Below, piece by piece: positions 1 through 64,000 of a stretch of DNA of 64,000 nt. The DNA is from an uncultured delta proteobacterium. Lineage in GTDB: Bacteria > Desulfobacterota > Binatia > Binatales > Binataceae. A program made the position numbers and the translations under genes. Location of the stretch: the NCBI GenBank assembly GCA_963724765.1, contig CAVRVY010000003.1, forward strand, positions 768,001 to 832,000, read 5' to 3'. Position 1 is the stretch's first letter; every line of letters begins with the position of its first letter. The notes below the pieces were generated by a model, which was given only the letters and a program-made list of their open reading frames with translations, ran no database searches and was not told where the DNA came from.

Positions 1-299
1 GTGACCGTGAAGGCTGATTTTTCGGGAAAATCACAAATTGCCGCAAGCGCGACGTGTTCGAATGGGCTGTCGAAGTGCCAGTGACCTAATCGGTTCGGAT
101 CCCCGTTGACGGCCGCTGGCTGATGCCCATGTACGTCGTAAGCGTGGGCCCCGTGCTCATGATAGGAATCGAGGGGCTCTTTGCGATGATGGTGGTGATG
201 GTTGTCGCCGTGATCATGCTCCGGCGCGATGCGTCCATCGTGATGGTGATGGACGTGCGGGTGATTTCCTCCACGGTGGCGATGGTAAATCGCGCTCAT
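1..299 (-). CDS. His-rich protein, partial (runs off the left edge)
   Basis: Hand translation from ATG at 299: MSAIYHRHRGGNHPHVHHHHDGRIAPEHDHGDNHHHHHRKEPLDSYHEHGAHAYDVHGH..., open to position 1; GGAGGAG upstream at 318-324, rather distant from the ATG. Confidence 0.5.
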   Translation of the reverse strand, partial: MSAIYHRHRGGNHPHVHHHHDGRIAPEHDHGDNHHHHHRKEPLDSYHEHGAHAYDVHGHQPAAVNGDPNRLGHWHFDSPFEHVALAAICDFPEKSAFTV

Positions 300-514
300 G
301 ATCGCAAACGCAAATTACTCCTCCGAGCGGCAACCACAAAACGCGACCGCTCGGTTCGGTGGCAGCGCTTACAGGCACTGGCTGCGCTGGTTGAAGATAC
401 GTAGCCCGCGCACATCGCCGATTTACCTGATTGCTGCACGGCAGTGGTGCGCGCCGCCGCGCGAGAGCGGTTGCCGGCGCCCCTGCGCCATGTAAATTGC
501 CAGTGGCAATCGCG

Positions 515-3082
515 ATGCAGGCGAAGGTGATCCTTATCGGCGCGGCGCGGGGCGTGGGTCAACTGATCTACGCCATTCCGCAGGCGCTCGAGGGCCGCGT
601 CGAGCGCGGCCATCGGGTGATCGTGCCGCTGCGTTCGCGCCGCCTGACCGGCATCGTAATCGAAGTCGGAGAGCGGCTGGAGGCCGGCGCTGGCGCGCTC
701 AAGCCGATCCTCGAGCTTCCCGAGTCGCGCCCACTCTACGACCGCGCCCATCTCGGGCTCATCGAGTTCATGGCGTCGTACTATATGGCGCCGCTGGGCG
801 ACGCGATGCAGAGCGTGGTTCCGGCTGCCGCGCGGATCGAGTCGCGCAAGGTCCTTCGGCTCGCCGCATCTCCCGACCCCTTGCGCGAGGCGGCGCTGAC
901 GCCGATGGAGCGCGCGATTATCGAAGCGCTCGGCCGCCGCGCGATGACGGCGCGCGAACTCGCCCGGCTGGGCGAGCGGCGCGAAGTCACCTCCGCACTC
1001 GCCCTTCTCGCCGCCGAACGAATCGTGGAGACGGGAGAAGCCACCCGCGGCCGCCATCGAAGCGCGAGCGCCGTGCGCCTTGCACCCGGGGCTCGCGCGG
1101 CCACGAAACTTCGCGGCGCCCGGCAGCGTGAGATCATGCGCCTGCTCGGTGAGGCCGCGCCCGAAGCGCTCGCGCTCGAAGAATTGGAAGAACAGATTCC
1201 CGGCGCGCGAGTCGCGGTGCGCGCCCTCGCGGAGCGCGGAATCGTGGAGGTCGAGTCAGCGCCGCGGACCGGTGCGATGCGGTATCCGGGCAGCGCGGAC
1301 TTATCCGCTACAGAAGTGTCCGCTACAGAAGTGTCCGGTTGCGAAGTGTCCGGCAGCGCGCAAGCGTCCGCTGCGTCCGGCGTCGGCGATTTCGATTTGA
1401 TGCCCGAGCAGGCGGCCGCAATCGAGACCGTCATGCCTGCCGTCATCGATGCGCGCGAGGGCACCTTTCTCTTGTGGGGCGTCACCGCCAGCGGCAAGAC
1501 CGAGGTCTATCTGAAGCTCGCGGCGGCGGCTCTGGAAGCCGGCCGGCAGGTGCTGTTGCTGGTGCCCGAGATAGCGCTCGCGGATCAGATCGTCAGATCG
1601 TTTCGCGCCCGCTTCGGCCCGCTGGTGGCCGTGGCGCACAGCGCGCAGAACGTGGCCGAGCGATGGGCGAGCTGGATGGCCGCTCTGGGGGGGCAGGCGC
1701 GAATCATGATCGGTCCGCGCTCGGCGATCTTCGCTCCGCTAAGCGGCCTGGGACTGATCGTAGTCGACGAGGAGCACGACCCCGCCTACAAACAGGAAGA
1801 AGGAATTCGCTACAACGCGCGCGACCTCGCCGTGGTGCTGGGGCGACTCGCGCAATGCCCGGTGGTGCTGGGCTCGGCGACGCCGTCGTCCGAGTCGTTC
1901 TACAACACAAGGCGCGGGCGCTACCGGCTGCTGCGGATGGCGCGGCGGGTGATGGAGCGGCCGATGGCGGCGGTCGAGATAGTCGACCTGCGCGCGGAAT
2001 TCAAAAAAGATCCGGCGCGTGAAAAGAACGGCGCGGCAGCCGGCGCCGCGAAAAAGCTCGACCAGCCGCGTGCGGTGCCGCTCTCGGCGCCGCTGCTCGA
2101 TGCGCTGCGCGCCAATCTCGCCGCGGGTGGGCAAAGCGTGGTGTTTCTCAACCGCCGGGGCTTCCATAACTTTCTGCAATGCCATCTCTGCGGCATCGTG
2201 ATCTCCTGTGCTAATTGCAGCGTCAGCATGACGTTCCACATGCGTGACCGTTCGCTGCGATGCCATTGGTGTGGCGCGCATGCGCCGGCGCCCGAAGCGT
2301 GTCCCGAGTGCAACGGCTTCGGCCTGGTGGGCCAGGGCTTTGGCACCGAGCGGCTAACGGAGGCGCTGGCCGCGATGCTGCCGCAGGCGCGGATCGAGCG
2401 GATGGACAGCGACACCAGCGGGCGGCGCGGGATGCGCCTGGAGCTGGTCGAGCGCCTGCGCCGCGGCGAGATCGACGTGATGGTCGGCACGCAGATGATC
2501 ACCAAGGGGTTTGACTTGCCGGGCGTGACGCTGGTCGGCGTGGTGCTGGCCGACCTCGGGCTCAACCTGCCCGACTTCCGCGCCGCGGAACGAACCTTTC
2601 AACTGCTGACTCAAGTTGCGGGGCGCGCGGGCCGCGGCGAGCGGATGGGGCGCGTGCTGATCCAGACCTACGCGCCGCATCACTACAGTATTCGTGCCGC
2701 GCGCGACCAGGACTACGACCGCTTCATCCGGCGCGAGCTGCGATTGCGCCAGGAACTGGGATGGCCGCCGTACTCGCGGATGGCGCTGGTGCGAATCGAG
2801 GGGGCCGACGCCGCCGCGGTGGCCGCGATGGCGGAGCGGGCGGCCAAGGCGCTTCGGGGCCAGGTCGGGGCCGCAAAGGTTGACGCGATGCGCGTGCTCG
2901 GGCCTGCACCGGCGCCGATCGAGCGGCTGCGCGGGCGCTATCGATGGCAGGTCGTAGTGAGATCGACCGAGGCGGCGGCGATGCGCGCGGCGCTCGCGTC
3001 GATGCAGGCGCAGCTTGGCGGGCGCGACGCGCGCGGCGGGGTCTTCGTCGGTATCGACCTTGACCCGGTCAACATGCTGTGA
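515..3082 (+). CDS. priA: Primosomal protein N' (replication restart helicase)
   Basis: GVTASGKTEVY Walker A, VDEEHD, SATPS, two CxxC-CxxC zinc clusters, GTQMITKG, QVAGRAGR; start placed at MQAKV. Confidence 0.95.
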   Translation: MQAKVILIGAARGVGQLIYAIPQALEGRVERGHRVIVPLRSRRLTGIVIEVGERLEAGAGALKPILELPESRPLYDRAHLGLIEFMASYYMAPLGDAMQSVVPAAARIESRKVLRLAASPDPLREAALTPMERAIIEALGRRAMTARELARLGERREVTSALALLAAERIVETGEATRGRHRSASAVRLAPGARAATKLRGARQREIMRLLGEAAPEALALEELEEQIPGARVAVRALAERGIVEVESAPRTGAMRYPGSADLSATEVSATEVSGCEVSGSAQASAASGVGDFDLMPEQAAAIETVMPAVIDAREGTFLLWGVTASGKTEVYLKLAAAALEAGRQVLLLVPEIALADQIVRSFRARFGPLVAVAHSAQNVAERWASWMAALGGQARIMIGPRSAIFAPLSGLGLIVVDEEHDPAYKQEEGIRYNARDLAVVLGRLAQCPVVLGSATPSSESFYNTRRGRYRLLRMARRVMERPMAAVEIVDLRAEFKKDPAREKNGAAAGAAKKLDQPRAVPLSAPLLDALRANLAAGGQSVVFLNRRGFHNFLQCHLCGIVISCANCSVSMTFHMRDRSLRCHWCGAHAPAPEACPECNGFGLVGQGFGTERLTEALAAMLPQARIERMDSDTSGRRGMRLELVERLRRGEIDVMVGTQMITKGFDLPGVTLVGVVLADLGLNLPDFRAAERTFQLLTQVAGRAGRGERMGRVLIQTYAPHHYSIRAARDQDYDRFIRRELRLRQELGWPPYSRMALVRIEGADAAAVAAMAERAAKALRGQVGAAKVDAMRVLGPAPAPIERLRGRYRWQVVVRSTEAAAMRAALASMQAQLGGRDARGGVFVGIDLDPVNML
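1304..1353 (+). repeat. 15-bp tandem repeat in the priA linker (SATEV-SATEV-SGCEV-SG)
   Basis: tccgctacagaagtg x2, then tccggttgcgaagtg and tccgg. Confidence 0.85.
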
Positions 3083-3188
3083 GGCTTCGCGATGCTCTGA
3101 GCCTGCGCGAGCGCGGGCGGCGGCTGGTGAAAACCGACGCACGTTTGATAGGGTACAAGGTTGCTACCCAAGTTCTGAGGAGAACCCC

Positions 3189-3569
3189 ATGATTGACCAT
3201 GCCAGTATCGAGAGCCTGACCGCCGCCGTGCAGCGCTATTTCGACCTCATGTACGATGGAGACACTTCGCGCTGGGACCGCGTTTTTCGTACGACCGCCC
3301 AACTGCATGGGCTTCGCGAAGGCAAGATGGCGATGTTCACCTCCCAGGGATATAAGGAGCTGACGGCCAGCCGGCCGTCGCCGAAATCTCTGAGTGCTCC
3401 TCGCGAAGAAGAGATCCTGCTGATGGACTTCGCGTCACCGACCCAGGCGCTCGTTAAGGTGCGCGTCCGGATCAACAAGACCGTATACGTGGATCATCTC
3501 ACCTATCACCGGGTTGATGGTGAATGGCTGATCAGCTCGAAGGGCTTCCACGTCGAGCGCAACGATTAG
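3189..3569 (+). CDS. NTF2-like / putative lumazine-binding family protein
   Basis: AVQRYFDLMYDGD..., YVDHLTYHRVDGEWLISSK; GAGGAG RBS before ATG 3189. Confidence 0.8.
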   Translation: MIDHASIESLTAAVQRYFDLMYDGDTSRWDRVFRTTAQLHGLREGKMAMFTSQGYKELTASRPSPKSLSAPREEEILLMDFASPTQALVKVRVRINKTVYVDHLTYHRVDGEWLISSKGFHVERND

Positions 3570-3694
3570 CCGATCCGCTCGCCGACTGAAGCAAGGTTTT
3601 TTAGGCACGGACGGCCTACGCAGGCGGCAAGCGCGGAGTTTGTGCGCCGCCCGCCCGCACACAGCCGCCCGATGCTTGCGCCAGCGCGCGCCGC

Positions 3695-4030
3695 TTAGAG
3701 CTTCTCGATCCGCACCGCCGTGCCGTAGGCTGCGATCTCGCTCATGATGTTGCCGATCTCGTTGCAATCAAAGCGCATCGCGACCACGGCGTTGCCGCCC
3801 TTCTCCATCGCGGCCAGGCGCAGCCGGCCGATCGCCTGTTCGCGGCTGTCGGAGAGCAATTGCGTATAGCCGGCGACCTCGCCGCCAAAAATCGTGCGCA
3901 GTCCTGCGCCCATGTTGGAGAAAGCGTTGCGCGCCCGGCAGATCAGGCCGAAAACTTCGCCATATACGGCCACGATCTTGTAGCCTGGGACGTCGTTCAT
4001 GGTAGAGACTAAAACAGTGTCGTTGTCCAT
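3695..4030 (-). CDS. YbjQ / UPF0145 family protein
   Basis: GEVFG, RTIFGGEVAGYTQLL, GGNAVVAMRFD, AYGTAV. Confidence 0.9.
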   Translation of the reverse strand: MDNDTVLVSTMNDVPGYKIVAVYGEVFGLICRARNAFSNMGAGLRTIFGGEVAGYTQLLSDSREQAIGRLRLAAMEKGGNAVVAMRFDCNEIGNIMSEIAAYGTAVRIEKL

Positions 4031-4106
4031 AAACAGACCATAACCATGGTAAGCGCGGCTGACAACGTCAAAACGCAAATCTAATTCAACTCAAAGGCCG
4101 CGGCGA

Positions 4107-4172
4107 AAAATTGCCAGGCAAAATTGCTAGACAGAATTGTTAAAACAAAATTGTTAAACAAAGTTGTTAAAA
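4107..4172. repeat. Five AT-rich ~13-bp tandem repeats in a divergent promoter region
   Basis: aaaattgccaggc/aaaattgctagac/agaattgttaaaac/aaaattgttaaac/aaagttgttaaaa. Confidence 0.8.
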
Positions 4173-4182
4173 TAGACCCGCG

Positions 4183-5109
4183 ATGGCCGGAACGACACAG
4201 GTGACGATTCCAGAGCCGCACGCTTCGTTCGAGACGGTCATGGACGACGGCGCGATCATCCGGGTGCGCCGCCATGGGGCCGCCGGCGCTCCGCGCCTGG
4301 TGTTGACCCATGGCAACGGCCTCGCGATCGACGGCTACTTTTCGTTCTGGAGGCGGGTGCTCGATCGTTACGACGTAATCGTTTACGACTTCCGCAATCA
4401 CGGCCAGAACCCGGTGCATCATCCCGCTGGCCACAACTGGAAAAGATTCATCCATGACGACGAGCGCATCTGGCACGCGATCCGCGAGCATTGGGGCGCC
4501 AAACCGACGGCCGGCGTCTTTCATTCGCTCTCCGCAGTCGCCGCGGTGATGCATACCTTGGAGATGGGCCGGCGCTGGGATCCGCTGGTCCTGTTCGATC
4601 CGCCCATTCATCCGCGCGACGGCCATCCGCTGCAGGCCGTCCAGAAATCCCACGAGAGCGAGATCACCCAACGCGCCCGCCGCCGCACCGAGCGCTACAA
4701 GGACCCGGTTGACCTGGCGCAGCTTTTCGCCCACGTGCCACAGTTCAAGCTGTGGCGCCCGGAGGCGTACGAGTTGATGGCGCGCGCGACGCTGCGGCCC
4801 GACGAGGCCTCGAATGATTGGGTGCTGGCCTGCCCGCGCGAGCTTGAGGCGCACGTCTTCGAGAGCAATCGCGACGCGACGATATGGCCCCGGATGAAAA
4901 ACCTGCCGGTGCCGTGCAAATTGATTTGTGGCGACTTCGCAAGCGAGCACAAGCAGCCGCCGGCGCTCATCGGACGCGCGATCGCCGAGGAGACCGCGGT
5001 CGAATACGAAGCGATTGCGCATACCACGCACTTTCTTCAAATCGAGCGTCCCGACGAATGTATCCGCTCGATGGAACTGTTCCTGCGCAAGCACGGGTTC
5101 ATCGAATAG
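4183..5109 (+). CDS. Alpha/beta hydrolase
   Basis: HGNG, YDFRNHG, HSLS nucleophile elbow, THFLQIERP. Confidence 0.85.
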   Translation: MAGTTQVTIPEPHASFETVMDDGAIIRVRRHGAAGAPRLVLTHGNGLAIDGYFSFWRRVLDRYDVIVYDFRNHGQNPVHHPAGHNWKRFIHDDERIWHAIREHWGAKPTAGVFHSLSAVAAVMHTLEMGRRWDPLVLFDPPIHPRDGHPLQAVQKSHESEITQRARRRTERYKDPVDLAQLFAHVPQFKLWRPEAYELMARATLRPDEASNDWVLACPRELEAHVFESNRDATIWPRMKNLPVPCKLICGDFASEHKQPPALIGRAIAEETAVEYEAIAHTTHFLQIERPDECIRSMELFLRKHGFIE

Positions 5110-5223
5110 CGCGCCGGACGCGGCGCTTTGCGCGCTTTCGGCGCTTCGGAGGCTCTGATAAATTTTCTCCATTGTTTCACCGATAGATTTTGCCCTGAAA
5201 ACAACCGCTGAAGACAACTAACG

Positions 5224-5766
5224 ATGGCGCTCCTCAACATCCGCAGATTTCCCGACCCGGCGCTAAAAGATCCGGCAAAGCCGGTCGCCAACATCGACGG
5301 CGGCCTGACCAACTTCATCGAGAGCATGGTGCAGACGATGTACGCGGCGCCGGGCGTGGGGCTGGCGGCGCCCCAGGTCGGCGATTCGCGCCGCGTGATA
5401 GTGCTCGACACCGACCATCAGAACCCGGGCAAGAAACTGCTGCGGCTCATCAACCCAAAGATCGTCGAGGCCGAGGGTTCGGTGATTTGGGAAGAGGGAT
5501 GCCTTTCGGTGATCGACTACACCGCCGACGTCAAACGCGCCGCGCGCGTGCTGGTGCGCGCGTGGACACTCGAGGAGAAGGAGATCGAGATCGAGGCGGA
5601 CGACCTCCTCGCAGTCGCGCTGCAGCATGAGATCGACCATCTCGACGGCAAGCTCTTCATCGATCGCATCAGCCGTATCAAGCGCGAACTGTACCGGCGT
5701 AAACTCGCCAAGCTGATAAAGGAGGGCAAGGCCGATGGCCAGCGGCCCTCCAGCGTCCGGATCTGA
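5224..5766 (+). CDS. def: Peptide deformylase
   Basis: GVGLAAPQVG, EGCLS, QHEIDHLDG. Confidence 0.97.
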   Translation: MALLNIRRFPDPALKDPAKPVANIDGGLTNFIESMVQTMYAAPGVGLAAPQVGDSRRVIVLDTDHQNPGKKLLRLINPKIVEAEGSVIWEEGCLSVIDYTADVKRAARVLVRAWTLEEKEIEIEADDLLAVALQHEIDHLDGKLFIDRISRIKRELYRRKLAKLIKEGKADGQRPSSVRI

Positions 5767-6811
5767 AATCGCCATCCCCACGAAACCATTGAGAATCGTC
5801 TTCATGGGTACGCCGGCGCTGGCGGCTCATATTCTGGAGCGCCTGGCCGACGCTTGCAGCGATGCCACCCGGTCTGACTTCCAGAGCCCGGGCTTCGAGA
5901 TCGTGGGCGTGGTTACGCGTCCCGATCAGCCCCGCGGGCGCGGGCTCAGGCTCGAGCCGAGCGAGGTCGGAGCGGTGGCGGAACGCCGCGGGTTGCCGGT
6001 GCTCAAGCCGGCGAAGATTCGCACGGCGGAATTTCTCGCCGAGCTGCTCGCGTTGAATCCCGACTTGCTGGTGGTCGCGGCCTATGGCCGAATCCTGCCC
6101 GACCCGGTGCTCGCGGCGGCGCAAATCATGCCGATCAACGTCCACGCCTCGCTCCTACCCCGCCATCGCGGCGCCTCGCCGGTCGAAGGGGCGATTCTTG
6201 CCGGCGACAGCGAAAGCGGCGTCACGATCATGCGCATAGTCAGCCGAATGGATGCGGGTCCAGTCCTGCTCGCGCGCGCGATTCCGATCGCGCCGGGCGA
6301 GACCCAGGGAACGCTCAAGGAGAAGCTCGCGGAGCTGGGCGCGGCGGCGCTGCTCGAAGCGCTGGAGAAGCTCCGAGGGGGACAACTCGTCGAGACGCCG
6401 CAGGACGAGAGTCTCGCAACGTACACCTCGCCCGTGAGCAAGGCTCATGCGGTTATCGATTGGAGCGCCGATGCGGTGCGGATCGAACGGATGGTGCGCG
6501 CGTACGATCCATGGCCGGTCGCGCGCACGCGGCTGCGTGGCGATGAGCTCCTGATATGGCGCGCCGCGCCCGACGGTTCCGCGTCGGCAGATGCGCCAGT
6601 CTCGCGGGGTGCGACGCCCGACGAGCCGGCTGCCGCCGGCTCATCGGGCGTCGCGCCCGGCACAATCGTCCGGATGAAGCCCGAAGTCGCGGTGCAATGC
6701 GGGCGCGGACGACTCGTGCTCGCCGAGGTGCAGGCGGCGGGACGCAAGCGGATGGGCGCGGCGGAGTTTCTGCGCGGGCGGCGCGTCATCCCAGGCGAGC
6801 GCCTGGGATGA
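5735..6811 (+). CDS. fmt: Methionyl-tRNA formyltransferase
   Basis: RIVFMGTP, INVHASLLPRHRGASP, MDAG; follows def. Confidence 0.95.
   Translation: MASGPPASGSEIAIPTKPLRIVFMGTPALAAHILERLADACSDATRSDFQSPGFEIVGVVTRPDQPRGRGLRLEPSEVGAVAERRGLPVLKPAKIRTAEFLAELLALNPDLLVVAAYGRILPDPVLAAAQIMPINVHASLLPRHRGASPVEGAILAGDSESGVTIMRIVSRMDAGPVLLARAIPIAPGETQGTLKEKLAELGAAALLEALEKLRGGQLVETPQDESLATYTSPVSKAHAVIDWSADAVRIERMVRAYDPWPVARTRLRGDELLIWRAAPDGSASADAPVSRGATPDEPAAAGSSGVAPGTIVRMKPEVAVQCGRGRLVLAEVQAAGRKRMGAAEFLRGRRVIPGERLG
6611..6654. repeat. 20-bp inverted repeat (1 mismatch) inside fmt
   Basis: gcgacgcccgacgagccggc-tgcc-gccggctcatcgggcgtcgc. Confidence 0.85.
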
Positions 6812-8253
6812 CGCGCCGCCCGCCTATCGCCCCGCGCAGCGGCGGCGCCGATGCGCCGGGTGCGCCCACGCGCTGCCACGCTCGCGTTCCGGGGCCGGGC
6901 GCGCCCAGAGCGCCCGAGCGCGACGGGGCGGGCCTGGTGGCCCGCCGCGCCGCGCTCGAAATTCTGGTCCGTGTGGAGAGCCACGCGGCCTTCGCCGACG
7001 TGATGCTCGGCCATCGCCTCGCCGCTTTCGCCCCGCCCGACCGCCGCCTGCTGACGCGGCTGGTGCTCGGCACACTCGCCTGGCGCGGCAGATTGGATTA
7101 CGAACTGGCGCAACTGTGCACGCAGCCGCTCGAAAAGCTCGAGCTTGCGGTGCTGAGTGCGCTCAGACTCGGGCTTTTTCAGATGCGCCATCTGAGCCGT
7201 ATACCCCCGCATGCCGCGGTCGACACTGCCGTGTCGCTCGCGCGCGAGGCGGCGGGCCGCGGCGCCGGCGGCCTGGTCAACGCGGTGCTGCGGCGCGCCG
7301 CTGGCGGAGCGGCCGCGATGCCCGATCGGGCGGCGGATGAGGTTGGGTATCTCGCGGTTGCGTACTCGCATCCGCGATGGCTGGTGGCGTGTTTTATCGA
7401 ATGGTTCGGTATGGCCCGGGCCGAGGCGCTGATGGCAGCCGACAACGAGGCCGCGCCGAACGTGATGCGGCTCAACCTGGCGCGCGGCACGCGCGAAGAG
7501 ATCGTCGCTCGAATGGCAGCCGACGGAATGGGGATAAGTGCACGCGGTCACCTGCCTGAGACCGCAGTGCTCGAGGGCGCAGCCGACTTCGACTCCAATT
7601 CGTACCGCGCCGGACTGTTCCATCCGCAATCCGAGGCTTCGCAAATGGTTTCCCGGATGCTCGCGCCTTCGGCAGGCGCCACGGTGATCGATTGCGCTGC
7701 CGCCCCGGGCGGCAAGGCGACCCATCTTGCGGAATTGGCCGATGCGCGCGGACGGGTGGTGGCGCTCGACCTGAATCTGCACGGGCTCAAGGCGGCGCGC
7801 GACCTCGCGCGGCGCCTGGGGCATCGCAATATCGTGTTCGCAAACGCGGACATCGCCGTGGCGTCGCCGCTGTGCAACGAGTCCGCTGGCTTCGTGTTGC
7901 TCGACGCGCCGTGTACCGGGACCGGCACGCTGCGGGAGCATCCGGAGATACGATGGCGCCTGGTGGCGAACGACTTTCGCCGGATGGCGGAGGTCCAGCG
8001 CGCGATGCTCGAGAATGCGGCGGCGTTGGTCCGGCCGGGTGGTGTGATCGTGTACGCCGTATGCAGCCTGGCGCCGCAGGAAGGACATGGCGTGGTACGC
8101 GGCTTTCTCGCGGAGCATCCGGAGTTCGCGCTCGAACCGCCGCCGGCGGCGGCGCAACTGGCACCCTGGCTTCAAAGCGACGGGACAATGGCGACCAGTC
8201 CCGAGCGCGGCGGCCTCGACGGCTTTTTCGCCGCCCGCATGCGCCGGCGATGA
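6808..8253 (+). CDS. rsmB: 16S rRNA m5C967 methyltransferase
   Basis: NusB-like N-domain (VNAVLR), DCAAAPGGKAT, DAPCTGTG, YAVCS, DGFFAA; ATGA overlap with fmt. Confidence 0.93.
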   Translation: MTRRPPIAPRSGGADAPGAPTRCHARVPGPGAPRAPERDGAGLVARRAALEILVRVESHAAFADVMLGHRLAAFAPPDRRLLTRLVLGTLAWRGRLDYELAQLCTQPLEKLELAVLSALRLGLFQMRHLSRIPPHAAVDTAVSLAREAAGRGAGGLVNAVLRRAAGGAAAMPDRAADEVGYLAVAYSHPRWLVACFIEWFGMARAEALMAADNEAAPNVMRLNLARGTREEIVARMAADGMGISARGHLPETAVLEGAADFDSNSYRAGLFHPQSEASQMVSRMLAPSAGATVIDCAAAPGGKATHLAELADARGRVVALDLNLHGLKAARDLARRLGHRNIVFANADIAVASPLCNESAGFVLLDAPCTGTGTLREHPEIRWRLVANDFRRMAEVQRAMLENAAALVRPGGVIVYAVCSLAPQEGHGVVRGFLAEHPEFALEPPPAAAQLAPWLQSDGTMATSPERGGLDGFFAARMRRR

Positions 8254-8297
8254 GCGCGCCTTTTGCCGCGCGGTGGCCGAGGCGGTAGTCTTTGCCC

Positions 8298-8984
8298 ATG
8301 GGACTCGAGCTCAAGATTGCGCCGTCGATCCTGTCGGCTGACTTCGCGCGCCTGGGCGAGGAGATTCGTCGGGTCGAGGAGGCTGGCGCCGACCTGATTC
8401 ATTTCGACGTGATGGACGGCCATTTCGTTCCGAACCTGTCGATCGGCGTGCCGGTGCTGAAATCGCTGCGCAAGATAACCCGGCTGCCGCTCGACGCGCA
8501 TCTGATGATCTCGGAGCCTGCGCGCTATCTGAAAGCCTTCGTCGAGGCCGGCGCCAATTCGATCTCAGTGCATGCGGAGGTCTGCGACGATTTGCCGGGA
8601 ATCGCCGCGCGGATCCACGAGCTCGGCGCGCGCGCCTCGGTTGCGATCAATCCGGAGACGCCGGTTGAGCGCGTGCTCGCCCCAGCCGAGCATCTCGACA
8701 TGATCCTGGTGATGAGCGTGCATCCGGGGTTCGGCGGACAGGGCTTTATCGCCGAGAGCCTGGAGAAGTTGCGCGCGGTGCGGCGCGAGATCGAGCGGCG
8801 CGGGCTCAAGGTCGACGTCGAGGTCGACGGCGGGATCAAAATCGACAATATCGGCGCGGTGGCCGAGGCTGGAGCCAACGTATTTGTGTCCGGGTCTGGA
8901 ATTTTCGGTCATGAAAACTACCTGAGGATAATCGCGGAGATGCGCGAACAGGTGGCGAGCGCCCGAATGAACTGCCGGGAGTAA
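8298..8984 (+). CDS. rpe: Ribulose-phosphate 3-epimerase
   Basis: IAPSILSADF, HFDVMDGHFVPN, MSVHPGFGGQ, VDGG. Confidence 0.97.
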   Translation: MGLELKIAPSILSADFARLGEEIRRVEEAGADLIHFDVMDGHFVPNLSIGVPVLKSLRKITRLPLDAHLMISEPARYLKAFVEAGANSISVHAEVCDDLPGIAARIHELGARASVAINPETPVERVLAPAEHLDMILVMSVHPGFGGQGFIAESLEKLRAVRREIERRGLKVDVEVDGGIKIDNIGAVAEAGANVFVSGSGIFGHENYLRIIAEMREQVASARMNCRE

Positions 8985-9137
8985 TTTGCCGGTCGCGATG
9001 GCTCGAGGCGACGGTCTGCCGAATCGATGGCTCGTCAAAATGCCAGCTCGTCAGAATGCCGGCGCGCCAAATGCCGGCTCGCAATGCCGCGCGCGGCGAT
9101 GCTATAAATAGGGCCCGGTTCGGAACCCTTGGCTTTA

Positions 9138-9215
9138 CGGGGTGTAGCTCAGCCTGGCTAGAGCGCTGCGTTCGGGACGCAGAAGTCGCTGGTTCAAATC
9201 CAGTCACCCCGACCA
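9138..9215 (+). tRNA. tRNA-Pro(CGG)
   Basis: CGGGGTG acceptor stem, anticodon arm CTGCG-TTCGGGA-CGCAG, GGTTCAAATCC T-loop, encoded CCA. Confidence 0.97.
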
Positions 9216-9242
9216 TTTCTCTCTCGCGCGGAAAGGCCGCAC

Positions 9243-9857
9243 TTGCTGAGCATCGCGCTTCTCTTCATCGCCGCATACCTGTTCGGATCGATCCCGGTGG
9301 GCGTGCTGGTCGGCCGCGCTTTCGGCTTCGATCCGCGCGGCGTCGGTTCGGGCAATATTGGGATGACCAACGTGACGCGGGCGGGCGGCAAAGGCGCCGG
9401 CGCGATAACTTTCGTGGGCGACCTGCTCAAGGGGATGATCCCGGTGCTGGTGGCGCGGATGGCGGGTCTGCCGGCCGCGGTCGTCGCGATCGTGGGCCTC
9501 GGCGCCTTTATCGGCGCGATCTGCTCGGTATTCCTGCGGTTCCATGGCGGCAAGGGGGTTTCGGCGTCGCTCGGAATCTGGCTCGGGATCTCGCCGCTGG
9601 CGGCGCTGATCGCGCTGGGAGTGTTCATTGTCGTATTCGCGCTTGCCAGAATTGTGTCGCTGGCGTCGATTTGCGCTGCGATCATTCTGCCGCCGGCCGC
9701 TGCGATGCTGGGGCTGCCGCGGCCCTACGTCGGCCTGGCGATCGTGATGACGGCGCTGGTGCTGCTACGCCATCATGAGAATATTGCGCGCTTGATCGGC
9801 GGCGAGGAGCGGCCGATGGGCCGCAAGGACGCTGGCGGAGGCGCCGCCGGAGTTTAG
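9243..9857 (+). CDS. plsY: Glycerol-3-phosphate acyltransferase
   Basis: YLFGSIP, GSGNIGMTN, GGKGVS, RHHENIARL. Confidence 0.95.
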   Translation: MLSIALLFIAAYLFGSIPVGVLVGRAFGFDPRGVGSGNIGMTNVTRAGGKGAGAITFVGDLLKGMIPVLVARMAGLPAAVVAIVGLGAFIGAICSVFLRFHGGKGVSASLGIWLGISPLAALIALGVFIVVFALARIVSLASICAAIILPPAAAMLGLPRPYVGLAIVMTALVLLRHHENIARLIGGEERPMGRKDAGGGAAGV

Positions 9858-9915
9858 GCTGGCGCCCAGGCAGCCTCAAAATAGACAGCACAATAGACAC
9901 GCGGCTGCCGCTTAA

Positions 9916-10500
<585 letters not shown>

Positions 10501-10506
10501 CTTGCT

Positions 10507-10741
10507 CATCCCTGGGAGGCGGCGCGCGCGCTGCGCCGCGCCGCCTCCCAGGGATGCCAGGCGCATCCGCGTAGCGGCGACAGCAGGGAGCGGCGGCGCG
10601 CTCCCGCGCCGCCGCTCCCTGCCGCCGTATCGAAGCGCACGGCGATGAAGCCGCCGCGCTGGCGTGGCGGCTCCATCGCACGGCGCAGGCTACAAAGCGG
10701 GGCGGGCGGGACGGCGCGCACGCGCCGTCCCGCCCGCCCCG
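10507..10741. repeat. Cluster of four consecutive GC-rich stem-loops between convergent genes
   Basis: Stems at 10507-10556 (20 bp, perfect), 10583-10622 (18 bp, perfect), 10643-10678 (17 bp, imperfect) and 10698-10741 (21 bp, perfect). Confidence 0.9.
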
Positions 10742-10750
10742 TGCGCATCC

Positions 10751-11107
10751 TCAGTTGACGTTCTGTTTGGGGACGAAGCCCGTAACGCCCTTGAACGGCC
10801 CGTCAGTCACTTCGATCACGCTGCCTTCGTCGTTGCTGGTTACGATCCGCACCGGCGTCTGGTCATCAACCTCTTTGGCTGCCAGGTTCGCGCCGATTCC
10901 GCCCAGCATGCCCATCGCACCGCCCTGGGATTTCATTTTCGCCACCTTGTCGTAAGTCGCCTGGTCGGGAAAGACCTTGACCGTATGCTCGCCCGCGCTG
11001 GCGACTACGCGATGGCTGCATCCGGCGACCACAATTGCGATCGCTATCGCCGCGAGCATCAGGCAGGATCGCATGCCAGCGTGAGATTTTGATCTGAGGT
11101 TTCGCAT
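10751..11107 (-). CDS. Small lipoprotein, hypothetical
   Basis: Hydrophobic signal with lipobox VVAGC; start may be at 11074. Confidence 0.7.
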   Translation of the reverse strand: MRNLRSKSHAGMRSCLMLAAIAIAIVVAGCSHRVVASAGEHTVKVFPDQATYDKVAKMKSQGGAMGMLGGIGANLAAKEVDDQTPVRIVTSNDEGSVIEVTDGPFKGVTGFVPKQNVN

Positions 11108-11434
11108 AGGATGTCACCCTCCGGTGCGCGCAGCCGCCGCCGCGCTTCAAGATATGTTCGACAATATTACAGGTGCCGGATTACAGCGACCAGATTGCGG
11201 GATTGGCGATACTAGAGGCTTTCAGAGCGGTGAAGCTACGCTGCGGCGCCTACGGACGGCACGGGCAAATTTGCCGGAGGCCATCACTGCATGGTACTTT
11301 TTTAAGCTCGCGCGACGTTTACCATAGCGTGGGAGTAATGCGCCGGCGGAGTGTGTCGGTGGATTGCGCCGGATCATTGGCGATGTGGGGCGATGTGGTC
11401 GCGGGATTGGCCGCCGCACGCAGGAGGGTTTCGT

Positions 11435-12790
11435 TTGTCCGTACAAAAAGCCGAGGAAGCATCGCCCGCGAGCACCAAGCGCGCGGTCACGATGGAGAAG
11501 CTGGTCAATCTCTGCAAGCGTCGCGGAATCGTCTTTCCCGCAAGCGAGATTTACGGCGGTCTCGGCTCCACCTGGGACTACGGCCCGCTTGGCATCGAGC
11601 TCAAGCGCAACGTCAAGGAGGCGTGGTGGCGCGCGATGGTGACGACGCGCAGCGACGTCGTCGGCCTCGACAGCGCCATCCTGCAGCATCCGCGCACCTG
11701 GGAGGCCTCGGGCCATCTGCAGAACTTCACCGACCCGCTGGTCGACTGCAAAAGCTGCAAGCAGCGCTTCCGCGCCGACCACGTCGAGGGCAACCGATGC
11801 CCCGAGTGCGGCGGCGAGCTTACCGAGGCGCGCAGCTTCAACCTGATGTTCAAGACCTTCATGGGTCCGGTGGAGGACAGCGCGAACGTGGTCTACCTGC
11901 GTCCCGAGACCGCGCAGGGCATCTTCCTGAACTTCGCCAACATCATCGACACGCAGCGGGTCAAGCTGCCGTTCGGAGTGGCGCAAAGCGGCAAGTCGTT
12001 CCGCAACGAGATCACGCCCGGCAACTTCATCTTTCGCACCCGCGAGTTTGAGCAGATGGAAATGGAGTTTTTCGTCAAGCCCGATCCGGCCGAGGAGGCG
12101 CGATGGTTTGATTACTGGGTCGAGGAGCGTTTCAACTGGTACGTGAATTACGGTGTGCGGCGCGAGCATCTGAAGCTGCGCCCGCATGAGAAGGACGAAC
12201 TCTCGCATTACTCACGCGGCACCACCGACGTCGAATATCTTTATCCGTTCGGTTGGGGCGAGTTGGAAGGTATCGCCAAGCGCGGCAGCTTTGATCTTGA
12301 CCAGCACGCGCAGTATAGCGGCAAGGACCTGACCTACTTTGACGAGGAAGCCAAGGCGCGCTACCGCCCGTGGGTGATCGAGCCGGCCGCGGGCGTGGAT
12401 CGCGCGATGCTCGCGTTCATGCTCGACGCTTACGACGAGGACGTGGTCGAGAACGAAGAGCGGATCGTGCTCCGTCTCGATCCGCGCCTCGCGCCGGTCA
12501 AGGCCGCGGTCTATCCACTGCTGCGCAAAGCCGGGCAGCCCGAAAAGGCGCAAGAGGTGTTGCGGATGCTCAAGCGGAATTTCACGGCCGCCTACGACCA
12601 GGCCGGTTCGATCGGACGGCGCTATCGCCGCCAGGACGAAGTGGGTACGCCTTTCGGTATCACGATCGATCATCAGACCATGGAAGACGACACCGTAACG
12701 CTGCGCGACCGCGACTCGACCGAGCAGGTGCGATTCAAAATCGCGGCGCTGCCCGCGGAGTTGACCGAGCGTATCGGCTGGCATCGCTAG
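11435..12790 (+). CDS. glyQS: Glycine--tRNA ligase, alpha2 (homodimeric) type
   Basis: DYGPLGIELK, YLRPETAQGIF, FRNEITP, FRTREFEQME, IGRRYRRQDEVGTP; TTG start after GGAGG. Confidence 0.95.
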   Translation: MSVQKAEEASPASTKRAVTMEKLVNLCKRRGIVFPASEIYGGLGSTWDYGPLGIELKRNVKEAWWRAMVTTRSDVVGLDSAILQHPRTWEASGHLQNFTDPLVDCKSCKQRFRADHVEGNRCPECGGELTEARSFNLMFKTFMGPVEDSANVVYLRPETAQGIFLNFANIIDTQRVKLPFGVAQSGKSFRNEITPGNFIFRTREFEQMEMEFFVKPDPAEEARWFDYWVEERFNWYVNYGVRREHLKLRPHEKDELSHYSRGTTDVEYLYPFGWGELEGIAKRGSFDLDQHAQYSGKDLTYFDEEAKARYRPWVIEPAAGVDRAMLAFMLDAYDEDVVENEERIVLRLDPRLAPVKAAVYPLLRKAGQPEKAQEVLRMLKRNFTAAYDQAGSIGRRYRRQDEVGTPFGITIDHQTMEDDTVTLRDRDSTEQVRFKIAALPAELTERIGWHR

Positions 12791-12888
12791 GCCCGCCGCG
12801 TCCGCGACGGCTGGCGAGTTGCTGTGCGGTGCGATTTTTTGTTTTGAAGATCCCCGCGCGTGCGGGGAGGGGAGAATAATTTCCGACG

Positions 12889-15624
12889 ATGGCGCGTGTT
12901 CATCCTGAAATCTATTTCTTCGGCGCGGGCGTGGCCGAGGGCCGCGCCGCGATGCGGGAGCTTCTGGGCGGCAAGGGCGCAGGCCTGCACGAGATGGCCT
13001 CGCTCAAGCTGCCGGTACCGCCCGGCTTCACCATCACGACGCGCGTGTGCACCTACTTCTACACGCACGGCGGCAAGTACCCGGCCGGCCTCAAGGAAGG
13101 GGTCGCCAAGAGCGTCGCGCGAATCGAGAAGGCGATGGGCCGGCGGTTCGGCGATGCGACGAGCCCGCTCCTGGTCTCGGTGCGCTCCGGCGCGCGCGTC
13201 TCGATGCCCGGGATGATGGACACGGTGCTCAACCTGGGGCTCACTGACGAAACCGTCAAGGGACTCGAGTCGGCGAGTCAGAACGCGCGCTTCGCGTGGG
13301 ACTCCTACCGGCGCTTCTGCCAGATGTACGGCGACGTCGTGCTGAAGCTGAAACCCGAGAACAAGAATGATCCCGATCCTTTCGAAGAGCTGATCGATCG
13401 GAAGAAGGCGCTGCGCGGCGTTATCCAGGACGTCGATCTTACCGCTGACGATCTGAAGGAACTGGTCGGCGAATTCCGCGCACTCATCCGCGCCCGCACC
13501 GGGCAGGACGTGCCGCAGGATCCGTGGCAGCAGTTGTGGGCGGCGATCGGTGCGGTGTTCGAGTCGTGGAACAACGATCGTGCCATGACCTACCGCAAGA
13601 TGAACAACATCCCGGGCGACTGGGGTACCGCGGTCACCGTGCAATCGATGGTCTTCGGCAACCTCGGCGCCGATTGCGCAACCGGCGTCGCCTTTACCCG
13701 CGATCCCTCCACCGGCGCAAAGGGCATCTACGGTGAGTTTCTGCCCAACGCGCAGGGCGAAGACGTGGTCGCGGGTATTCGCACGCCGCGTCAAATAAGC
13801 CTTGCCGCCGGTCGCGAGTGGGCCAAGCGCGGCGGCATCAGCGAAGATGAGCGCCGCGACAAGCACGCGACGCTGGAGGAGAGTTTTCCCGCGGCCTACC
13901 GCGATCTGCTGAAAGTCGCGGCGCGGCTGGAGCGCCATTTCCGCGACATGCAGGACCTCGAGTTCACCATCGAGCGCGGCAAGCTCTTCATGCTCCAGAC
14001 CCGCAACGGCAAACGCACCGCCGAGGCCGCGGTCCGCGCGGCGGTCGAGATGACGCAGGAGAAGCTGATCGATCGCGGCATAGCGCTGCTGCGCGTTGAA
14101 CCGGTGCAACTCGAACAACTGCTCCATCCGCGGCTCGATCCGCGCGCTCCCAAAAAGGTGTTGGCGCGCGGACTGCCCGCGTCGCCGGGCGCCGTGGCGG
14201 GCGAAGCCGTGTTCAGCGCCGACGAGGCTGTCGCGGTGACCAAGGCCGGGCGCAAGGTGATCCTGGTGCGCATCGAGACTTCGCCCGAGGACATCCACGG
14301 GATGCAGGTGGCGGAGGGAATCCTGACCGCACGCGGCGGGATGACCAGCCATGCCGCGGTGGTGGCGCGCGGGATGGGCAAGTGTTGCGTGGCGGGATGC
14401 TCGGAGATCGAAATCAACTACGCGGCCGGCACGCTCAGCGCCGCCGGCAAGGTGATTCATCGCGGCGAATACCTGACGCTCGACGGCACCGCCGGCGAGG
14501 TCATCGAGGGACGCGTGCCGACCGTCGAGCCGGTGATGTCGCCGTTCTTCAAGAAATTTCTTGGATGGGCCGACGCCGAGCGGCGTCTTGGCGTGCGCGC
14601 CAATGCCGACACCCCGCACGACGCCAGGACTGCGCGCGAGTTCGGCGCCGAGGGGATCGGGCTCTGCCGCACGGAGCATATGTTCTTCGCGCCGGAGCGA
14701 ATCGAAGCGGTGCGCGAAATGATCCTGGCCGAGAACGGCGAGCAACGCGCGCGCGCCTTGGCCAAGATTGTGCCGATGCAGCGCGACGATTTCGTCGGCA
14801 TCCTGCGCGAGATGAAGGGGCTGCCGGTGACGATCCGCCTGCTCGATCCGCCACTGCACGAGTTCCTGCCCAAGGAGGACTCGGAGATTCGCGACCTTGC
14901 CGCCAAGATCGGCGTCACTCCGGATCATCTCAAACAGGTGCGCGACAGCCTGTTCGAGTTCAACCCGATGCTGGGGCATCGCGGCTCGCGCCTGGGCATC
15001 AGCTACCCCGAGATCTACAAGGCGCAGGTCCGCGCGATCCTCGAGGCCGCCACCCAGTTGCATGCCGAGGGCGTGCGCGTGATTCCCGAAATCATGCTGC
15101 CGCTCATCGGCGAGCGCCGCGAATACGAGGTGCTGGCATCCGAAATTCGCGAGGTCGCCAAGGAACTGCGCACGCGCGTCAAGTATTCGATCGGCACGAT
15201 GATCGAGGTGCCGCGCGCCTGCATCGAGGCCGGCGAGATCGGCGCGGTCGCCGAGTTCTTTTCGTTCGGAACCAACGACCTCACCCAGATGACTTACGGG
15301 CTCTCGCGCGACGACTCGGGCAAATTTCTTGGCGACTATATCGAGCGTGGCATCTACAAGACCGACCCGTTTGCGCAACTCGATCCCGACGGCGTCGGCG
15401 GCCTGATGCGAATCGCAATCGAGCGCGGGCGCAAGGCCAACCCCAAACTCAAGCTCGGCATCTGCGGCGAGCACGGCGGCGATCCCGAGAGCGTCAAGCT
15501 CTGCCATCGCCTGGGACTCGACTACGTTTCCTGCTCGCCGTTTCGGATTCCGGTCGCACGGCTGGCCGCCGCACAGGCCGCGATCGAGGAGCGTCGCACC
15601 AAGCGCGCCTTCAAGGACGTATAG
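12889..15624 (+). CDS. ppdK: Pyruvate, phosphate dikinase
   Basis: LLGGKG, SVRSGARVSMPGMMDT, GGMTSHAAVVARG, GIGLCRTEHMFF, FSFGTNDLTQ. Confidence 0.97.
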   Translation: MARVHPEIYFFGAGVAEGRAAMRELLGGKGAGLHEMASLKLPVPPGFTITTRVCTYFYTHGGKYPAGLKEGVAKSVARIEKAMGRRFGDATSPLLVSVRSGARVSMPGMMDTVLNLGLTDETVKGLESASQNARFAWDSYRRFCQMYGDVVLKLKPENKNDPDPFEELIDRKKALRGVIQDVDLTADDLKELVGEFRALIRARTGQDVPQDPWQQLWAAIGAVFESWNNDRAMTYRKMNNIPGDWGTAVTVQSMVFGNLGADCATGVAFTRDPSTGAKGIYGEFLPNAQGEDVVAGIRTPRQISLAAGREWAKRGGISEDERRDKHATLEESFPAAYRDLLKVAARLERHFRDMQDLEFTIERGKLFMLQTRNGKRTAEAAVRAAVEMTQEKLIDRGIALLRVEPVQLEQLLHPRLDPRAPKKVLARGLPASPGAVAGEAVFSADEAVAVTKAGRKVILVRIETSPEDIHGMQVAEGILTARGGMTSHAAVVARGMGKCCVAGCSEIEINYAAGTLSAAGKVIHRGEYLTLDGTAGEVIEGRVPTVEPVMSPFFKKFLGWADAERRLGVRANADTPHDARTAREFGAEGIGLCRTEHMFFAPERIEAVREMILAENGEQRARALAKIVPMQRDDFVGILREMKGLPVTIRLLDPPLHEFLPKEDSEIRDLAAKIGVTPDHLKQVRDSLFEFNPMLGHRGSRLGISYPEIYKAQVRAILEAATQLHAEGVRVIPEIMLPLIGERREYEVLASEIREVAKELRTRVKYSIGTMIEVPRACIEAGEIGAVAEFFSFGTNDLTQMTYGLSRDDSGKFLGDYIERGIYKTDPFAQLDPDGVGGLMRIAIERGRKANPKLKLGICGEHGGDPESVKLCHRLGLDYVSCSPFRIPVARLAAAQAAIEERRTKRAFKDV

Positions 15625-15695
15625 CGCAAGCGCGCATACTGGCCGGCGCGCCGCGGATACTCGGCGGGCGATCTCTGCGCGGCCGACCGCCCTCG

Positions 15696-16604
15696 TTAGC
15701 CGAGGTAGTCTTCGACGCGAATCGCGGTGACGGGAACCTGGCGGACCCGGTTGTCGCGCAGAATCTTCAGCTTGACGATCTCCCCCGCGTGATGGTTGTT
15801 GATCGTCTCATATAACGTGCGCCGGTCGTGGATCTCATGCTCGTCGGCGGACAGCACCACGTCGCCCTGCTTGAGCCCGGCCTTCTCGCCCGGGCTTCCC
15901 GGCATCACACCCGCAATCACCACGTGCTCGCGCAGCGTGTAAGACAGCACCCCCAGCCACAGCCGCGACGGCACGCTGACGCGCCGGCCGTGGCGCACCA
16001 ACTCATCGCGGCTCAGGATGAAGCATTCGCCGGGGATGGCCAGGATAGCGCGGCTCAGGTCAGCGAAATTAAGATACGAAATGCCGATGACCTGCCCGCG
16101 CGAGTTGCAAATCGGTCCGCCGTTGAGTCCGATGTTGAGCGCCGAGGCGGTCACGCAGATGCATCGTTCGAGCACGAACTCCCACGCCGCGTCGAACGGG
16201 CCGAGGTACGTGATATGCCCAACATCGGCGCATCGCTTCTCGCCTCCGAGGCTCGACACCATGAATACTTCCTGGCCGGGCGAACAGGTCAGCGACGAGA
16301 TCGCCTGCAGGAAAGGCAGCCCGCGGCCGTCAACCTTTAGCAGCGCGATGTTGGTCGTAAAGTCCTGCGCCACGATCGCCGCCGGCATCTCCTGGCCGCT
16401 GCAGAGCGTGACCGATACGCTCTGCGCACCCATCAGCATGTAATTGACTGTGATGATGAGTCCGTCCGCACTGACCAGCGTGCCGGTTCCGTTGCGGTCG
16501 GTGCCAAGCCCGATGCTGGCCGAGGGATGTGAGGCCGGTACCACCGAATGAATACCGACGGTCGCGTGCGCGACCTTCTCAAGCAGAGACAACGTGGCGT
16601 TCAA
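15696..16604 (-). CDS. Trypsin-like (S1C) serine protease-family protein with PDZ domain, possibly inactive
   Basis: GTGTLVSADGLIITVNY (His replaced), GLNGGP (catalytic Ser replaced), C-terminal PDZ SPGEKAGLKQGD. Confidence 0.8.
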   Translation of the reverse strand: MNATLSLLEKVAHATVGIHSVVPASHPSASIGLGTDRNGTGTLVSADGLIITVNYMLMGAQSVSVTLCSGQEMPAAIVAQDFTTNIALLKVDGRGLPFLQAISSLTCSPGQEVFMVSSLGGEKRCADVGHITYLGPFDAAWEFVLERCICVTASALNIGLNGGPICNSRGQVIGISYLNFADLSRAILAIPGECFILSRDELVRHGRRVSVPSRLWLGVLSYTLREHVVIAGVMPGSPGEKAGLKQGDVVLSADEHEIHDRRTLYETINNHHAGEIVKLKILRDNRVRQVPVTAIRVEDYLG

Positions 16605-16858
16605 AACTTCGCTCCGTAAAAACTCGCGGGCGGACTGTCGACCGCCGCGCGAACCTGCGCCTTGACAGATTTGAGCATAGTGGCGCGCCGTTTCAAGCTC
16701 CGTGAAACATGGCGGATCAACATATTCAACATATTGTGGACGGCCGTGTCCGCGGGCCGCGGGAGGCTCGCTTGATTTTTGTCAGTTTGACTTTTATCCC
16801 CTACCGGGCCTAGGCACAATTCTGTAGCGTCTGGCGGGTCACTGAGGGTTTTGAAGCG

Positions 16859-17038
16859 ATGGAAGCGTTGAAGGTGGTATCGGCCGACTCAAACATGACA
16901 GAACCGGGCGCATTGTGGGCGGAGCGGCTGGGTAAAAAATATCGCGACCGCGCGCCCGAGAATTTCGCCGGCGTGCCGGCCGAGATAACCAACCGGATCG
17001 TGTTCGAGAACGCCAACCGCCTGTACGATAGGACTTGA
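16859..17038 (+). pseudogene. Amidohydrolase family remnant with an in-frame internal deletion
   Basis: MEALKVVSADSNMTEPGALWAERLGKKYRDRAP fused directly to ENFAGVPAEITNRIVFENANRLYDRT*; typical N- and C-termini of Amidohydro_2 proteins. Confidence 0.75.
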
Positions 17039-17073
17039 AGTAGAAAGACGGCGGCGATTACTACGCCGGGGCG

Positions 17074-17565
17074 ATGAAAGCTGGCACAATGGGCGTCGAG
17101 CGAAGCGCAATCGAGCGATTTCTCTACCACGAGGCGCGCCTGATGGATAACCATCGGTACGACGACTGGCATGCGCTGTGGGCCGATGACGGCCAAGTAA
17201 TCTATTGGGTGCCGTGCAATGGCGACGACCTGGATCCCAGGGTCAACGTCTCGATCATTTACGACACCCGCACGCAGTTGCGTAACCGGATTACGCGTCT
17301 GCGCGAAACGCTTTGGCTGAACGAGCAGGCGCCGCGGCTCAGCCGCGTAATCTCGAACGTCGAAATCGAGGACGAGACGCCTGCCGAAGTGACGGCCAGC
17401 TCCAACTTCATCCTGGCCCAACTGCATCGGCACAATCAGTACCTGTGGGCGGGAACCTCGATTCACAAGCTGGTCCCGGCCGGCGACAGCTTCAGGATTC
17501 GCTCGAAGAAGGTCGTGCTGATCAACAACGATGAACCGATGCCCAACCTGGTGTTTCTGATTTAG
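17074..17565 (+). CDS. Aromatic ring-hydroxylating dioxygenase beta subunit
   Basis: FLYHEARLMD, YWVP, RVISNV, KKVVLIN. Confidence 0.92.
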   Translation: MKAGTMGVERSAIERFLYHEARLMDNHRYDDWHALWADDGQVIYWVPCNGDDLDPRVNVSIIYDTRTQLRNRITRLRETLWLNEQAPRLSRVISNVEIEDETPAEVTASSNFILAQLHRHNQYLWAGTSIHKLVPAGDSFRIRSKKVVLINNDEPMPNLVFLI

Positions 17566-17593
17566 TCGTCGTGCGCCAGTGGCGACACGATGA

Positions 17594-18901
17594 ATGAATG
17601 AGTTGTCAGGCGAGGGCCGGGCAAGGACTACGATGCCTTCCACGCAAGCCGACTATAACCATCTGGTTCAGGACGATCGCGTAAACGGACGAGTCTACTA
17701 CGATCCGGCCGTCTTCGAAGAGGAGCTGGAGAAAATCTGGTATCGGGACTGGATATACGTGGCTCATGAGAGTGAGATTCCCGAGCCGGGCGACTATGTA
17801 ACGCGCCGGATCGGGTTGCAACCGGTCATCGTCTCGCGCGACGAAGACCGCGCGGTCCACCTGTTGCTCAACCGCTGCATGCATCGCGGCAACACTGTAT
17901 GCCAGAGCGAGCGCGGCAACGCGCACGCCTTCCGCTGCGCCTACCACGGATGGACCTACAACAATCGCGGCGCGCTGGTAGGAGTGCCATACGCGGCCGG
18001 CTATGACGGTTCCTTCTCTCGTGAGGAATTCCCGCTGGCGCGGGTGGCGCGGATGGCGTCTTATCGTGGACTCATCTTCGGCAGCATGATCGCGTCGGGG
18101 CCGAGCCTTAAGGAGCGGCTGGGCAACGCTGCGAGGCTAATTGACCAGTTCGTCGATCTGTCGCCCGAAGGCGAGGTTGTGCTGCGTTCGGGAGTGCTCA
18201 AACATTCGTTCAAGGGCAACTGGAAGATGGCGCTTGAGAACGCGGTCGACGGCTACCATCCAAACATCCTGCATCACGCGGCGATGATGCTGATCACCAA
18301 GGGGCGCAAGGTCGACATGGAGTCGGTTTTCGGCGAGCACACCGACGCGCTCGCGCGCGACCTGGGCAACGGCAGCGCCCAACTCGACCTGACTGCGGTG
18401 AACCGTGACCGCGGCGGGCGGGTGGTACCGCACGGATGGAGTCCCGCGGCGTGGCAACAATACCAGGGCGCGATGCAACTGCGCTACGGAGCGGATCGCG
18501 CGCGCGAAATAATGGAAATCGGCGGCCCGCACTTCTGTATATTCCCGAATATTATTTTCATACTTAACCAGTTCCGCATCATCCAGCCGGTGAGCGTCAA
18601 TGAGACAGTCGTCTATTACTATCCGACGATGCTCAAAGGAGCGCCCGAGGAGATGAATCAACGCCGTCTCGCCGAGACTTACCTGATTCACGGGCCGGCG
18701 GGACGCGTTGCCCCCGATGATTTCGAGGCCTACGAGCGCAACCAGGAGGGCTTCCGCGCGCAGACCAACGAATGGCTGGTGCTGCGCCGCGGACTCCATC
18801 GCGAACAGCGCGAGCCCGCCGGCACCATTGCCGGCCATGAAACCGACGAAACCACGCAGCGCGGAATCTGGCGCCACTACCGCGAGGTGATGCGCCCGTA
18901 G
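17594..18901 (+). CDS. Rieske aromatic ring-hydroxylating dioxygenase alpha subunit
   Basis: NRCMHRG...CAYHGW Rieske motif, NWKMALENAVDGYHPNILH, DDFEAYE; start may be at 17633. Confidence 0.93.
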   Translation: MNELSGEGRARTTMPSTQADYNHLVQDDRVNGRVYYDPAVFEEELEKIWYRDWIYVAHESEIPEPGDYVTRRIGLQPVIVSRDEDRAVHLLLNRCMHRGNTVCQSERGNAHAFRCAYHGWTYNNRGALVGVPYAAGYDGSFSREEFPLARVARMASYRGLIFGSMIASGPSLKERLGNAARLIDQFVDLSPEGEVVLRSGVLKHSFKGNWKMALENAVDGYHPNILHHAAMMLITKGRKVDMESVFGEHTDALARDLGNGSAQLDLTAVNRDRGGRVVPHGWSPAAWQQYQGAMQLRYGADRAREIMEIGGPHFCIFPNIIFILNQFRIIQPVSVNETVVYYYPTMLKGAPEEMNQRRLAETYLIHGPAGRVAPDDFEAYERNQEGFRAQTNEWLVLRRGLHREQREPAGTIAGHETDETTQRGIWRHYREVMRP

Positions 18902-18908
18902 CCCGGCG

Positions 18909-20135
18909 TCAGCGCGGCTCGCGATGCAGAATGCCCGTGCGCTCGAGCTCTTCAACCCGCTCGCGCGAATAGCCGAGGTAGCCAGTAAGAATCTCCTCGT
19001 TGTGCTGCCCAAGCATCGGTGCGCCATCACCGGCCGGCTCGGGAAAGCTCGAGAAGTGCAGCGGAAACCCGGGCAGGTCAAAGCTGCCCAGGATCGGATC
19101 GTGGACGGTGGCGACCGTGCCACGTTGGCGAAGGTGCGGAAGCTTGAGCGCCTCGTCGGGCGAGAGCACGGGCGCCGCCGGCACGCGATGCTCGGCCAGG
19201 CGATCCATCGCGGCTTGGTCGCTCGGCATCGCGGCGAGCCATCCCTCGATGATGCGAATCAGCTCGGGGAGGTTCTCGAGCCGCCGCGAATTGGTCCTGA
19301 AGCGATCGTCGCTCGCTAGCTCGGACCGCCCCATTGCGTCGCACAACTGCGCGAACTGGTGGTCGATACCGGCGATGATGATGATATAGCGCTCGTGCCC
19401 TTTGAACATCCCGCACGGCGCGGCGTAGGAGATATGATGGCCGCTGCGCTCCGGCTTAATCGCGCCGCCGCTTAGACTGTACATCTGGATCGCCGTGTGA
19501 TGGCAGTGGAAGTAGGCGTCGAGCAACGCGATGTCGAGAAACTGGCCCTCGCCGGTGCGCTCGCGATGCAGCAGCGCCGCCACCACTGCCAGCGCCGCGT
19601 GCACGCCTGTGCTCACGTCGCCGAGCGCTGCGGCCGGAAAGTAGGGCGGGCCGTCCACTTCACCGATCATGTAGGTAATTCCCGAGTACGCCTGCGCGAT
19701 GAAGTCGTAGCCCGGCAGATGCGCGAGCGGACCCTGCTGACCGAAGGTCGAGACCGAGCACATCACGATACGCGAGTTGAGCGCGCGCGCGGCCTCGTAA
19801 TCCAGGCCCATCCGCGCGATCACGCCGGGCGCGAAATTCTCCACCACCACGTCGACCTTGGCCACGAGTTCCTTAAGAATCGCGAGGCCGGCCGGATTCT
19901 TGACGTCGAGGCAGAGACTGCGCTTGCCCAGGTTTTGCTGGACGAAGTAGCCGCTGCGATGATCGCGGACAAGAGGCAGCGTGCGTGTGCGGTCGCCGTC
20001 GGGCGCAATCTCCACCTTGATAACCTCGGCGCCCATTTGCGCCATCATCCTGGTGACGGTGGGCCCGGCGATGAACTGGGTGAAGTCGAGGACTTTGTAG
20101 CCGTCGAGTACGTGGGTCGGTCGGTTTGAACTCAT
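18909..20135 (-). CDS. CoA-transferase family III (CaiB/BaiF)
   Basis: VLDFTQFIAGP, GAEVIKVE, VENFAPG, GD catalytic Asp. Confidence 0.92.
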   Translation of the reverse strand: MSSNRPTHVLDGYKVLDFTQFIAGPTVTRMMAQMGAEVIKVEIAPDGDRTRTLPLVRDHRSGYFVQQNLGKRSLCLDVKNPAGLAILKELVAKVDVVVENFAPGVIARMGLDYEAARALNSRIVMCSVSTFGQQGPLAHLPGYDFIAQAYSGITYMIGEVDGPPYFPAAALGDVSTGVHAALAVVAALLHRERTGEGQFLDIALLDAYFHCHHTAIQMYSLSGGAIKPERSGHHISYAAPCGMFKGHERYIIIIAGIDHQFAQLCDAMGRSELASDDRFRTNSRRLENLPELIRIIEGWLAAMPSDQAAMDRLAEHRVPAAPVLSPDEALKLPHLRQRGTVATVHDPILGSFDLPGFPLHFSSFPEPAGDGAPMLGQHNEEILTGYLGYSRERVEELERTGILHREPR

Positions 20136-20309
20136 GCATTAGTCCGGGTGCGGAGTCGGGCACTCTACGCCTTCGCGCGCTGCGCCCACGGAAGCTTTCA
20201 GCTAGCACTAAGACAAGCGCGTTTGGGTTGTCAAGTTTGATCGCTTTAGGCAGTCTCGGCATCCAGTCTCGGTATTGTTTGATGAGACGCAGTAAAAGGA
20301 GAGAGCGTC

Positions 20310-21032
20310 ATGGCGGAAAGTTTCCTGCTCGAGAAAGACGGCCGGGTCGCGACACTGATATTCAACCGGCCCGAGAAGCGCAATCCGCTCAACGAAGAGG
20401 TTGTGCTGGAGTTCGAAGGGCTGCTGCACAAGGTGCGCGACGACTGCGACATCCGCGTGCTGGTCGTCACCGGCAGCGGCAACACTTTCTCGGCCGGCGC
20501 TGACCTTTCGACGCTCAAGGAAGTGACGGATCCCGAGGAGCGCCAACGTCTGTTTGCGCCACTGTCCAAGCGGCGCTCGCGCCTTATCGGGCGCGCGCTC
20601 GGCGTGCTCGCCAACCTCGAGGTGCTGACTATCGCCGCGATCAACGGCTACGCGATCGGCGGCGGATGGGGTATCGCGCTCGGCTGCGACATCCGAATCG
20701 CAGTCGCTGGCGCGCAGTTCTGGTTCCCCGAAGTCGATCTCGGCGTGCCGCTAAGTCCCGAGGCGACCTCGCTGCTTGCGGCGCAGAGCGGCCCCGCGAT
20801 CACCAAGGAGGTCATCATCACCTGCCGCCGCTATATCGCCGAGGAACTGTTGCCTATGGGGCTGGTGAACCGGGTGGTGAAGAAGGAGGAGCTTTACCCG
20901 ACGGTGCGCGAGATGGCGCGCGCGATTGCGGCGAAGAATCCGGTCGCCGTGATGGGCGCCAAGGCGACGGTCAACGCGGTGAGCAGCGGCGGCCGCGCGC
21001 TCAGGCTGGATCTGTTGCTCGACCGCGGCTGA
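20310..21032 (+). CDS. Enoyl-CoA hydratase/isomerase family protein
   Basis: NRPEKRN, FSAGADL, AINGYAIGGG, PEVDLG. Confidence 0.92.
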   Translation: MAESFLLEKDGRVATLIFNRPEKRNPLNEEVVLEFEGLLHKVRDDCDIRVLVVTGSGNTFSAGADLSTLKEVTDPEERQRLFAPLSKRRSRLIGRALGVLANLEVLTIAAINGYAIGGGWGIALGCDIRIAVAGAQFWFPEVDLGVPLSPEATSLLAAQSGPAITKEVIITCRRYIAEELLPMGLVNRVVKKEELYPTVREMARAIAAKNPVAVMGAKATVNAVSSGGRALRLDLLLDRG

Positions 21033-21039
21033 TCGCGCT

Positions 21040-22275
21040 TCAGTACAGCGGCCGGTTGCCGATGATCTTGTCCGCTTCCAGCCGCGCGATCTCGGCGTTG
21101 CTCAGTCCGAGGATTTTCGACAGGACGTAGTGATTGTCCGCGCCGAGCATCGGGCCGACCTTTCTAATCGGCGGATGCTCACCGTCGATTTGCGCCGGAA
21201 AAGAGGGGTACGGATGGCGCCCAGCGATGGGATGGTCCACGTACTGAAAAAAATCAGCCGCCTTAAGGCCGGGATCCTCGAGCAGGTCCGATGGCGCGAG
21301 CACCGGCGCCGCGGGGATGCCGCGCGATTGCAGGTCGCGCGCGAGTTCGTGGCGGTCCAAGCGCGCGGTCCACTGGGCGACGAGTTCGTTAAGCGCGACG
21401 CGGTTTTGCCGGCGCGATAGCGGCGTGGCGAAGCGCGCGTCCGAGGCCCATCGCGGATTGTCCATCGCCGCGAGCAGCGCGCGCCACTGCGGCTCGGTCG
21501 CGACGCTTAGCGCCACCCACGCATCGTCGCCGCGCGCGGGAAACGCGCCGTGCGGCGCGATCGCCGAATCGTCGCAGGTCGCGCGCGCGCGCGGGCGTCC
21601 GGTGAACTCGAACTCGACCAGCGCATCCGCGATGTACTGCATGCTGGCCTCGAGCTGCGCGACGTCGAGATGCTGGCCCTCGCCCGTGGCACGCGCATGA
21701 TGCACGGCGGCGAGCGTGCAGAACGCCGCGAGGTAGCCGGCGAACGGATCTGAAACGCCCACGCCATGAATTAGCGCGCCCTCGCCCGTGTATCCGCTGA
21801 GCCCCGAGATTCCCGAGAGCGCCTCGCCGATGGCGGCGAACGAAACGTAGTCGCGCCACGGTCCCTCCTGGCCGAAGCCTGACACGGAGGTCATCACGAT
21901 CGCCGGATTGACCTCGCGCAGGGTCTCGTAGGAAAGCCCGAGCTGCGGCATCACGCGCGGCGAGTAGTTTTGCACCACCGCGTCGCTGCGCTTTACCAGT
22001 TCCTTGAACAGCCGCACGCCCTCGGGCCGCGCGAGATCGAGCGTCAGGTCCAGCTTGTTGCGGTTGGTCGCGTTGAAGGGCGGCGACAGCTCATAGACTT
22101 CCGCCGGATCACCCGAGACCGCGACGATACGAAATTGATCGGGCCGCTGGATCGATTCGACCTTGATCACCTCTGCGCCGAGGTCGGCCATGATCGCGGT
22201 CGGCAGCGGCCCCGCCCAATAGGCGGTGAAGTCGACGATGCGGATTCCCTCGAGCGGCAGCGACTCGGCGTTCAT
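21040..22275 (-). CDS. CoA-transferase family III
   Basis: LEGIRIVDFTAYWAGP, NRNK, SDPFAG. Confidence 0.9.
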   Translation of the reverse strand: MNAESLPLEGIRIVDFTAYWAGPLPTAIMADLGAEVIKVESIQRPDQFRIVAVSGDPAEVYELSPPFNATNRNKLDLTLDLARPEGVRLFKELVKRSDAVVQNYSPRVMPQLGLSYETLREVNPAIVMTSVSGFGQEGPWRDYVSFAAIGEALSGISGLSGYTGEGALIHGVGVSDPFAGYLAAFCTLAAVHHARATGEGQHLDVAQLEASMQYIADALVEFEFTGRPRARATCDDSAIAPHGAFPARGDDAWVALSVATEPQWRALLAAMDNPRWASDARFATPLSRRQNRVALNELVAQWTARLDRHELARDLQSRGIPAAPVLAPSDLLEDPGLKAADFFQYVDHPIAGRHPYPSFPAQIDGEHPPIRKVGPMLGADNHYVLSKILGLSNAEIARLEADKIIGNRPLY

Positions 22276-23468
22276 ATCACACCTATTTCGGCGAGCGTCG
22301 CGAGTTCCGCGGCCGAAAATTTTAGCTCGCCGGTCAGAATCTCCACCGTATGCTCGCCGAGCAGCGGCGCGCGGCGGGGCGGCGGCCATTGGCCGCCGAA
22401 TTTGGCGGGCCCGCCGGGAAAACGGCGGCGCCCGGCTACCGGATGATCGATCTCCTCGAAAAAGCCGCGTGTCTTCACCTGCTCCATCGCGGCAATCTCG
22501 TCAATCCGGTTGACCTTGCCCATCGGGACGTGACTTTCCTGGCACCGCCTGAAAATCTCTTCGCGGCTGTGCGCGGCGGTCCAGCGGCTGATCTCGGCGC
22601 CGAACTCATCGATGCGCGACTCGCGATCCTTGCGGGTCTTGAAGCGCGGGTCGTCGACACCCGCCACTTCCATCAGCTTTTCGATCTGGGCGTCGGTGGC
22701 GGCGGCCGCGGTGACGTCGCCGTCGGCCGCTTTGAACGTGCGGTAGGCGGCCCAGGCGGGAAAACGATCGCCCGCGCGTTTGATCTCGATGCCGGTGTAG
22801 GAGAGGAAAGTCTCGTTGAAGCGCGTGGTGAAGAGCAGCGCCTCCTGCGCGGCGACGTCGATACGCCGGCCGCGGCCGCTCGCTCGCGCGCCGCGAACCG
22901 CCGCCAGCGCGGTGATCGCGCCGATCACGCCCGGCACGAACGCCGTCATCGTGCGGCTATTGCTCACCAGCGGCGTGCGCCGCGGCTCGCCAAGTTGCGC
23001 CATCCATCCGCCGAGCGCCGCGAGCTGAAGCTCGGTCGCGAGCCATTTCTCGTATGGGCCGCCGGCAGTGAAGTGGCGAAACGCGAGGCGTGTCAGCCGC
23101 GGATTGGCGCGGTCAATCGACGCGTCGTCTGATGTGTCGTCCCGCGCGCCGTCAGCGGAAAGGCCGCGATCATCGATCAGCACGTCGGCGCCTTCGAGTA
23201 ATCGCCCCAGGATCGCTGCGCCGTCGGGGCTCTTCGCGTCGAGCGTAAGGCTGCGCTTGCCGGAGGCGGTAAACATGAAGAGCCCGCCGCGCTCTACTCC
23301 CGCGCGATCGTCGAGGAACGGCGGCTCCCATCGCACCGCGCTGCCAGTTCGCGGCCGCTCGACCAGCACCACGTCGGCGCCGAGCCGCGCGAAGAGCCGG
23401 CCGCAGAAGGCGGCCGAACATCCATCGCTAAACTCGACGACACGGATATCTCGTAGCACGTCGGTCAT
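22272..23468 (-). CDS. CoA-transferase family III, probably a non-catalytic partner subunit
   Basis: LGADVVLVE, GKRSLTLD, APLLGEHT; no Asp at the catalytic position; overlaps the next gene. Confidence 0.85.
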   Translation of the reverse strand: MTDVLRDIRVVEFSDGCSAAFCGRLFARLGADVVLVERPRTGSAVRWEPPFLDDRAGVERGGLFMFTASGKRSLTLDAKSPDGAAILGRLLEGADVLIDDRGLSADGARDDTSDDASIDRANPRLTRLAFRHFTAGGPYEKWLATELQLAALGGWMAQLGEPRRTPLVSNSRTMTAFVPGVIGAITALAAVRGARASGRGRRIDVAAQEALLFTTRFNETFLSYTGIEIKRAGDRFPAWAAYRTFKAADGDVTAAAATDAQIEKLMEVAGVDDPRFKTRKDRESRIDEFGAEISRWTAAHSREEIFRRCQESHVPMGKVNRIDEIAAMEQVKTRGFFEEIDHPVAGRRRFPGGPAKFGGQWPPPRRAPLLGEHTVEILTGELKFSAAELATLAEIGVI

Positions 23469-24050
23469 CGTGTGGGCGTTCTCCCTGAGTGTGCGTCCGC
23501 GGTGCGAAGGCCCATCGCGCCCAGCGGGTTTAGCAGTTGCCGCAGCGTAGCACCATACTGAGCCGCGCCTCGTGGGGCTTGCCTTCGCGATAAAGCCGGT
23601 CCGCGGCAAGACGTGGCGTCACGAGCCATCTATCGCGCCACTTTTAATGATGAAGTTATACGTCACGGGCTGGTCTTGCGCGCGTTGGAATGCTAAAGCT
23701 TACGCCGCTAACTCATCGCATGGTTGATCGTCTTTAGACAGGGGCAGCTAATTCGATAAGTCGCGACGCAATCGGCAAAGGGAGCTTACTCCGAAATATA
23801 TCTGACGGCACTTGATCAACCTGCATATGTTCAAAAACCAGTCAACCGGTCTCAAGTCACCAGCCAGTTCGATTTGATCTCGATTACTGCGTCGTGCGAC
23901 TTCATGGATGTGATCTACTTGATGAACGTCATCAGCGGCCGAATAAGTGCATCAATGCAAACGTTGTTTGAGGTGGAGAACATGTATCGGAAGCGGATAG
24001 ATGCGATTGCCAACCGCACTTCGGGTATGCCTGTCGGCAGGGTATGGGCG

Positions 24051-27000
24051 ATGCGGGAATGCCGCTGGATCGTCGCGTTGCTTGCGATCGTCATCGGAGC
24101 AGGGCTGTTTTCGAGCCGCGCCGTTGCGCAGAGCACATGCCCTGCCGGCTTCGCGCAATTCACTTGTCCGGACACGCCCACCGACGTTTCCATCAAGGAG
24201 CCAACATGTCTCGAGGCCGACTGCGCGCTTCGTGAAATCAGCATCCAAGCGGGCGGCGAGCTCAGGGTGCCGGATGAAATGCAAAAGGCCGACGCCAAGA
24301 AAATAAGCATTTCGGCCACCAGAATAATCATCAGGGCTGGAGGCGTTTTTCAGGCCGGGCCCATGACGAACAACCGGCTTACGCTCACCTTCATCGGGCC
24401 GCGTCCCGATCCAGTCATAGTCGATCCCGACAAACCGGATGATCCGTGTCCCAGCCCGCACTTCGATAAAGGGATCGAGGTCTGCGGCGGTGGCACCCTC
24501 AACCTGCTTGGTACCAAGGGCGTGCCGGCCTTGGGTGGCACGAGCTGGACGTACTTGAGCGCGCCAGCCGGCGACCCGACGAAGTACGGTGCGACCAATA
24601 TGCAACAGGGGCAGGTGCCTGGGCCGACCAAGATTGCGGCGCCGGTGACGGAGCCGGATGCGCAAACCATCCAGGTTGCTACTAACGTCAGCGCGGACTG
24701 GCAGTCCGGAGACTGGATCGTTATCGGCACCACCAGCTTCAGCCCATTTGAGACGGAATTCGTCCAGATCAAAAACATCGTCGGGACGACGATTACCTTG
24801 AATCAGCCTTTGAAGTATTACCACTTCGGCAGTTTGCCGCCCGATACCGGCACCTCCACCACTTGTAAAAATAGTGCCGGGAAAGCGCTTCCGGCGGCCT
24901 TCTGCGACGGCGCTGACAAGAACTATGGCGTCGACGAGCGCGCCGAGGTCGGACTCATCAGCCGCAACATCTTGCTGACTTCCGACGCCGGACCCGTCGG
25001 GCGCATCCACTGGGGCGGTGAAATAAAAGTTAGGGCCGGGTTCACCCAGGTCCAGATCCAGGGAGTGCAGCTCGAAAAGTTCGGTAAGGCCAAGCGCGGA
25101 AGCTATCCGATCCACTTTCACTTGGATGGCGATCTTTCGCTAACTCCCGACACCGCGAAGCTGGTGGACGCCAACAGCATCGATCACAGCTATAACAAGT
25201 GCATAACGGTTCATTCGACTAAGCAACTGGCCTTCACCAACAATGTCTGCGCGCGAATTGTGGGACACATTTTCTACGAAGAAATAGGTGACGAAGTAAA
25301 CATCACGTTCAATAACAATCTCGGACTCGGCGCGATGAGCAACAACTTCGACATCGCCGAAACAAACAGTGCAAATCCGCGGAAGGATCTGATCAAAAAT
25401 TACTGGTGGACCGGTGATTACCTGGCCAACGGCAGTACTACGGATATCGATTACGACGGGTTCGCTATCCCGAACGAGGACGCCCACGACAACCCGGTGC
25501 ATGGCAGTTGCGCGAAGCTAATAGCGGATGGAAACATCGACGACGGACTGCCCGGCCCGGCGCCCGCGGAATGTCCGGCGGGCACGATTTATACCGAGCC
25601 GGCAGCCGGGTTCTGGATTGTCAACCCGTCAACGATTCTGACCAACAATTCGATCGGCGGATGCCAGGGAGTCGGAGTTGGGTACTGGTACGTTACCTCG
25701 CCGGCGACAACGGTTCAGTTTCTCCAGCTCGGCAACTTCCAGAATAATCGCGCGCACGCCTGCTTCGACGGGTTGTACGGCGAAAACCAATTCACTGTGC
25801 ATTCCGCTCAGAACTTGAATCCGCATGTCGGAGGAACGGCGGGCGGGCAGCCGGTGATCGCGACATTTAACGGACTGACGGCGACGCGCAATCGCGACCG
25901 CGGCGTGTGGGTCAGGCCCCTATGGAACGTCGTCACCAACAGCAGCTTTGCAACCAACCGCGACAGCGTCACCCTGCTGACCGCCGGCGGTGTCGACGGC
26001 ACTGCGCCGGGCGCGTGGGATTTGCTGGAAAACTCGGTGGTCGTCGGAATCAGCGCTAACAATGTCGATCGCTGGGGGCCCTGTCCTCTGCCCGACCAGG
26101 TCGGCCCTGGAACAGGCACCGGCGGCGCCAAGGGAACGAACCGTCCACACGGGTTTCAGGTGACGAACACTGGCTGCATCGATCGCACAACCGCCGCGCA
26201 TGACCAGATTGCGAAAGGCTACCCGTCGCCGACGTTCAATATGGCGGGATACATGATCTACGACGGACCGGTCCGCATCTTCAACGACCGCTTTGTGAAC
26301 TTCAAGGTCGACCCTACATCGTTGATGGACGCTACCGACGTGTCATGGCTGAATGAATTCAGCGCGGATAACAAATATGTGGGCGACAAAGCTTTCGTAT
26401 ACGAGGGTGACGCGGCGCTTGGATGGTTCCAGGCCAACCCGAACCCCTATCCGAATGCCACGATCAGTAACCAGTTGCTTTTCTACAACGTCGATCTGCG
26501 TCATCAAATCTATACCGAGGAGGTTCATGTCGGAACGACGTTCAAGGATAGTGACAAGAACACGGCGATCATGGACGAGGACGGGACGCTGACCGGTCTC
26601 GAGGTTGCCGACAGCACCGGCAAGCAGTGCGGCACAACCGGCGCGACCTGCGCGCAGGTTTTTCCCATGTCGCTCAACAACCTGGAGATAAACGCCTCCA
26701 GGCTGATGAGCGTCAATAATCAGAGTTCGGTGGACGAATGCCTGTCGCAAGGCGCGCAGGATACGCTGTTCGAGGACCGGCCGACCTCACTCCTCACGCC
26801 GGAGGCGATAGGTTCGCTGGAGTTCTCGGCATTGTATCCGGTCACACCTGTTCCCCCGGATGACTGTACCGGCAACTCTCCTAATCCTTTCTGCAACGAC
26901 CCGAGTGGCCTGCCGGGCACTCACAACCAGACTCTTAAGTTTACCAAGGACTCGACCGACTATCTCAATTCGGAAGGTGTCGGCACGCACGAATCGATGA

Positions 27001-28004
27001 GCCTGGACGGCCGCGGCGGCCAGGGCCTTTGGGAACCCAAGGTTACCAACGGATATGGGTACACGGTCGTCGCCAGTCAGGGTATTCCAAACGTAGTCGA
27101 TGTAGGTGTCACCGACGTGGTGAACGCGAACATCGTCGATGTGACGGACCCGACCATAACCAACCCATTCTATGTTCGGATGGGAATTTGTTACACGAGC
27201 AAGGACGGTTCAAAACACCCACAGAATGCAGCAGCTTTTAAAATAACCCGCGGATTCAAGGGTTATGGTGGTAGCGGTGTCCCCACTAACATCGACCCGA
27301 ATCTTAATCAATACTACAATAAGCTGGCCAATGAATATAACGGCGAATTCTGCAGCGACCTGGACGATCACAATCGGCAGAACCTCAAGCTCCCTAAGGG
27401 CTGTCCCGCGAATGGCGTGGCAGTGCCTATCCCATTAGGGAGCGGCTCTTGTGGAAAGCTCGCTACGACCACTATAAACGGGACTACATACTGCATATAT
27501 CCAAAGGGTTCCGCGCCCTTGAGTTCCGTAAATTCGGTGGCCGATTTGAATCCGGGCGGGGTTCCGGATCCCACGAAATACTACTATGACAAAACGACCG
27601 GGATGCTGTTCTTTTACGTAGTGCAGGACCTGCCGAACGCAATAGGCCCCTCGCCTCTCGGATCGTGCGGTCCGAATACGCCGAACCCGTCCGAATGTCC
27701 GCAAGCGCCGGAAAGCTATTACGCATGTCCGGCGCCCGGATGCGAAGTGGCGATCGTAAGACTCGACGATAGTACCTACCAACCGGGACCGTCGGATTGT
27801 AGAGGCCCCGGCGGCGAAGATATCTATACCTATAACGACGGCGTATACGCGCAGAATCCGCCGCCTGACCAGAACCAACTGGCTCTGTCCGCCAGCGGCA
27901 CTCCTGTGATCGTCAAGGGGGTGACGCAGGGCACGACGTTCCCCCATGCGGTGCCGTCACCGACTCCGAATTGCCCGGTGGCGACGCCCACGCCGTCGTC
28001 GTAG
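24051..28004 (+). CDS. Secreted G8-domain / parallel beta-helix protein resembling TMEM2/CEMIP
   Basis: Signal peptide ending AVAQ; DERAEVGLISRNI, YPIHFH, SIDHSYNKCITVH, GHIFYEE, FWIVNP, FQNNRAH, YDGP; start uncertain (23874-24051). Confidence 0.8.
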   Translation: MRECRWIVALLAIVIGAGLFSSRAVAQSTCPAGFAQFTCPDTPTDVSIKEPTCLEADCALREISIQAGGELRVPDEMQKADAKKISISATRIIIRAGGVFQAGPMTNNRLTLTFIGPRPDPVIVDPDKPDDPCPSPHFDKGIEVCGGGTLNLLGTKGVPALGGTSWTYLSAPAGDPTKYGATNMQQGQVPGPTKIAAPVTEPDAQTIQVATNVSADWQSGDWIVIGTTSFSPFETEFVQIKNIVGTTITLNQPLKYYHFGSLPPDTGTSTTCKNSAGKALPAAFCDGADKNYGVDERAEVGLISRNILLTSDAGPVGRIHWGGEIKVRAGFTQVQIQGVQLEKFGKAKRGSYPIHFHLDGDLSLTPDTAKLVDANSIDHSYNKCITVHSTKQLAFTNNVCARIVGHIFYEEIGDEVNITFNNNLGLGAMSNNFDIAETNSANPRKDLIKNYWWTGDYLANGSTTDIDYDGFAIPNEDAHDNPVHGSCAKLIADGNIDDGLPGPAPAECPAGTIYTEPAAGFWIVNPSTILTNNSIGGCQGVGVGYWYVTSPATTVQFLQLGNFQNNRAHACFDGLYGENQFTVHSAQNLNPHVGGTAGGQPVIATFNGLTATRNRDRGVWVRPLWNVVTNSSFATNRDSVTLLTAGGVDGTAPGAWDLLENSVVVGISANNVDRWGPCPLPDQVGPGTGTGGAKGTNRPHGFQVTNTGCIDRTTAAHDQIAKGYPSPTFNMAGYMIYDGPVRIFNDRFVNFKVDPTSLMDATDVSWLNEFSADNKYVGDKAFVYEGDAALGWFQANPNPYPNATISNQLLFYNVDLRHQIYTEEVHVGTTFKDSDKNTAIMDEDGTLTGLEVADSTGKQCGTTGATCAQVFPMSLNNLEINASRLMSVNNQSSVDECLSQGAQDTLFEDRPTSLLTPEAIGSLEFSALYPVTPVPPDDCTGNSPNPFCNDPSGLPGTHNQTLKFTKDSTDYLNSEGVGTHESMSLDGRGGQGLWEPKVTNGYGYTVVASQGIPNVVDVGVTDVVNANIVDVTDPTITNPFYVRMGICYTSKDGSKHPQNAAAFKITRGFKGYGGSGVPTNIDPNLNQYYNKLANEYNGEFCSDLDDHNRQNLKLPKGCPANGVAVPIPLGSGSCGKLATTTINGTTYCIYPKGSAPLSSVNSVADLNPGGVPDPTKYYYDKTTGMLFFYVVQDLPNAIGPSPLGSCGPNTPNPSECPQAPESYYACPAPGCEVAIVRLDDSTYQPGPSDCRGPGGEDIYTYNDGVYAQNPPPDQNQLALSASGTPVIVKGVTQGTTFPHAVPSPTPNCPVATPTPSS

Positions 28005-28027
28005 CCGCGATACATCGCGGGCCAGCC

Positions 28028-28073
28028 GCGGGGCGCAAGGACGGATAAGTCCGCCTTTGCGCCCCCGCTTTTT
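28028..28073 (+). terminator. Rho-independent terminator
   Basis: gcggggcgcaaggacgga-taag-tccgcctttgcgcccccgc followed by a T-run. Confidence 0.8.
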
Positions 28074-28174
28074 CTCACGTCCCTTGACAGCCGGCTCTGG
28101 GCGCCGCTACGGTCGGCCACGAGTTTGCTATCGGCTGAAGCGGCGCCAATGCGGCGCGGGAGCCCGACGGCGCC

Positions 28175-29365
28175 ATGGAACGGTCAGCCTTAAAGCCGCG
28201 TTACTTTCCCTGGTACGACTACTCCCGTTATACGTTTTCGCTGGGGCTCAGAGTCGGCGAGCGCACCCTGCTGTCCGGACATTCCGCCTCCGAGTACGAC
28301 ACGAGCGCGCGGGAGATGGTCGTTCGGGGCGGGATGCGCGAGCAGGCGCTCACCGCATGGGCGAAAATCGCCGCCATCCTCGAAGCGGGCAAGCGAAGCC
28401 TGTCCGACGTCGTTCGAGTCGCCGAGTACGTCACGCCGGACGGGATCGAGCGCTACGCCGAGGCCGCGGCGGTACGCGGCGAGTTGTTCGGCGGCAGCCG
28501 CCCGGCGCTCAACACCGTGGTGGTGAACCGCCTGCTGCGCCCGCAGGCGCTAATCGAAATCGAAGTCGAAGCGGAGCCGGCCGAAGCGCCGCCGCAGGCG
28601 GAGCCGGGATGGCCGCCTGCGTGGGCGCCGGCGCGCGTCGCCGACGGGTTCGTCTATCTCTCTTCGATGCTGCCGCTCGACGACACGGGCGCGGTGATAG
28701 CGCCAAGCGATCCGGTCGCACAGACGCGCGCGATCTTCGAGCGCGCGGCGCGCGTACTGCGTGCGCTCGGCCTGGGGATGGATCACGTGGTCAGGACCGT
28801 CGATTACCTGGTGCCGACGGCGCTGCCGGAATACAAGCACACGGGCGGCGTGCGCCGCGAGTTTCTCGGGCCGGTGTTTCCCGCCGCGACCGGAATCATA
28901 ATGAAGCGCGTGGCGCATCACGACGCGATGATCCAAGTTGATTTCGTCGCCTCGCGTCATCAACCGGCGGCGGTGAACCCAGGTTGGGCGCGCTATGCCC
29001 AATTGACCTACAGTCCGGCGGTGCGCGCCGGCGAGATGCTCTTTATCGCCGGACAGGCGGCGCTCGATCCGGAGACCGCCATGTCGATGCATCCGGGTGA
29101 CGTCGCCGCTCAGGCGGAGTACGTGTACGAAAACATCCTGCGCGTGGTCGCGGCCGCGGGCGGTGGGCCCGAGCATCTCGTGAAGACAGTTGAGTACATC
29201 CCGCCGGCCGCGCTAGAGCATTATCGCGAGGTGGCCGGCGTGCGCTCGCGAATCCTGCGCGCGCCCTTTCCGGTCTCCGTCGGATGCGTGTGCGAGAGAC
29301 TGCTGCGTCCGGAGTTTCTGATTGAAGTCGACTCGCTCGCGATAATTCCACAGACCCGAGCGTAA
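28175..29365 (+). CDS. Triple-domain RidA/YjgF family protein
   Basis: Three units of ~130 aa, each with SG/AGQ, Q...IL/VL...G, and IE(I/V)E/QVD motifs. Confidence 0.85.
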   Translation: MERSALKPRYFPWYDYSRYTFSLGLRVGERTLLSGHSASEYDTSAREMVVRGGMREQALTAWAKIAAILEAGKRSLSDVVRVAEYVTPDGIERYAEAAAVRGELFGGSRPALNTVVVNRLLRPQALIEIEVEAEPAEAPPQAEPGWPPAWAPARVADGFVYLSSMLPLDDTGAVIAPSDPVAQTRAIFERAARVLRALGLGMDHVVRTVDYLVPTALPEYKHTGGVRREFLGPVFPAATGIIMKRVAHHDAMIQVDFVASRHQPAAVNPGWARYAQLTYSPAVRAGEMLFIAGQAALDPETAMSMHPGDVAAQAEYVYENILRVVAAAGGGPEHLVKTVEYIPPAALEHYREVAGVRSRILRAPFPVSVGCVCERLLRPEFLIEVDSLAIIPQTRA

Positions 29366-29385
29366 GCCCAACGGAGTAACGATCC

Positions 29386-29889
29386 ATCGGCGCGCTGCTG
29401 ACAGAGGAGCTAAGGGGATGGATCGGCCGCGAGGTCAGCTACACCGCGCCCGAGGAAATCGGGCGCGCATCGATCCGCTACTTCGCCCTGGCGATCGGCG
29501 ACGACAATCCGCTCTATGCCGACGAGGCGTATGCGCGGGCCGCCGGCCATCCCTCCATAATCGCGCCGCCGACCTTCGTTTGTGAGACCTGCCAATACGC
29601 GCATCGGCCACCCGACCCCGACGGCTACATCGGCCATACCTGGGAGCTGCCGATCAAGAACTGCCGTATGATCCGCGGCGGCCACGACTACGAATTCTTT
29701 CGTCCTGTGCTGCCGGAGGATCGCATCAACGTCACCTGGCGGCTCGAAGACATCTCGGAGCGCCGGTCGTCGCGCGGCGAACCGATGCTGGTGGTGATCT
29801 CGGCCGCCACTTACAGAAACCAGCGTGGCGAAATGCTCGCGCGCAATCGCGAGACCCTCATCTTTCAGCCGCTGGAGACCTCGCGATGA
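29386..29889 (+). CDS. MaoC-like (FAS1-type) dehydratase subunit with no canonical start codon
   Basis: Frame open from 29380: IGALLTEELRGWIG...IRYFALAIGDDNPLY...IAPPTF...GGHDYEFFRPV; GGAG at 29373 precedes ATC at 29386. Confidence 0.8.
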   Translation: MGALLTEELRGWIGREVSYTAPEEIGRASIRYFALAIGDDNPLYADEAYARAAGHPSIIAPPTFVCETCQYAHRPPDPDGYIGHTWELPIKNCRMIRGGHDYEFFRPVLPEDRINVTWRLEDISERRSSRGEPMLVVISAATYRNQRGEMLARNRETLIFQPLETSR

Positions 29890-30350
29890 GCGCGCAAGGG
29901 CCGGCCGTGAGTGCGTTGGCCGTCGGTGCGTCTATCCCGCCGCTGGAGCGCACGCTGACCCAGGTACGGCTGGCCGCTTACGGCGGCGCCACCTGGGACT
30001 GGCATCGTCTCCACTATGAGCCAGAGTACGCCGCCGCGCGCGACATCGCGGGACCGATCGTGGACGGGCAGATGTTCGGCGCGCTTTTGGCCGAGACGCT
30101 AATCGATTGGCTCGGGCCGCGGGCGTTCATTCGGCGGATGAGCTTTCGCTTGCGCACGATGGTTTTTGCGGGAGAGACGGTGCGCTGCGAGGGTGAGGTG
30201 ATGTCGATCGTAGCAGAGCAGAATTGCGTAGCGGATCAGGATCGCGTAGCGGATCAGGATTACGACATGGTGCGGGTAACGCTGCGCGTGCGCGTGGGCG
30301 AGCGGATCGCGGTCGAGCCGGCGAGCGCCGAGATAGCCGTGCCGAGGTAA
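29886..30350 (+). CDS. MaoC family dehydratase
   Basis: YGGATWDWHRLHY, IVDGQMFG; ATGA overlap; 18-bp repeat at 30208-30261. Confidence 0.85.
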   Translation: MSAQGPAVSALAVGASIPPLERTLTQVRLAAYGGATWDWHRLHYEPEYAAARDIAGPIVDGQMFGALLAETLIDWLGPRAFIRRMSFRLRTMVFAGETVRCEGEVMSIVAEQNCVADQDRVADQDYDMVRVTLRVRVGERIAVEPASAEIAVPR

Positions 30351-30441
30351 GCGAAGATTGCCCGGCTGGAGGACGCCGTGCGCGGACTATTCAAGGTTGC
30401 GCGTCGAGGTTGCGCGGCAATGCGCCGCAGTGGACATCAGC

Positions 30442-31053
30442 TTACGACTTCGGCTCGGGAGGCGGGGGAAAGCACGGCAGCTGATGAATCAGCGCATAAC
30501 GGAAGGTGCGCTCGTTCCAGATGAAGGTCCCCGTTGAGGAGCCGAAACCGATGGCGAGGGCGTTAAGCTGATCCTGTTCGGTCACGTCGCGCGCCTCGGC
30601 CGCCGCGTAGGCGACGTAAGTGATCGAGTTGGCGGTGAGCTCGCTCTTAAGCGGAGGCTGAAAATGCATCCTGGTGAAGTTGCTCGCCAGTTTCCATCCG
30701 CCGTCCTTCGCATCCTGGTTTGGCATTGCGGCCCATTGAGGGTCGAGGTCGGTGCCCACGAGACTCAACTCGCGATAACGGGTGATGCCGGTCGCATCGG
30801 TCCTGAGCTCGACCAACATCGGGATCTCTTCAGACAACTCGTCGCAGACGTCGCTGTCCTGCGGAGGCATGTTCTTGTCCTGATGCGATTGATGCGCGGC
30901 TGCCATGCCGCCTGCGGCCAAATTGGCCACACCTCCACCGATCGCCTCGGCCGCCGATATGGCCACCGGCGCCAGTTGCATCGCGGCCATCCAGCATCCG
31001 CTGGCGACGACCACGAGCGCGAGCGCTCCGCATGCCAGCGCGGCTCGTTTCAA
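30442..31053 (-). CDS. Hypothetical lipoprotein
   Basis: LKRAALACGALALVVVASGC lipobox; TTG start inferred. Confidence 0.65.
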   Translation of the reverse strand: MKRAALACGALALVVVASGCWMAAMQLAPVAISAAEAIGGGVANLAAGGMAAAHQSHQDKNMPPQDSDVCDELSEEIPMLVELRTDATGITRYRELSLVGTDLDPQWAAMPNQDAKDGGWKLASNFTRMHFQPPLKSELTANSITYVAYAAAEARDVTEQDQLNALAIGFGSSTGTFIWNERTFRYALIHQLPCFPPPPEPKS

Positions 31054-31376
31054 CGTTAAGTGAAGCGACACGCGATTGATGTGAAGCCTGTCTCTCGATC
31101 GCGCCGCAGCCCCCTTGCCGGCGCGAGACTTAAGCTCCCCCCTCCGTCGGCACTGTAGCATTAAGTGAGGCACAAGTCGGGAGGGTCATCGGGGGGTGTT
31201 TTCGCGCGAGCCACGGATGGTCGGTTGGGGGCGGCAGGCGCCTGCGCTCGTTAATATCACCCCAAAAAGGTTGGTGCTAGTAACGTGACTCGGATTCCAC
31301 GTCCCCCGTTCAAAATTCAGCGGCGCCGGCCAGAATGAAGCCGGCGCCGCCGTCAGGCGCAGTAGCGGCGAAGCCG

Positions 31377-32231
31377 CTACATTTTCATTCCCTTCATCGA
31401 ACCGAAGAAGAGATAGAAATTCGACGGAACGTCTTCGAGCGCGCCGCCGTCTTTCTGAGCTTTTCTGAGCTTTACCACGCTGGTGATCCCGCTTTGGCCG
31501 TCGGCCGTCGGAAAATCAGCGGGATCGGTGACCAGCACGGTGATGACTTGCCACCACTGCGGCGCTTTCTGGAAGAGATCCTGCCAGATCACGTGGCTAT
31601 GATTCGGCGTCGGCACGAAAATGTTCTGCTTAGGCGTGGCCGGAACTTTTCCCAGCGCAACGAGGGCCGGGAATAGATCAAGCGTGGAAGCGTGCATCGT
31701 GCAGGTACCCGGCGGCGAGCCCGGATCCGGACACTGGACGGGCACAGACGGAGTCTGCTTGAAACCCTCGGGCACGATACCAAAGAGGCTAATTAAGGTG
31801 TCGCCGAGCGCCTTGCCGCAGAGCAGGCCCGGCCGCGCGTTGGCTGGACACGCGATGGCGTCGGTGTCGGTGGTATCGGTTCCAAAGAACGGCACCAGGA
31901 CCCAAAGCTTATCGGTAGTTTGAACTGAGGCGCCGGTCGGATCGTGTTTCGGCTCTGTACCGACCTGGCATATCGGGGTTTGGAATTCCGCCGGATCCGA
32001 CTCGGCAAGTATCCCGTTGAAATTCAGGTCATCGGTTGGCTCGTCGACGCAATCGAAGTTCTCGGTGTAGGTGAACACGAGCGGCGTGTTGGCGCCAAAA
32101 GCGGCAGTCTGGTTCGGCGCGAGGGTTTTCGTGGGCGTATCCTGCGGCGTTTCCTGCGCGAGTCCGGTCCCTGCAATAAGGGCGAAGGCAAGGCCGACTC
32201 CTGACATCAACCGAAGCATCGACGTTTTCAT
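31377..32231 (-). CDS. Secreted Cys-containing hypothetical protein
   Basis: GGAGGAG RBS, signal peptide ending GLAQ, six Cys, PNHSH. Confidence 0.8.
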   Translation of the reverse strand: MKTSMLRLMSGVGLAFALIAGTGLAQETPQDTPTKTLAPNQTAAFGANTPLVFTYTENFDCVDEPTDDLNFNGILAESDPAEFQTPICQVGTEPKHDPTGASVQTTDKLWVLVPFFGTDTTDTDAIACPANARPGLLCGKALGDTLISLFGIVPEGFKQTPSVPVQCPDPGSPPGTCTMHASTLDLFPALVALGKVPATPKQNIFVPTPNHSHVIWQDLFQKAPQWWQVITVLVTDPADFPTADGQSGITSVVKLRKAQKDGGALEDVPSNFYLFFGSMKGMKM

Positions 32232-32385
32232 GAGGCTCCTCCAGTAAGGTTGCAAATGCCCAAGGACAAAAATGAACAGACGCTTGGAGATACGGACGGC
32301 CTCACGCATCGGATTTGACAAAACAGCGCTTCACCGCTTGGCGAGAAAAAAGCACGGTCGTGAGGATCGGGTCAGCTCTAATCGA

Positions 32386-33237
32386 TCAGTTTTGAGCGAT
32401 CAGCACGGGAGAAGCTCCGGCCGCCGGCGCGCCGAAGCAGTAGCGCGACGCCAGGTCGAACCATCCCAGACCCGGGAGACGCGCGATCATGGAATCATGC
32501 TCGGCGAGACGGCGCGGCCCCTGCTCGTCGCCGAACAGGTAGCCGCAGATACGCCGCGCGTCGGCGTCGCCGCGCACCGGGCTTCCGACCGGAGTCCAGA
32601 AATTGCGCACGATGAGCGAGGTCAGGTTCCGGGCGGCGCGTGGCCGCAGGCGCAGGCGCGCCTGGTTGAAGTAGAACGAGAAATGGCGGCGCTCGTCCTT
32701 GATGATACGCGAGAGCATGGCCGTGAGCAGCGGATGCCTGGTTCTGTCGATCAGCGCATGGTAGCCGGTCAGCGTTGAGAGTTCGTTGATCGCGCCCCAG
32801 GTCATGTGGACCGCGGGAAAGTGGCGGGTCATGCGGGAGAGCAGGCGGGCGAATTTTTGCGCCAGGTAGTCAGCCGGCCTGGCGCGCCGCAATGCGGCGA
32901 AACGGCGATCGTCGATCGCTATGCCCTGGTTTTCGAGCAGGCGTTTGAGCACCTGCGAGTGGAAAAATTCCTCGTACGCCCAACACGACAGGAAGGCGGT
33001 GATCGACGGGTCCTGAGCGACCGCGGTGGAAAGCATTTCGCGCAGGTAGATGATGGTGTGCGACTCGATGTCCATCATGTAGCCGACGCAAAAGAGCGCG
33101 TCGTCATCCAGGCGCGGACCCGGATCGGACCAGTCGAAAGTTTCCGGGCGCGTGCCCCCGGCGGTTCGCAGATATTTTTCGAGATCGAAACTATGGCGGT
33201 AGTGCCCGCCGGTATCCGGATGATGAGTTGCGTTCAC
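32386..33237 (-). CDS. Ferritin-like di-iron protein (acyl-ACP desaturase-like fold)
   Basis: DIE, EEFFH, NE, DERRH carboxylate/His ligands. Confidence 0.8.
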   Translation of the reverse strand: MNATHHPDTGGHYRHSFDLEKYLRTAGGTRPETFDWSDPGPRLDDDALFCVGYMMDIESHTIIYLREMLSTAVAQDPSITAFLSCWAYEEFFHSQVLKRLLENQGIAIDDRRFAALRRARPADYLAQKFARLLSRMTRHFPAVHMTWGAINELSTLTGYHALIDRTRHPLLTAMLSRIIKDERRHFSFYFNQARLRLRPRAARNLTSLIVRNFWTPVGSPVRGDADARRICGYLFGDEQGPRRLAEHDSMIARLPGLGWFDLASRYCFGAPAAGASPVLIAQN

Positions 33238-33279
33238 ATCTTCAGATACGAGCGGCGCGGCCCCGCGGATTTGGCCGCA

Positions 33280-34176
33280 CTAGGCGGGTCCAGGCGCGCC
33301 CTTGAGGTACATCGCGCCGGTCGGCTTGCTCACGCCGCCCGCTGGTTCCAGCGTCACCGCGCTCAGCAACACGTGCTCGCCCGCGGGCGGCAGCGCGACT
33401 GGTGCGATCACCGGACGGCCGTTTTCGGCCTGGAACAGTCCGGCCGCGACCGGCCCGTGCTCCCTGGTGATCCACCATAATTCGTAGGTCTTGCCCGGCG
33501 GTGTGGCGGGCAGGCCGGCGGCCTGGAACACGGCGGCCTTGTTGGTGGCGCTGACCGCGACGATCGCGCCGGCTCCGGGAGCGGGCGCCAGCGGTTCGAG
33601 GCGGGTTAGCCGCAGGTCAGGCGCACTCAGCACTTTCTCGAATCGGATGCGTTCGCCGAGAACTCGTTGGAGCGTGCCGACCACGCCGCGTGCCCTGGTG
33701 AGTTCGGCGCGCAGGCCGCTGACCCGGGAATTCATCGCCGCAATCTGTTGCTGGTTTTCCTCGTTGGCGCGGCGGAGCTGATCGCTTACCTGACCGGCGT
33801 AAATCGCAGCCCCGACAATTCCGGCGGCCATCACGGCGGTTGCGGCGCGCCATACGCCCACGCGCCCCCGAGCGGGACGGCGCGCGCTGTCGGTCTCTTT
33901 CGCGGCGGGCCGGGCCGGCTCGGCCGCGCCCCGATGCAGCCGCGCATCGAGGCGCTGCCAGATGCGCTCTTCCACGCCTTCCCGGGCGCCTTCTTCCGAG
34001 CCTTCCTGGCCGAGAGTAAGCGCGAGCGACGCCGCGATCTCGCGCAACTCGCGCAGTTGGGGTTCGCACTCCTCGCAGCCGGCGCCCAGATGCTCCTGGA
34101 GCGCGCGCGCCTCGTCACGTTCCAGCCGGTCGAGCGCGGCGAGCGGGAGCAGGTCTTTGATTGCCTGATGGTCCAT
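33280..34176 (-). CDS. Anti-sigma factor, RskA family
   Basis: HLGAGCEEC zinc-binding motif, TM helix, YELW, AVTLEPAGGVSKPTG. Confidence 0.9.
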   Translation of the reverse strand: MDHQAIKDLLPLAALDRLERDEARALQEHLGAGCEECEPQLRELREIAASLALTLGQEGSEEGAREGVEERIWQRLDARLHRGAAEPARPAAKETDSARRPARGRVGVWRAATAVMAAGIVGAAIYAGQVSDQLRRANEENQQQIAAMNSRVSGLRAELTRARGVVGTLQRVLGERIRFEKVLSAPDLRLTRLEPLAPAPGAGAIVAVSATNKAAVFQAAGLPATPPGKTYELWWITREHGPVAAGLFQAENGRPVIAPVALPPAGEHVLLSAVTLEPAGGVSKPTGAMYLKGAPGPA

Positions 34177-34187
34177 ACTACTCGTGG

Positions 34188-34748
34188 CTACTCGTGCCGC
34201 GCTGAAAGCGCGTCGCGCAGTTTCATCATTGCACTGCGCATCCTGGTCTTCACCGTCCCCAGGGGAATTCCCAGCTTTTCGGCCACCTCCGATTGCGACA
34301 AGTCGGAAAAATAAGCCAGTTGCAGTGCCGCGCGCTCGTTGAAATCGAGTCCGGCGAGCGCGGTGCGAACGATGCGCGCGCGCTGGGCCTGATGGATATC
34401 CAGGGCGGGATCGGGGGCCGGCTCCGACGCGGGCTGCTCCCCGGGCGGCGGTTTGCGCGCGCGGTTGGCTCTTAAGCGATCGATGGCGCGGCTGCGCGCG
34501 AGCGTGACCAGCCAGACCGATACCGAGCCGCGCGCCCCATCAAATGTTTTGGCGTCGCGCCAGGCCTGCCATAGAACATCGGCGACCACCTCTTCGGCAT
34601 CGGACTCATTGCTCAGAAAACGTCGGGCAAGGGCGGCCAACATCCTGCCATAGCGCGCGTTCAGACTACGCAGTGCCTCCGAATCGCCCGCCGCCATCGC
34701 GGCGACAAGGTCGCGATCCGCAGGCATAGCCTGTCTTGCGTCGGCCAC
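34188..34748 (-). CDS. ECF RNA polymerase sigma factor (SigK-like)
   Basis: DAEEVV, WLVTLARSRAIDRLR, LAYF, PLGTVKTRMR. Confidence 0.93.
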   Translation of the reverse strand: MADARQAMPADRDLVAAMAAGDSEALRSLNARYGRMLAALARRFLSNESDAEEVVADVLWQAWRDAKTFDGARGSVSVWLVTLARSRAIDRLRANRARKPPPGEQPASEPAPDPALDIHQAQRARIVRTALAGLDFNERAALQLAYFSDLSQSEVAEKLGIPLGTVKTRMRSAMMKLRDALSARHE

Positions 34749-35021
34749 TTCACCCTCTGGAGATACGCGGCAAACAGCTAGCTAGATTGCGTGCTAAACT
34801 TAATGAGCTTGGCCCATCGTATCAACAAGCGGCGTTTTTAACCGGGAGATCGGGTCCTTGCGCTTTTTTGTTCGATCACAATGATGAAACTGACCGCTTC
34901 GTCGGCGGACTGGAGCGTCGCTGACAAAGGAACTTTTCAAAATACTTGCCAACATTTGCTAATCCTTGCGCTGCGGGACGGATTTGTCTTAAGGCTTTCC
35001 TGCACGCAGGGAAGATATACG

Positions 35022-36239
35022 ATGACTGATAAGACAACGAAACCGGCCGGGCCGCTCACTGGAATCCGTGTTCTCGACGCCGCCACCTTTCTTGCCGGCC
35101 CATTCTGCGCGACCACGATGGCGGAATTCGGCGCCGAAGTGATCAAGATCGAGCATCCGACTCTCGGCGATCCGCTACGCAAACTCGGTACGCCTGTCGA
35201 GGGCGGCGAAACACTGTGGTGGCTAAACGACGCGCGCAACAAAAAAGCGATCACGCTCGATTTCGCGAAAGCTGAGGGCGCCGAACTTTTCAAAAAGCTG
35301 GTCAAGCGGGCCGACGTGGTGATCGAGAATTTTAGACCCGGAACCATGGAGAAGTGGGGCCTCGGTTACGAGCAATTGCGGGCCGTTAATCCGGCCATCG
35401 TAATGGTACGAGTGACCGCCTTCGGACAGGACGGCCCATACAAGGACCGGCCCGGTTTTGCACGCATTGCGCACGCCTTCAGCGGCCTCGCCCATCTGGT
35501 GGGCGAACGGGGCGGTAAGCCGCTGGTGCCTGGGTCGATGGGTCTTGCCGATTATCTGTCGGGCGTCTATGCACTGGTGGGAACGCTGCTCGCGCTGCGT
35601 TATCGCGATCGCACGGGCGAAGGACAGTTCGTCGACGTGGCCCTGTACGAGACGATTTTCCGGTTTTTCGACGAGATGGTCCCCGTCTACGCGCGCTTCG
35701 GTGAGGTGCGCGAAGCGATGGGGGCTGAGTCACCGACCATCGTGCCGCACAGCCATTATCGGTGTGCCGACGGATCATGGGCCGCGATCGCGTGCTCAAG
35801 CGACAAGATGTTTGAGCGGCTGGCGGTTGCGATGGCGCGGCCGGAGCTGGTGCGCGATCCTGAATCATCGACGATGCAAGCGAGAGTTAAAAACCGGGAG
35901 AAAATCGACGCAATCGTGTCCGAATGGACCGGCCGTCACAGCCGCGACGAACTCGTGAAAATTTGCCTCGCGGGCGAGATTCCCTGCGGACCGGTCAACA
36001 ATATCGCGGACATATTTGCGGACCCGCATTTCCAGGCCCGCAACAACCTGCGCCAAATCGAGGACCCCGACGCCGGCGAAGTCGTGGTGCCCGGCGTGGT
36101 GCCGCGCCTCTCGCTTACACCGGGAAGAATTGAACATCTGGGACCGCATAAGGGCGCCGACACCGAGCGGGTGCTGAGCGAATGGCTCGGACTGAACGGG
36201 GAACAGATCGCCGAACTGCGGGCGCGGGAGGTAATCTAG
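35022..36239 (+). CDS. CoA-transferase family III
   Basis: GPLTGIRVLD, ARNKK, ENFRPG, LADYLSG. Confidence 0.92.
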   Translation: MTDKTTKPAGPLTGIRVLDAATFLAGPFCATTMAEFGAEVIKIEHPTLGDPLRKLGTPVEGGETLWWLNDARNKKAITLDFAKAEGAELFKKLVKRADVVIENFRPGTMEKWGLGYEQLRAVNPAIVMVRVTAFGQDGPYKDRPGFARIAHAFSGLAHLVGERGGKPLVPGSMGLADYLSGVYALVGTLLALRYRDRTGEGQFVDVALYETIFRFFDEMVPVYARFGEVREAMGAESPTIVPHSHYRCADGSWAAIACSSDKMFERLAVAMARPELVRDPESSTMQARVKNREKIDAIVSEWTGRHSRDELVKICLAGEIPCGPVNNIADIFADPHFQARNNLRQIEDPDAGEVVVPGVVPRLSLTPGRIEHLGPHKGADTERVLSEWLGLNGEQIAELRAREVI

Positions 36240-36246
36240 GCAAGCG

Positions 36247-37620
36247 ATGTCCCAGACCGCCAGGCAAATGGCTCTGATCGGGTTTCTGCAGGCGCAGAAC
36301 TGTTCCAACTACCCCGCCTCCTGGCGCCATCCTGCGACTGCGCCCGATTTTCTTACTCCCGAGTATTACCAGCGAATCGCGCGCACGCTGGAGGCCGGCA
36401 AGTTCGACCTCGCATTTTTCGACGATCGTTTGGCCATGCCTGACCGCTACGGCGACCATTACGCGGAGGCGGTGCGCAATGGGATCCGGGTGGTCAAAAT
36501 GGATTTGATCCCGATCCTGATGGCGATGGGGCTGGCGACCAGCAGGCTCGGTCTGGGCGCCACCTACTCAACCACCTACTTCGAGCCTTTTCACGTCGCC
36601 CGGGTCTTCGCCACGCTCGACGTGATGCTGGGCGGCCGGGTTGCGTGGAACGTGGTCACCTCGCTCAATGATTCCGAAGCCGCCAACTTCGGCAAAGACG
36701 CGGTACTGCCGCATGACCTGCGATATGACCGGGCCGACGAATTCATGCAGGTCGTCCTCGGTCATTGGGATACATGGGAAGACGACGCGATTGTGATGGA
36801 TCGTGAGCGGGGCATTTTCGCCGACGCCTCCAAGATCCATCCCCTGCATCATAAGGGAGAATACTTCAGTTCGCGGGGACCGTTCACAGTCCCGCGCTCG
36901 CCGCAGGGTCATCCGGTTCTGATTCAGGCCGGCCAGAGCGGACGAGGACTCGATTTTGCCGCGCGATGGGGCGAACTGGTGTTTGTTATCTACCAGAATC
37001 TCGACATCGCGAAATCGGCGACTGCGAAATTCAAGGAGCGGGTGGCGGCGGTAGGCCGCAATCCCGAACAGGTGAAAGTCGCTCCCGCCGTTTACGCCGT
37101 GGTTGGCGAGACTCACACGATGGCCGAGGAAAAGATGGCGTTCATCGAGCAGTTGGCGAAGCCGATCGATTCTCTGGCACTGCTCTCAGAAGTGTTGAAT
37201 TTCGACTTCGCCCGCAAGGGAATGGATGAACCGTTCAACGCCGACGAACTTGCCTCGATAAGCGGTTTACAGATGTTCCGCGACCGGGTGATTCAGCTAA
37301 GCGGCAAGCCCAATCCGACGGTTCGCGATTTCGTCCGCTACAGCAATCGAGGCACTATCAGGGAATTCGGAGTTTTCTCCGGCACGCCCGCTGAGGTCGC
37401 TGATCAGATGGAAGAGTGGTTCACCTCCGGCGCGTGTGACGGTTTCGTCCTGTCTGCGACCCATATGCCCGGCGCTTACGAGGATTTCGTGCGCCTGGTG
37501 GTCCCCGAACTTCGGCGCCGAGGTATGGTGCGCAAGGAGTATGAGGGGACAACACTACGCGAAAACCTGCATCTGCCGCTGCCGGCGCGCGGGGCCTGGC
37601 GCAAAACAGGATTGAATTAA
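36247..37620 (+). CDS. LLM-class FMN-dependent monooxygenase (NtaA/SnaA/DszA family)
   Basis: WRHP, EAGKFDLAFFDD, GRVAWNVVTS, PQGHPVLIQAGQS, TLRENL. Confidence 0.92.
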   Translation: MSQTARQMALIGFLQAQNCSNYPASWRHPATAPDFLTPEYYQRIARTLEAGKFDLAFFDDRLAMPDRYGDHYAEAVRNGIRVVKMDLIPILMAMGLATSRLGLGATYSTTYFEPFHVARVFATLDVMLGGRVAWNVVTSLNDSEAANFGKDAVLPHDLRYDRADEFMQVVLGHWDTWEDDAIVMDRERGIFADASKIHPLHHKGEYFSSRGPFTVPRSPQGHPVLIQAGQSGRGLDFAARWGELVFVIYQNLDIAKSATAKFKERVAAVGRNPEQVKVAPAVYAVVGETHTMAEEKMAFIEQLAKPIDSLALLSEVLNFDFARKGMDEPFNADELASISGLQMFRDRVIQLSGKPNPTVRDFVRYSNRGTIREFGVFSGTPAEVADQMEEWFTSGACDGFVLSATHMPGAYEDFVRLVVPELRRRGMVRKEYEGTTLRENLHLPLPARGAWRKTGLN

Positions 37621-37745
37621 ACGGGACGCAAAATCGCCCGTCGGTCGGGATCTCCCGCGCTCCTCCGTAGACCATACTCCGTGCTGGAGCGGCTGCCTCG
37701 AAGCTGGGCTTCCTCCTCACGCGCCGCATATGGATTCTTGATTAC

Positions 37746-39479
37746 GTGGCGGCCAACATGTCTTATAACCCGGTGCCGCATGACGGACATGATAATCGCC
37801 CTTTGCGCTCGCGCCCGCTTCTGCTGACGGTCGTCGCAGGGCTGGCGCTGTGCCTGGCCGGGGCCTGTGCGTTCGTGGCGAAAACCGTCAGCACCGGCGG
37901 AGAGCGTCCGATTAATCACCCGGTCGTCACCACGGCAAAGGCTCCGCCTGCCGAGGGCTCGCGGGTGATCGTCTTCTGTCTGGACGGCGCCGGCTACCCG
38001 CAGTTGATGGAAGCGATTCGATCGGGCAAGGCCCCGCATATCGCGGCGCTGCTTGGCAAGGAACAGGGCAACGGAGTGTTCGAGCACGGATATTCCGCGC
38101 CAGGCGTGCTGAGCGTGCTGCCGTCGAGCACGGTTGCCGATTGGTCCGCGACCTTCACCGGCAAGCCGCCAGCGCAAAACGGCGTGCCAGGCGACGAATG
38201 GTTCGACCGCGAGCACCTGCGCTTCTATGCCCCGGTGCCCATCACCGTCACCGATACGGCCGATTTTTCGGCGATGCTCGACAATGACCTGGTCGGCAAG
38301 CAGCTCAAAGTTCCGACGCTGTATGAGCAGCTCAAACGCCGCTCCTACGTCTCGATGCTGATGGTCTACCGGGGGTCGACGCTTTTCACCACGGTGCCGC
38401 CCACGACCTTCGCCGGCATTGTTGGCGGCCTGGTCGAAGGCAAGCTCAGCGGAGAGACCTCGCTCGAGGCCATCAGTAAGTCGCTCGACCTGGCCTCGAC
38501 CATCAAGCTCATCCAGGCCATCAACGAGCACGGGCTGCCGCGGCTGCAGGTGGTTTACTTTCCCGGGATCGATCTGTTTACGCACGCCTCGCCCGATCCG
38601 CTGCACGCGCAGGTCGGCTATCTCGAGAACAATATCGACCGCGCCGTGGGCCAGGTGCTCGACGTGTACCGCAAGCTGGGCGCGCTATCGAACACGTACG
38701 TGATTTTCATTGCGGACCACGGTCACACGCCGACCATGAATGACAATAAGCATCGGCTTGGTCCGGATGACAAAGGATCGCCGTTTGCGATTCTCAAGGC
38801 GGCCGGGTTTCGCGTCCGGAAGGCGACGCTCAACGTGAGCAAGCGCGAAGAGGACTTCCAGGCCGTGATCGCCTCGCAGGGCTTCATGGCCTACGTCTAT
38901 CTCGCCGACCGTTCGACCTGTCGGGCGAGCGGGCAGGCTTGCGACTGGAGCCGGCCGCCGCGTTTTCACCAGGACGTGATGAGAGCGGTCCGCGCGCTGT
39001 ACAAGGAGAATCAGAGCGGGCGGCCGATTCCGCAGGGGAAGGGAACTGTCGATCTCATCTTTGCCCGCCGGCCGTCCGGGCAAGACGAGGAGGGGGGGCC
39101 ATTCAAAGTGTTCGACGGCAGAGAGCTTGTTTCGATACATCGCTACCTGGAGAGAAATCCTCGACCGGACCTGGCCGACCTCGAGGAACGCATGAAATGG
39201 CTCGGCGACGGCCCCTATGGCGGCCGGGCGGGAGATATAGTGATACTTCCCAAGGCCAGCTCAACTATCCCGATCCAGGACAGGTACTATTTCGCGGTGA
39301 CGACGCATTACTCATGGCATGGCAGCCCGGATATGTCGGATAGCAATGTTCCGCTCATTCTGGCTCTCGACGGCGGCTCAGGCACGGTCATGCAGGATAT
39401 AGTCGAGAACTCGCGCCACGGGCGTACGCCCTCCCAGATGGATCTCACGCCGCTGGTGCTCACCCTGATTGGCCGCTGA
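37746..39479 (+). CDS. Alkaline phosphatase superfamily (nucleotide pyrophosphatase/phosphodiesterase-like), exported
   Basis: LDGAG, PSST...TG, DLFTH, ADHGH, WHGS. Confidence 0.85.
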   Translation: MAANMSYNPVPHDGHDNRPLRSRPLLLTVVAGLALCLAGACAFVAKTVSTGGERPINHPVVTTAKAPPAEGSRVIVFCLDGAGYPQLMEAIRSGKAPHIAALLGKEQGNGVFEHGYSAPGVLSVLPSSTVADWSATFTGKPPAQNGVPGDEWFDREHLRFYAPVPITVTDTADFSAMLDNDLVGKQLKVPTLYEQLKRRSYVSMLMVYRGSTLFTTVPPTTFAGIVGGLVEGKLSGETSLEAISKSLDLASTIKLIQAINEHGLPRLQVVYFPGIDLFTHASPDPLHAQVGYLENNIDRAVGQVLDVYRKLGALSNTYVIFIADHGHTPTMNDNKHRLGPDDKGSPFAILKAAGFRVRKATLNVSKREEDFQAVIASQGFMAYVYLADRSTCRASGQACDWSRPPRFHQDVMRAVRALYKENQSGRPIPQGKGTVDLIFARRPSGQDEEGGPFKVFDGRELVSIHRYLERNPRPDLADLEERMKWLGDGPYGGRAGDIVILPKASSTIPIQDRYYFAVTTHYSWHGSPDMSDSNVPLILALDGGSGTVMQDIVENSRHGRTPSQMDLTPLVLTLIGR

Positions 39480-39541
39480 GCGTGCGTGCAGTCACTTCTA
39501 AGTAAATTGCCGGGTAGCAACGTTTTTCGCTGATGATCGCG

Positions 39542-41731
39542 ATGAATCATTCAAAGACTGCGGTATGGCGCGGACAGCCTCAGCCGCTCGGAGCGAGCTG
39601 GGACGGCGAGGGAGTGAATTTTGCACTCTTCTCCGAGCGTGCGGACCGCGTCGAACTTTGTTTGTTCGACTCAAGGACCCGGCGCGAGACCGAACGAATC
39701 CCGATGCGCTGGCAGACCAACCAGGTTTGGCACTGCTATCTGCCCGAGGCGCGGCCGGGATTGCTCTACGGCTACCGCGTGCACGGACCTTACGATCCGA
39801 AACAGGGGCTGCGTTTCAACCCACACAAGCTGCTGCTCGATCCTTACGCCAAGCATGTCGATGGCGATATCAAGTGGAGCGACGCGCTGTTCGGCTACCG
39901 CGTCGGCGGCGCGCGCGAAGATCTCACGATGGACCGGCGCGACGATGCGCCCGGGATGCCCAAGTGCCGCGTGGTCGATACCGCCTTCACTTGGGGCGAC
40001 GACCGGCCCCCGCGAGCTCCCTGGCATGACACGATCATCTACGAGCTGCACGTAAAGGGCTTCACCCAACTGCATCCGCAGATCCCGCCCCCTCTGCGCG
40101 GAACCTACGCCGGGCTCGCGACAGACCCCGTGATCGAACATCTCAAGCGCCTCGGCATCACCGCGGTCGAGCTGATGCCGGTGCATGCCTTCGTCGACGA
40201 GCGCAACCTGGTCGAAAGGAAACTCAAAAACTACTGGGGCTACAACTCGATCGGCTTCTTCGCGCCCGACATGCGCTACTCGGCCACCGGCTACATCAAT
40301 GAATTCAAATCGATGGTGAAGCGGCTGCACTCGGCCGGGATCGAGGTCATCCTCGACGTCGTCTACAACCACAGCGCCGAAGGAAACCATCTCGGCCCCA
40401 CGCTGAGCTTCCGCGGAATCGACAACACCGCCTACTACCGCCTGATACCCGGCGAGCCGCGCCTGTACATGGATTTCACCGGCTGCGGTAACACGCTGAA
40501 CATGATGCATCCGCGGGTGCTGCAACTGCTGATGGACAGCCTGCGTTACTGGGTCGTCGAAATGCACGTGGACGGCTTTCGCTTCGACCTTGCCGCGGCG
40601 CTCGCGCGCGAACTCTACGAAGTCAACCGCCTGAGCGCCTTCTTCGACGTGGTACATCAGGATCCCGTGCTCTCGCAGGTCAAACTCATCGCCGAGCCGT
40701 GGGATATCGGCGAGGGCGGCTACCAGGTCGGAAATTTCCCGGTCCTGTGGACTGAATGGAACGGCAGGTATCGCGACGCAGTGCGATCATACTGGAAGGG
40801 CGAGGGCGGCCTCATCGGAGAGCTCGCTTACCGGCTCACCGGCTCGAGCGATCTGTACGAGCTGAGCGGCCGGCGTCCCTACGCCAGCATCAATTTCATC
40901 ACCTGCCACGACGGCTTCACGCTCGAGGACCTGGTCAGTTATAATGGCAAGCACAACAACGCCAACCTCGAGCAAAACCGCGACGGAACCGACGACAACC
41001 GCAGTTGGAACTGCGGAACCGAAGGACCGGTGAGCGATCCGGGGGTTTTGACGTTGCGGGCCCGGCAGAAGCGCAATTTCCTCGCGACTCTGCTCCTGTC
41101 GCAAGGCGTGCCGATGCTCCTGGCGGGCGACGAAACCGGCCGCACTCAGCGCGGCAACAACAATGCTTACTGCCAGGACAACGAAATCAGCTGGATGCCC
41201 TGGAATCCCGACACCGAAGATCGCGAATTGCTGTCCTTTGTCAGCGAGCTAATCAAGTTCAGGAAGTCCCATTCCTGTTTCCGCCGGCGCAGCTTTTTTC
41301 AGGGGCCGCGCGTGAAGGGTACCGGCGTGAAAGATATCGTGTGGTTGACTCCCGATGGCCGTGAGATGACCGACGAGGAATGGCGTCAGTCGGAGGCGCG
41401 ATGCCTCGGCGTTTACCTGCAGGGCGACGCGACCAACGAAGACGATGACCAGGGACGGCCGGTCGTCGATGACGACTTCATTCTACTGCTCAATAGCCAT
41501 CACGAACCGATTCCGTTTCTGCTGCCCGGTCTTGGGGACCGCGAGGCCTGGCGAGTGGTCCTCGATACCGCTCGCGTCGATGGCGAGGCTTTTCTTCAAG
41601 GCGCAGAGCAGTTCCCGCTTAAGGCGAGGTCGCTTGCGCTGCTGACGAGAGTGAAGATTAGCGCGGCCGCCGGCAAGATCGCCCTGGGCGTCAAGCTTGT
41701 GGCCTCGACACCGGACCCGGTGGCGCGTTAA
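39542..41731 (+). CDS. glgX: Glycogen debranching enzyme
   Basis: GVNFALFS, NYWGYN, DVVYNH, DGFRFDLA, AEPWD, HDGFTL. Confidence 0.96.
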   Translation: MNHSKTAVWRGQPQPLGASWDGEGVNFALFSERADRVELCLFDSRTRRETERIPMRWQTNQVWHCYLPEARPGLLYGYRVHGPYDPKQGLRFNPHKLLLDPYAKHVDGDIKWSDALFGYRVGGAREDLTMDRRDDAPGMPKCRVVDTAFTWGDDRPPRAPWHDTIIYELHVKGFTQLHPQIPPPLRGTYAGLATDPVIEHLKRLGITAVELMPVHAFVDERNLVERKLKNYWGYNSIGFFAPDMRYSATGYINEFKSMVKRLHSAGIEVILDVVYNHSAEGNHLGPTLSFRGIDNTAYYRLIPGEPRLYMDFTGCGNTLNMMHPRVLQLLMDSLRYWVVEMHVDGFRFDLAAALARELYEVNRLSAFFDVVHQDPVLSQVKLIAEPWDIGEGGYQVGNFPVLWTEWNGRYRDAVRSYWKGEGGLIGELAYRLTGSSDLYELSGRRPYASINFITCHDGFTLEDLVSYNGKHNNANLEQNRDGTDDNRSWNCGTEGPVSDPGVLTLRARQKRNFLATLLLSQGVPMLLAGDETGRTQRGNNNAYCQDNEISWMPWNPDTEDRELLSFVSELIKFRKSHSCFRRRSFFQGPRVKGTGVKDIVWLTPDGREMTDEEWRQSEARCLGVYLQGDATNEDDDQGRPVVDDDFILLLNSHHEPIPFLLPGLGDREAWRVVLDTARVDGEAFLQGAEQFPLKARSLALLTRVKISAAAGKIALGVKLVASTPDPVAR

Positions 41732-41784
41732 ACCCAGCCGCATCCCCCGCGCGGCGTTTCGCTGTCATTCGTTATTGAAGAAGC

Positions 41785-42111
41785 CTAGACGCTCATGCGC
41801 CGCTTCGCGCGCGTGCGCCCACGCGACTTATGACAGCGGCATCCACACACGCTGTTGGCGCATCGCCCATGCCCGCCCGTGGCACATTCGATCACGTTGG
41901 TGGCGCTATTCAGCAAGACTTGCACTTCCGAGGCCAACGGTTCCTCGGGAAGGCTCGCCATCGGCTTCGTGGACTTGACGGAAAAGAGAGTGCCTGCAAC
42001 CTTGGCCGATTCTCTCGCCATCTGCGAGTTGGATAGCCACGACAAAGTGCCGGGCTGACCTAATCGCAGGACGCTGATGCTCTTGGGTGATTTCTTTTTA
42101 TTCAACGTCAT
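41785..42111 (-). CDS. Possible small Cys/His-cluster protein
   Basis: C-terminal CATGGHGRCANSVCGCRCH; no clear RBS. Confidence 0.3.
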   Translation of the reverse strand: MTLNKKKSPKSISVLRLGQPGTLSWLSNSQMARESAKVAGTLFSVKSTKPMASLPEEPLASEVQVLLNSATNVIECATGGHGRCANSVCGCRCHKSRGRTRAKRRMSV

Positions 42112-42532
42112 GGCAGCTCAAGGGTTACTGACACCTAAATACCGATCGCCTGAAAATCAGTTTAACAAGGTGCCGACTCCTAAAGGAAGGGAAGCACCAT
42201 CGCGTTGTGCCGAAAAAGTTCTTCGGGCGACCGATAATCGGCGAAAAGGTCTCGGTGTCAGCCGGAGAGGTTGACAAATTAAAACAGACCTTGCGAAGCA
42301 AAGCCTGCAATACTGTGCAACTTGGTGTAATTTCTTGTCGATCGGAAAATCTGCGATCTGTTGATAATTGAACATCGCGCCTGTCCGGCCACGGCCGATC
42401 CGCCGTCGGGCATTATGCACCTTGGCAGAGTGTTGTGACGTCGTTCGTCTTGGGCCCAAGTCCGCGGTGAACCCTGCCCCCTTGCTGGGGGCGAGGGTAA
42501 CAATAGGTTTGCCGCATACGGTTGCGCAGGAT

Positions 42533-43768
42533 CTATGGCGTGCAGAGTCCCGTCGGCGAACTGGCGATGCCCGTATTTCTGTACCAGGTATCATTCGTTC
42601 CCAAAGTTCCACTTCCTGTCGAACTGTCGCGGCAGTCGAATCCCGCGTTCTTACGCATCACGTTTTCCACCAGAAAGTTGCCCGAATTGCCTGCGTCGAC
42701 GCCGATGCCGTCCGCCCCGTTACGCCAGCTCATGTTGCCCACGATGATCGAATTGACGAGGGTGGTTGCCTGGGCGACGATGCCTGACTCTTCCATCTGA
42801 CTGACATTATTGTAGCTGATGCTGACATGCTGGCTGGTCCCAGACCCGAAAACAGTCGTGGCCGCTATCCCGATGGTCCCGCCCGTTGCGAGCGTATTGC
42901 CGCTGATCAACAAGCCATCGTTGCCGGGACCGATGGCCACCGCGGCGCCGCCACTACCGGGAAAGAGCGCGGCTGAACCAAGGAAGTTCTGGCCCTGGTT
43001 GTGACTGAACTCGGCGTTCGTTGTCCCCGTAAAAATGACGAATCCCCCATCCCTGCCTGACGTGTTTCCGCTAATACTCACATTTGAGCAGTTGTTGATT
43101 CCAATCGCGACCGTGGGATCTCCCCTGAAATTGTTATCTGCGATGGTCACGTTCTGCGCGCCAGACGTGAAGATGCCGTCGCCTGAGCCGACCGAATTGT
43201 TTCTGAAGAGGTTGCGTCTGATGACCACGTTGGTCACGGGCGCTGAACCTTCGAAATTCATGGAAAGAGCCTGACTGTTGTTCTGCAGAATATTATTTAA
43301 GATCAGCGCACCCGTGGCGGGATTAAGGCCCCCCTTGAGGTCGATGCCCGAGCCGTCAGCGGGCGAGCTAAAGCCCTGGATGGTGAAACCATCAATCACT
43401 ACGTTGGCGGCCTCCACGATAAATCCTGCCAGCGCGCCCGCCCCGGTCGCATTGACGACCGATTCATAAATCGAGTTCAAGCGTCCGATCCGCGCATCCA
43501 TCCCGGCGCGCGCGCCGAAGAAGATCAGGTTGGGAGTGGTCACCGTCACCGTCTCGCTGTAAATTCCACGGCCCACCAGGATGATGTCGCCGCTGGCGGC
43601 GGCATTTACCGCATTCTGTATAGTGGAATACGTCTGCTGGCAGCTTGCGTCGGTGCTGTTCACGCAGCGAATCGTGGCGGCGGCCAGGGCTTTTGTTGCG
43701 TTAAGAAAACTGAGGCCGACGACGATGGCGGCCAGAATCCATGATGCGCGAATCAGATAGCGTTTCAT
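42533..43768 (-). CDS. Secreted right-handed parallel beta-helix (PbH1/NosD-like) protein
   Basis: Signal peptide, TIQNAVNAAASGDIILV..GIY, repeated I..N.F..N units; GAGGAG RBS. Confidence 0.85.
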   Translation of the reverse strand: MKRYLIRASWILAAIVVGLSFLNATKALAAATIRCVNSTDASCQQTYSTIQNAVNAAASGDIILVGRGIYSETVTVTTPNLIFFGARAGMDARIGRLNSIYESVVNATGAGALAGFIVEAANVVIDGFTIQGFSSPADGSGIDLKGGLNPATGALILNNILQNNSQALSMNFEGSAPVTNVVIRRNLFRNNSVGSGDGIFTSGAQNVTIADNNFRGDPTVAIGINNCSNVSISGNTSGRDGGFVIFTGTTNAEFSHNQGQNFLGSAALFPGSGGAAVAIGPGNDGLLISGNTLATGGTIGIAATTVFGSGTSQHVSISYNNVSQMEESGIVAQATTLVNSIIVGNMSWRNGADGIGVDAGNSGNFLVENVMRKNAGFDCRDSSTGSGTLGTNDTWYRNTGIASSPTGLCTP

Positions 43769-44423
43769 CTGTACTCCTCAAATCCGGTTAGAGCGGCAAC
43801 ATAGCCGCGACGGCCGCGAATCGCATCTAGAGGGTGGGGTGTGAAGTCACTAAGTAGCATGCGCTATTAGTCATTTACAAGTCGTGACTGAGATTCATCG
43901 GAGATAGCTACTCAATAGTATGTTTAATCAAGATATGAATGACGAAGCCCGTCTTCTGTCCGCAAGCGATGTCACATTGACGCTTGGAAATGCCTCCTGT
44001 CTCAGGCGCAGACACGGATAGGCTCGGCGCAAGGGATCGAAAAGCCGCAATGGATCGGGATCGGCCACTCCTACGCGCGCGATCGGAGATTGTCTTTACC
44101 GGCTGCCTGATAGCTATGCGAAGTGAATTGTCGGAGCCGGAACTTGTTTGAGGCTACCCGCTATATCGAATAGCCCAGCCGCGCGGCGGCTGGCCGAACT
44201 CGCTTCGGACTCTCGTTGAGCAGCGCTGCGTTTCGGTCGGCGGACCGATCAGACAGGCATCTGGAAGACGACGCTTGCGGGGAAGACTGGCGTTAGAGCT
44301 TGGGAGTTGCGCGAGCCGGCGCCGGTGGCATGCGACGGAAAAAAGCGGCGCGCCGACCAGCGATTCGATCGCCGGGCGGCGCGCCGTGCTGCCGTTGGAT
44401 TTCTTTCGCTGTGGCGCCGGAGC

Positions 44424-45890
44424 TCAGCGGTGGAACTGCTCGAGCTTGCTGATGTCAAAGATCTTGCCCACCTGCTCGAGATTTGCCGCCGGATACCCGG
44501 TCCCGAAATCAGCAAAAAGCGTGGCGCGCTGGTTTATGTAATCGGTGGCGGTGATGCCCTGTATCTGGGTCGACTCCACGCCATGATTGATCTCGGCCCA
44601 TTCCTTGTAGTCCTCGGTCCAGCGCCCGGCATACACGATGGTCTTCCACAGCTTGTGCTGCCGATTGAACATCGCCGCCATCCAGGGATGCCAGTTCTCG
44701 GAATCCCAGAACATGACGACGCTGCTGTAAGGATGATCGGCCTTTTTGGAGATGCGCTCGACCACCGCCATGCTGCGGATTGACCAGACGTCATCGGGAA
44801 GGTTGCCGTTGGGTCCGTAATAGCTTCCGTAGTCGTTCTTGCCGTCCATCACGACCAGCATGTCCTTCCATCCGAGAAACTTGAACTTCCATTTCGCGAT
44901 GCGGTCGGAGAAGGTGTAGAAGTCCTCGTTGGTCTGATCGCTTCCGCCGAGCGAATCCTCCTTGACTTCGACCGAGACGCGCCGCACGCGCCGCGACTGC
45001 GGATCGTAGGCCCAGGCGTCGTCGGCGCGATGCGGATCGTTATAGCGGTAAGTGATGAAGACCTGGCCGCGCACGTCGAAGGGCGAGAAGAAGCCGGAGA
45101 ACTCCTTGTAGTATACGTCCTTGGCCTCAGGCAGCGGCAGCAGTCCGCCCTCGGCGGCGCGCGGCGCGAGATGGCTGAAGTAGACCCGCTCGTAAAGAAT
45201 ATTCGCCGTTTTGACAAATGTGCCACCGCCGCCGAAGAACTTCGGCGCGCCGCTCGGCAGCTTGCTCTTATACTCCACCCCGCTGATCCAACCCGCCGGC
45301 GGCGCTTCGACCGTCGCGGGCACCTGTCCCTGATGGTTGCCGCCGAAGCGGTCGTAGAGGAACAGGACGCTCATGATGATCGGGCCGTAGTTCCACCATC
45401 GAGCCTCGAAATTCCAGGCCGCCTTGTAGCCCGATAGCGGATCGGCGGCGCTCAGCGAGGCATCCGCGAAGGGCTGTCCGCAGAAGTAATTGGTCATCGA
45501 GCCGTCGGAATCGATCCTGACCTGCGCCTGGTACTTCTCCGTGCAATCCATATAATCCCTACGCGGCGTGTGGCTGCGCGTCGGGATGATCTCCATGCGC
45601 ATCTCGGGAAATCTGTACTGCTCGACGTACCCCGGCATCATGAATGGACGGATCCGCTCTAAGTCCTTGGCCGTCAGCACATCGCCTGGCTTGAAGTCAG
45701 GCTTCGCACTGCCATATTTCGCAAGCCATTGGTCGATGTCGGCGCGGGTCGTGTTGCGAGGATCCTGCGCGAGCGCCAGCGCCGCGCATGCCACTACCAG
45801 CGCCAGCGCCATGCTCAAGATGCTGCCCGCGCGCATCAGGCGCGCCCGCGCGACACAAATTCCCACCATCATAGAAGAGTCACTGGTCAC
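44424..45890 (-). CDS. DUF1329-like exported protein
   Basis: TEKY, GQPF, KAAWNF, DDAWAYDPQSRRVRRVS, HPYS. Confidence 0.8.
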   Translation of the reverse strand: MTSDSSMMVGICVARARLMRAGSILSMALALVVACAALALAQDPRNTTRADIDQWLAKYGSAKPDFKPGDVLTAKDLERIRPFMMPGYVEQYRFPEMRMEIIPTRSHTPRRDYMDCTEKYQAQVRIDSDGSMTNYFCGQPFADASLSAADPLSGYKAAWNFEARWWNYGPIIMSVLFLYDRFGGNHQGQVPATVEAPPAGWISGVEYKSKLPSGAPKFFGGGGTFVKTANILYERVYFSHLAPRAAEGGLLPLPEAKDVYYKEFSGFFSPFDVRGQVFITYRYNDPHRADDAWAYDPQSRRVRRVSVEVKEDSLGGSDQTNEDFYTFSDRIAKWKFKFLGWKDMLVVMDGKNDYGSYYGPNGNLPDDVWSIRSMAVVERISKKADHPYSSVVMFWDSENWHPWMAAMFNRQHKLWKTIVYAGRWTEDYKEWAEINHGVESTQIQGITATDYINQRATLFADFGTGYPAANLEQVGKIFDISKLEQFHR

Positions 45891-46159
45891 GAGATGTCTC
45901 CCTCACGAATTTCCAGCGGCCCGAGTCGCCCGCGCAGACCACAAGGTGCCCGCTGTAGTTTCAAAAACCAATCAGCCGTGTAACAGCTCCGTTATGTTGA
46001 TGTCTCAAGGCTTGGCCTCTGCCCCGAGCGTCAGCAGTGAGCATAGGAAACCGCAGAGCCTGTTCGCAAACGGATTAAGTTGGGCAGAATTCCTCAGGAG
46101 ATCGCTGGGCGCCCTACGCCGACCTTCGCTGCGCGGTAGCGGAGGACTCACATTGGCCG

Positions 46160-46852
46160 TTAATACTGATGATGAATAAATAGATAGTAGCGGCAGACCT
46201 TTTGACTTGGATTCACGAACCGGTAGTGGCCGAGAACCTCGAAAAACATGGAGTCGCCGGCGTCCAGACTGTAGACGACATCATTTACCTCGACGTTCAG
46301 TCGGCCTTCAATGACGACGACGTACTTGTCTGTCCGTGCCCTGAGATAGGGAGCCCCATCGAGGGCCCGGCCTTTGGGAAGCAGATGTTCGACAAGCTCG
46401 ACGCCCTTGTCCAGATGGGTCGGTGACAGCAAATGACGTTCAGCTCCAGTCTCCTGATCGCGAAACTTCAGGCGCTGTTGTTTACGAATCACCGACACTA
46501 TCGCGGGCTGGGATTCGTTGCTCATCAGTTGAGAAACCGTAACGCCGAGCCCGCTTGCGATGCCAACGAGTACGGATAGAGTAGGACTTTTTGCGCCAAG
46601 TTCGACCGAAGACAGCATCGCCCGGCTGACATTCGATAGTGCGGCGAGTTGCTCCAGTGTTATACCCGCCTTGACACGAAGACGCCGGACGGTTTCTCCG
46701 AACTTCCGTCTCAGCTCGTCCTTCTCACGCCCTTGCTGGTCAACTCGTGCAGGTATTGATTCCCGAATTGCTTCAGCCCGACGTTTTGGTCGAAACGGCG
46801 CGATTCGTGATCTATCAGACCGAGGGGTAGATTTGTCAGGCATCTTACGCAC
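46160..46852 (-). CDS. XRE-family HTH regulator with cupin domain
   Basis: LEQLAALSNVSRAMLSSVELGAKSPT, VIEGRL, L.AGDSMFF. Confidence 0.88.
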   Translation of the reverse strand: MRKMPDKSTPRSDRSRIAPFRPKRRAEAIRESIPARVDQQGREKDELRRKFGETVRRLRVKAGITLEQLAALSNVSRAMLSSVELGAKSPTLSVLVGIASGLGVTVSQLMSNESQPAIVSVIRKQQRLKFRDQETGAERHLLSPTHLDKGVELVEHLLPKGRALDGAPYLRARTDKYVVVIEGRLNVEVNDVVYSLDAGDSMFFEVLGHYRFVNPSQKVCRYYLFIHHQY

Positions 46853-47996
46853 CCGTATCGATACCTTTGCTGCTTAGTGGCCTTCGCAGTCCGGCCTGTT
46901 CCAACAGAGGCATGACCTTCTCGTTCCAGTAAGGAAGTTCAGCATTGTAGTCGACCAGCGAGATCAAGGTTCCGTCTACCCCCGTGCGGGACAACGCGAG
47001 GAGCCTGCTCGTCACCTGGTCAGCAGTTCCAACCAATGGATAGCCGCCCCATCCCGCAATGAAGTTCTCACGGAACTTGTCGAGATACTCCTTCGTGCAG
47101 GATCCGCTCTGAATCCCGAAAAGGTCGCAAACGTTATTCGCCGCCTCCCAGTCACCTTTTTCATGGACATAGTAATTGTAGTACTCTCGCGCCTCTCTCT
47201 CGGTGTCTCGCACGACAGCGTAGCAGGTAGTGAAAGTGCCGATCTCACGCTTGTGCTCGTCCCAAGCGAGCTTCTTTATCGCCTTCACCCAAGCTCTGCC
47301 GCTCTCCACGTCCTCTACAATCGCGAAGTTGATATCGCAGTAGCGGGCGGCGAATTCGCGGCCTTTGGGAGAGGTGCCGGCGCCGATCAGCAACGGTCGC
47401 GGATTTTGATACGGCTTCGGTTGGGAAAACCCCCGGTCGACCGTCAGGAATTTGCCCTTGTAGTCGAACCATTCCTCGGTCCAAAGCTTCAATACGATCT
47501 CGACCCACTCGCTCGCGTATTCGTAACGCGTGTCATGTTCCATCTGCTTGACGCCAAACATCTCCATTTCCGGCGTGAACCAGCCACAGACCATGTTGAT
47601 ACCGAATCGGCCCTTGGCGATGTGATCGATCGTAGTCGCCATCTTTGCCGCCACGATCGGATGTATCGTCGGAACGTGTGACGTGGCGAATAGAACGATC
47701 CTCTTTGTAACGGCGGCAAGCGCCGCCGCCCAGGTGTAGGTCTCCATGTTGCGGCCATTGAAATTGCTCGGCCCGCCAAAGCCACGCCAGCGCGCAATCG
47801 GCACTATACATTCGAACCCGGTGGCTTCGAGTAGGCCGGCAATCTCCACGTTCTTCTCGAAGGTCGGCTCGAAGCTGGTCTCGGCCAGCGTCATAGCGCA
47901 GGCATTGGAGCAATTTGGGCCAAAGATGCCAAGTTTTAGTGTGTTGTCGTTGAACATCGGATTTCCGGCTTCGCGATAGGCGTCCAAATTACCCAT
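46845..47996 (-). CDS. LLM-class flavin-dependent oxidoreductase
   Basis: ARWRGFGG, HPIVAAKMATTIDHIAKGRFGIN, PKP, LVGTADQV. Confidence 0.9.
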   Translation of the reverse strand: MGNLDAYREAGNPMFNDNTLKLGIFGPNCSNACAMTLAETSFEPTFEKNVEIAGLLEATGFECIVPIARWRGFGGPSNFNGRNMETYTWAAALAAVTKRIVLFATSHVPTIHPIVAAKMATTIDHIAKGRFGINMVCGWFTPEMEMFGVKQMEHDTRYEYASEWVEIVLKLWTEEWFDYKGKFLTVDRGFSQPKPYQNPRPLLIGAGTSPKGREFAARYCDINFAIVEDVESGRAWVKAIKKLAWDEHKREIGTFTTCYAVVRDTEREAREYYNYYVHEKGDWEAANNVCDLFGIQSGSCTKEYLDKFRENFIAGWGGYPLVGTADQVTSRLLALSRTGVDGTLISLVDYNAELPYWNEKVMPLLEQAGLRRPLSSKGIDTGA

Positions 47997-48068
47997 ATTG
48001 TTCCCTTCCAGGCTTGTCCGCAGATCTCAGTCCGCGTTTTGGGGCATAATGAGCAGCCTTGATCAGTG

Positions 48069-49547
48069 TCAGCGCATAACAAAAGGATTAGGCACGTCCG
48101 CATTACCGTTTATGAAGACACTCTTCGCCTGCAAATACTCCTTAATTGCCTCGATCCCGTTTTCTCGGCCTATCCCCGAGGATTTGAATCCGCCGAAGGG
48201 CGCAAGATAGCTCACAACTCGATAGGCATTAACCCAGACGGTGCCGGCCTGCAGACGCCTTGGCATTTTCACGGCACGCTCGATACTGCTGGTCCAGAGC
48301 GCGGCGGCAAGGCCGTAGGGCGTATCGTTCGCTATCTCAACCGCCTCATCGTCGGTGTCGAAGGGAATCACCACGAGGACCGGCCCAAAGACCTCTTCCC
48401 GAGCGATTCGCATATCGTTCCTCACATTGGTGAAGATGGTAGGCTCGACGAACCAGCCGTCTCCACAATTCGCACCCTGACCGCGTCGGCCGCCAATTAC
48501 GCACTTTGCACCTTCCTGCTTAGCGATATCGATATACTTCATGACCCGCTCTAACTGCGGCCGAGTTGAAAGCGGACCCATATTCGTGTCCGCGTTGTCC
48601 GGATCTCCAAGGCGGACGCGCGACATGAAGGCGACCAGTTTGTCCACGAACTCGTCATGGATGGACGAATGTATAATCAGGCGCGAGCCGGCCATGCAGG
48701 TCTGACCGCTTGCAGCGAACACTCCCGATACGACACCTTTGAGTGCCGCTTCCTGATTGGCGTCGGCGAAGACGATGTTCGGTGACTTGCCGCCGAGTTC
48801 AAGCGAAACGCGTTTGAAGGCTCCCCCTGCGGCCTCCCCGACTGCACGTCCGCCGGCTTCCCCGCCAGTAAAAGCGACTCGCCTGACGAGCGGATGCGTT
48901 GTCAGCACTTTCCCGACCTCTGCACCGTAGCCAGTAACCATGTTCACGACTCCAGGTGGAAACCCAACTTCCTCAAAAAGACGAGCGAAGGCGATCAACG
49001 CAGTGGACGCGAACTCCGAAGGCTTGATGACGACCGTGTTACCGGCTGCCAGTGCCGGTGCAACTTTCATTGTTGCGATCAGAAGCGGTGAGTTCCAGGG
49101 AACGATGCAGGTCACCACGCCTAGCGGTTCGTAGCTAACGTAGTGAAACATGCCAGGCTTATCGATCGGTGTGATCGAGCCCTCGATCTTGTCGGCAAGG
49201 CCGCCGTAGTACTGATACCACCGTGGCATATAGCGCTGATTTCCGAGCATCTCGGCCCTCAGCTTGCCCGTGTCGCGGACCTCGAGCTCGGCGAGTTTTT
49301 CCGCGTTCGCCGCCATAAGGTCGGCGAGTTTGTACAGCAGCAGGCCACGGTCGGCCGGGCTCATCTGACTCCAGGGACCTTTGGTGTACGCGTGATGCGC
49401 GGCCAATATGGCGGCTTCCGCGTCTGCCGGTCCCCCGCGCGGTATTTCGGCCCAGGCTTTGCCGGTGAAGGGATTCTCTGATTCTATCCATTCGTTCGAC
49501 GAGGCCGGTAGCCAGGCATCCCCGATGCGCATCCGAAATCGTTCCAT
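48069..49547 (-). CDS. Aldehyde dehydrogenase
   Basis: PWNSP, FTGG, LELGGKSP, GQTC, EEVFGPV, PFGGFKSSG. Confidence 0.95.
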   Translation of the reverse strand: MERFRMRIGDAWLPASSNEWIESENPFTGKAWAEIPRGGPADAEAAILAAHHAYTKGPWSQMSPADRGLLLYKLADLMAANAEKLAELEVRDTGKLRAEMLGNQRYMPRWYQYYGGLADKIEGSITPIDKPGMFHYVSYEPLGVVTCIVPWNSPLLIATMKVAPALAAGNTVVIKPSEFASTALIAFARLFEEVGFPPGVVNMVTGYGAEVGKVLTTHPLVRRVAFTGGEAGGRAVGEAAGGAFKRVSLELGGKSPNIVFADANQEAALKGVVSGVFAASGQTCMAGSRLIIHSSIHDEFVDKLVAFMSRVRLGDPDNADTNMGPLSTRPQLERVMKYIDIAKQEGAKCVIGGRRGQGANCGDGWFVEPTIFTNVRNDMRIAREEVFGPVLVVIPFDTDDEAVEIANDTPYGLAAALWTSSIERAVKMPRRLQAGTVWVNAYRVVSYLAPFGGFKSSGIGRENGIEAIKEYLQAKSVFINGNADVPNPFVMR

Positions 49548-49581
49548 TTTCGTTTCTCCCCTAAGGTTTCGCGCGTCCAGG

Positions 49582-49626
49582 GCAAAGCGGTCCTCGATCG
49601 ACCAACGCAAAGCGGTCCTCGATCGA
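49582..49626. repeat. 20-bp direct repeat (25-bp period) in a divergent promoter region
   Basis: gcaaagcggtcctcgatcga at 49582 and 49607. Confidence 0.85.
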
Positions 49627-49809
49627 AACGACCGGTAGTTCGCAGTGCGGCGCCACGCTTCGTCCCGCGCCGCTCCTTTTTTGATGCGGCCGACCGTACC
49701 ACGGAAGAGGACATTCCGCTATAGAAGATTTCTGAACGTGATGCGGCCGCTCGCGTCTCGATTGCCCAAATATTTGATCGTATTGTTGAGCACTTGAGAC
49801 GGAGGGCTT

Positions 49810-50595
49810 ATGCGCTGGGCACGGTTCGAACGGGATGGTCAGTCAAGCTACGGTCTTGTCGACGAAAACGGCATCCAGCCGGTCTTGGGCACACCGTTCG
49901 ATCGCTGGGAGCGCAACGGCGCGCCGGTGTCGCTGTCGGCGGTGAAACTGCTGGTGCCGCTAATACCACGCACTTTCTATGCATGTGGACTGAACTATGC
50001 GGAGCATATCCGCGCGGTTGCCGAGAAGATCGGCCAAAATCCGAACCTGCCAACGCAGCCGGACGTGGGATATCGCGCCAATAACGCGTTAATTGCTCAA
50101 GGCGAAACGATCGTAATTCCGCATGATGCCACGGACAAGGTCCAGTACGAAGGCGAACTCGTGGTAGTGATTGGCAAGAGGGCGAAAAACCTGAGTGAGG
50201 AGGACGCGCTTTCCTGCGTGTTGGGTTACACGATCGGCAATGACGTGAGCGAGCGAAACTGGCAGAAGAGCGACCGGACTCTGTGGCGGGCAAAGAATTC
50301 TGACACCTTCAAGCCAATGGGGCCCTGGATCGAGACTGAGGTAAAGCTGGCGGACCTGGTTACCATGATCCGGCTGAACGGGCGTGAGATGATTCGATTC
50401 CCGACCAACCACATGATCTTCAGCATCGAACGCTATATCGCTACGATGAGCCGCTACTTAACGCTGTATCCTGGCGACGTGATCTGGATGGGGACCGAGG
50501 GCGAGACCGCCAACATGAAACAGGGCGACACCGTGGAGGTCGAAATCACCGGCATCGGCACGCTCTGCAATCCGGTAATCCGCGAGCGTGTATGA
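49810..50595 (+). CDS. Fumarylacetoacetate hydrolase family protein
   Basis: GLNYAEH, YEGELVVVIG, GYTIGNDVSER, RAKNSDTF.PMGP, PGDVIWMGT. Confidence 0.93.
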   Translation: MRWARFERDGQSSYGLVDENGIQPVLGTPFDRWERNGAPVSLSAVKLLVPLIPRTFYACGLNYAEHIRAVAEKIGQNPNLPTQPDVGYRANNALIAQGETIVIPHDATDKVQYEGELVVVIGKRAKNLSEEDALSCVLGYTIGNDVSERNWQKSDRTLWRAKNSDTFKPMGPWIETEVKLADLVTMIRLNGREMIRFPTNHMIFSIERYIATMSRYLTLYPGDVIWMGTEGETANMKQGDTVEVEITGIGTLCNPVIRERV

Positions 50596-50736
50596 AAAAC
50601 GCTCCGCGGGCCCTTTTGGAATTCTCCAAGCGTCCGAATGCCCAAGACCGATCATCGTCGCCTCAGCTGCAGGGGGCGCTCTTTTACCGCTTCGAAATCT
50701 CGCTGTCGAGCACCAGCACGCCCGCCGAGCGCAAGC

Positions 50737-51150
50737 TCATCGCGTCGGCCTGACTGCGCCATTTTCTCGTGGATCGATTTTGAGGTGCCTATTCATCTCG
50801 GCTTCACCGAGGTCCCATTGACCGTCCCACGCGATCTGTAAACGGAGCAGTTCGCTATCGGCTTCGACCGATATTGCTCGAACCGTAAATCCAGAGCATC
50901 GTGGCTCCGGTGTGTTGGAGAGGAAAATTATTGGGGATGATCATCGGCGTGAGATAAAGAGAGCCTTCTTCGTTCACGTAAAATAAATCCGCATGGTCGT
51001 CTGGCCCTATCGTTCGCGAAGGCTTCAGGTCAACCTCTTGATTCCGCCATTTCAATGGCCGCGTAACCGAATATACCGCTTGCGGTAGCCGGTCAGGCCC
51101 CGGCGATTCTACCAGCGTCATCTCGACTCGAACTTCGTGCCCACCGGACT
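50737..51150 (-). pseudogene. Frameshifted, 5'-truncated hypothetical gene remnant
   Basis: Removing one T at ~50888 joins ...PNNFPLQHTGATMLW to ITVRAISVEADSELLRLQIAWDGQWDLGEAEMNRHLKI. Confidence 0.5.
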
Positions 51151-51302
51151 GTCTGCGTTTGCAAGTCACCCCTGCGCGCTCGGAAGCGCGAGCCTCGCGC
51201 ACACCGCGCGCCATGAGCGCACCCAATGCCCAGATCGATGCAGTCTGTCGACCACGCTCCCGAGTTTGTTTCCCCCCTCAAGCATCCTTTAGCGTGTCGA
51301 AA

Positions 51303-51968
51303 TTATGGTGCGAACGGCGCCAAGACGGTGCATCGCGGCGCCTGCCCCACCGTCGGCTGCACGGTGCTGAAGAACCTCACGTTAGTGCTACAGGCGCGCC
51401 GATCGCAGCCACCTACTACGTATTCATACGGCTCTAAGCCGGTCCCGGGCGTTAAGCTACCGTTTGGGGAATCCGCGCCATCGGAATAAGCCAACCCATA
51501 GCCCTGCGCATCGACGATCAGATCGCGCGGATTGATCTGAGACAGAGCGGTCGCGTCCAACCCAACCGAAAACGCCTCTACGGCAAAGCCCTGGCACGCG
51601 ACGGGCGCAAGCAGGCTTTCGGCGGCGGCGGGGCTACCGATGCCCTGGCGCGGAATCGCCTCAGTATCCTGCATCACAGCGTAGATGGAAATTTGCGCGC
51701 CGATAGGTGCTTTGATCGGGAGCACGACGCAGGGCTCGAATCCGACGCCGCTGATATACCGGTTCGCGCCCCTAGGTGCGCCGATCGCGACGATGAACGA
51801 CAGGTCACCGTTTTGCCCCTCGCAATCACCAGCCTGGCTGACCGAGATCATGATCGCAGCGTTGGTGCGTGAGGTTTGGGCTGCGAGCGTCGCGGGCGCT
51901 ATCGCGAGGCTGCTCGCGATGAATCCGTAAAGGCACCACCGAATTCCCGAGAACCAGAATCGTTTCAT
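51303..51968 (-). CDS. Secreted hypothetical protein
   Basis: GGAGG RBS, signal peptide ending LAAQ, several Cys. Confidence 0.6.
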   Translation of the reverse strand: MKRFWFSGIRWCLYGFIASSLAIAPATLAAQTSRTNAAIMISVSQAGDCEGQNGDLSFIVAIGAPRGANRYISGVGFEPCVVLPIKAPIGAQISIYAVMQDTEAIPRQGIGSPAAAESLLAPVACQGFAVEAFSVGLDATALSQINPRDLIVDAQGYGLAYSDGADSPNGSLTPGTGLEPYEYVVGGCDRRACSTNVRFFSTVQPTVGQAPRCTVLAPFAP

Positions 51969-52395
51969 CGAACCCTCCTTCTTGTTAGGTCTCCTTTCAT
52001 TTTTTAGCTAGCGCGAAGGTAACGGATCGGCAGGACGATGCACGCCGTTGCAGAAGATCGCGCACCATACCTCTCATCCCGCAGTGTGATGACTTAAAGC
52101 GCGCGGCGCCCAACTCAATTATGTTTGTCTATTTCAAATGAGTTAGGTCAAACGCTAACTTCGAACGCTGGGCTTTAGAGCGCAGCGCGCAGCAGAGCGC
52201 GCCGCGCGCCATAAGCGAGCCCAACGCCCTCAGATCGAGCGTGACTCGTGCGCTGGCGAGGCGCGCCCACAGTGCTTATTCAAGCACCGTTTAACCAATT
52301 CAGCGTGCTAGTTATGCGCTAATTTTCGCAGAATTCGCTGCGCGCGCTCATCGCTGCACGCGAGCGAAATGCTTTATCTTTCAAGCGCTTAGGTG

Positions 52396-52440
52396 GGTGG
52401 GCCGTTGGAGACTCGAACTCCAGACCCGCTGATTAAGAGT
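52396..52440 (-). other. att site: displaced 3' half of tRNA-Lys(CTT)
   Basis: Minus strand ACTCTTAATCAGCGGGTCTGGAGTTCGAGTCTCCAACGGCCCACC gives anticodon loop, T-arm and acceptor 3' strand; no matching 5' half upstream. Confidence 0.88.
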
Positions 52441-52713
52441 AGCAACCCCCAGCATTCCAGCCTGCCCGACCAGCACGTCACTCGACCGAAAGCGCGGCAG
52501 TCCGGATGAGCCGTCTGCACGATGGGTGACGTCATTATGCGGGTTTTCAGGATGCTATGGCACCGGTTGGGCGCCAATTTGCACCCGCCGCTATCGATAC
52601 CGAGGCTCGAGTTCACCCTGAGCGTTCCGATCATTTGGCGAACTTCACCGCCATGTTCTTAACATCGCACCTACTCGACGCGGGCGTCCTGACTTTGCTA
52701 CAAAGCGGACACC

Positions 52714-54051
52714 ATGACGGCGGGGTGGTTGCGAATGCACGGATCAAAGCAGGCCGTCTTCGCCAATCTAGAAACGCAAATATCGAGGATTCGACCGAGG
52801 CTTTCCGAAAAGCGTCGGCCTTTTATCATCGAATTCGCGGGTACGCCTAAGTCCGGAAAGACGACGACCATCAGCGCAGTACACCAATTTCTCAAGAGAA
52901 ACGGCGTGATTGTTCGCACCTCGCAGGAGCGCGCTTCGGTCGCACCATTGATAGATAAGGGCACAGCTTTCTTCAACACGTGGGTTACATGCGCTACTCT
53001 CAACGGAATAATTGAGGCGCTGGAGGACGAAAAGCTGGATGTTCTCATTCTGGACAGAGGGCTTTTTGACGGCTTAGTCTGGATCGACTGGCAAGAAAAA
53101 ACGCACCGAGTGTCTGAAGCGGAAGCGAAGGAATTTCGGAGCTTTGTACTGACACCTAGGTGGCGCGGCCTCGTCGATTTAGTGTTCCTCATGCACTGCG
53201 ATGCCAAAACCTCTCTCAAGAGAGAACATGAAAAACAGATTACCCGCCGGCATGGAGCCATAATGAATGTCGCCACTCTTGCTCAGATACGCCGGCACTA
53301 TTTGAAGGCAGCCAGACGTTATGCAGGATATTTCAAATCCTTCAAGGTCATCAAAAACAGCCCAGGCCCCGAGATGAAAACGATCACATATATCGCCAAG
53401 CTTGTGCTGAATTCGCTGGGTCGATTCGCGGACGAAGAGGTGCTTTGCCTGCCGAGGAAGTCCGTGGAAGGTCAGATCAAGCTTTCCGAGAAGAAAGTGG
53501 TGACGCCTAGTTGGAAAGCAGTTACGCGACTTGTCAATCGACGTGTAACATACGTGGCGAGATCGACCGCTGAGGTATCGGACCAGCTTCTGCAGGTCGT
53601 TCCAGTCTGCATCATACGAAACGGCAGCCGATTTCTCACCAACGTGCGGCACGAACCAGGCGAATCGTTACATGAAGCATTTGGTAATTGGGCTGGTGGC
53701 CATGTGAGGAAGCAAGATTTGGATGACGCGGGATCGAAATGGGAAAGCGTGTTGGCGGGGCTACGAAGGGAACTACATGAAGAGCTCTCGTTGGAGGATT
53801 TGCCTCGGCTGGTGCCAATTGGAATCGTTCACAGTTCGGAAGACGAACGTGCCGCCCGCCACATAGGGATTGTTTTCGAAGTGACCTTTTCTGATCCTGC
53901 CAACATTGCCGCGTTCGACAACAAGACAATCCGTGAGCGACCGAACCGCTACGTGAAAACCAGTTGGATGGAAAGGAAAGAGCTTTCTCGCAACCTTGAT
54001 TCTCAAAGAGATTGGTCAAGGGCGATAAGCTCCTTCTTGGTTGAAGCGTAG
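52714..54051 (+). CDS. Thymidylate-kinase-like P-loop domain fused to a NUDIX hydrolase
   Basis: IEFAGTPKSGKTT Walker A, LILDRG kinase motif; C-terminal GGHV...GLRRELHEELSL Nudix box and HIGIVF. Confidence 0.82.
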   Translation: MTAGWLRMHGSKQAVFANLETQISRIRPRLSEKRRPFIIEFAGTPKSGKTTTISAVHQFLKRNGVIVRTSQERASVAPLIDKGTAFFNTWVTCATLNGIIEALEDEKLDVLILDRGLFDGLVWIDWQEKTHRVSEAEAKEFRSFVLTPRWRGLVDLVFLMHCDAKTSLKREHEKQITRRHGAIMNVATLAQIRRHYLKAARRYAGYFKSFKVIKNSPGPEMKTITYIAKLVLNSLGRFADEEVLCLPRKSVEGQIKLSEKKVVTPSWKAVTRLVNRRVTYVARSTAEVSDQLLQVVPVCIIRNGSRFLTNVRHEPGESLHEAFGNWAGGHVRKQDLDDAGSKWESVLAGLRRELHEELSLEDLPRLVPIGIVHSSEDERAARHIGIVFEVTFSDPANIAAFDNKTIRERPNRYVKTSWMERKELSRNLDSQRDWSRAISSFLVEA

Positions 54052-54292
54052 TGTCGGTAGATGAACTTGTGGCGATCTACCCGCTGATTGCATATCAGCC
54101 GCCCCCGAAATTCTCAAACAACGGCGCGCGCTTTTTGTGGCCGGTGCCAAGCTGGTGCCAAAGAATCGGAGCCCTGGGTTATTCCTATGCGCATAGGATT
54201 CCAGGGCGACCTCCGACAGTCCCGGCTTCTAGACGCTTGGCCGGCGCGTTCTGATCACCTGCTCGATGCCGCGCTCGGAGAAGCCGCCGCTC

Positions 54293-54700
54293 TTAATCGC
54301 GGCCGTATCTCCGGTTGCGCCAAATTGGCGCCGCACTATCCCGTGAGGCCGCTGAGCTCTTAGTATGCAGATACTCGTCGATGCCGCGCTCGGAAAACCG
54401 CAGGCAGCGCGATTTCAGTCTGTGTGTGAACGGATAGAAGTCCGCGTTGCGATAGAGCGTGTCGCGTGCGATCCCCAGCAGTGCCGCCGCCTCGTCCGCA
54501 TGCAGCATCCGGTCCGGTCCGCTTGGCATGCTGGCCAGCGCCCCGGGCTCCCCGGACAGCATGATGCGTCGCGCCTTCAGCGCGCCTCGAGCCATCTCCA
54601 ACATTGCGATCAGTTGCCGTGTCGCATCGGCGGAAAGAGCGTTCACGCGCAGCGGATCCCGCGCGATGTCATCCAGGGTGATATTCTCGTTCTGGTTCAT
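54293..54700 (-). CDS. AlpA/excisionase-like HTH protein
   Basis: DRMLHADEAAALLGIARDTLYR...PF..RL...LRFSERGIDEYL; GAGGTG RBS. Confidence 0.78.
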   Translation of the reverse strand: MNQNENITLDDIARDPLRVNALSADATRQLIAMLEMARGALKARRIMLSGEPGALASMPSGPDRMLHADEAAALLGIARDTLYRNADFYPFTHRLKSRCLRFSERGIDEYLHTKSSAASRDSAAPIWRNRRYGRD

Positions 54701-54755
54701 TCTCGCTTCACCTCACTATTCGAGTCTCCTGCCGTGTTGCCTGCCGTGCAGCGCT

Positions 54756-55901
54756 TTACAGCCGCATCGGCATGATGACCGCTTGGGGCGAGTCCGCCGC
54801 TCCTGCCGTGGTGATCACGCAAGGGCTCGTCGGGTCCGCCAGCCGAAACACAAGCTCGTCGCCCAGCGTCGCGATCGCGCCCAGCAGATAGCTCGCGTTG
54901 AAGCCTGCCGCCATCTCGGCATCGCGCACGTCGCCTTTGGCCGCGATGCCTTCGCTCGCCTCGCCGCGCTCCGGGTCGGACGCGGAAACGGTCAGCCGAC
55001 CGGATGCGAAGGCCAGCCGGACGCCGTGATAGCGGGCGTTGCTGAACGGCATGACCGCACCTATCGCAAGCCGCAGAGTATCGCGCCACACGGTCAGCGC
55101 AGCGTCTTGCGCGGACGCCTTGGGAATCACGCCTCGATAGTCGGGAAACTCGCCTTCGACCGTGCGCCCCTTGTAGAGCGCGCCCGCCACGTTGAACGCG
55201 ATGACCGGACGCTCCGCGAGCCCGTCGTTGCTTCGCTCCGCGCCCGTGTCGGGCATCCGGAGCGCCATGCGAACGTCGCCAGCCGGGCGCGCGCCCAGGG
55301 CCGTGCGCAGCGCGGCCAGCAGCTTCCGCGGAATGATGAACGGCGCAAACCGCTCCGTCGCCAATGGGCGCTCGGTCAGCGCGAGCCTATGCCCGTCGGT
55401 TGCGACCATGCGGACGCGCTGATTGCCCGCGCGCTCAAACAACACGCCGCTCAGGTTGTAGCGCGCCTCATCTGGCGAGACGGCATAAAGCGTGGCGTCG
55501 ATCATTTCCGCGAGCATCGCGGCCGGAAGTATCACCCGCAGCCGTGGGGCGCCCGTGGGAAAGTCGGCCGGAAAACTCGCCGGGTCGAGTCCGACCAGCC
55601 GCGCGCTCGTACCGTTGACCGCAACGCGCACGTCCGCCGAAGCGCTCGCGCCGTCCGGGCCGTCGGATACTTTCGGTGGGTCGGACGCTTCGAGCGTCAC
55701 GGTTTGCGCCGCTCCGCGCCCGCTCGCGGATGATGGCTGGCTGCGCTTGAGTACCGCGAGCAAGGTCCGCGCATCGACCGTGGCGACGCCAGCCGCGTGC
55801 GTCTGACATGGGATGCGGGTTGCGTAGGCCATCTCAAGGTCCGTCGCGCGGAGCATCAGGCATCCGTTGGCTTCGAGCGCAACGTGGGCCAGGATCGGCA
55901 C
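54756..55901 (-). CDS. dnaN: DNA polymerase III beta sliding clamp (element-borne copy, N-terminus possibly damaged)
   Basis: PILAHV, ATDLE, ARYNLSGV, MVATDGHRLA, GEFPDYRGVIP, FNASYLL, VIMPMRL. Confidence 0.9.
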   Translation of the reverse strand: MPILAHVALEANGCLMLRATDLEMAYATRIPCQTHAAGVATVDARTLLAVLKRSQPSSASGRGAAQTVTLEASDPPKVSDGPDGASASADVRVAVNGTSARLVGLDPASFPADFPTGAPRLRVILPAAMLAEMIDATLYAVSPDEARYNLSGVLFERAGNQRVRMVATDGHRLALTERPLATERFAPFIIPRKLLAALRTALGARPAGDVRMALRMPDTGAERSNDGLAERPVIAFNVAGALYKGRTVEGEFPDYRGVIPKASAQDAALTVWRDTLRLAIGAVMPFSNARYHGVRLAFASGRLTVSASDPERGEASEGIAAKGDVRDAEMAAGFNASYLLGAIATLGDELVFRLADPTSPCVITTAGAADSPQAVIMPMRL

Positions 55902-56236
55902 GGTTGCGCGCCGCTCGCAGGTCGAGGAATGGATCGCCGCGCGCCCTCTAGTAGCACCAGACTATACGCCCGACGCGGCTCACGGCAGTTAGCGGACAGC
56001 GCCGGTTCGAGCGCTCGCTCCGCTCGCCGGCGCCAATGGAATTGTGGAGGGGAGGGGGGATGCTGGGGATGGGAAATTCTACTAGGACGCGCTGCCAAGT
56101 CCTACCTATTCAGGGCCGCCCGCGCGGCCGCCGACACATCTATCGCTTGTGCTCGCCGCGGTTGAAACTGACTCTGCCTGAGCGCGTTTGGTCGCCTATC
56201 TGATGCCGAGCTGCGCGCGCGCTGGGAGCCAGGCCG

Positions 56237-58299
56237 ATGACGCAGCTCGCGAGGCCAATCGCGCTCAAGGTCGTTCCGAGCGCGATCCCCGATGAGCTCA
56301 AGGATGACCAATGGGTCAACTGGCGCTCTGAGCTACGCCCCAACGGCAAGGGCGAGCAACGCCATACGAAGCCGCCACTGAAACCAAGCGGCGAGTACGC
56401 CAAAAGCACGGACGCGACGACCTGGTCGCCGTTCTCGGAAGTCATGGCGGCCTATGCGCGCGGCGACTTCGACGGTATCGGCCGAGTATTTTGTAGTGAC
56501 GATCCCTATGTGGTGGTCGATCTAGACCATTGCAGAAATCCGGCTAACGGCACCGTGGATCGGTGCGCTATCGAGCTGATCCGGCTATTGCGTTCGTACA
56601 CGGAGGTGTCGCCCAGCGGCGCCGGCGTTCGCATCGTCGTGCGTGCGAAACTGCCGGCGGACTCGCGCAATCGCACAGGCAACATCGAGATCTACGACAA
56701 CGCGCGCTATGCAACATTTACTGGCTATCGGCTGCCGGGCGCAGTGGTTACTGTGGAGCCGCGCCAAGACGAGGTCGAGGAATTCCAGCGTCGCGTATTC
56801 CCGGCTGAGCCCAAAGCGGAAGTTCACAACACAACGGACGTAATGGCGCTTCCCCGAGTCTCGATGATCAGGCGCTGCTCGAGCGCGCACGCCAGTCGCG
56901 CAGTGGAGAGAAGTTCACTCAACTCTTCGATCGAGGCGATTGCAATGGCTATTCGTCGCAAAGCGAAGCGGATCTTGCGCTGTGCGGGATGCTGGCTTTT
57001 TGGTTTGGTGGCGATACCGCCGCAATAGATAGGGTCTTCAGAAGTTCCGCATTGTTCCGCGACAAGTGGAATCGATCTGATTATAGGGAATCGACCATTA
57101 CCGCGGCCCTCAGCGGCCGAAGAGAGTTCTACGATCCGAATCGACGGCCGCCGGATGAGAATGACGCAAAAGCAGCGTCAGCCGATCCAGATAGTCAAGG
57201 ACAGCAATCCGATAGCCAGTCGCAGCAATCATCGGCGGATAGTCAATCACAGAACGGCGCTGGCCTGGGCCTCGTCTCGGCTGCTATCGTCAAGATTAAG
57301 CCCGTCCGGTGGACGTGGCCCCACTACTTTCCTGCCGGCAAGCTCTGCGACATCGAGGGCAACCCCGGCGATGGCAAAAGCATCCTGCTCGCGGATATTG
57401 CCGCGCGCGTGACTATCGGAGCACCGTGGCCCGATGGCGCGCTTGGCGGCGAACCGGGCAACGTTCTCCTGTTCTCTGCCGAAGATGATTCCTCGGACAC
57501 GATAGTTCCTCGTCTCGTGGCCGCCGGCGCGGATCTCTCTCGCGTTCACATAATTGGCGCCTCGTCGCCGGCATTCCCCGAAGACTGCGATCAGCTCGAA
57601 CAGGCTATCCGCAAACACAGCGCGAAGATGGTGATGTTCGATCCGATCGATCCCTTTCTCGATCCGCGGATCGATGGAAATAAAAACGCCGATGTGCGCC
57701 GAGCGCTGTCCCAATTGCGCGGCGTCGCTGAAGCGACCGCATGTCCGGCTTTACTGATTCGCCATCTTAGCAAAGACGGGAAAGTTACTAACGCGATTTA
57801 CCGGGGACTAGGCTCGATTGCATATACCGCGGCCGCGCGGGCGACGTTTTTAGTCGGCCGCAAGCCCGATGACCCTGACGTGCGCGTGCTCTGCGGCATC
57901 AAGTGTAACCTGTCGAGACTGCCAGCAGCGCTGAGTTTCAAGATCGTCGAGGTCACCATAGTCGGCGAGGGTGAGAAGAACGCTGAGCCGATCAAGACTC
58001 AGCGGATCGAGTGGCTCGGGCCGGTGGAAGTGAGTTCGCGCGAATTGTTGACGGAGCCCGAGCCTACGCGGCGCGGACCCAAACCTGCGAAGCGTGAAGC
58101 GGCCGAAGCTTTGATCAGGGAGTTCCTGGCGGATGGCCTCGAGCACTCCAGCGATGAACTGGAGGCAATGGCGACGGCCGCCGGGATCTCCCACGGGGTG
58201 CTTTGGCAGACGCGCAAGGAGATTGGCGTGCGGTCACGGAAACGGGGATTCGCGGCCGATTGGCTGATTTGGTTGCCGAGTGAGCAGGAGGTGCCGTGA
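56237..58299 (+). pseudogene. NrS-1-like primase-polymerase + helix bundle + AAA_25 helicase, split by a frameshift at ~56810-56850
   Basis: Frame A: DLDHC, SYTEVSPSG, EIYDNARY.TFTG; frame B (open from 56809): SQSEADLALCGMLAFW, DRVFRSS..FRDKW, GNPGDGKS, SAEDD, RHLSK. Confidence 0.8.
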
Positions 58300-58451
58300 T
58301 CGAATATGCGTTGTCGATGGTGCGGACAACCGGCCGGCATCGTGCCGATGTGCAGCGCGAAGTGTTTTCTATGGACGACGCGTTGCGGATGGTTCGATCC
58401 AAAGCGGCTATGGGAAAAGCAAACCGACAAGGAAAACGAGGAAATGGCTAA
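58296..58451 (+). CDS. Small hypothetical protein (51 aa)
   Basis: GTG overlapping the helicase stop after GGAGG; VIEYALSMVRTTG... Confidence 0.4.
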   Translation: MIEYALSMVRTTGRHRADVQREVFSMDDALRMVRSKAAMGKANRQGKRGNG

Positions 58452-58701
58452 CGGCAAAGATTATCCCAACTCGGGGATACTGTTTAAGAACGACCGCAGG
58501 CGCAACGATCGCGATCCAGAGTACGCAGGTAGCGGTGACATAACCTGTCCACGGTGCAATGCGCGGTTTCAGTTTTGGCTCAACGCATGGGTGAAGGCCG
58601 CAAGGACGGGCGCAAAGTTTTTCTCCGTCTCATTCAAGCCGAAAAACTCGCGGTCGCAGGCGGCGGCTACGGCAGTCGATAACGATGACATCCCGTGGTG
58701 A
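58444..58701 (+). CDS. Phage-type single-stranded DNA-binding protein
   Basis: NSGILFKN, PEYAG, NAWVK, FFSVSFK, acidic DDIPW tail. Confidence 0.75.
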   Translation: MANGKDYPNSGILFKNDRRRNDRDPEYAGSGDITCPRCNARFQFWLNAWVKAARTGAKFFSVSFKPKNSRSQAAATAVDNDDIPW

Positions 58702-58705
58702 ACCG

Positions 58706-59062
58706 ATGAAGAACAATGACGCACGAAGGTCCGAACCGGCCGCCACGGTGAAGCGGCCAGCCAGCACGGCACAGACCCCGGCGACGCTAAGCAGGACACA
58801 GTACGCGCGCCAGGAGATCGCGCGCGCGCGGCCCGACCTGGAGGAATTCAATTGGGACGACTTCGCAATGGGGCGGCTCGCGGACATGCTTCAGCCCGGC
58901 GACATCATCGACTTCATCGGAGTTGCCGGGGTGCGGTTTGGACCGCCGAGTCAGCCCGGGCTCTACGGCTGTAGTCGATGGCCGGCGCCGCCCGAGCGAC
59001 CGCCCGAGCCATCGGTTGACGAGCGAATCCGAGCGCACTTGCACGGGCGGAAATTCGCATGA
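58706..59062 (+). CDS. Hypothetical protein
   Basis: Operonic packing; ATGA overlap with the next gene. Confidence 0.55.
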   Translation: MKNNDARRSEPAATVKRPASTAQTPATLSRTQYARQEIARARPDLEEFNWDDFAMGRLADMLQPGDIIDFIGVAGVRFGPPSQPGLYGCSRWPAPPERPPEPSVDERIRAHLHGRKFA

Positions 59063-59427
59063 GCAAAGACTTCCGCGTCTACGTCTATCCGAATGGCCAC
59101 CACTGCTGGATGACGCAAGAGGTCAGCACGGGGTTTGCCTCGACCGGCGAATCGCGCGCCGAGGCGCTCATCCTGTTCAAGAACGTTTGGAACGATCGGG
59201 CGCCGTTCACTCTGGTCGACGGCGCACCTCCGCGACCGAAGCGAGAGGATGCGCCACAGGAGCCGGGCCCGGCTCTGGATGAAGGCGTGAAGCTGCCGGG
59301 CTATGCGGTCTACAGGCGCCTCGCCAAGCGCTTTCACAGCGACGCTCACCCCGGCGCGAGCTTTACGGCCGACCAAGTGATGGGCGCGATCAACGAATTG
59401 TGGACCGCAATGAGGGGCGCGAAGTGA
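59059..59427 (+). CDS. Protein with HicB-like N-terminus and a degenerate J-domain-like C-terminus
   Basis: STGESRAEAL; YRRLAKRFHSDAHPG...MGAINELW. Confidence 0.6.
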   Translation: MSKDFRVYVYPNGHHCWMTQEVSTGFASTGESRAEALILFKNVWNDRAPFTLVDGAPPRPKREDAPQEPGPALDEGVKLPGYAVYRRLAKRFHSDAHPGASFTADQVMGAINELWTAMRGAK

Positions 59428-60029
59428 GCAAGGCACGCAAACCGCGGACGCTGATGCAACGCGCGAAGGCCACGAAAGAGCCCGATAAAGCGATATGGAC
59501 GCTGTTCGAGGCCGCCCGCGACGAGCTGCGCAAAATGGCGCGCGAGGGCGTCGTCGATGCGGATGCGGCGGACAAGTACCATCCGGTGCGCACGCTGATC
59601 AGGATCGAGCACGATACAACCGTGCCGGCGACCATCCGGCTTTTGGCCGCGAAGGAAATCCTTTCGTACGTCGAGGCGCCCAAATCGGCCACGCTGAAGT
59701 TGGAGGCCAACGACCCGGGCGACCAGTCCATCACGATCATCGTCGCGCCCTACGCCGCGGCCGGCGGCGCACGCCGCATCGAGGCCGCGCCCGCCGCCAT
59801 CGAGGCGCCGCGTGAGGTTGACCCGCCAGTCGAGGCCGAAGTCGTGGAGCCGGTCGAAGACCCCAAGCGCATCGTCGCTTTCACGCCGCACGGAAATCCG
59901 GTGAGCGCCGAACGTCTCGCGCAGTTGAAAGACATGCAGACCGACCTGAGTAGATCACGCTGGCGCCGACGCCGGAAGTGCGCGAGCCGGGATTTCAGCC
60001 CTATGAGATGCGCAACGGCAGGCCGGTAA
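59424..60029 (+). CDS. Putative terminase small subunit-like protein
   Basis: HPVRTLIRI...IRLLAAKEILSYVEAPK pattern; GTGA overlap; 3' end may be frameshifted. Confidence 0.45.
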   Translation: MSKARKPRTLMQRAKATKEPDKAIWTLFEAARDELRKMAREGVVDADAADKYHPVRTLIRIEHDTTVPATIRLLAAKEILSYVEAPKSATLKLEANDPGDQSITIIVAPYAAAGGARRIEAAPAAIEAPREVDPPVEAEVVEPVEDPKRIVAFTPHGNPVSAERLAQLKDMQTDLSRSRWRRRRKCASRDFSPMRCATAGR

Positions 60030-60123
60030 AAACGAGCTGGCAGGAACGCGAGGAGCGGCTTGCCGAAGGCGCCGAAGCGCGACGTGCGTCGCAGGCCAAG
60101 GTCATCATCGAGGAGTAGACGCG

Positions 60124-60366
60124 ATGCAAGGACGCGATATCTGCCCGCAGTGTGACGCAACGCCTTTGGTCCGCGCCGCGCAGCGACGCGATCAGTGCCA
60201 TGAGTTGGTCGTGTTCGACAATGAGCCGTTTTTGGAAGGTGAGCCGGGCATGGTCGCGGTGCGCGTGGCGGTGCCTGTCACCCGGCGTGTCGGGTGGGTG
60301 TGGCATCCCACAATGAGGGAATGGGTTCCAATCGTGCGCACGTTGGCGGCAAAGAAAGGGAACTGA
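60124..60366 (+). CDS. Hypothetical protein with CxxC
   Basis: GAGGAG RBS; CPQC. Confidence 0.55.
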   Translation: MQGRDICPQCDATPLVRAAQRRDQCHELVVFDNEPFLEGEPGMVAVRVAVPVTRRVGWVWHPTMREWVPIVRTLAAKKGN

Positions 60367-60611
60367 GTAACGTACCGCATACTGCGGGAATAACCAGTGA
60401 CGGAGAAATGAGTAATGAGCAATACCGACGGTCAGCATAGACCTTCAACAATCGGACCGCAACATAACTCAGGCCAGCGGCAAGTACCCAAAGACCCGCG
60501 ATCGAGCGGTCACGACCTGGGCAGAAGCATTGTCCCGCCGAGCAGACGTGACGGAGACATCGACACGACTTCAGGCGCCGCGGGCGACGACGACTGTCCG
60601 TAGGTTCAACC

Positions 60612-60785
60612 GTGGATATCAAAATCGCAGGCAAGGTCTTCAATTGGGAGCGCGAGCTATCGACGCCCGCCGCGAGGCGCAAGACGCTCGCCGACCCGGC
60701 CAACGAGCAGTTGATTCGACAAATTCAAGCTGATCCGAAGCGGTTTGGGCTTGAGGCTGCCGACGTGGAAGGGATCGTGCGCTAG
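60612..60785 (+). CDS. Small hypothetical protein (57 aa)
   Basis: Hand translation VDIKIAGKVFNWERELSTPAARRKTLADPANEQLIRQIQADPKRFG... Confidence 0.4.
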   Translation: MDIKIAGKVFNWERELSTPAARRKTLADPANEQLIRQIQADPKRFGLEAADVEGIVR

Positions 60786-60851
60786 TCGACCGGGGAATAC
60801 GACGGCGCGACCGCCCAAGAGCTGCGCGAGAATTTCGCGTCAGAGGAAAAC

Positions 60852-61310
60852 ATGAACGACAAACAAATGACCGAGCTGCAAAACCTTTACGCCAGCAGCG
60901 AATACAGACGCGCCTCGAATATCATGCGCACGGACCGCGCGAAGCTGAACGACCCCGCAAATCGTGCCGAGCGCCTGGCGTGGAACCGCGCGCAGGAGCT
61001 CGAGGCGGCCATGAAGGCGGAGCAGCCTGCCCGCCAAGATCGCGACTATGCGGGCAACCCGAAATCACCGGGCGGCGTGATGAAGCCGACCGATCGCTAC
61101 GTCCCGACCACGATCAGCGAGCTGGCGAAGCTGCCGCCCGTCGAGCAGGCCAACAAAGCCCGGGAACTGCGCGCCAGCATCCGCGACAACAAGGCGCATC
61201 CGTACTGGAACGAGCACCACGAAGGCCACAAGCAGGCGGTCGAGGAAATGGCGCTGCTCTACAAGGCCGAGCAGCTAACGGACGGTACGCCGACGCTCGG
61301 CGAGGAATAA
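60852..61310 (+). CDS. Hypothetical helical protein with a phage scaffold-like C-terminal motif
   Basis: GAGG RBS; HPYWNEHHEGHKQAVEEMALLY. Confidence 0.65.
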   Translation: MNDKQMTELQNLYASSEYRRASNIMRTDRAKLNDPANRAERLAWNRAQELEAAMKAEQPARQDRDYAGNPKSPGGVMKPTDRYVPTTISELAKLPPVEQANKARELRASIRDNKAHPYWNEHHEGHKQAVEEMALLYKAEQLTDGTPTLGEE

Positions 61311-61333
61311 TCAGTCAAGGAGAGAATGAGCAA

Positions 61334-61618
61334 ATGGATACTCGCAACCGACAAGATGATCAGCCTTCCAGCCGTGGCCCGGACCGCCAGCAAGGCAGCC
61401 CAAGCGGCGCGCACCATCCGAGTGATCTTCGGCGCAGAGAGCATCAGGCGCAGCCCGACGACGTGCATCATCATGCCGCGCCGGAGAGCCGCGAAGACCT
61501 GGCCCGACGCGTTGATCGCGAGCATCAGGAACGTCTCGCCCACCATCACGGCGGACACGCCGATGAGCATGCGAAGTCCGGTGGCGACGATGGCCGACCG
61601 TTCGCCGGCAAGCGCTGA
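61334..61618 (+). CDS. His/Arg/Asp-rich low-complexity hypothetical protein
   Basis: MDTRNRQDDQPSS...HHHGGHADEH; GGAG upstream. Confidence 0.45.
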   Translation: MDTRNRQDDQPSSRGPDRQQGSPSGAHHPSDLRRREHQAQPDDVHHHAAPESREDLARRVDREHQERLAHHHGGHADEHAKSGGDDGRPFAGKR

Positions 61619-61987
61619 CACCGGAGCGCGCGACACGTCGGCGCCGCGGAAGCTGAATCGCGAGGACCTGATTACCCTGGCGCCTTCGATTCGTCGATCT
61701 TCGCGATCAGACGGTCGAGCACCGCGTGCGGATCGAAGCCCGGGCGCAACAGCATCACGCTCGGATGGCGCATGCGACGTGACCGCTGCGATTCCTTGTG
61801 CAGCTTTCGGAGTACGCGCTCTTCGCGCGGCTCAATGACAATCGCTATATCGAACATCGCCCCTCCCCCTGCTCCCGGACAGGCGACGAATATAGCTTAG
61901 CAGCTTTAGTCTGCGGGAGACTGTAGACAAGACATGTCCACAGCTTATCCGCCGATCACCACACAAACGCCCCCGTGACCCGTACGG

Positions 61988-62158
61988 TCAGCGCGGCCTC
62001 TTAGCTGGGCGCTTCGGTAGCGAGGCAAGCTGCGCGCGCACTAGCCTGCTAACGAAATAGGAAAGACTCCGATCTTCCTTTGTGGCTGCGGCCTCAAGCG
62101 CGCGCCACTCCGCGTCCGTAAGAACCAGCCTAACCGTCCGTCGAGTATCAGCCGCCAT
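61988..62158 (-). CDS. Ribbon-helix-helix (CopG/Arc-like) regulator, 56 aa
   Basis: MAADTRRTVRLVLTDAEWRALEAAATKEDRSLSYFVSRLVRAQL; below the ORF-track cutoff. Confidence 0.75.
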   Translation of the reverse strand: MAADTRRTVRLVLTDAEWRALEAAATKEDRSLSYFVSRLVRAQLASLPKRPAKRPR

Positions 62159-62170
62159 CTCCACACCCTC

Positions 62171-62216
62171 ACTATAGCCTACTTGACACTATGTGTCACT
62201 ATATGTCACTGTGTGC
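62171..62216. promoter_or_regulatory. Divergent promoter/operator with three 10-bp direct repeats
   Basis: cactatgtgt/cactatatgt/cactgtgtgc; palindrome tgacac-tat-gtgtca; plus-strand TTGACA; minus-strand GTGACA-N17-TATAGT. Confidence 0.7.
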
Positions 62217-62330
62217 CCCGCACCGCCTCCATCAAGAGGCTGACTGACACATTGTGGGATTCGTAACCGCGCTGATGCAACATCGGCGCCCGCGCATCCG
62301 GTGCGCGTTGTCCACAGGGAGGACTAAAAA

Positions 62331-62789
62331 ATGATGGACCGCGAAAACGAAACGCCCGAGACGGCAGAGGAGCCCCGAGAGCCCGGAGTGATTGAATCGG
62401 CCCTGGGCGCCGAGATTGAGGCAGGGCTTGCCCGGCTGGGTGTCACACGCGAGGAACTGAAGGCCGAAGAGAAAATCTATCCCGACGCGGACGATGACGA
62501 CGCCTACGGCCCCTTCCCGCTGTCTGTGGCCTTCCGTGCCCGTGCCATCGAGATTCTGGAGGCTCTGATAATAGACGGCATGGACACTTGCATTGAACAG
62601 AACGACATATGGATCGCCGAACTCTGACACGTGTTGCCGGGAACCGCTGGCAAGCCGTCGCCGGCCCTCGTGCAGCAACTCAAGAAAGCCAAGGAGAAAG
62701 CCGACAAAGAGTTGGAAGCCGTCTGCGCGGAGGCTTTCGAGGAGGGGAGACGTTGCCGTCTGGCCTTGGAGGACGGCGGCCATGAATAG
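62331..62789 (+). pseudogene. Hypothetical gene with an internal TGA (62625-62627); paralogue of the next gene
   Basis: Frame stays open after the TGA to TAG at 62787; aligns with 62782-63135. Confidence 0.7.
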
Positions 62790-63135
62790 CAAACCCGACA
62801 CTGCAACCGGGGTGGTGCTCGCGTTCTTCGATGCCGAGCTCGCGGCAGGTTGCACGCGGCTCAACATCCGGTCGCGCAAGGACCTGCTCATCGAGGCCGA
62901 ATGCTACCCCTCGACCGAGGACGAGCCCGGCGCCTATGAGTTCACGCCCTGGCCGTGCTTCGCGCGGGCGCGCGCGGTCGAGCTATTGGTCTATCTCGCC
63001 TTTTTCTTAAAGAATGGCGTGCGCGAAGACCTTGAAGCGGTCGATATGTGCATCGCGGAATTGCGCAAGGTCCTGAAGACCGCAGCTACCGAACTACCGG
63101 GGCTGCTCACGCTGAGGCTGAAGCGGGCTGCCTGA
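62782..63135 (+). CDS. Hypothetical protein (tandem paralogue)
   Basis: GGAGG RBS; MNSKPD...RARAVELL...IAELRKVL. Confidence 0.7.
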   Translation: MNSKPDTATGVVLAFFDAELAAGCTRLNIRSRKDLLIEAECYPSTEDEPGAYEFTPWPCFARARAVELLVYLAFFLKNGVREDLEAVDMCIAELRKVLKTAATELPGLLTLRLKRAA

Positions 63136-63204
63136 CCCGGCAGTCGAGACTCGAGACCGCGGGGCGGCCCGGTTCGTCGGAGGCTGGGCCCCCCAGGGGG
63201 AACC

Positions 63205-63549
63205 ATGACCAAAACAGAGATGCCCAGCCTCGACGAGATTGCAGCGGATCCGGCGCGCGCGGCCGGCTTGAGCCAGCCGATCCGCCTCCAGTTGATAGCT
63301 CGTTGCGCGACAATCGTGCTCGCCCTCGCCAAGACCCAAGACCGCGAACGGGCTAACGATAACGACGTCGCCAGCGACCGCCTTCTCACGGCCGAAGAAT
63401 TGGCGACGCTGATGCAGGTCAAAGTGAGCTGGGTTCACGCCGATGGGCACAAGCTGCCCTTCGCGGTGCGGCTGCTCGGTCAGCGAAAGGTCAAGCGCTA
63501 CTCGTACGCTGGTTTTGAGAAGTACATCCGCGCGAGGCAGGGGCGATGA
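63205..63549 (+). CDS. AlpA/excisionase-like HTH protein
   Basis: DRLLTAEELATLMQVKVSWVH...LPFAVRL...RYS..GFEKYI. Confidence 0.78.
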   Translation: MTKTEMPSLDEIAADPARAAGLSQPIRLQLIARCATIVLALAKTQDRERANDNDVASDRLLTAEELATLMQVKVSWVHADGHKLPFAVRLLGQRKVKRYSYAGFEKYIRARQGR

Positions 63550-63661
63550 TCGAATCGCGCGGGACCGCTCGGGGCAACCTGGGCGTCCCTTTCTCTATCC
63601 GCGATGGCGCGAGATGATGATGGACGAAAGCTTAGGTCAGTCGAGATAGGGAGGTAGTCGA

Positions 63662-63884
63662 ATGGCACTAGATGATAAGGCGCGCGATATTAGAGATTAT
63701 TATGCGAACCTTCGACCAAGTAGAATCCGACCTGGGGCGCGCCCGCGAGCGTGGCGAGATGGACGAAAAGGAATATGCCCTTTCGCTCGCGACGCTTATA
63801 AAAGAGCGCATGGAAAAGTTGTGCGATGAAGTTCCCGGATTTCGGGAAGAGCTCGACTGCCTGCTTGCGATGAAACGTAACTAG
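63662..63884 (+). CDS. Hypothetical protein, possibly frameshifted near 63708
   Basis: GGAGGT RBS fits ATG 63662 (MALDDKARDIRDYYAN), while the protein-like continuation is in the 63672 frame. Confidence 0.4.
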
Positions 63885-64000
63885 CAGCCGAATCACAGGT
63901 TTAGGGCGTGGCCGCGGAGATCCAGATCATCACCTGCGGGTATTCGGCACAATGCTCCGTCCGCGGCTGCCGCGCTCGAGCTACTATGCTCGCCAGGTAC

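Follow-up and report, generated by a model that had tools for sequence, protein, structure and literature searches.

In the genome of an uncultured bacterium from soil, the window (the whole stretch of DNA analysed, 64,000 nt) enters, at its right-hand end, a 14.5-kb island of foreign DNA whose intact tRNA-Lys(CTT) is located 2.9 kb past the window end. We read this island, with a probability of about 0.6, as a grounded, defective, mosaic remnant of a small integrative replicon in tRNA-Lys(CTT) and not as a working phage satellite. It has the look of a stranded remnant because it lacks an integrase and carries lesions in the main genes for replication. Most likely, it is unable to excise, replicate or transfer alone and is carried as a passive chromosomal passenger. 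The features of the island are given below; coordinates beyond the window are window-equivalent, i.e., those of locus L001 plus 50000.

52396..52440, minus strand: displaced 3' part of tRNA-Lys(CTT), tRNA positions 31-75; left copy of an exact 45-nt direct repeat and left boundary
52441..52565, no strand: repeat-adjacent island DNA, putative att arm; conserved with two stretches of the G002 island that likewise adjoin a repeat
52714..54051, plus strand: P-loop kinase (thymidylate-kinase-like) fused to Nudix, cargo; PF02223 E 2.1e-5, NUDIX E 0.0043, phrog_8902 E 2.8e-13
54293..54700, minus strand: HTH_17a, Xis/AlpA/MerR-type helix-turn-helix; PF12728 E 1.2e-4, phrog_66 E 4.6e-5
54756..55901, minus strand: DnaN-like sliding clamp, 5'-truncated; PF02767/PF02768, TIGR00663
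56237..57028, plus strand: prim-pol catalytic domain ORF; phrog_13901 E 6.9e-43, residues 14-197
56809..58299, plus strand: frame with helix-bundle domain (HBD, NrS-1-type) and AAA_25 helicase; AAA_25 E 5.6e-30
58306..58701, plus strand: orf131, weakly SSB-like, Cys-rich N-terminus; phrog_18154 E 2.9e-6, phrog_7364 E 1.2e-5, no Pfam match
58685..59062, plus strand: orf125; 73% aa identity to the tRNA-Val island (C3:936315-936653)
59059..59427, plus strand: orf122; in all four family copies
59400..60029, plus strand: orf209, conserved helical protein
60852..61310, plus strand: orf152; 97% identical to its counterpart in the tRNA-Val island
61326..61838, plus strand: orf170; gene call uncertain, C-terminal third conserved in G004
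62331-62627 and 62593-63135, plus strand: two paralogous small ORFs (36% identity, E 2e-11)
63205..63549, plus strand: HTH_17b, second Xis/AlpA-type gene; PF12728 E 0.0043
63672-63884, plus strand: orf70, after which the right-hand cargo region begins, extending past the window end
64326-64790 (window-equivalent), plus strand: orf154
64935-65810 (window-equivalent), minus strand: LCM methyltransferase
65929-65945 (window-equivalent): 17-mer motif
66553-66775 (window-equivalent): heptamer array
66913-66957 (window-equivalent): right repeat copy, within tRNA-Lys(CTT)
66912-66987 (window-equivalent), minus strand: complete tRNA-Lys(CTT), supported by ARAGORN/Rfam

The two repeat copies (52396-52440 and contig C3 834913-834957, which is L001 16913-16957) were 100% identical over 45 nt, with a start-to-start spacing of 14517 nt. 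The first-pass annotation, made from the letters of the window, had recognised a half-tRNA-Lys at the left end and predicted a full minus-strand tRNA-Lys(CTT) with the 45-bp core to the right of the window; both were confirmed. ARAGORN reported no tRNA at 52396, as expected for a half-tRNA, and the Rfam search for non-coding RNA returned four tRNAs only. The repeat and its adjacent arm (52396-52565) matched L011 of the G002 island twice, at 11017-10848 (77.6%) and 8265-8096 (77.8%). Comparison with the same site in relatives, proposed at the first pass with an empty site in mind, showed that the left flank (FAA hydrolase) and the right flank (tRNA Lys-His-Arg-Pro cluster) are kept in G001, G002, and G009, each with different DNA between them. 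Overall, the island at this one tRNA-Lys is a different one in each of four congeneric genomes, and a distal tRNA 3' repeat together with variable content among relatives identifies a tRNA-integrated genomic island. The island would have entered tRNA-Lys(CTT) through a site-specific recombination event in the anticodon arm, which moved the tRNA's 3' part to the far left end of the island. The array at the tRNA end consists of eight GACTCTT heptamers, densely set around an AT-rich core. Judging from this array and the surviving repeat, cis sites for recombination or replication could be intact and usable in trans, which weighs against the remnant reading.

An integrase had also been expected to the right of the window, and here the prediction failed. 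The PF00589 scan of the genome gave 16 matches, none of them in C3:818-838 kb; tblastn with 12 integrases found nothing convincing between the repeat copies (best E 0.01), and no recombinase was detected in the six-frame Pfam scan of the island, in which 9 of the 126 stop-to-stop frames of at least 65 aa had any Pfam family. The satellite reading had been tied to the presence of both a tRNA-Lys and an integrase downstream, and only the tRNA was there. In the two related islands that carry an integrase (G001 at tRNA-Lys and this genome's at tRNA-Ala), this gene and the displaced half-tRNA are 81 bp apart, and the intact tRNA is not its neighbour; the same slot in the present island is filled by the low-GC kinase-Nudix cargo gene (GC 0.52-0.53). 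As to an integrase acting in trans, the genome was searched with the one from the G001 tRNA-Lys island and gave no close homolog (best match 32%). Four runs, each of a different study, had contigs with pieces of the island at 100% identity; the island is therefore regarded as stably maintained, with no visible erosion, a further point against the remnant reading. The junction check suggested for excision gave no joint spanning 52440 to 66913 among those listed in the four contig sets. A joint from 6227 to 9967 was disregarded, having only 21 nt on one side. For expression, no RNA holder was listed.

The clamp, prim-pol, and helicase genes named by the first-pass annotation were all recovered by profile searches, and its SSB gene was upheld in part, by two weak PHROG matches of orf131 and without a Pfam match. 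The 'near self-contained replisome' that these genes were said to form is, however, broken because prim-pol/helicase is frameshifted and the clamp is 5'-truncated, two lesions that had been overlooked. Three-frame translation showed that the prim-pol ORF loses its frame at around residue 205. The helicase ORF from its first start codon spans 56989-58299, and that start falls inside the HBD; the domain is complete in the stop-to-stop frame only (81.5 bits, profile 1-64), and from the ATG the match starts at position 11. Compared to the intact tRNA-Val paralog, the split corresponds to a 13-nt net deletion (a 10-nt and a 3-nt gap) near 56835-56865, in an (AAY-GGC)n linker and not in a homopolymer. 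Run X1 has an 883-nt contig across this site that shows 0 differences; this is not independent proof of the frameshift, because the genome is a metagenome assembly and X1 may be its source sample. The order of predicted domains (prim-pol, HBD, helicase) is that of NrS-1-type replicases (PF22763 HBD family), which are single polypeptides, whereas the island gene is interrupted between prim-pol and HBD and has all domains in two frames. The split prim-pol and helicase might still function as two polypeptides. When only the helicase was used to look for related loci, the single match was archaeal and irrelevant.

The clamp scored 148 bits against TIGR00663 (cut-off 137.65) but covers model positions 27-367 only. 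The match to its N-terminal domain, PF00712, begins at profile position 21, and upstream there is no start codon. The tRNA-Ala copy, which matches PF00712 from position 1, is homologous (93% at the nucleotide level) as far as 55917, where the similarity stops inside the gene. From these alignments, the clamp gene is probably a pseudogene. The whole segment 54185-55917 is 93% identical to C3:283018-284730 of the tRNA-Ala island, and HTH_17a shares 96% aa identity with the copy beside tRNA-Ala (C3:283119-283523). The clamp, which lost its 5' end at a recombination breakpoint, probably came in already truncated, along with HTH_17a, via recombination with a sister island. Further to the right, 58774-61323 matches the tRNA-Val island (C3:936368-938733) in patches of 86-88%. 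By its sequence, the island is a mosaic, with modules that recur at 86-93% nucleotide identity in the tRNA-Ala and tRNA-Val islands of the same genome.

The first-pass annotation had named Xis/AlpA-like genes, and two HTH_17 genes of this type were found. HTH_17a and HTH_17b are paralogs (29% identity, E 5e-10); with 22.7 and 17.7 bits both are under the 27-bit Pfam cut-off and neither matches a dedicated AlpA family, while the phrog_66 match of HTH_17a carries the annotation 'excisionase and transcriptional regulator'. The RHH genes of the first-pass annotation could not be recognised, as Pfam scans (six-frame, frames of at least 65 aa) gave no such family. Cargo would occupy both ends of the island, with the kinase-Nudix gene on the left and the LCM methyltransferase and a multi-copy small ORF on the right; the latter two and non-coding DNA make up the final 2.9 kb. 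The kinase-Nudix gene has 168 homologs, some named Binataceae, and occurs in 3 of 17 genus genomes, in the other two away from tRNA-Lys. A defence-system role for it was rejected (PADLOC, 0 matches with 18 proteins submitted).

The orf122/orf209/orf152 module was found in four copies, at tRNA-Lys and tRNA-Val of this genome and in G004 and G013. Homologs of orf122 (33-37% identity in L021, L024, and L025) always lie immediately upstream of an orf209 homolog, and residues 115-170 of orf170 are 77% identical to L024 7715-7879. A tRNA-Arg reported by ARAGORN in L024 is apparently false, being 91 nt long and of coding-like sequence. In the G013 sibling, L025, the order over about 8 kb is int, HTH_17, PrimPol+DUF3987, SSB-like (the orf131 homolog), orf122-like, orf209-like, orf152-like, and HNH. 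Close to the 3' end of the L025 integrase gene there seems to be a frameshift as well, so no fully intact member of the family was seen. From the L025 gene order, the ancestor would have been a small P4/PICI-style integrative replicon with an integrase, a Xis/AlpA-type HTH gene, prim-pol/helicase, an SSB-like gene, and conserved small ORFs. The element family is so far restricted to one genus, probably within Ca. Binataceae.

In a different origin, a full temperate prophage would have lost its integrase, lysis, and structural modules through deletion and left its early or replication region behind. The island is clearly decayed; its clamp, prim-pol/helicase, and SSB belong to the usual replication repertoire of phages (phrog_947, phrog_13901 and others); 188 phage records had distant helicase matches, and the G001 island at the same tRNA-Lys contains an HK97-type capsid and a ClpP-like protease. 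Nevertheless, the ORFs scanned around the four module copies included no virion gene, the best-preserved copy (L025) spans just about 8 kb with int and HNH at its two ends, and neither orf209 nor orf152 had a match in 50,697 phage records (tblastn for orf209). We regard such a prophage remnant as unlikely.

The preferred reading, a defective replicon remnant, has also to be set against a working PICI/P4-like satellite of a new lineage, which would be induced by a helper phage, would depend for integration and excision on functions supplied in trans or on a recombinase that escaped recognition, and would redirect packaging through orf209 and orf152. Consistent with this are the small-element gene order of L025 with HNH beside the small ORFs (HNH is recurrent in PICI/cfPICI, as outlined in PMC10085698), the two Xis/AlpA-type genes, and the exact 45-nt repeats with the heptamer array. 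Virion genes are absent too, as the first-pass annotation had stated: capsid, portal, tail, and terminase families were not found in the 126 frames, six-frame Pfam and PHROGs searches gave no tail, holin, portal, or connector genes, and no structural operon follows in the remaining 2.9 kb, which would have pointed to an ordinary prophage. Capsid-morphogenesis families were likewise missing from every scanned frame (Pfam families). A terminase large subunit was found neither in the island nor in L025. A search of viral contigs for related loci with a narrower alignment (A2) yielded nothing.

The annotated packaging genes themselves gained no support. orf209, labelled 'TerS-like', has 29 relatives among 1.84e9 representatives, and 1 of 26 family members weakly matches TerS phrog_641 (E 0.0027). 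At default thresholds nothing was found in Pfam, PHROGs, NCBIfam, or PADLOC, and the family profile had 0 matches to PDB sequences at E up to 10. Its AF2 model (pLDDT 74.4) had no Foldseek match at E <= 0.001 in PDB or BFVD (best E 0.47 and 0.062, respectively); 5 among the 50 BFVD rows listed were named terminase small subunit, every one at E > 0.5. The wide VIA search gave a best Z of 7.7, to generic helical repeats, and Atlas placed it with viral hypothetical proteins at 0.93 (nearest family DUF5681 at 0.91, a lead only). The TerS reading of orf209 was therefore not substantiated. orf152, labelled 'scaffold-like', has only 6 relatives in 5.8e9 clusters, and its model (pLDDT 71.6) gave no significant fold match (best BFVD E 0.51); the first Atlas match was named 'putative Terminase small subunit' (0.89). 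Neither a scaffold nor a TerS reading was substantiated. The hints from phrog_641 and Atlas favour a working satellite, but it has no integrase, whereas integrases are core to all satellite families as outlined in PMC10085698; no close tRNA-Lys integrase exists elsewhere in the genome (best 32%, to that of G001), the replicase is frameshifted, and the clamp is truncated. A working satellite is accordingly distinctly unlikely. 'PICI-like satellite' describes at best the ancestry, to which the P4/PICI-type order of L025 points, and not the present function, since replication genes are damaged, TerS and scaffold are unsubstantiated, and no integrase is present.

A variant is that the module with int, HTH_17, prim-pol/helicase, and HNH represents a genus-only satellite family with unrecognisable packaging-hijack proteins, whose integrase-less Lys and Val copies would still be mobile via their perfect att repeats and the GACTCTT array, with recombinase and replicase provided in trans by a helper phage or sister island; we hold it improbable. 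A non-viral origin, as an integrative mobilizable element or a plasmid-like prim-pol/helicase replicon that became integrated and had no link to phage particles, is very unlikely. Although no packaging gene is demonstrable and integrative plasmids also combine prim-pol/helicase, HTH, and integrase genes in such layouts, the six-frame scan turned up neither a relaxase nor a T4SS or partition family, the replication genes fit PHROG families well, and HNH stands at the end of L025.

Among known systems, Gram-negative PICIs, as outlined in PMC10085698, resemble the remnant in being 10-15 kb chromosomal islands with a Xis/AlpA-type regulator (here a putative one), a primase-replicase (here phrog_13901, HBD, and AAA_25 in a broken reading frame), and small downstream ORFs, in lacking tail, holin, portal, and capsid genes, and in carrying cargo near the att ends. 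The island differs in having no integrase and no recognisable terS or capsid-morphogenesis genes, in its frameshifted replicase and DnaN clamp fragment, and in a host that is probably Ca. Binataceae. The SatelliteFinder models, as given there, comprise five core components for PICI and seven for P4-like satellites (PMC10085698); the island has at most 2 of the 5, below even 'Type C'. P4-like satellites share tRNA-gene integration with a direct repeat, a fused primase/helicase, and a (here putative) AlpA-type gene, but the present island has no integrase and its helicase is AAA_25, not D5-type. The tRNA-Val sibling carries D5_N/DUF5906. The small ORFs had no Pfam or PHROG match to psu-delta-sid operon or epsilon proteins, which are small and fast-diverging. 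Integrase-less cis-mobilizable remnants are known as CIMEs. Cryptic or defective tRNA-linked islands (e.g., phiRv1/phiRv2, which PMC10085698 mentions as small prophage-like elements) also have att-derived repeat borders, decayed content, and a hot spot with a different island per related species; compared with these and with CIMEs, the repeats here are still perfect, and recombination between sister islands is readable from the 86-93% identical modules.

The mechanism itself, a decaying integrative element, is ordinary. What the island documents is how mobile elements replace one another at a tRNA hot spot, in a phylum without cultured members, with modules swapped among islands at three tRNAs within one genome. 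For tracing phage-related elements in the lineage, the conserved small gene module offers the best starting point.

The left end of the island, at window 52396-52440, is the half-tRNA-Lys that the first-pass annotation had read there. ARAGORN called no tRNA at 52396, the sole tRNA in the window being tRNA-Pro at 9138-9215; over the whole genome (G000) it found tRNA-Lys(CTT) on the minus strand at positions 834912-834987 of C3, the contig that holds the window at C3:768001-832000 (window-equivalent 66912-66987). The intact gene thus lies where it had been placed, right of the window and on the predicted strand. The 45-bp core was also borne out: window 52396-52440 and C3 834913-834957 are identical over 45 nt. 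On the tRNA strand, this repeat covers positions 31-75: it begins with the last base of the anticodon stem's 5' strand and stops one base short of the terminal A. The two copies are spaced 14,517 nt apart, and we call the DNA between them the Lys island. Beyond tRNA-Lys(CTT) lies a His-Arg-Pro tRNA cluster, then rpoD; all four tRNAs (Lys, His, Arg, Pro) were confirmed by Rfam, and RpoD of G000 is 81% identical to that of two Ca. Binataceae MAGs. This match, together with kinase-Nudix homologs that bear the same label, makes the host a probable member of this uncultured family. Ordinary chromosomal genes make up the left flank (aldehyde dehydrogenase, luciferase-like monooxygenase, FAA hydrolase). 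The first-pass observation holds up, and the Lys island is well bounded.

Between the FAA hydrolase gene and the half-tRNA, window 50612-52395 contains about 1.2 kb of extra DNA compared with relatives, which may be an older remnant. Two ORFs without family are found there:
50855-51226, minus strand
51303-51968, minus strand, with a 37% identical paralog on contig C1

Genes of the Lys island were assigned from Pfam, PHROGs, NCBIfam, and PADLOC. Positions beyond the window are given as window-equivalents, i.e., position in L001 (a stretch of C3 reaching past the window end) plus 50000.
52714-54051, P-loop kinase-Nudix fusion, GC 0.52-0.53
54293-54700, minus strand, HTH_17a
54756-55901, minus strand, DnaN-like clamp
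56237-57028, prim-pol
56989-58299, HBD and AAA_25 helicase
58306-58701, weakly SSB-like ORF
orf125, orf122, orf209, orf152, and orf170, small ORFs without family
62331-63135, paralogous pair of small ORFs without family
63205-63549, HTH_17b, paralog of HTH_17a
64326-64790 (L001 14326-14790), beyond the window, 154-aa ORF without family
beyond the window, LCM-type SAM methyltransferase

Contig C4 has four paralogs of the 154-aa ORF (60-80% identity), including a tandem run of three at 228-230 kb. Between the repeats, a six-frame Pfam scan covered 126 stop-to-stop frames of at least 65 aa; 9 of them matched any family, and none matched recombinase, capsid, portal, terminase, tail, lysis, relaxase, or secretion families. 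The absence of capsid, portal, and tail genes noted at first pass was therefore confirmed. The labels "TerS-like" for orf209 and "scaffold-like" for orf152 were overstated, and hints for these packaging roles stayed below threshold; both proteins are predicted to be helical, gave no informative match, and neither assignment could be supported.

The integrase had been expected to the right of the window, and this expectation was wrong. PF00589 matched at 16 places in the genome, none of them between 818 and 838 kb of C3; tblastn with 11 G000 integrases and the tRNA-Lys integrase of the congeneric genome G001 gave nothing better than E 0.01 in the Lys island, and the six-frame scan found none there either. 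The two related islands with an integrase have the start of that gene 81 bp away from the displaced half-tRNA:
L010 9061-10311, G001 integrase, adjoining the half-tRNA at 8936-8980
C3 301335-302585, integrase of a tRNA-Ala island of G000, adjoining a 59-nt repeat at 302666
Because these integrases adjoin the displaced half-tRNA, the integrase slot of the Lys island should, by analogy, lie inside the window at ~52.5-53.8 kb. That slot is filled by the low-GC kinase-Nudix gene (GC elsewhere in the island is 0.56-0.69). The gene belongs to a broad family with 168 relatives, some labelled Binataceae, and is present in three of the 17 genomes of the genus, away from tRNA-Lys in the other two. We read it as cargo.

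Of the "near self-contained replisome" proposed earlier, the components are present (clamp, prim-pol, helicase, and a weak SSB-like ORF), but prim-pol/helicase is frameshifted and the clamp lacks its 5' end. The prim-pol frame turns into nonsense after approximately residue 205, and HBD/helicase carries on in another frame. HBD is complete (81.5 bits) in the stop-to-stop frame 56809-58296, and the first start codon of that frame (56989) falls inside HBD. Alignment with the tRNA-Val island's intact paralog shows two gaps in the Lys copy, of 10 nt and 3 nt, at a repetitive (AAY-GGC)n linker; a homopolymer error does not explain this deletion. The site is spanned without differences by an 883-nt contig from sequencing run X1, which may be the genome's own source sample. 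The clamp scores above the TIGR00663 cut-off, but the match starts only at model position 27. Nucleotide homology to the copy in the tRNA-Ala island (93%) ends at 55917, ~20 codons into the gene, and no start codon was found upstream. The N-terminal domain of the tRNA-Ala copy is matched from profile position 1, but that gene is split near residue 177.

The Lys island shares its parts with other islands of G000:
G000:C3:282844-321622 (L022, L023), two tandem tRNA-Ala(GGC) islands, with a 59-nt tRNA repeat 19.8 kb away and a 44-nt repeat 38.7 kb away
G000:C3:936145-949075 (L021 2145-15075), tRNA-Val(CAC) island, with a 21-nt tRNA repeat 12.9 kb away
HTH_17a and the clamp (54185-55917) share 93% identity with DNA adjoining tRNA-Ala(GGC), where the first island contains the sister HTH_17/clamp module, an 803-aa SLT-domain protein, and the integrase adjoining the distal repeat. 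Patches of orf125, orf209, and orf152 are 86-88% identical to the tRNA-Val island; orf152 reaches 97% protein identity, and prim-pol is 54% identical. The tRNA-Val island encodes the orf125/orf122/orf209/orf152 module, a GT87 glycosyltransferase, HTH_17, an intact prim-pol+HBD+D5_N gene, and a DUF5906 helicase; it has no PF00589 match, and a 351-aa ORF without family spans its distal repeat. An AAA_25 helicase paralog (36-38% identity) was also seen at G000:C1:983466-984494, with an integrase and tRNA-Leu(CAA) ~10 kb off at C1 994 kb; this region may hold a further island of broadly this type.

When the left flank was searched in 30 relatives, the FAA hydrolase gene was kept in three congeners (G001, G002, and G009), and all three have a half-tRNA-Lys within ~600 nt after it. 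The DNA between this half-tRNA and the tRNA cluster is different in each:
G001, L010 8936-18817 (G001:C7), 9.8 kb, integrase, IstB-like ATPase, HK97-type major capsid protein, and ClpP-like SDH protease
G002, >22 kb, with two further internal half-tRNA copies
G009, only 1.6 kb
Neither portal nor terminase was detected among the 11 ORFs scanned in the G001 island, which is a candidate for either a capsid-forming satellite or a prophage remnant. The extra copies in G002 are 2.75 kb apart (L011 8221-11017, G002:C2), each with ~125 nt after it that share 78% identity with window 52441-52565; between them are only small ORFs and a DPBB_1 lytic transglycosylase, and no integrase was found in this unit. 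No relative offers a clean empty site. The tRNA-Lys gene is an integration hot spot.

Near the right end, the heptamer GACTCTT/AAGAGTC occurs in eight copies, in both orientations, within 223 nt (L001 16553-16775, window-equivalent 66553-66775), 140-360 nt from the tRNA-Lys 3' end. The copies lie on both sides of a 34-nt AT-rich stretch (L001 16686-16719) and take in a near-perfect palindrome (L001 16755-16781); in the anticodon arm of the tRNA, GACTCTT also straddles the edge of the 45-nt repeat. L001 has nine heptamers against 1.92 expected, a count reached in 0 of 200 shuffles, and the genome as a whole averages 0.045 per kb. The array could serve as arm sites for an integrase or Xis, or as an iteron origin. 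G000 has a single copy of a 17-nt motif, GAATTAGCGACAAAMTT, and it lies within the Lys island (L001 15929-15945, window-equivalent 65929-65945). Of the 17 genomes of the genus, G013 alone also has the motif, in two exact copies and one near copy on either side of a sibling element (L025 2122, 2545, 16141). It may be a family-specific cis element.

This sibling, L025, is the best-preserved copy (~8 kb), with integrase, HTH_17, PrimPol+DUF3987, SSB-like, orf122-like, orf209-like, orf152-like, and HNH endonuclease genes, a layout that is the same as in small P4/PICI-type elements. Pfam covers only profile positions 3-122 of its integrase, the 3' end apparently lying in another frame. The family is narrow: the helicase was found in five of 401 genomes of the phylum sample, G000 included, and orf209 has 29 relatives among 1.84 billion representatives and, of 61 related genomes, is present in three, each belonging to this genus. 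PMC10085698 gives PICIs a core of five components (integrase, regulator, primase-replicase, capsid morphogenesis, and terS), counts the integrase as core in every satellite family, and regards three-component elements as possibly defective or possibly other elements; of those five components, at most two are recognisable in the Lys island.

Pieces of the Lys island occur at 100% identity in contigs of four runs from four studies, and no contig in these runs joins across it, although contigs would miss rare excision products; none of the runs listed for the island was an RNA run. A prophage remnant and a still-mobile satellite are about equally unlikely readings of the Lys island, and a non-viral integrative replicon is slightly less likely still. 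The satellite reading first proposed gave the insertion mechanism correctly, and probably the ancestry too; it was wrong about the integrase and overstated the replisome and the packaging genes. The most likely present state of the Lys island, to which we give a probability of roughly 0.6, is that of a grounded, mosaic remnant.
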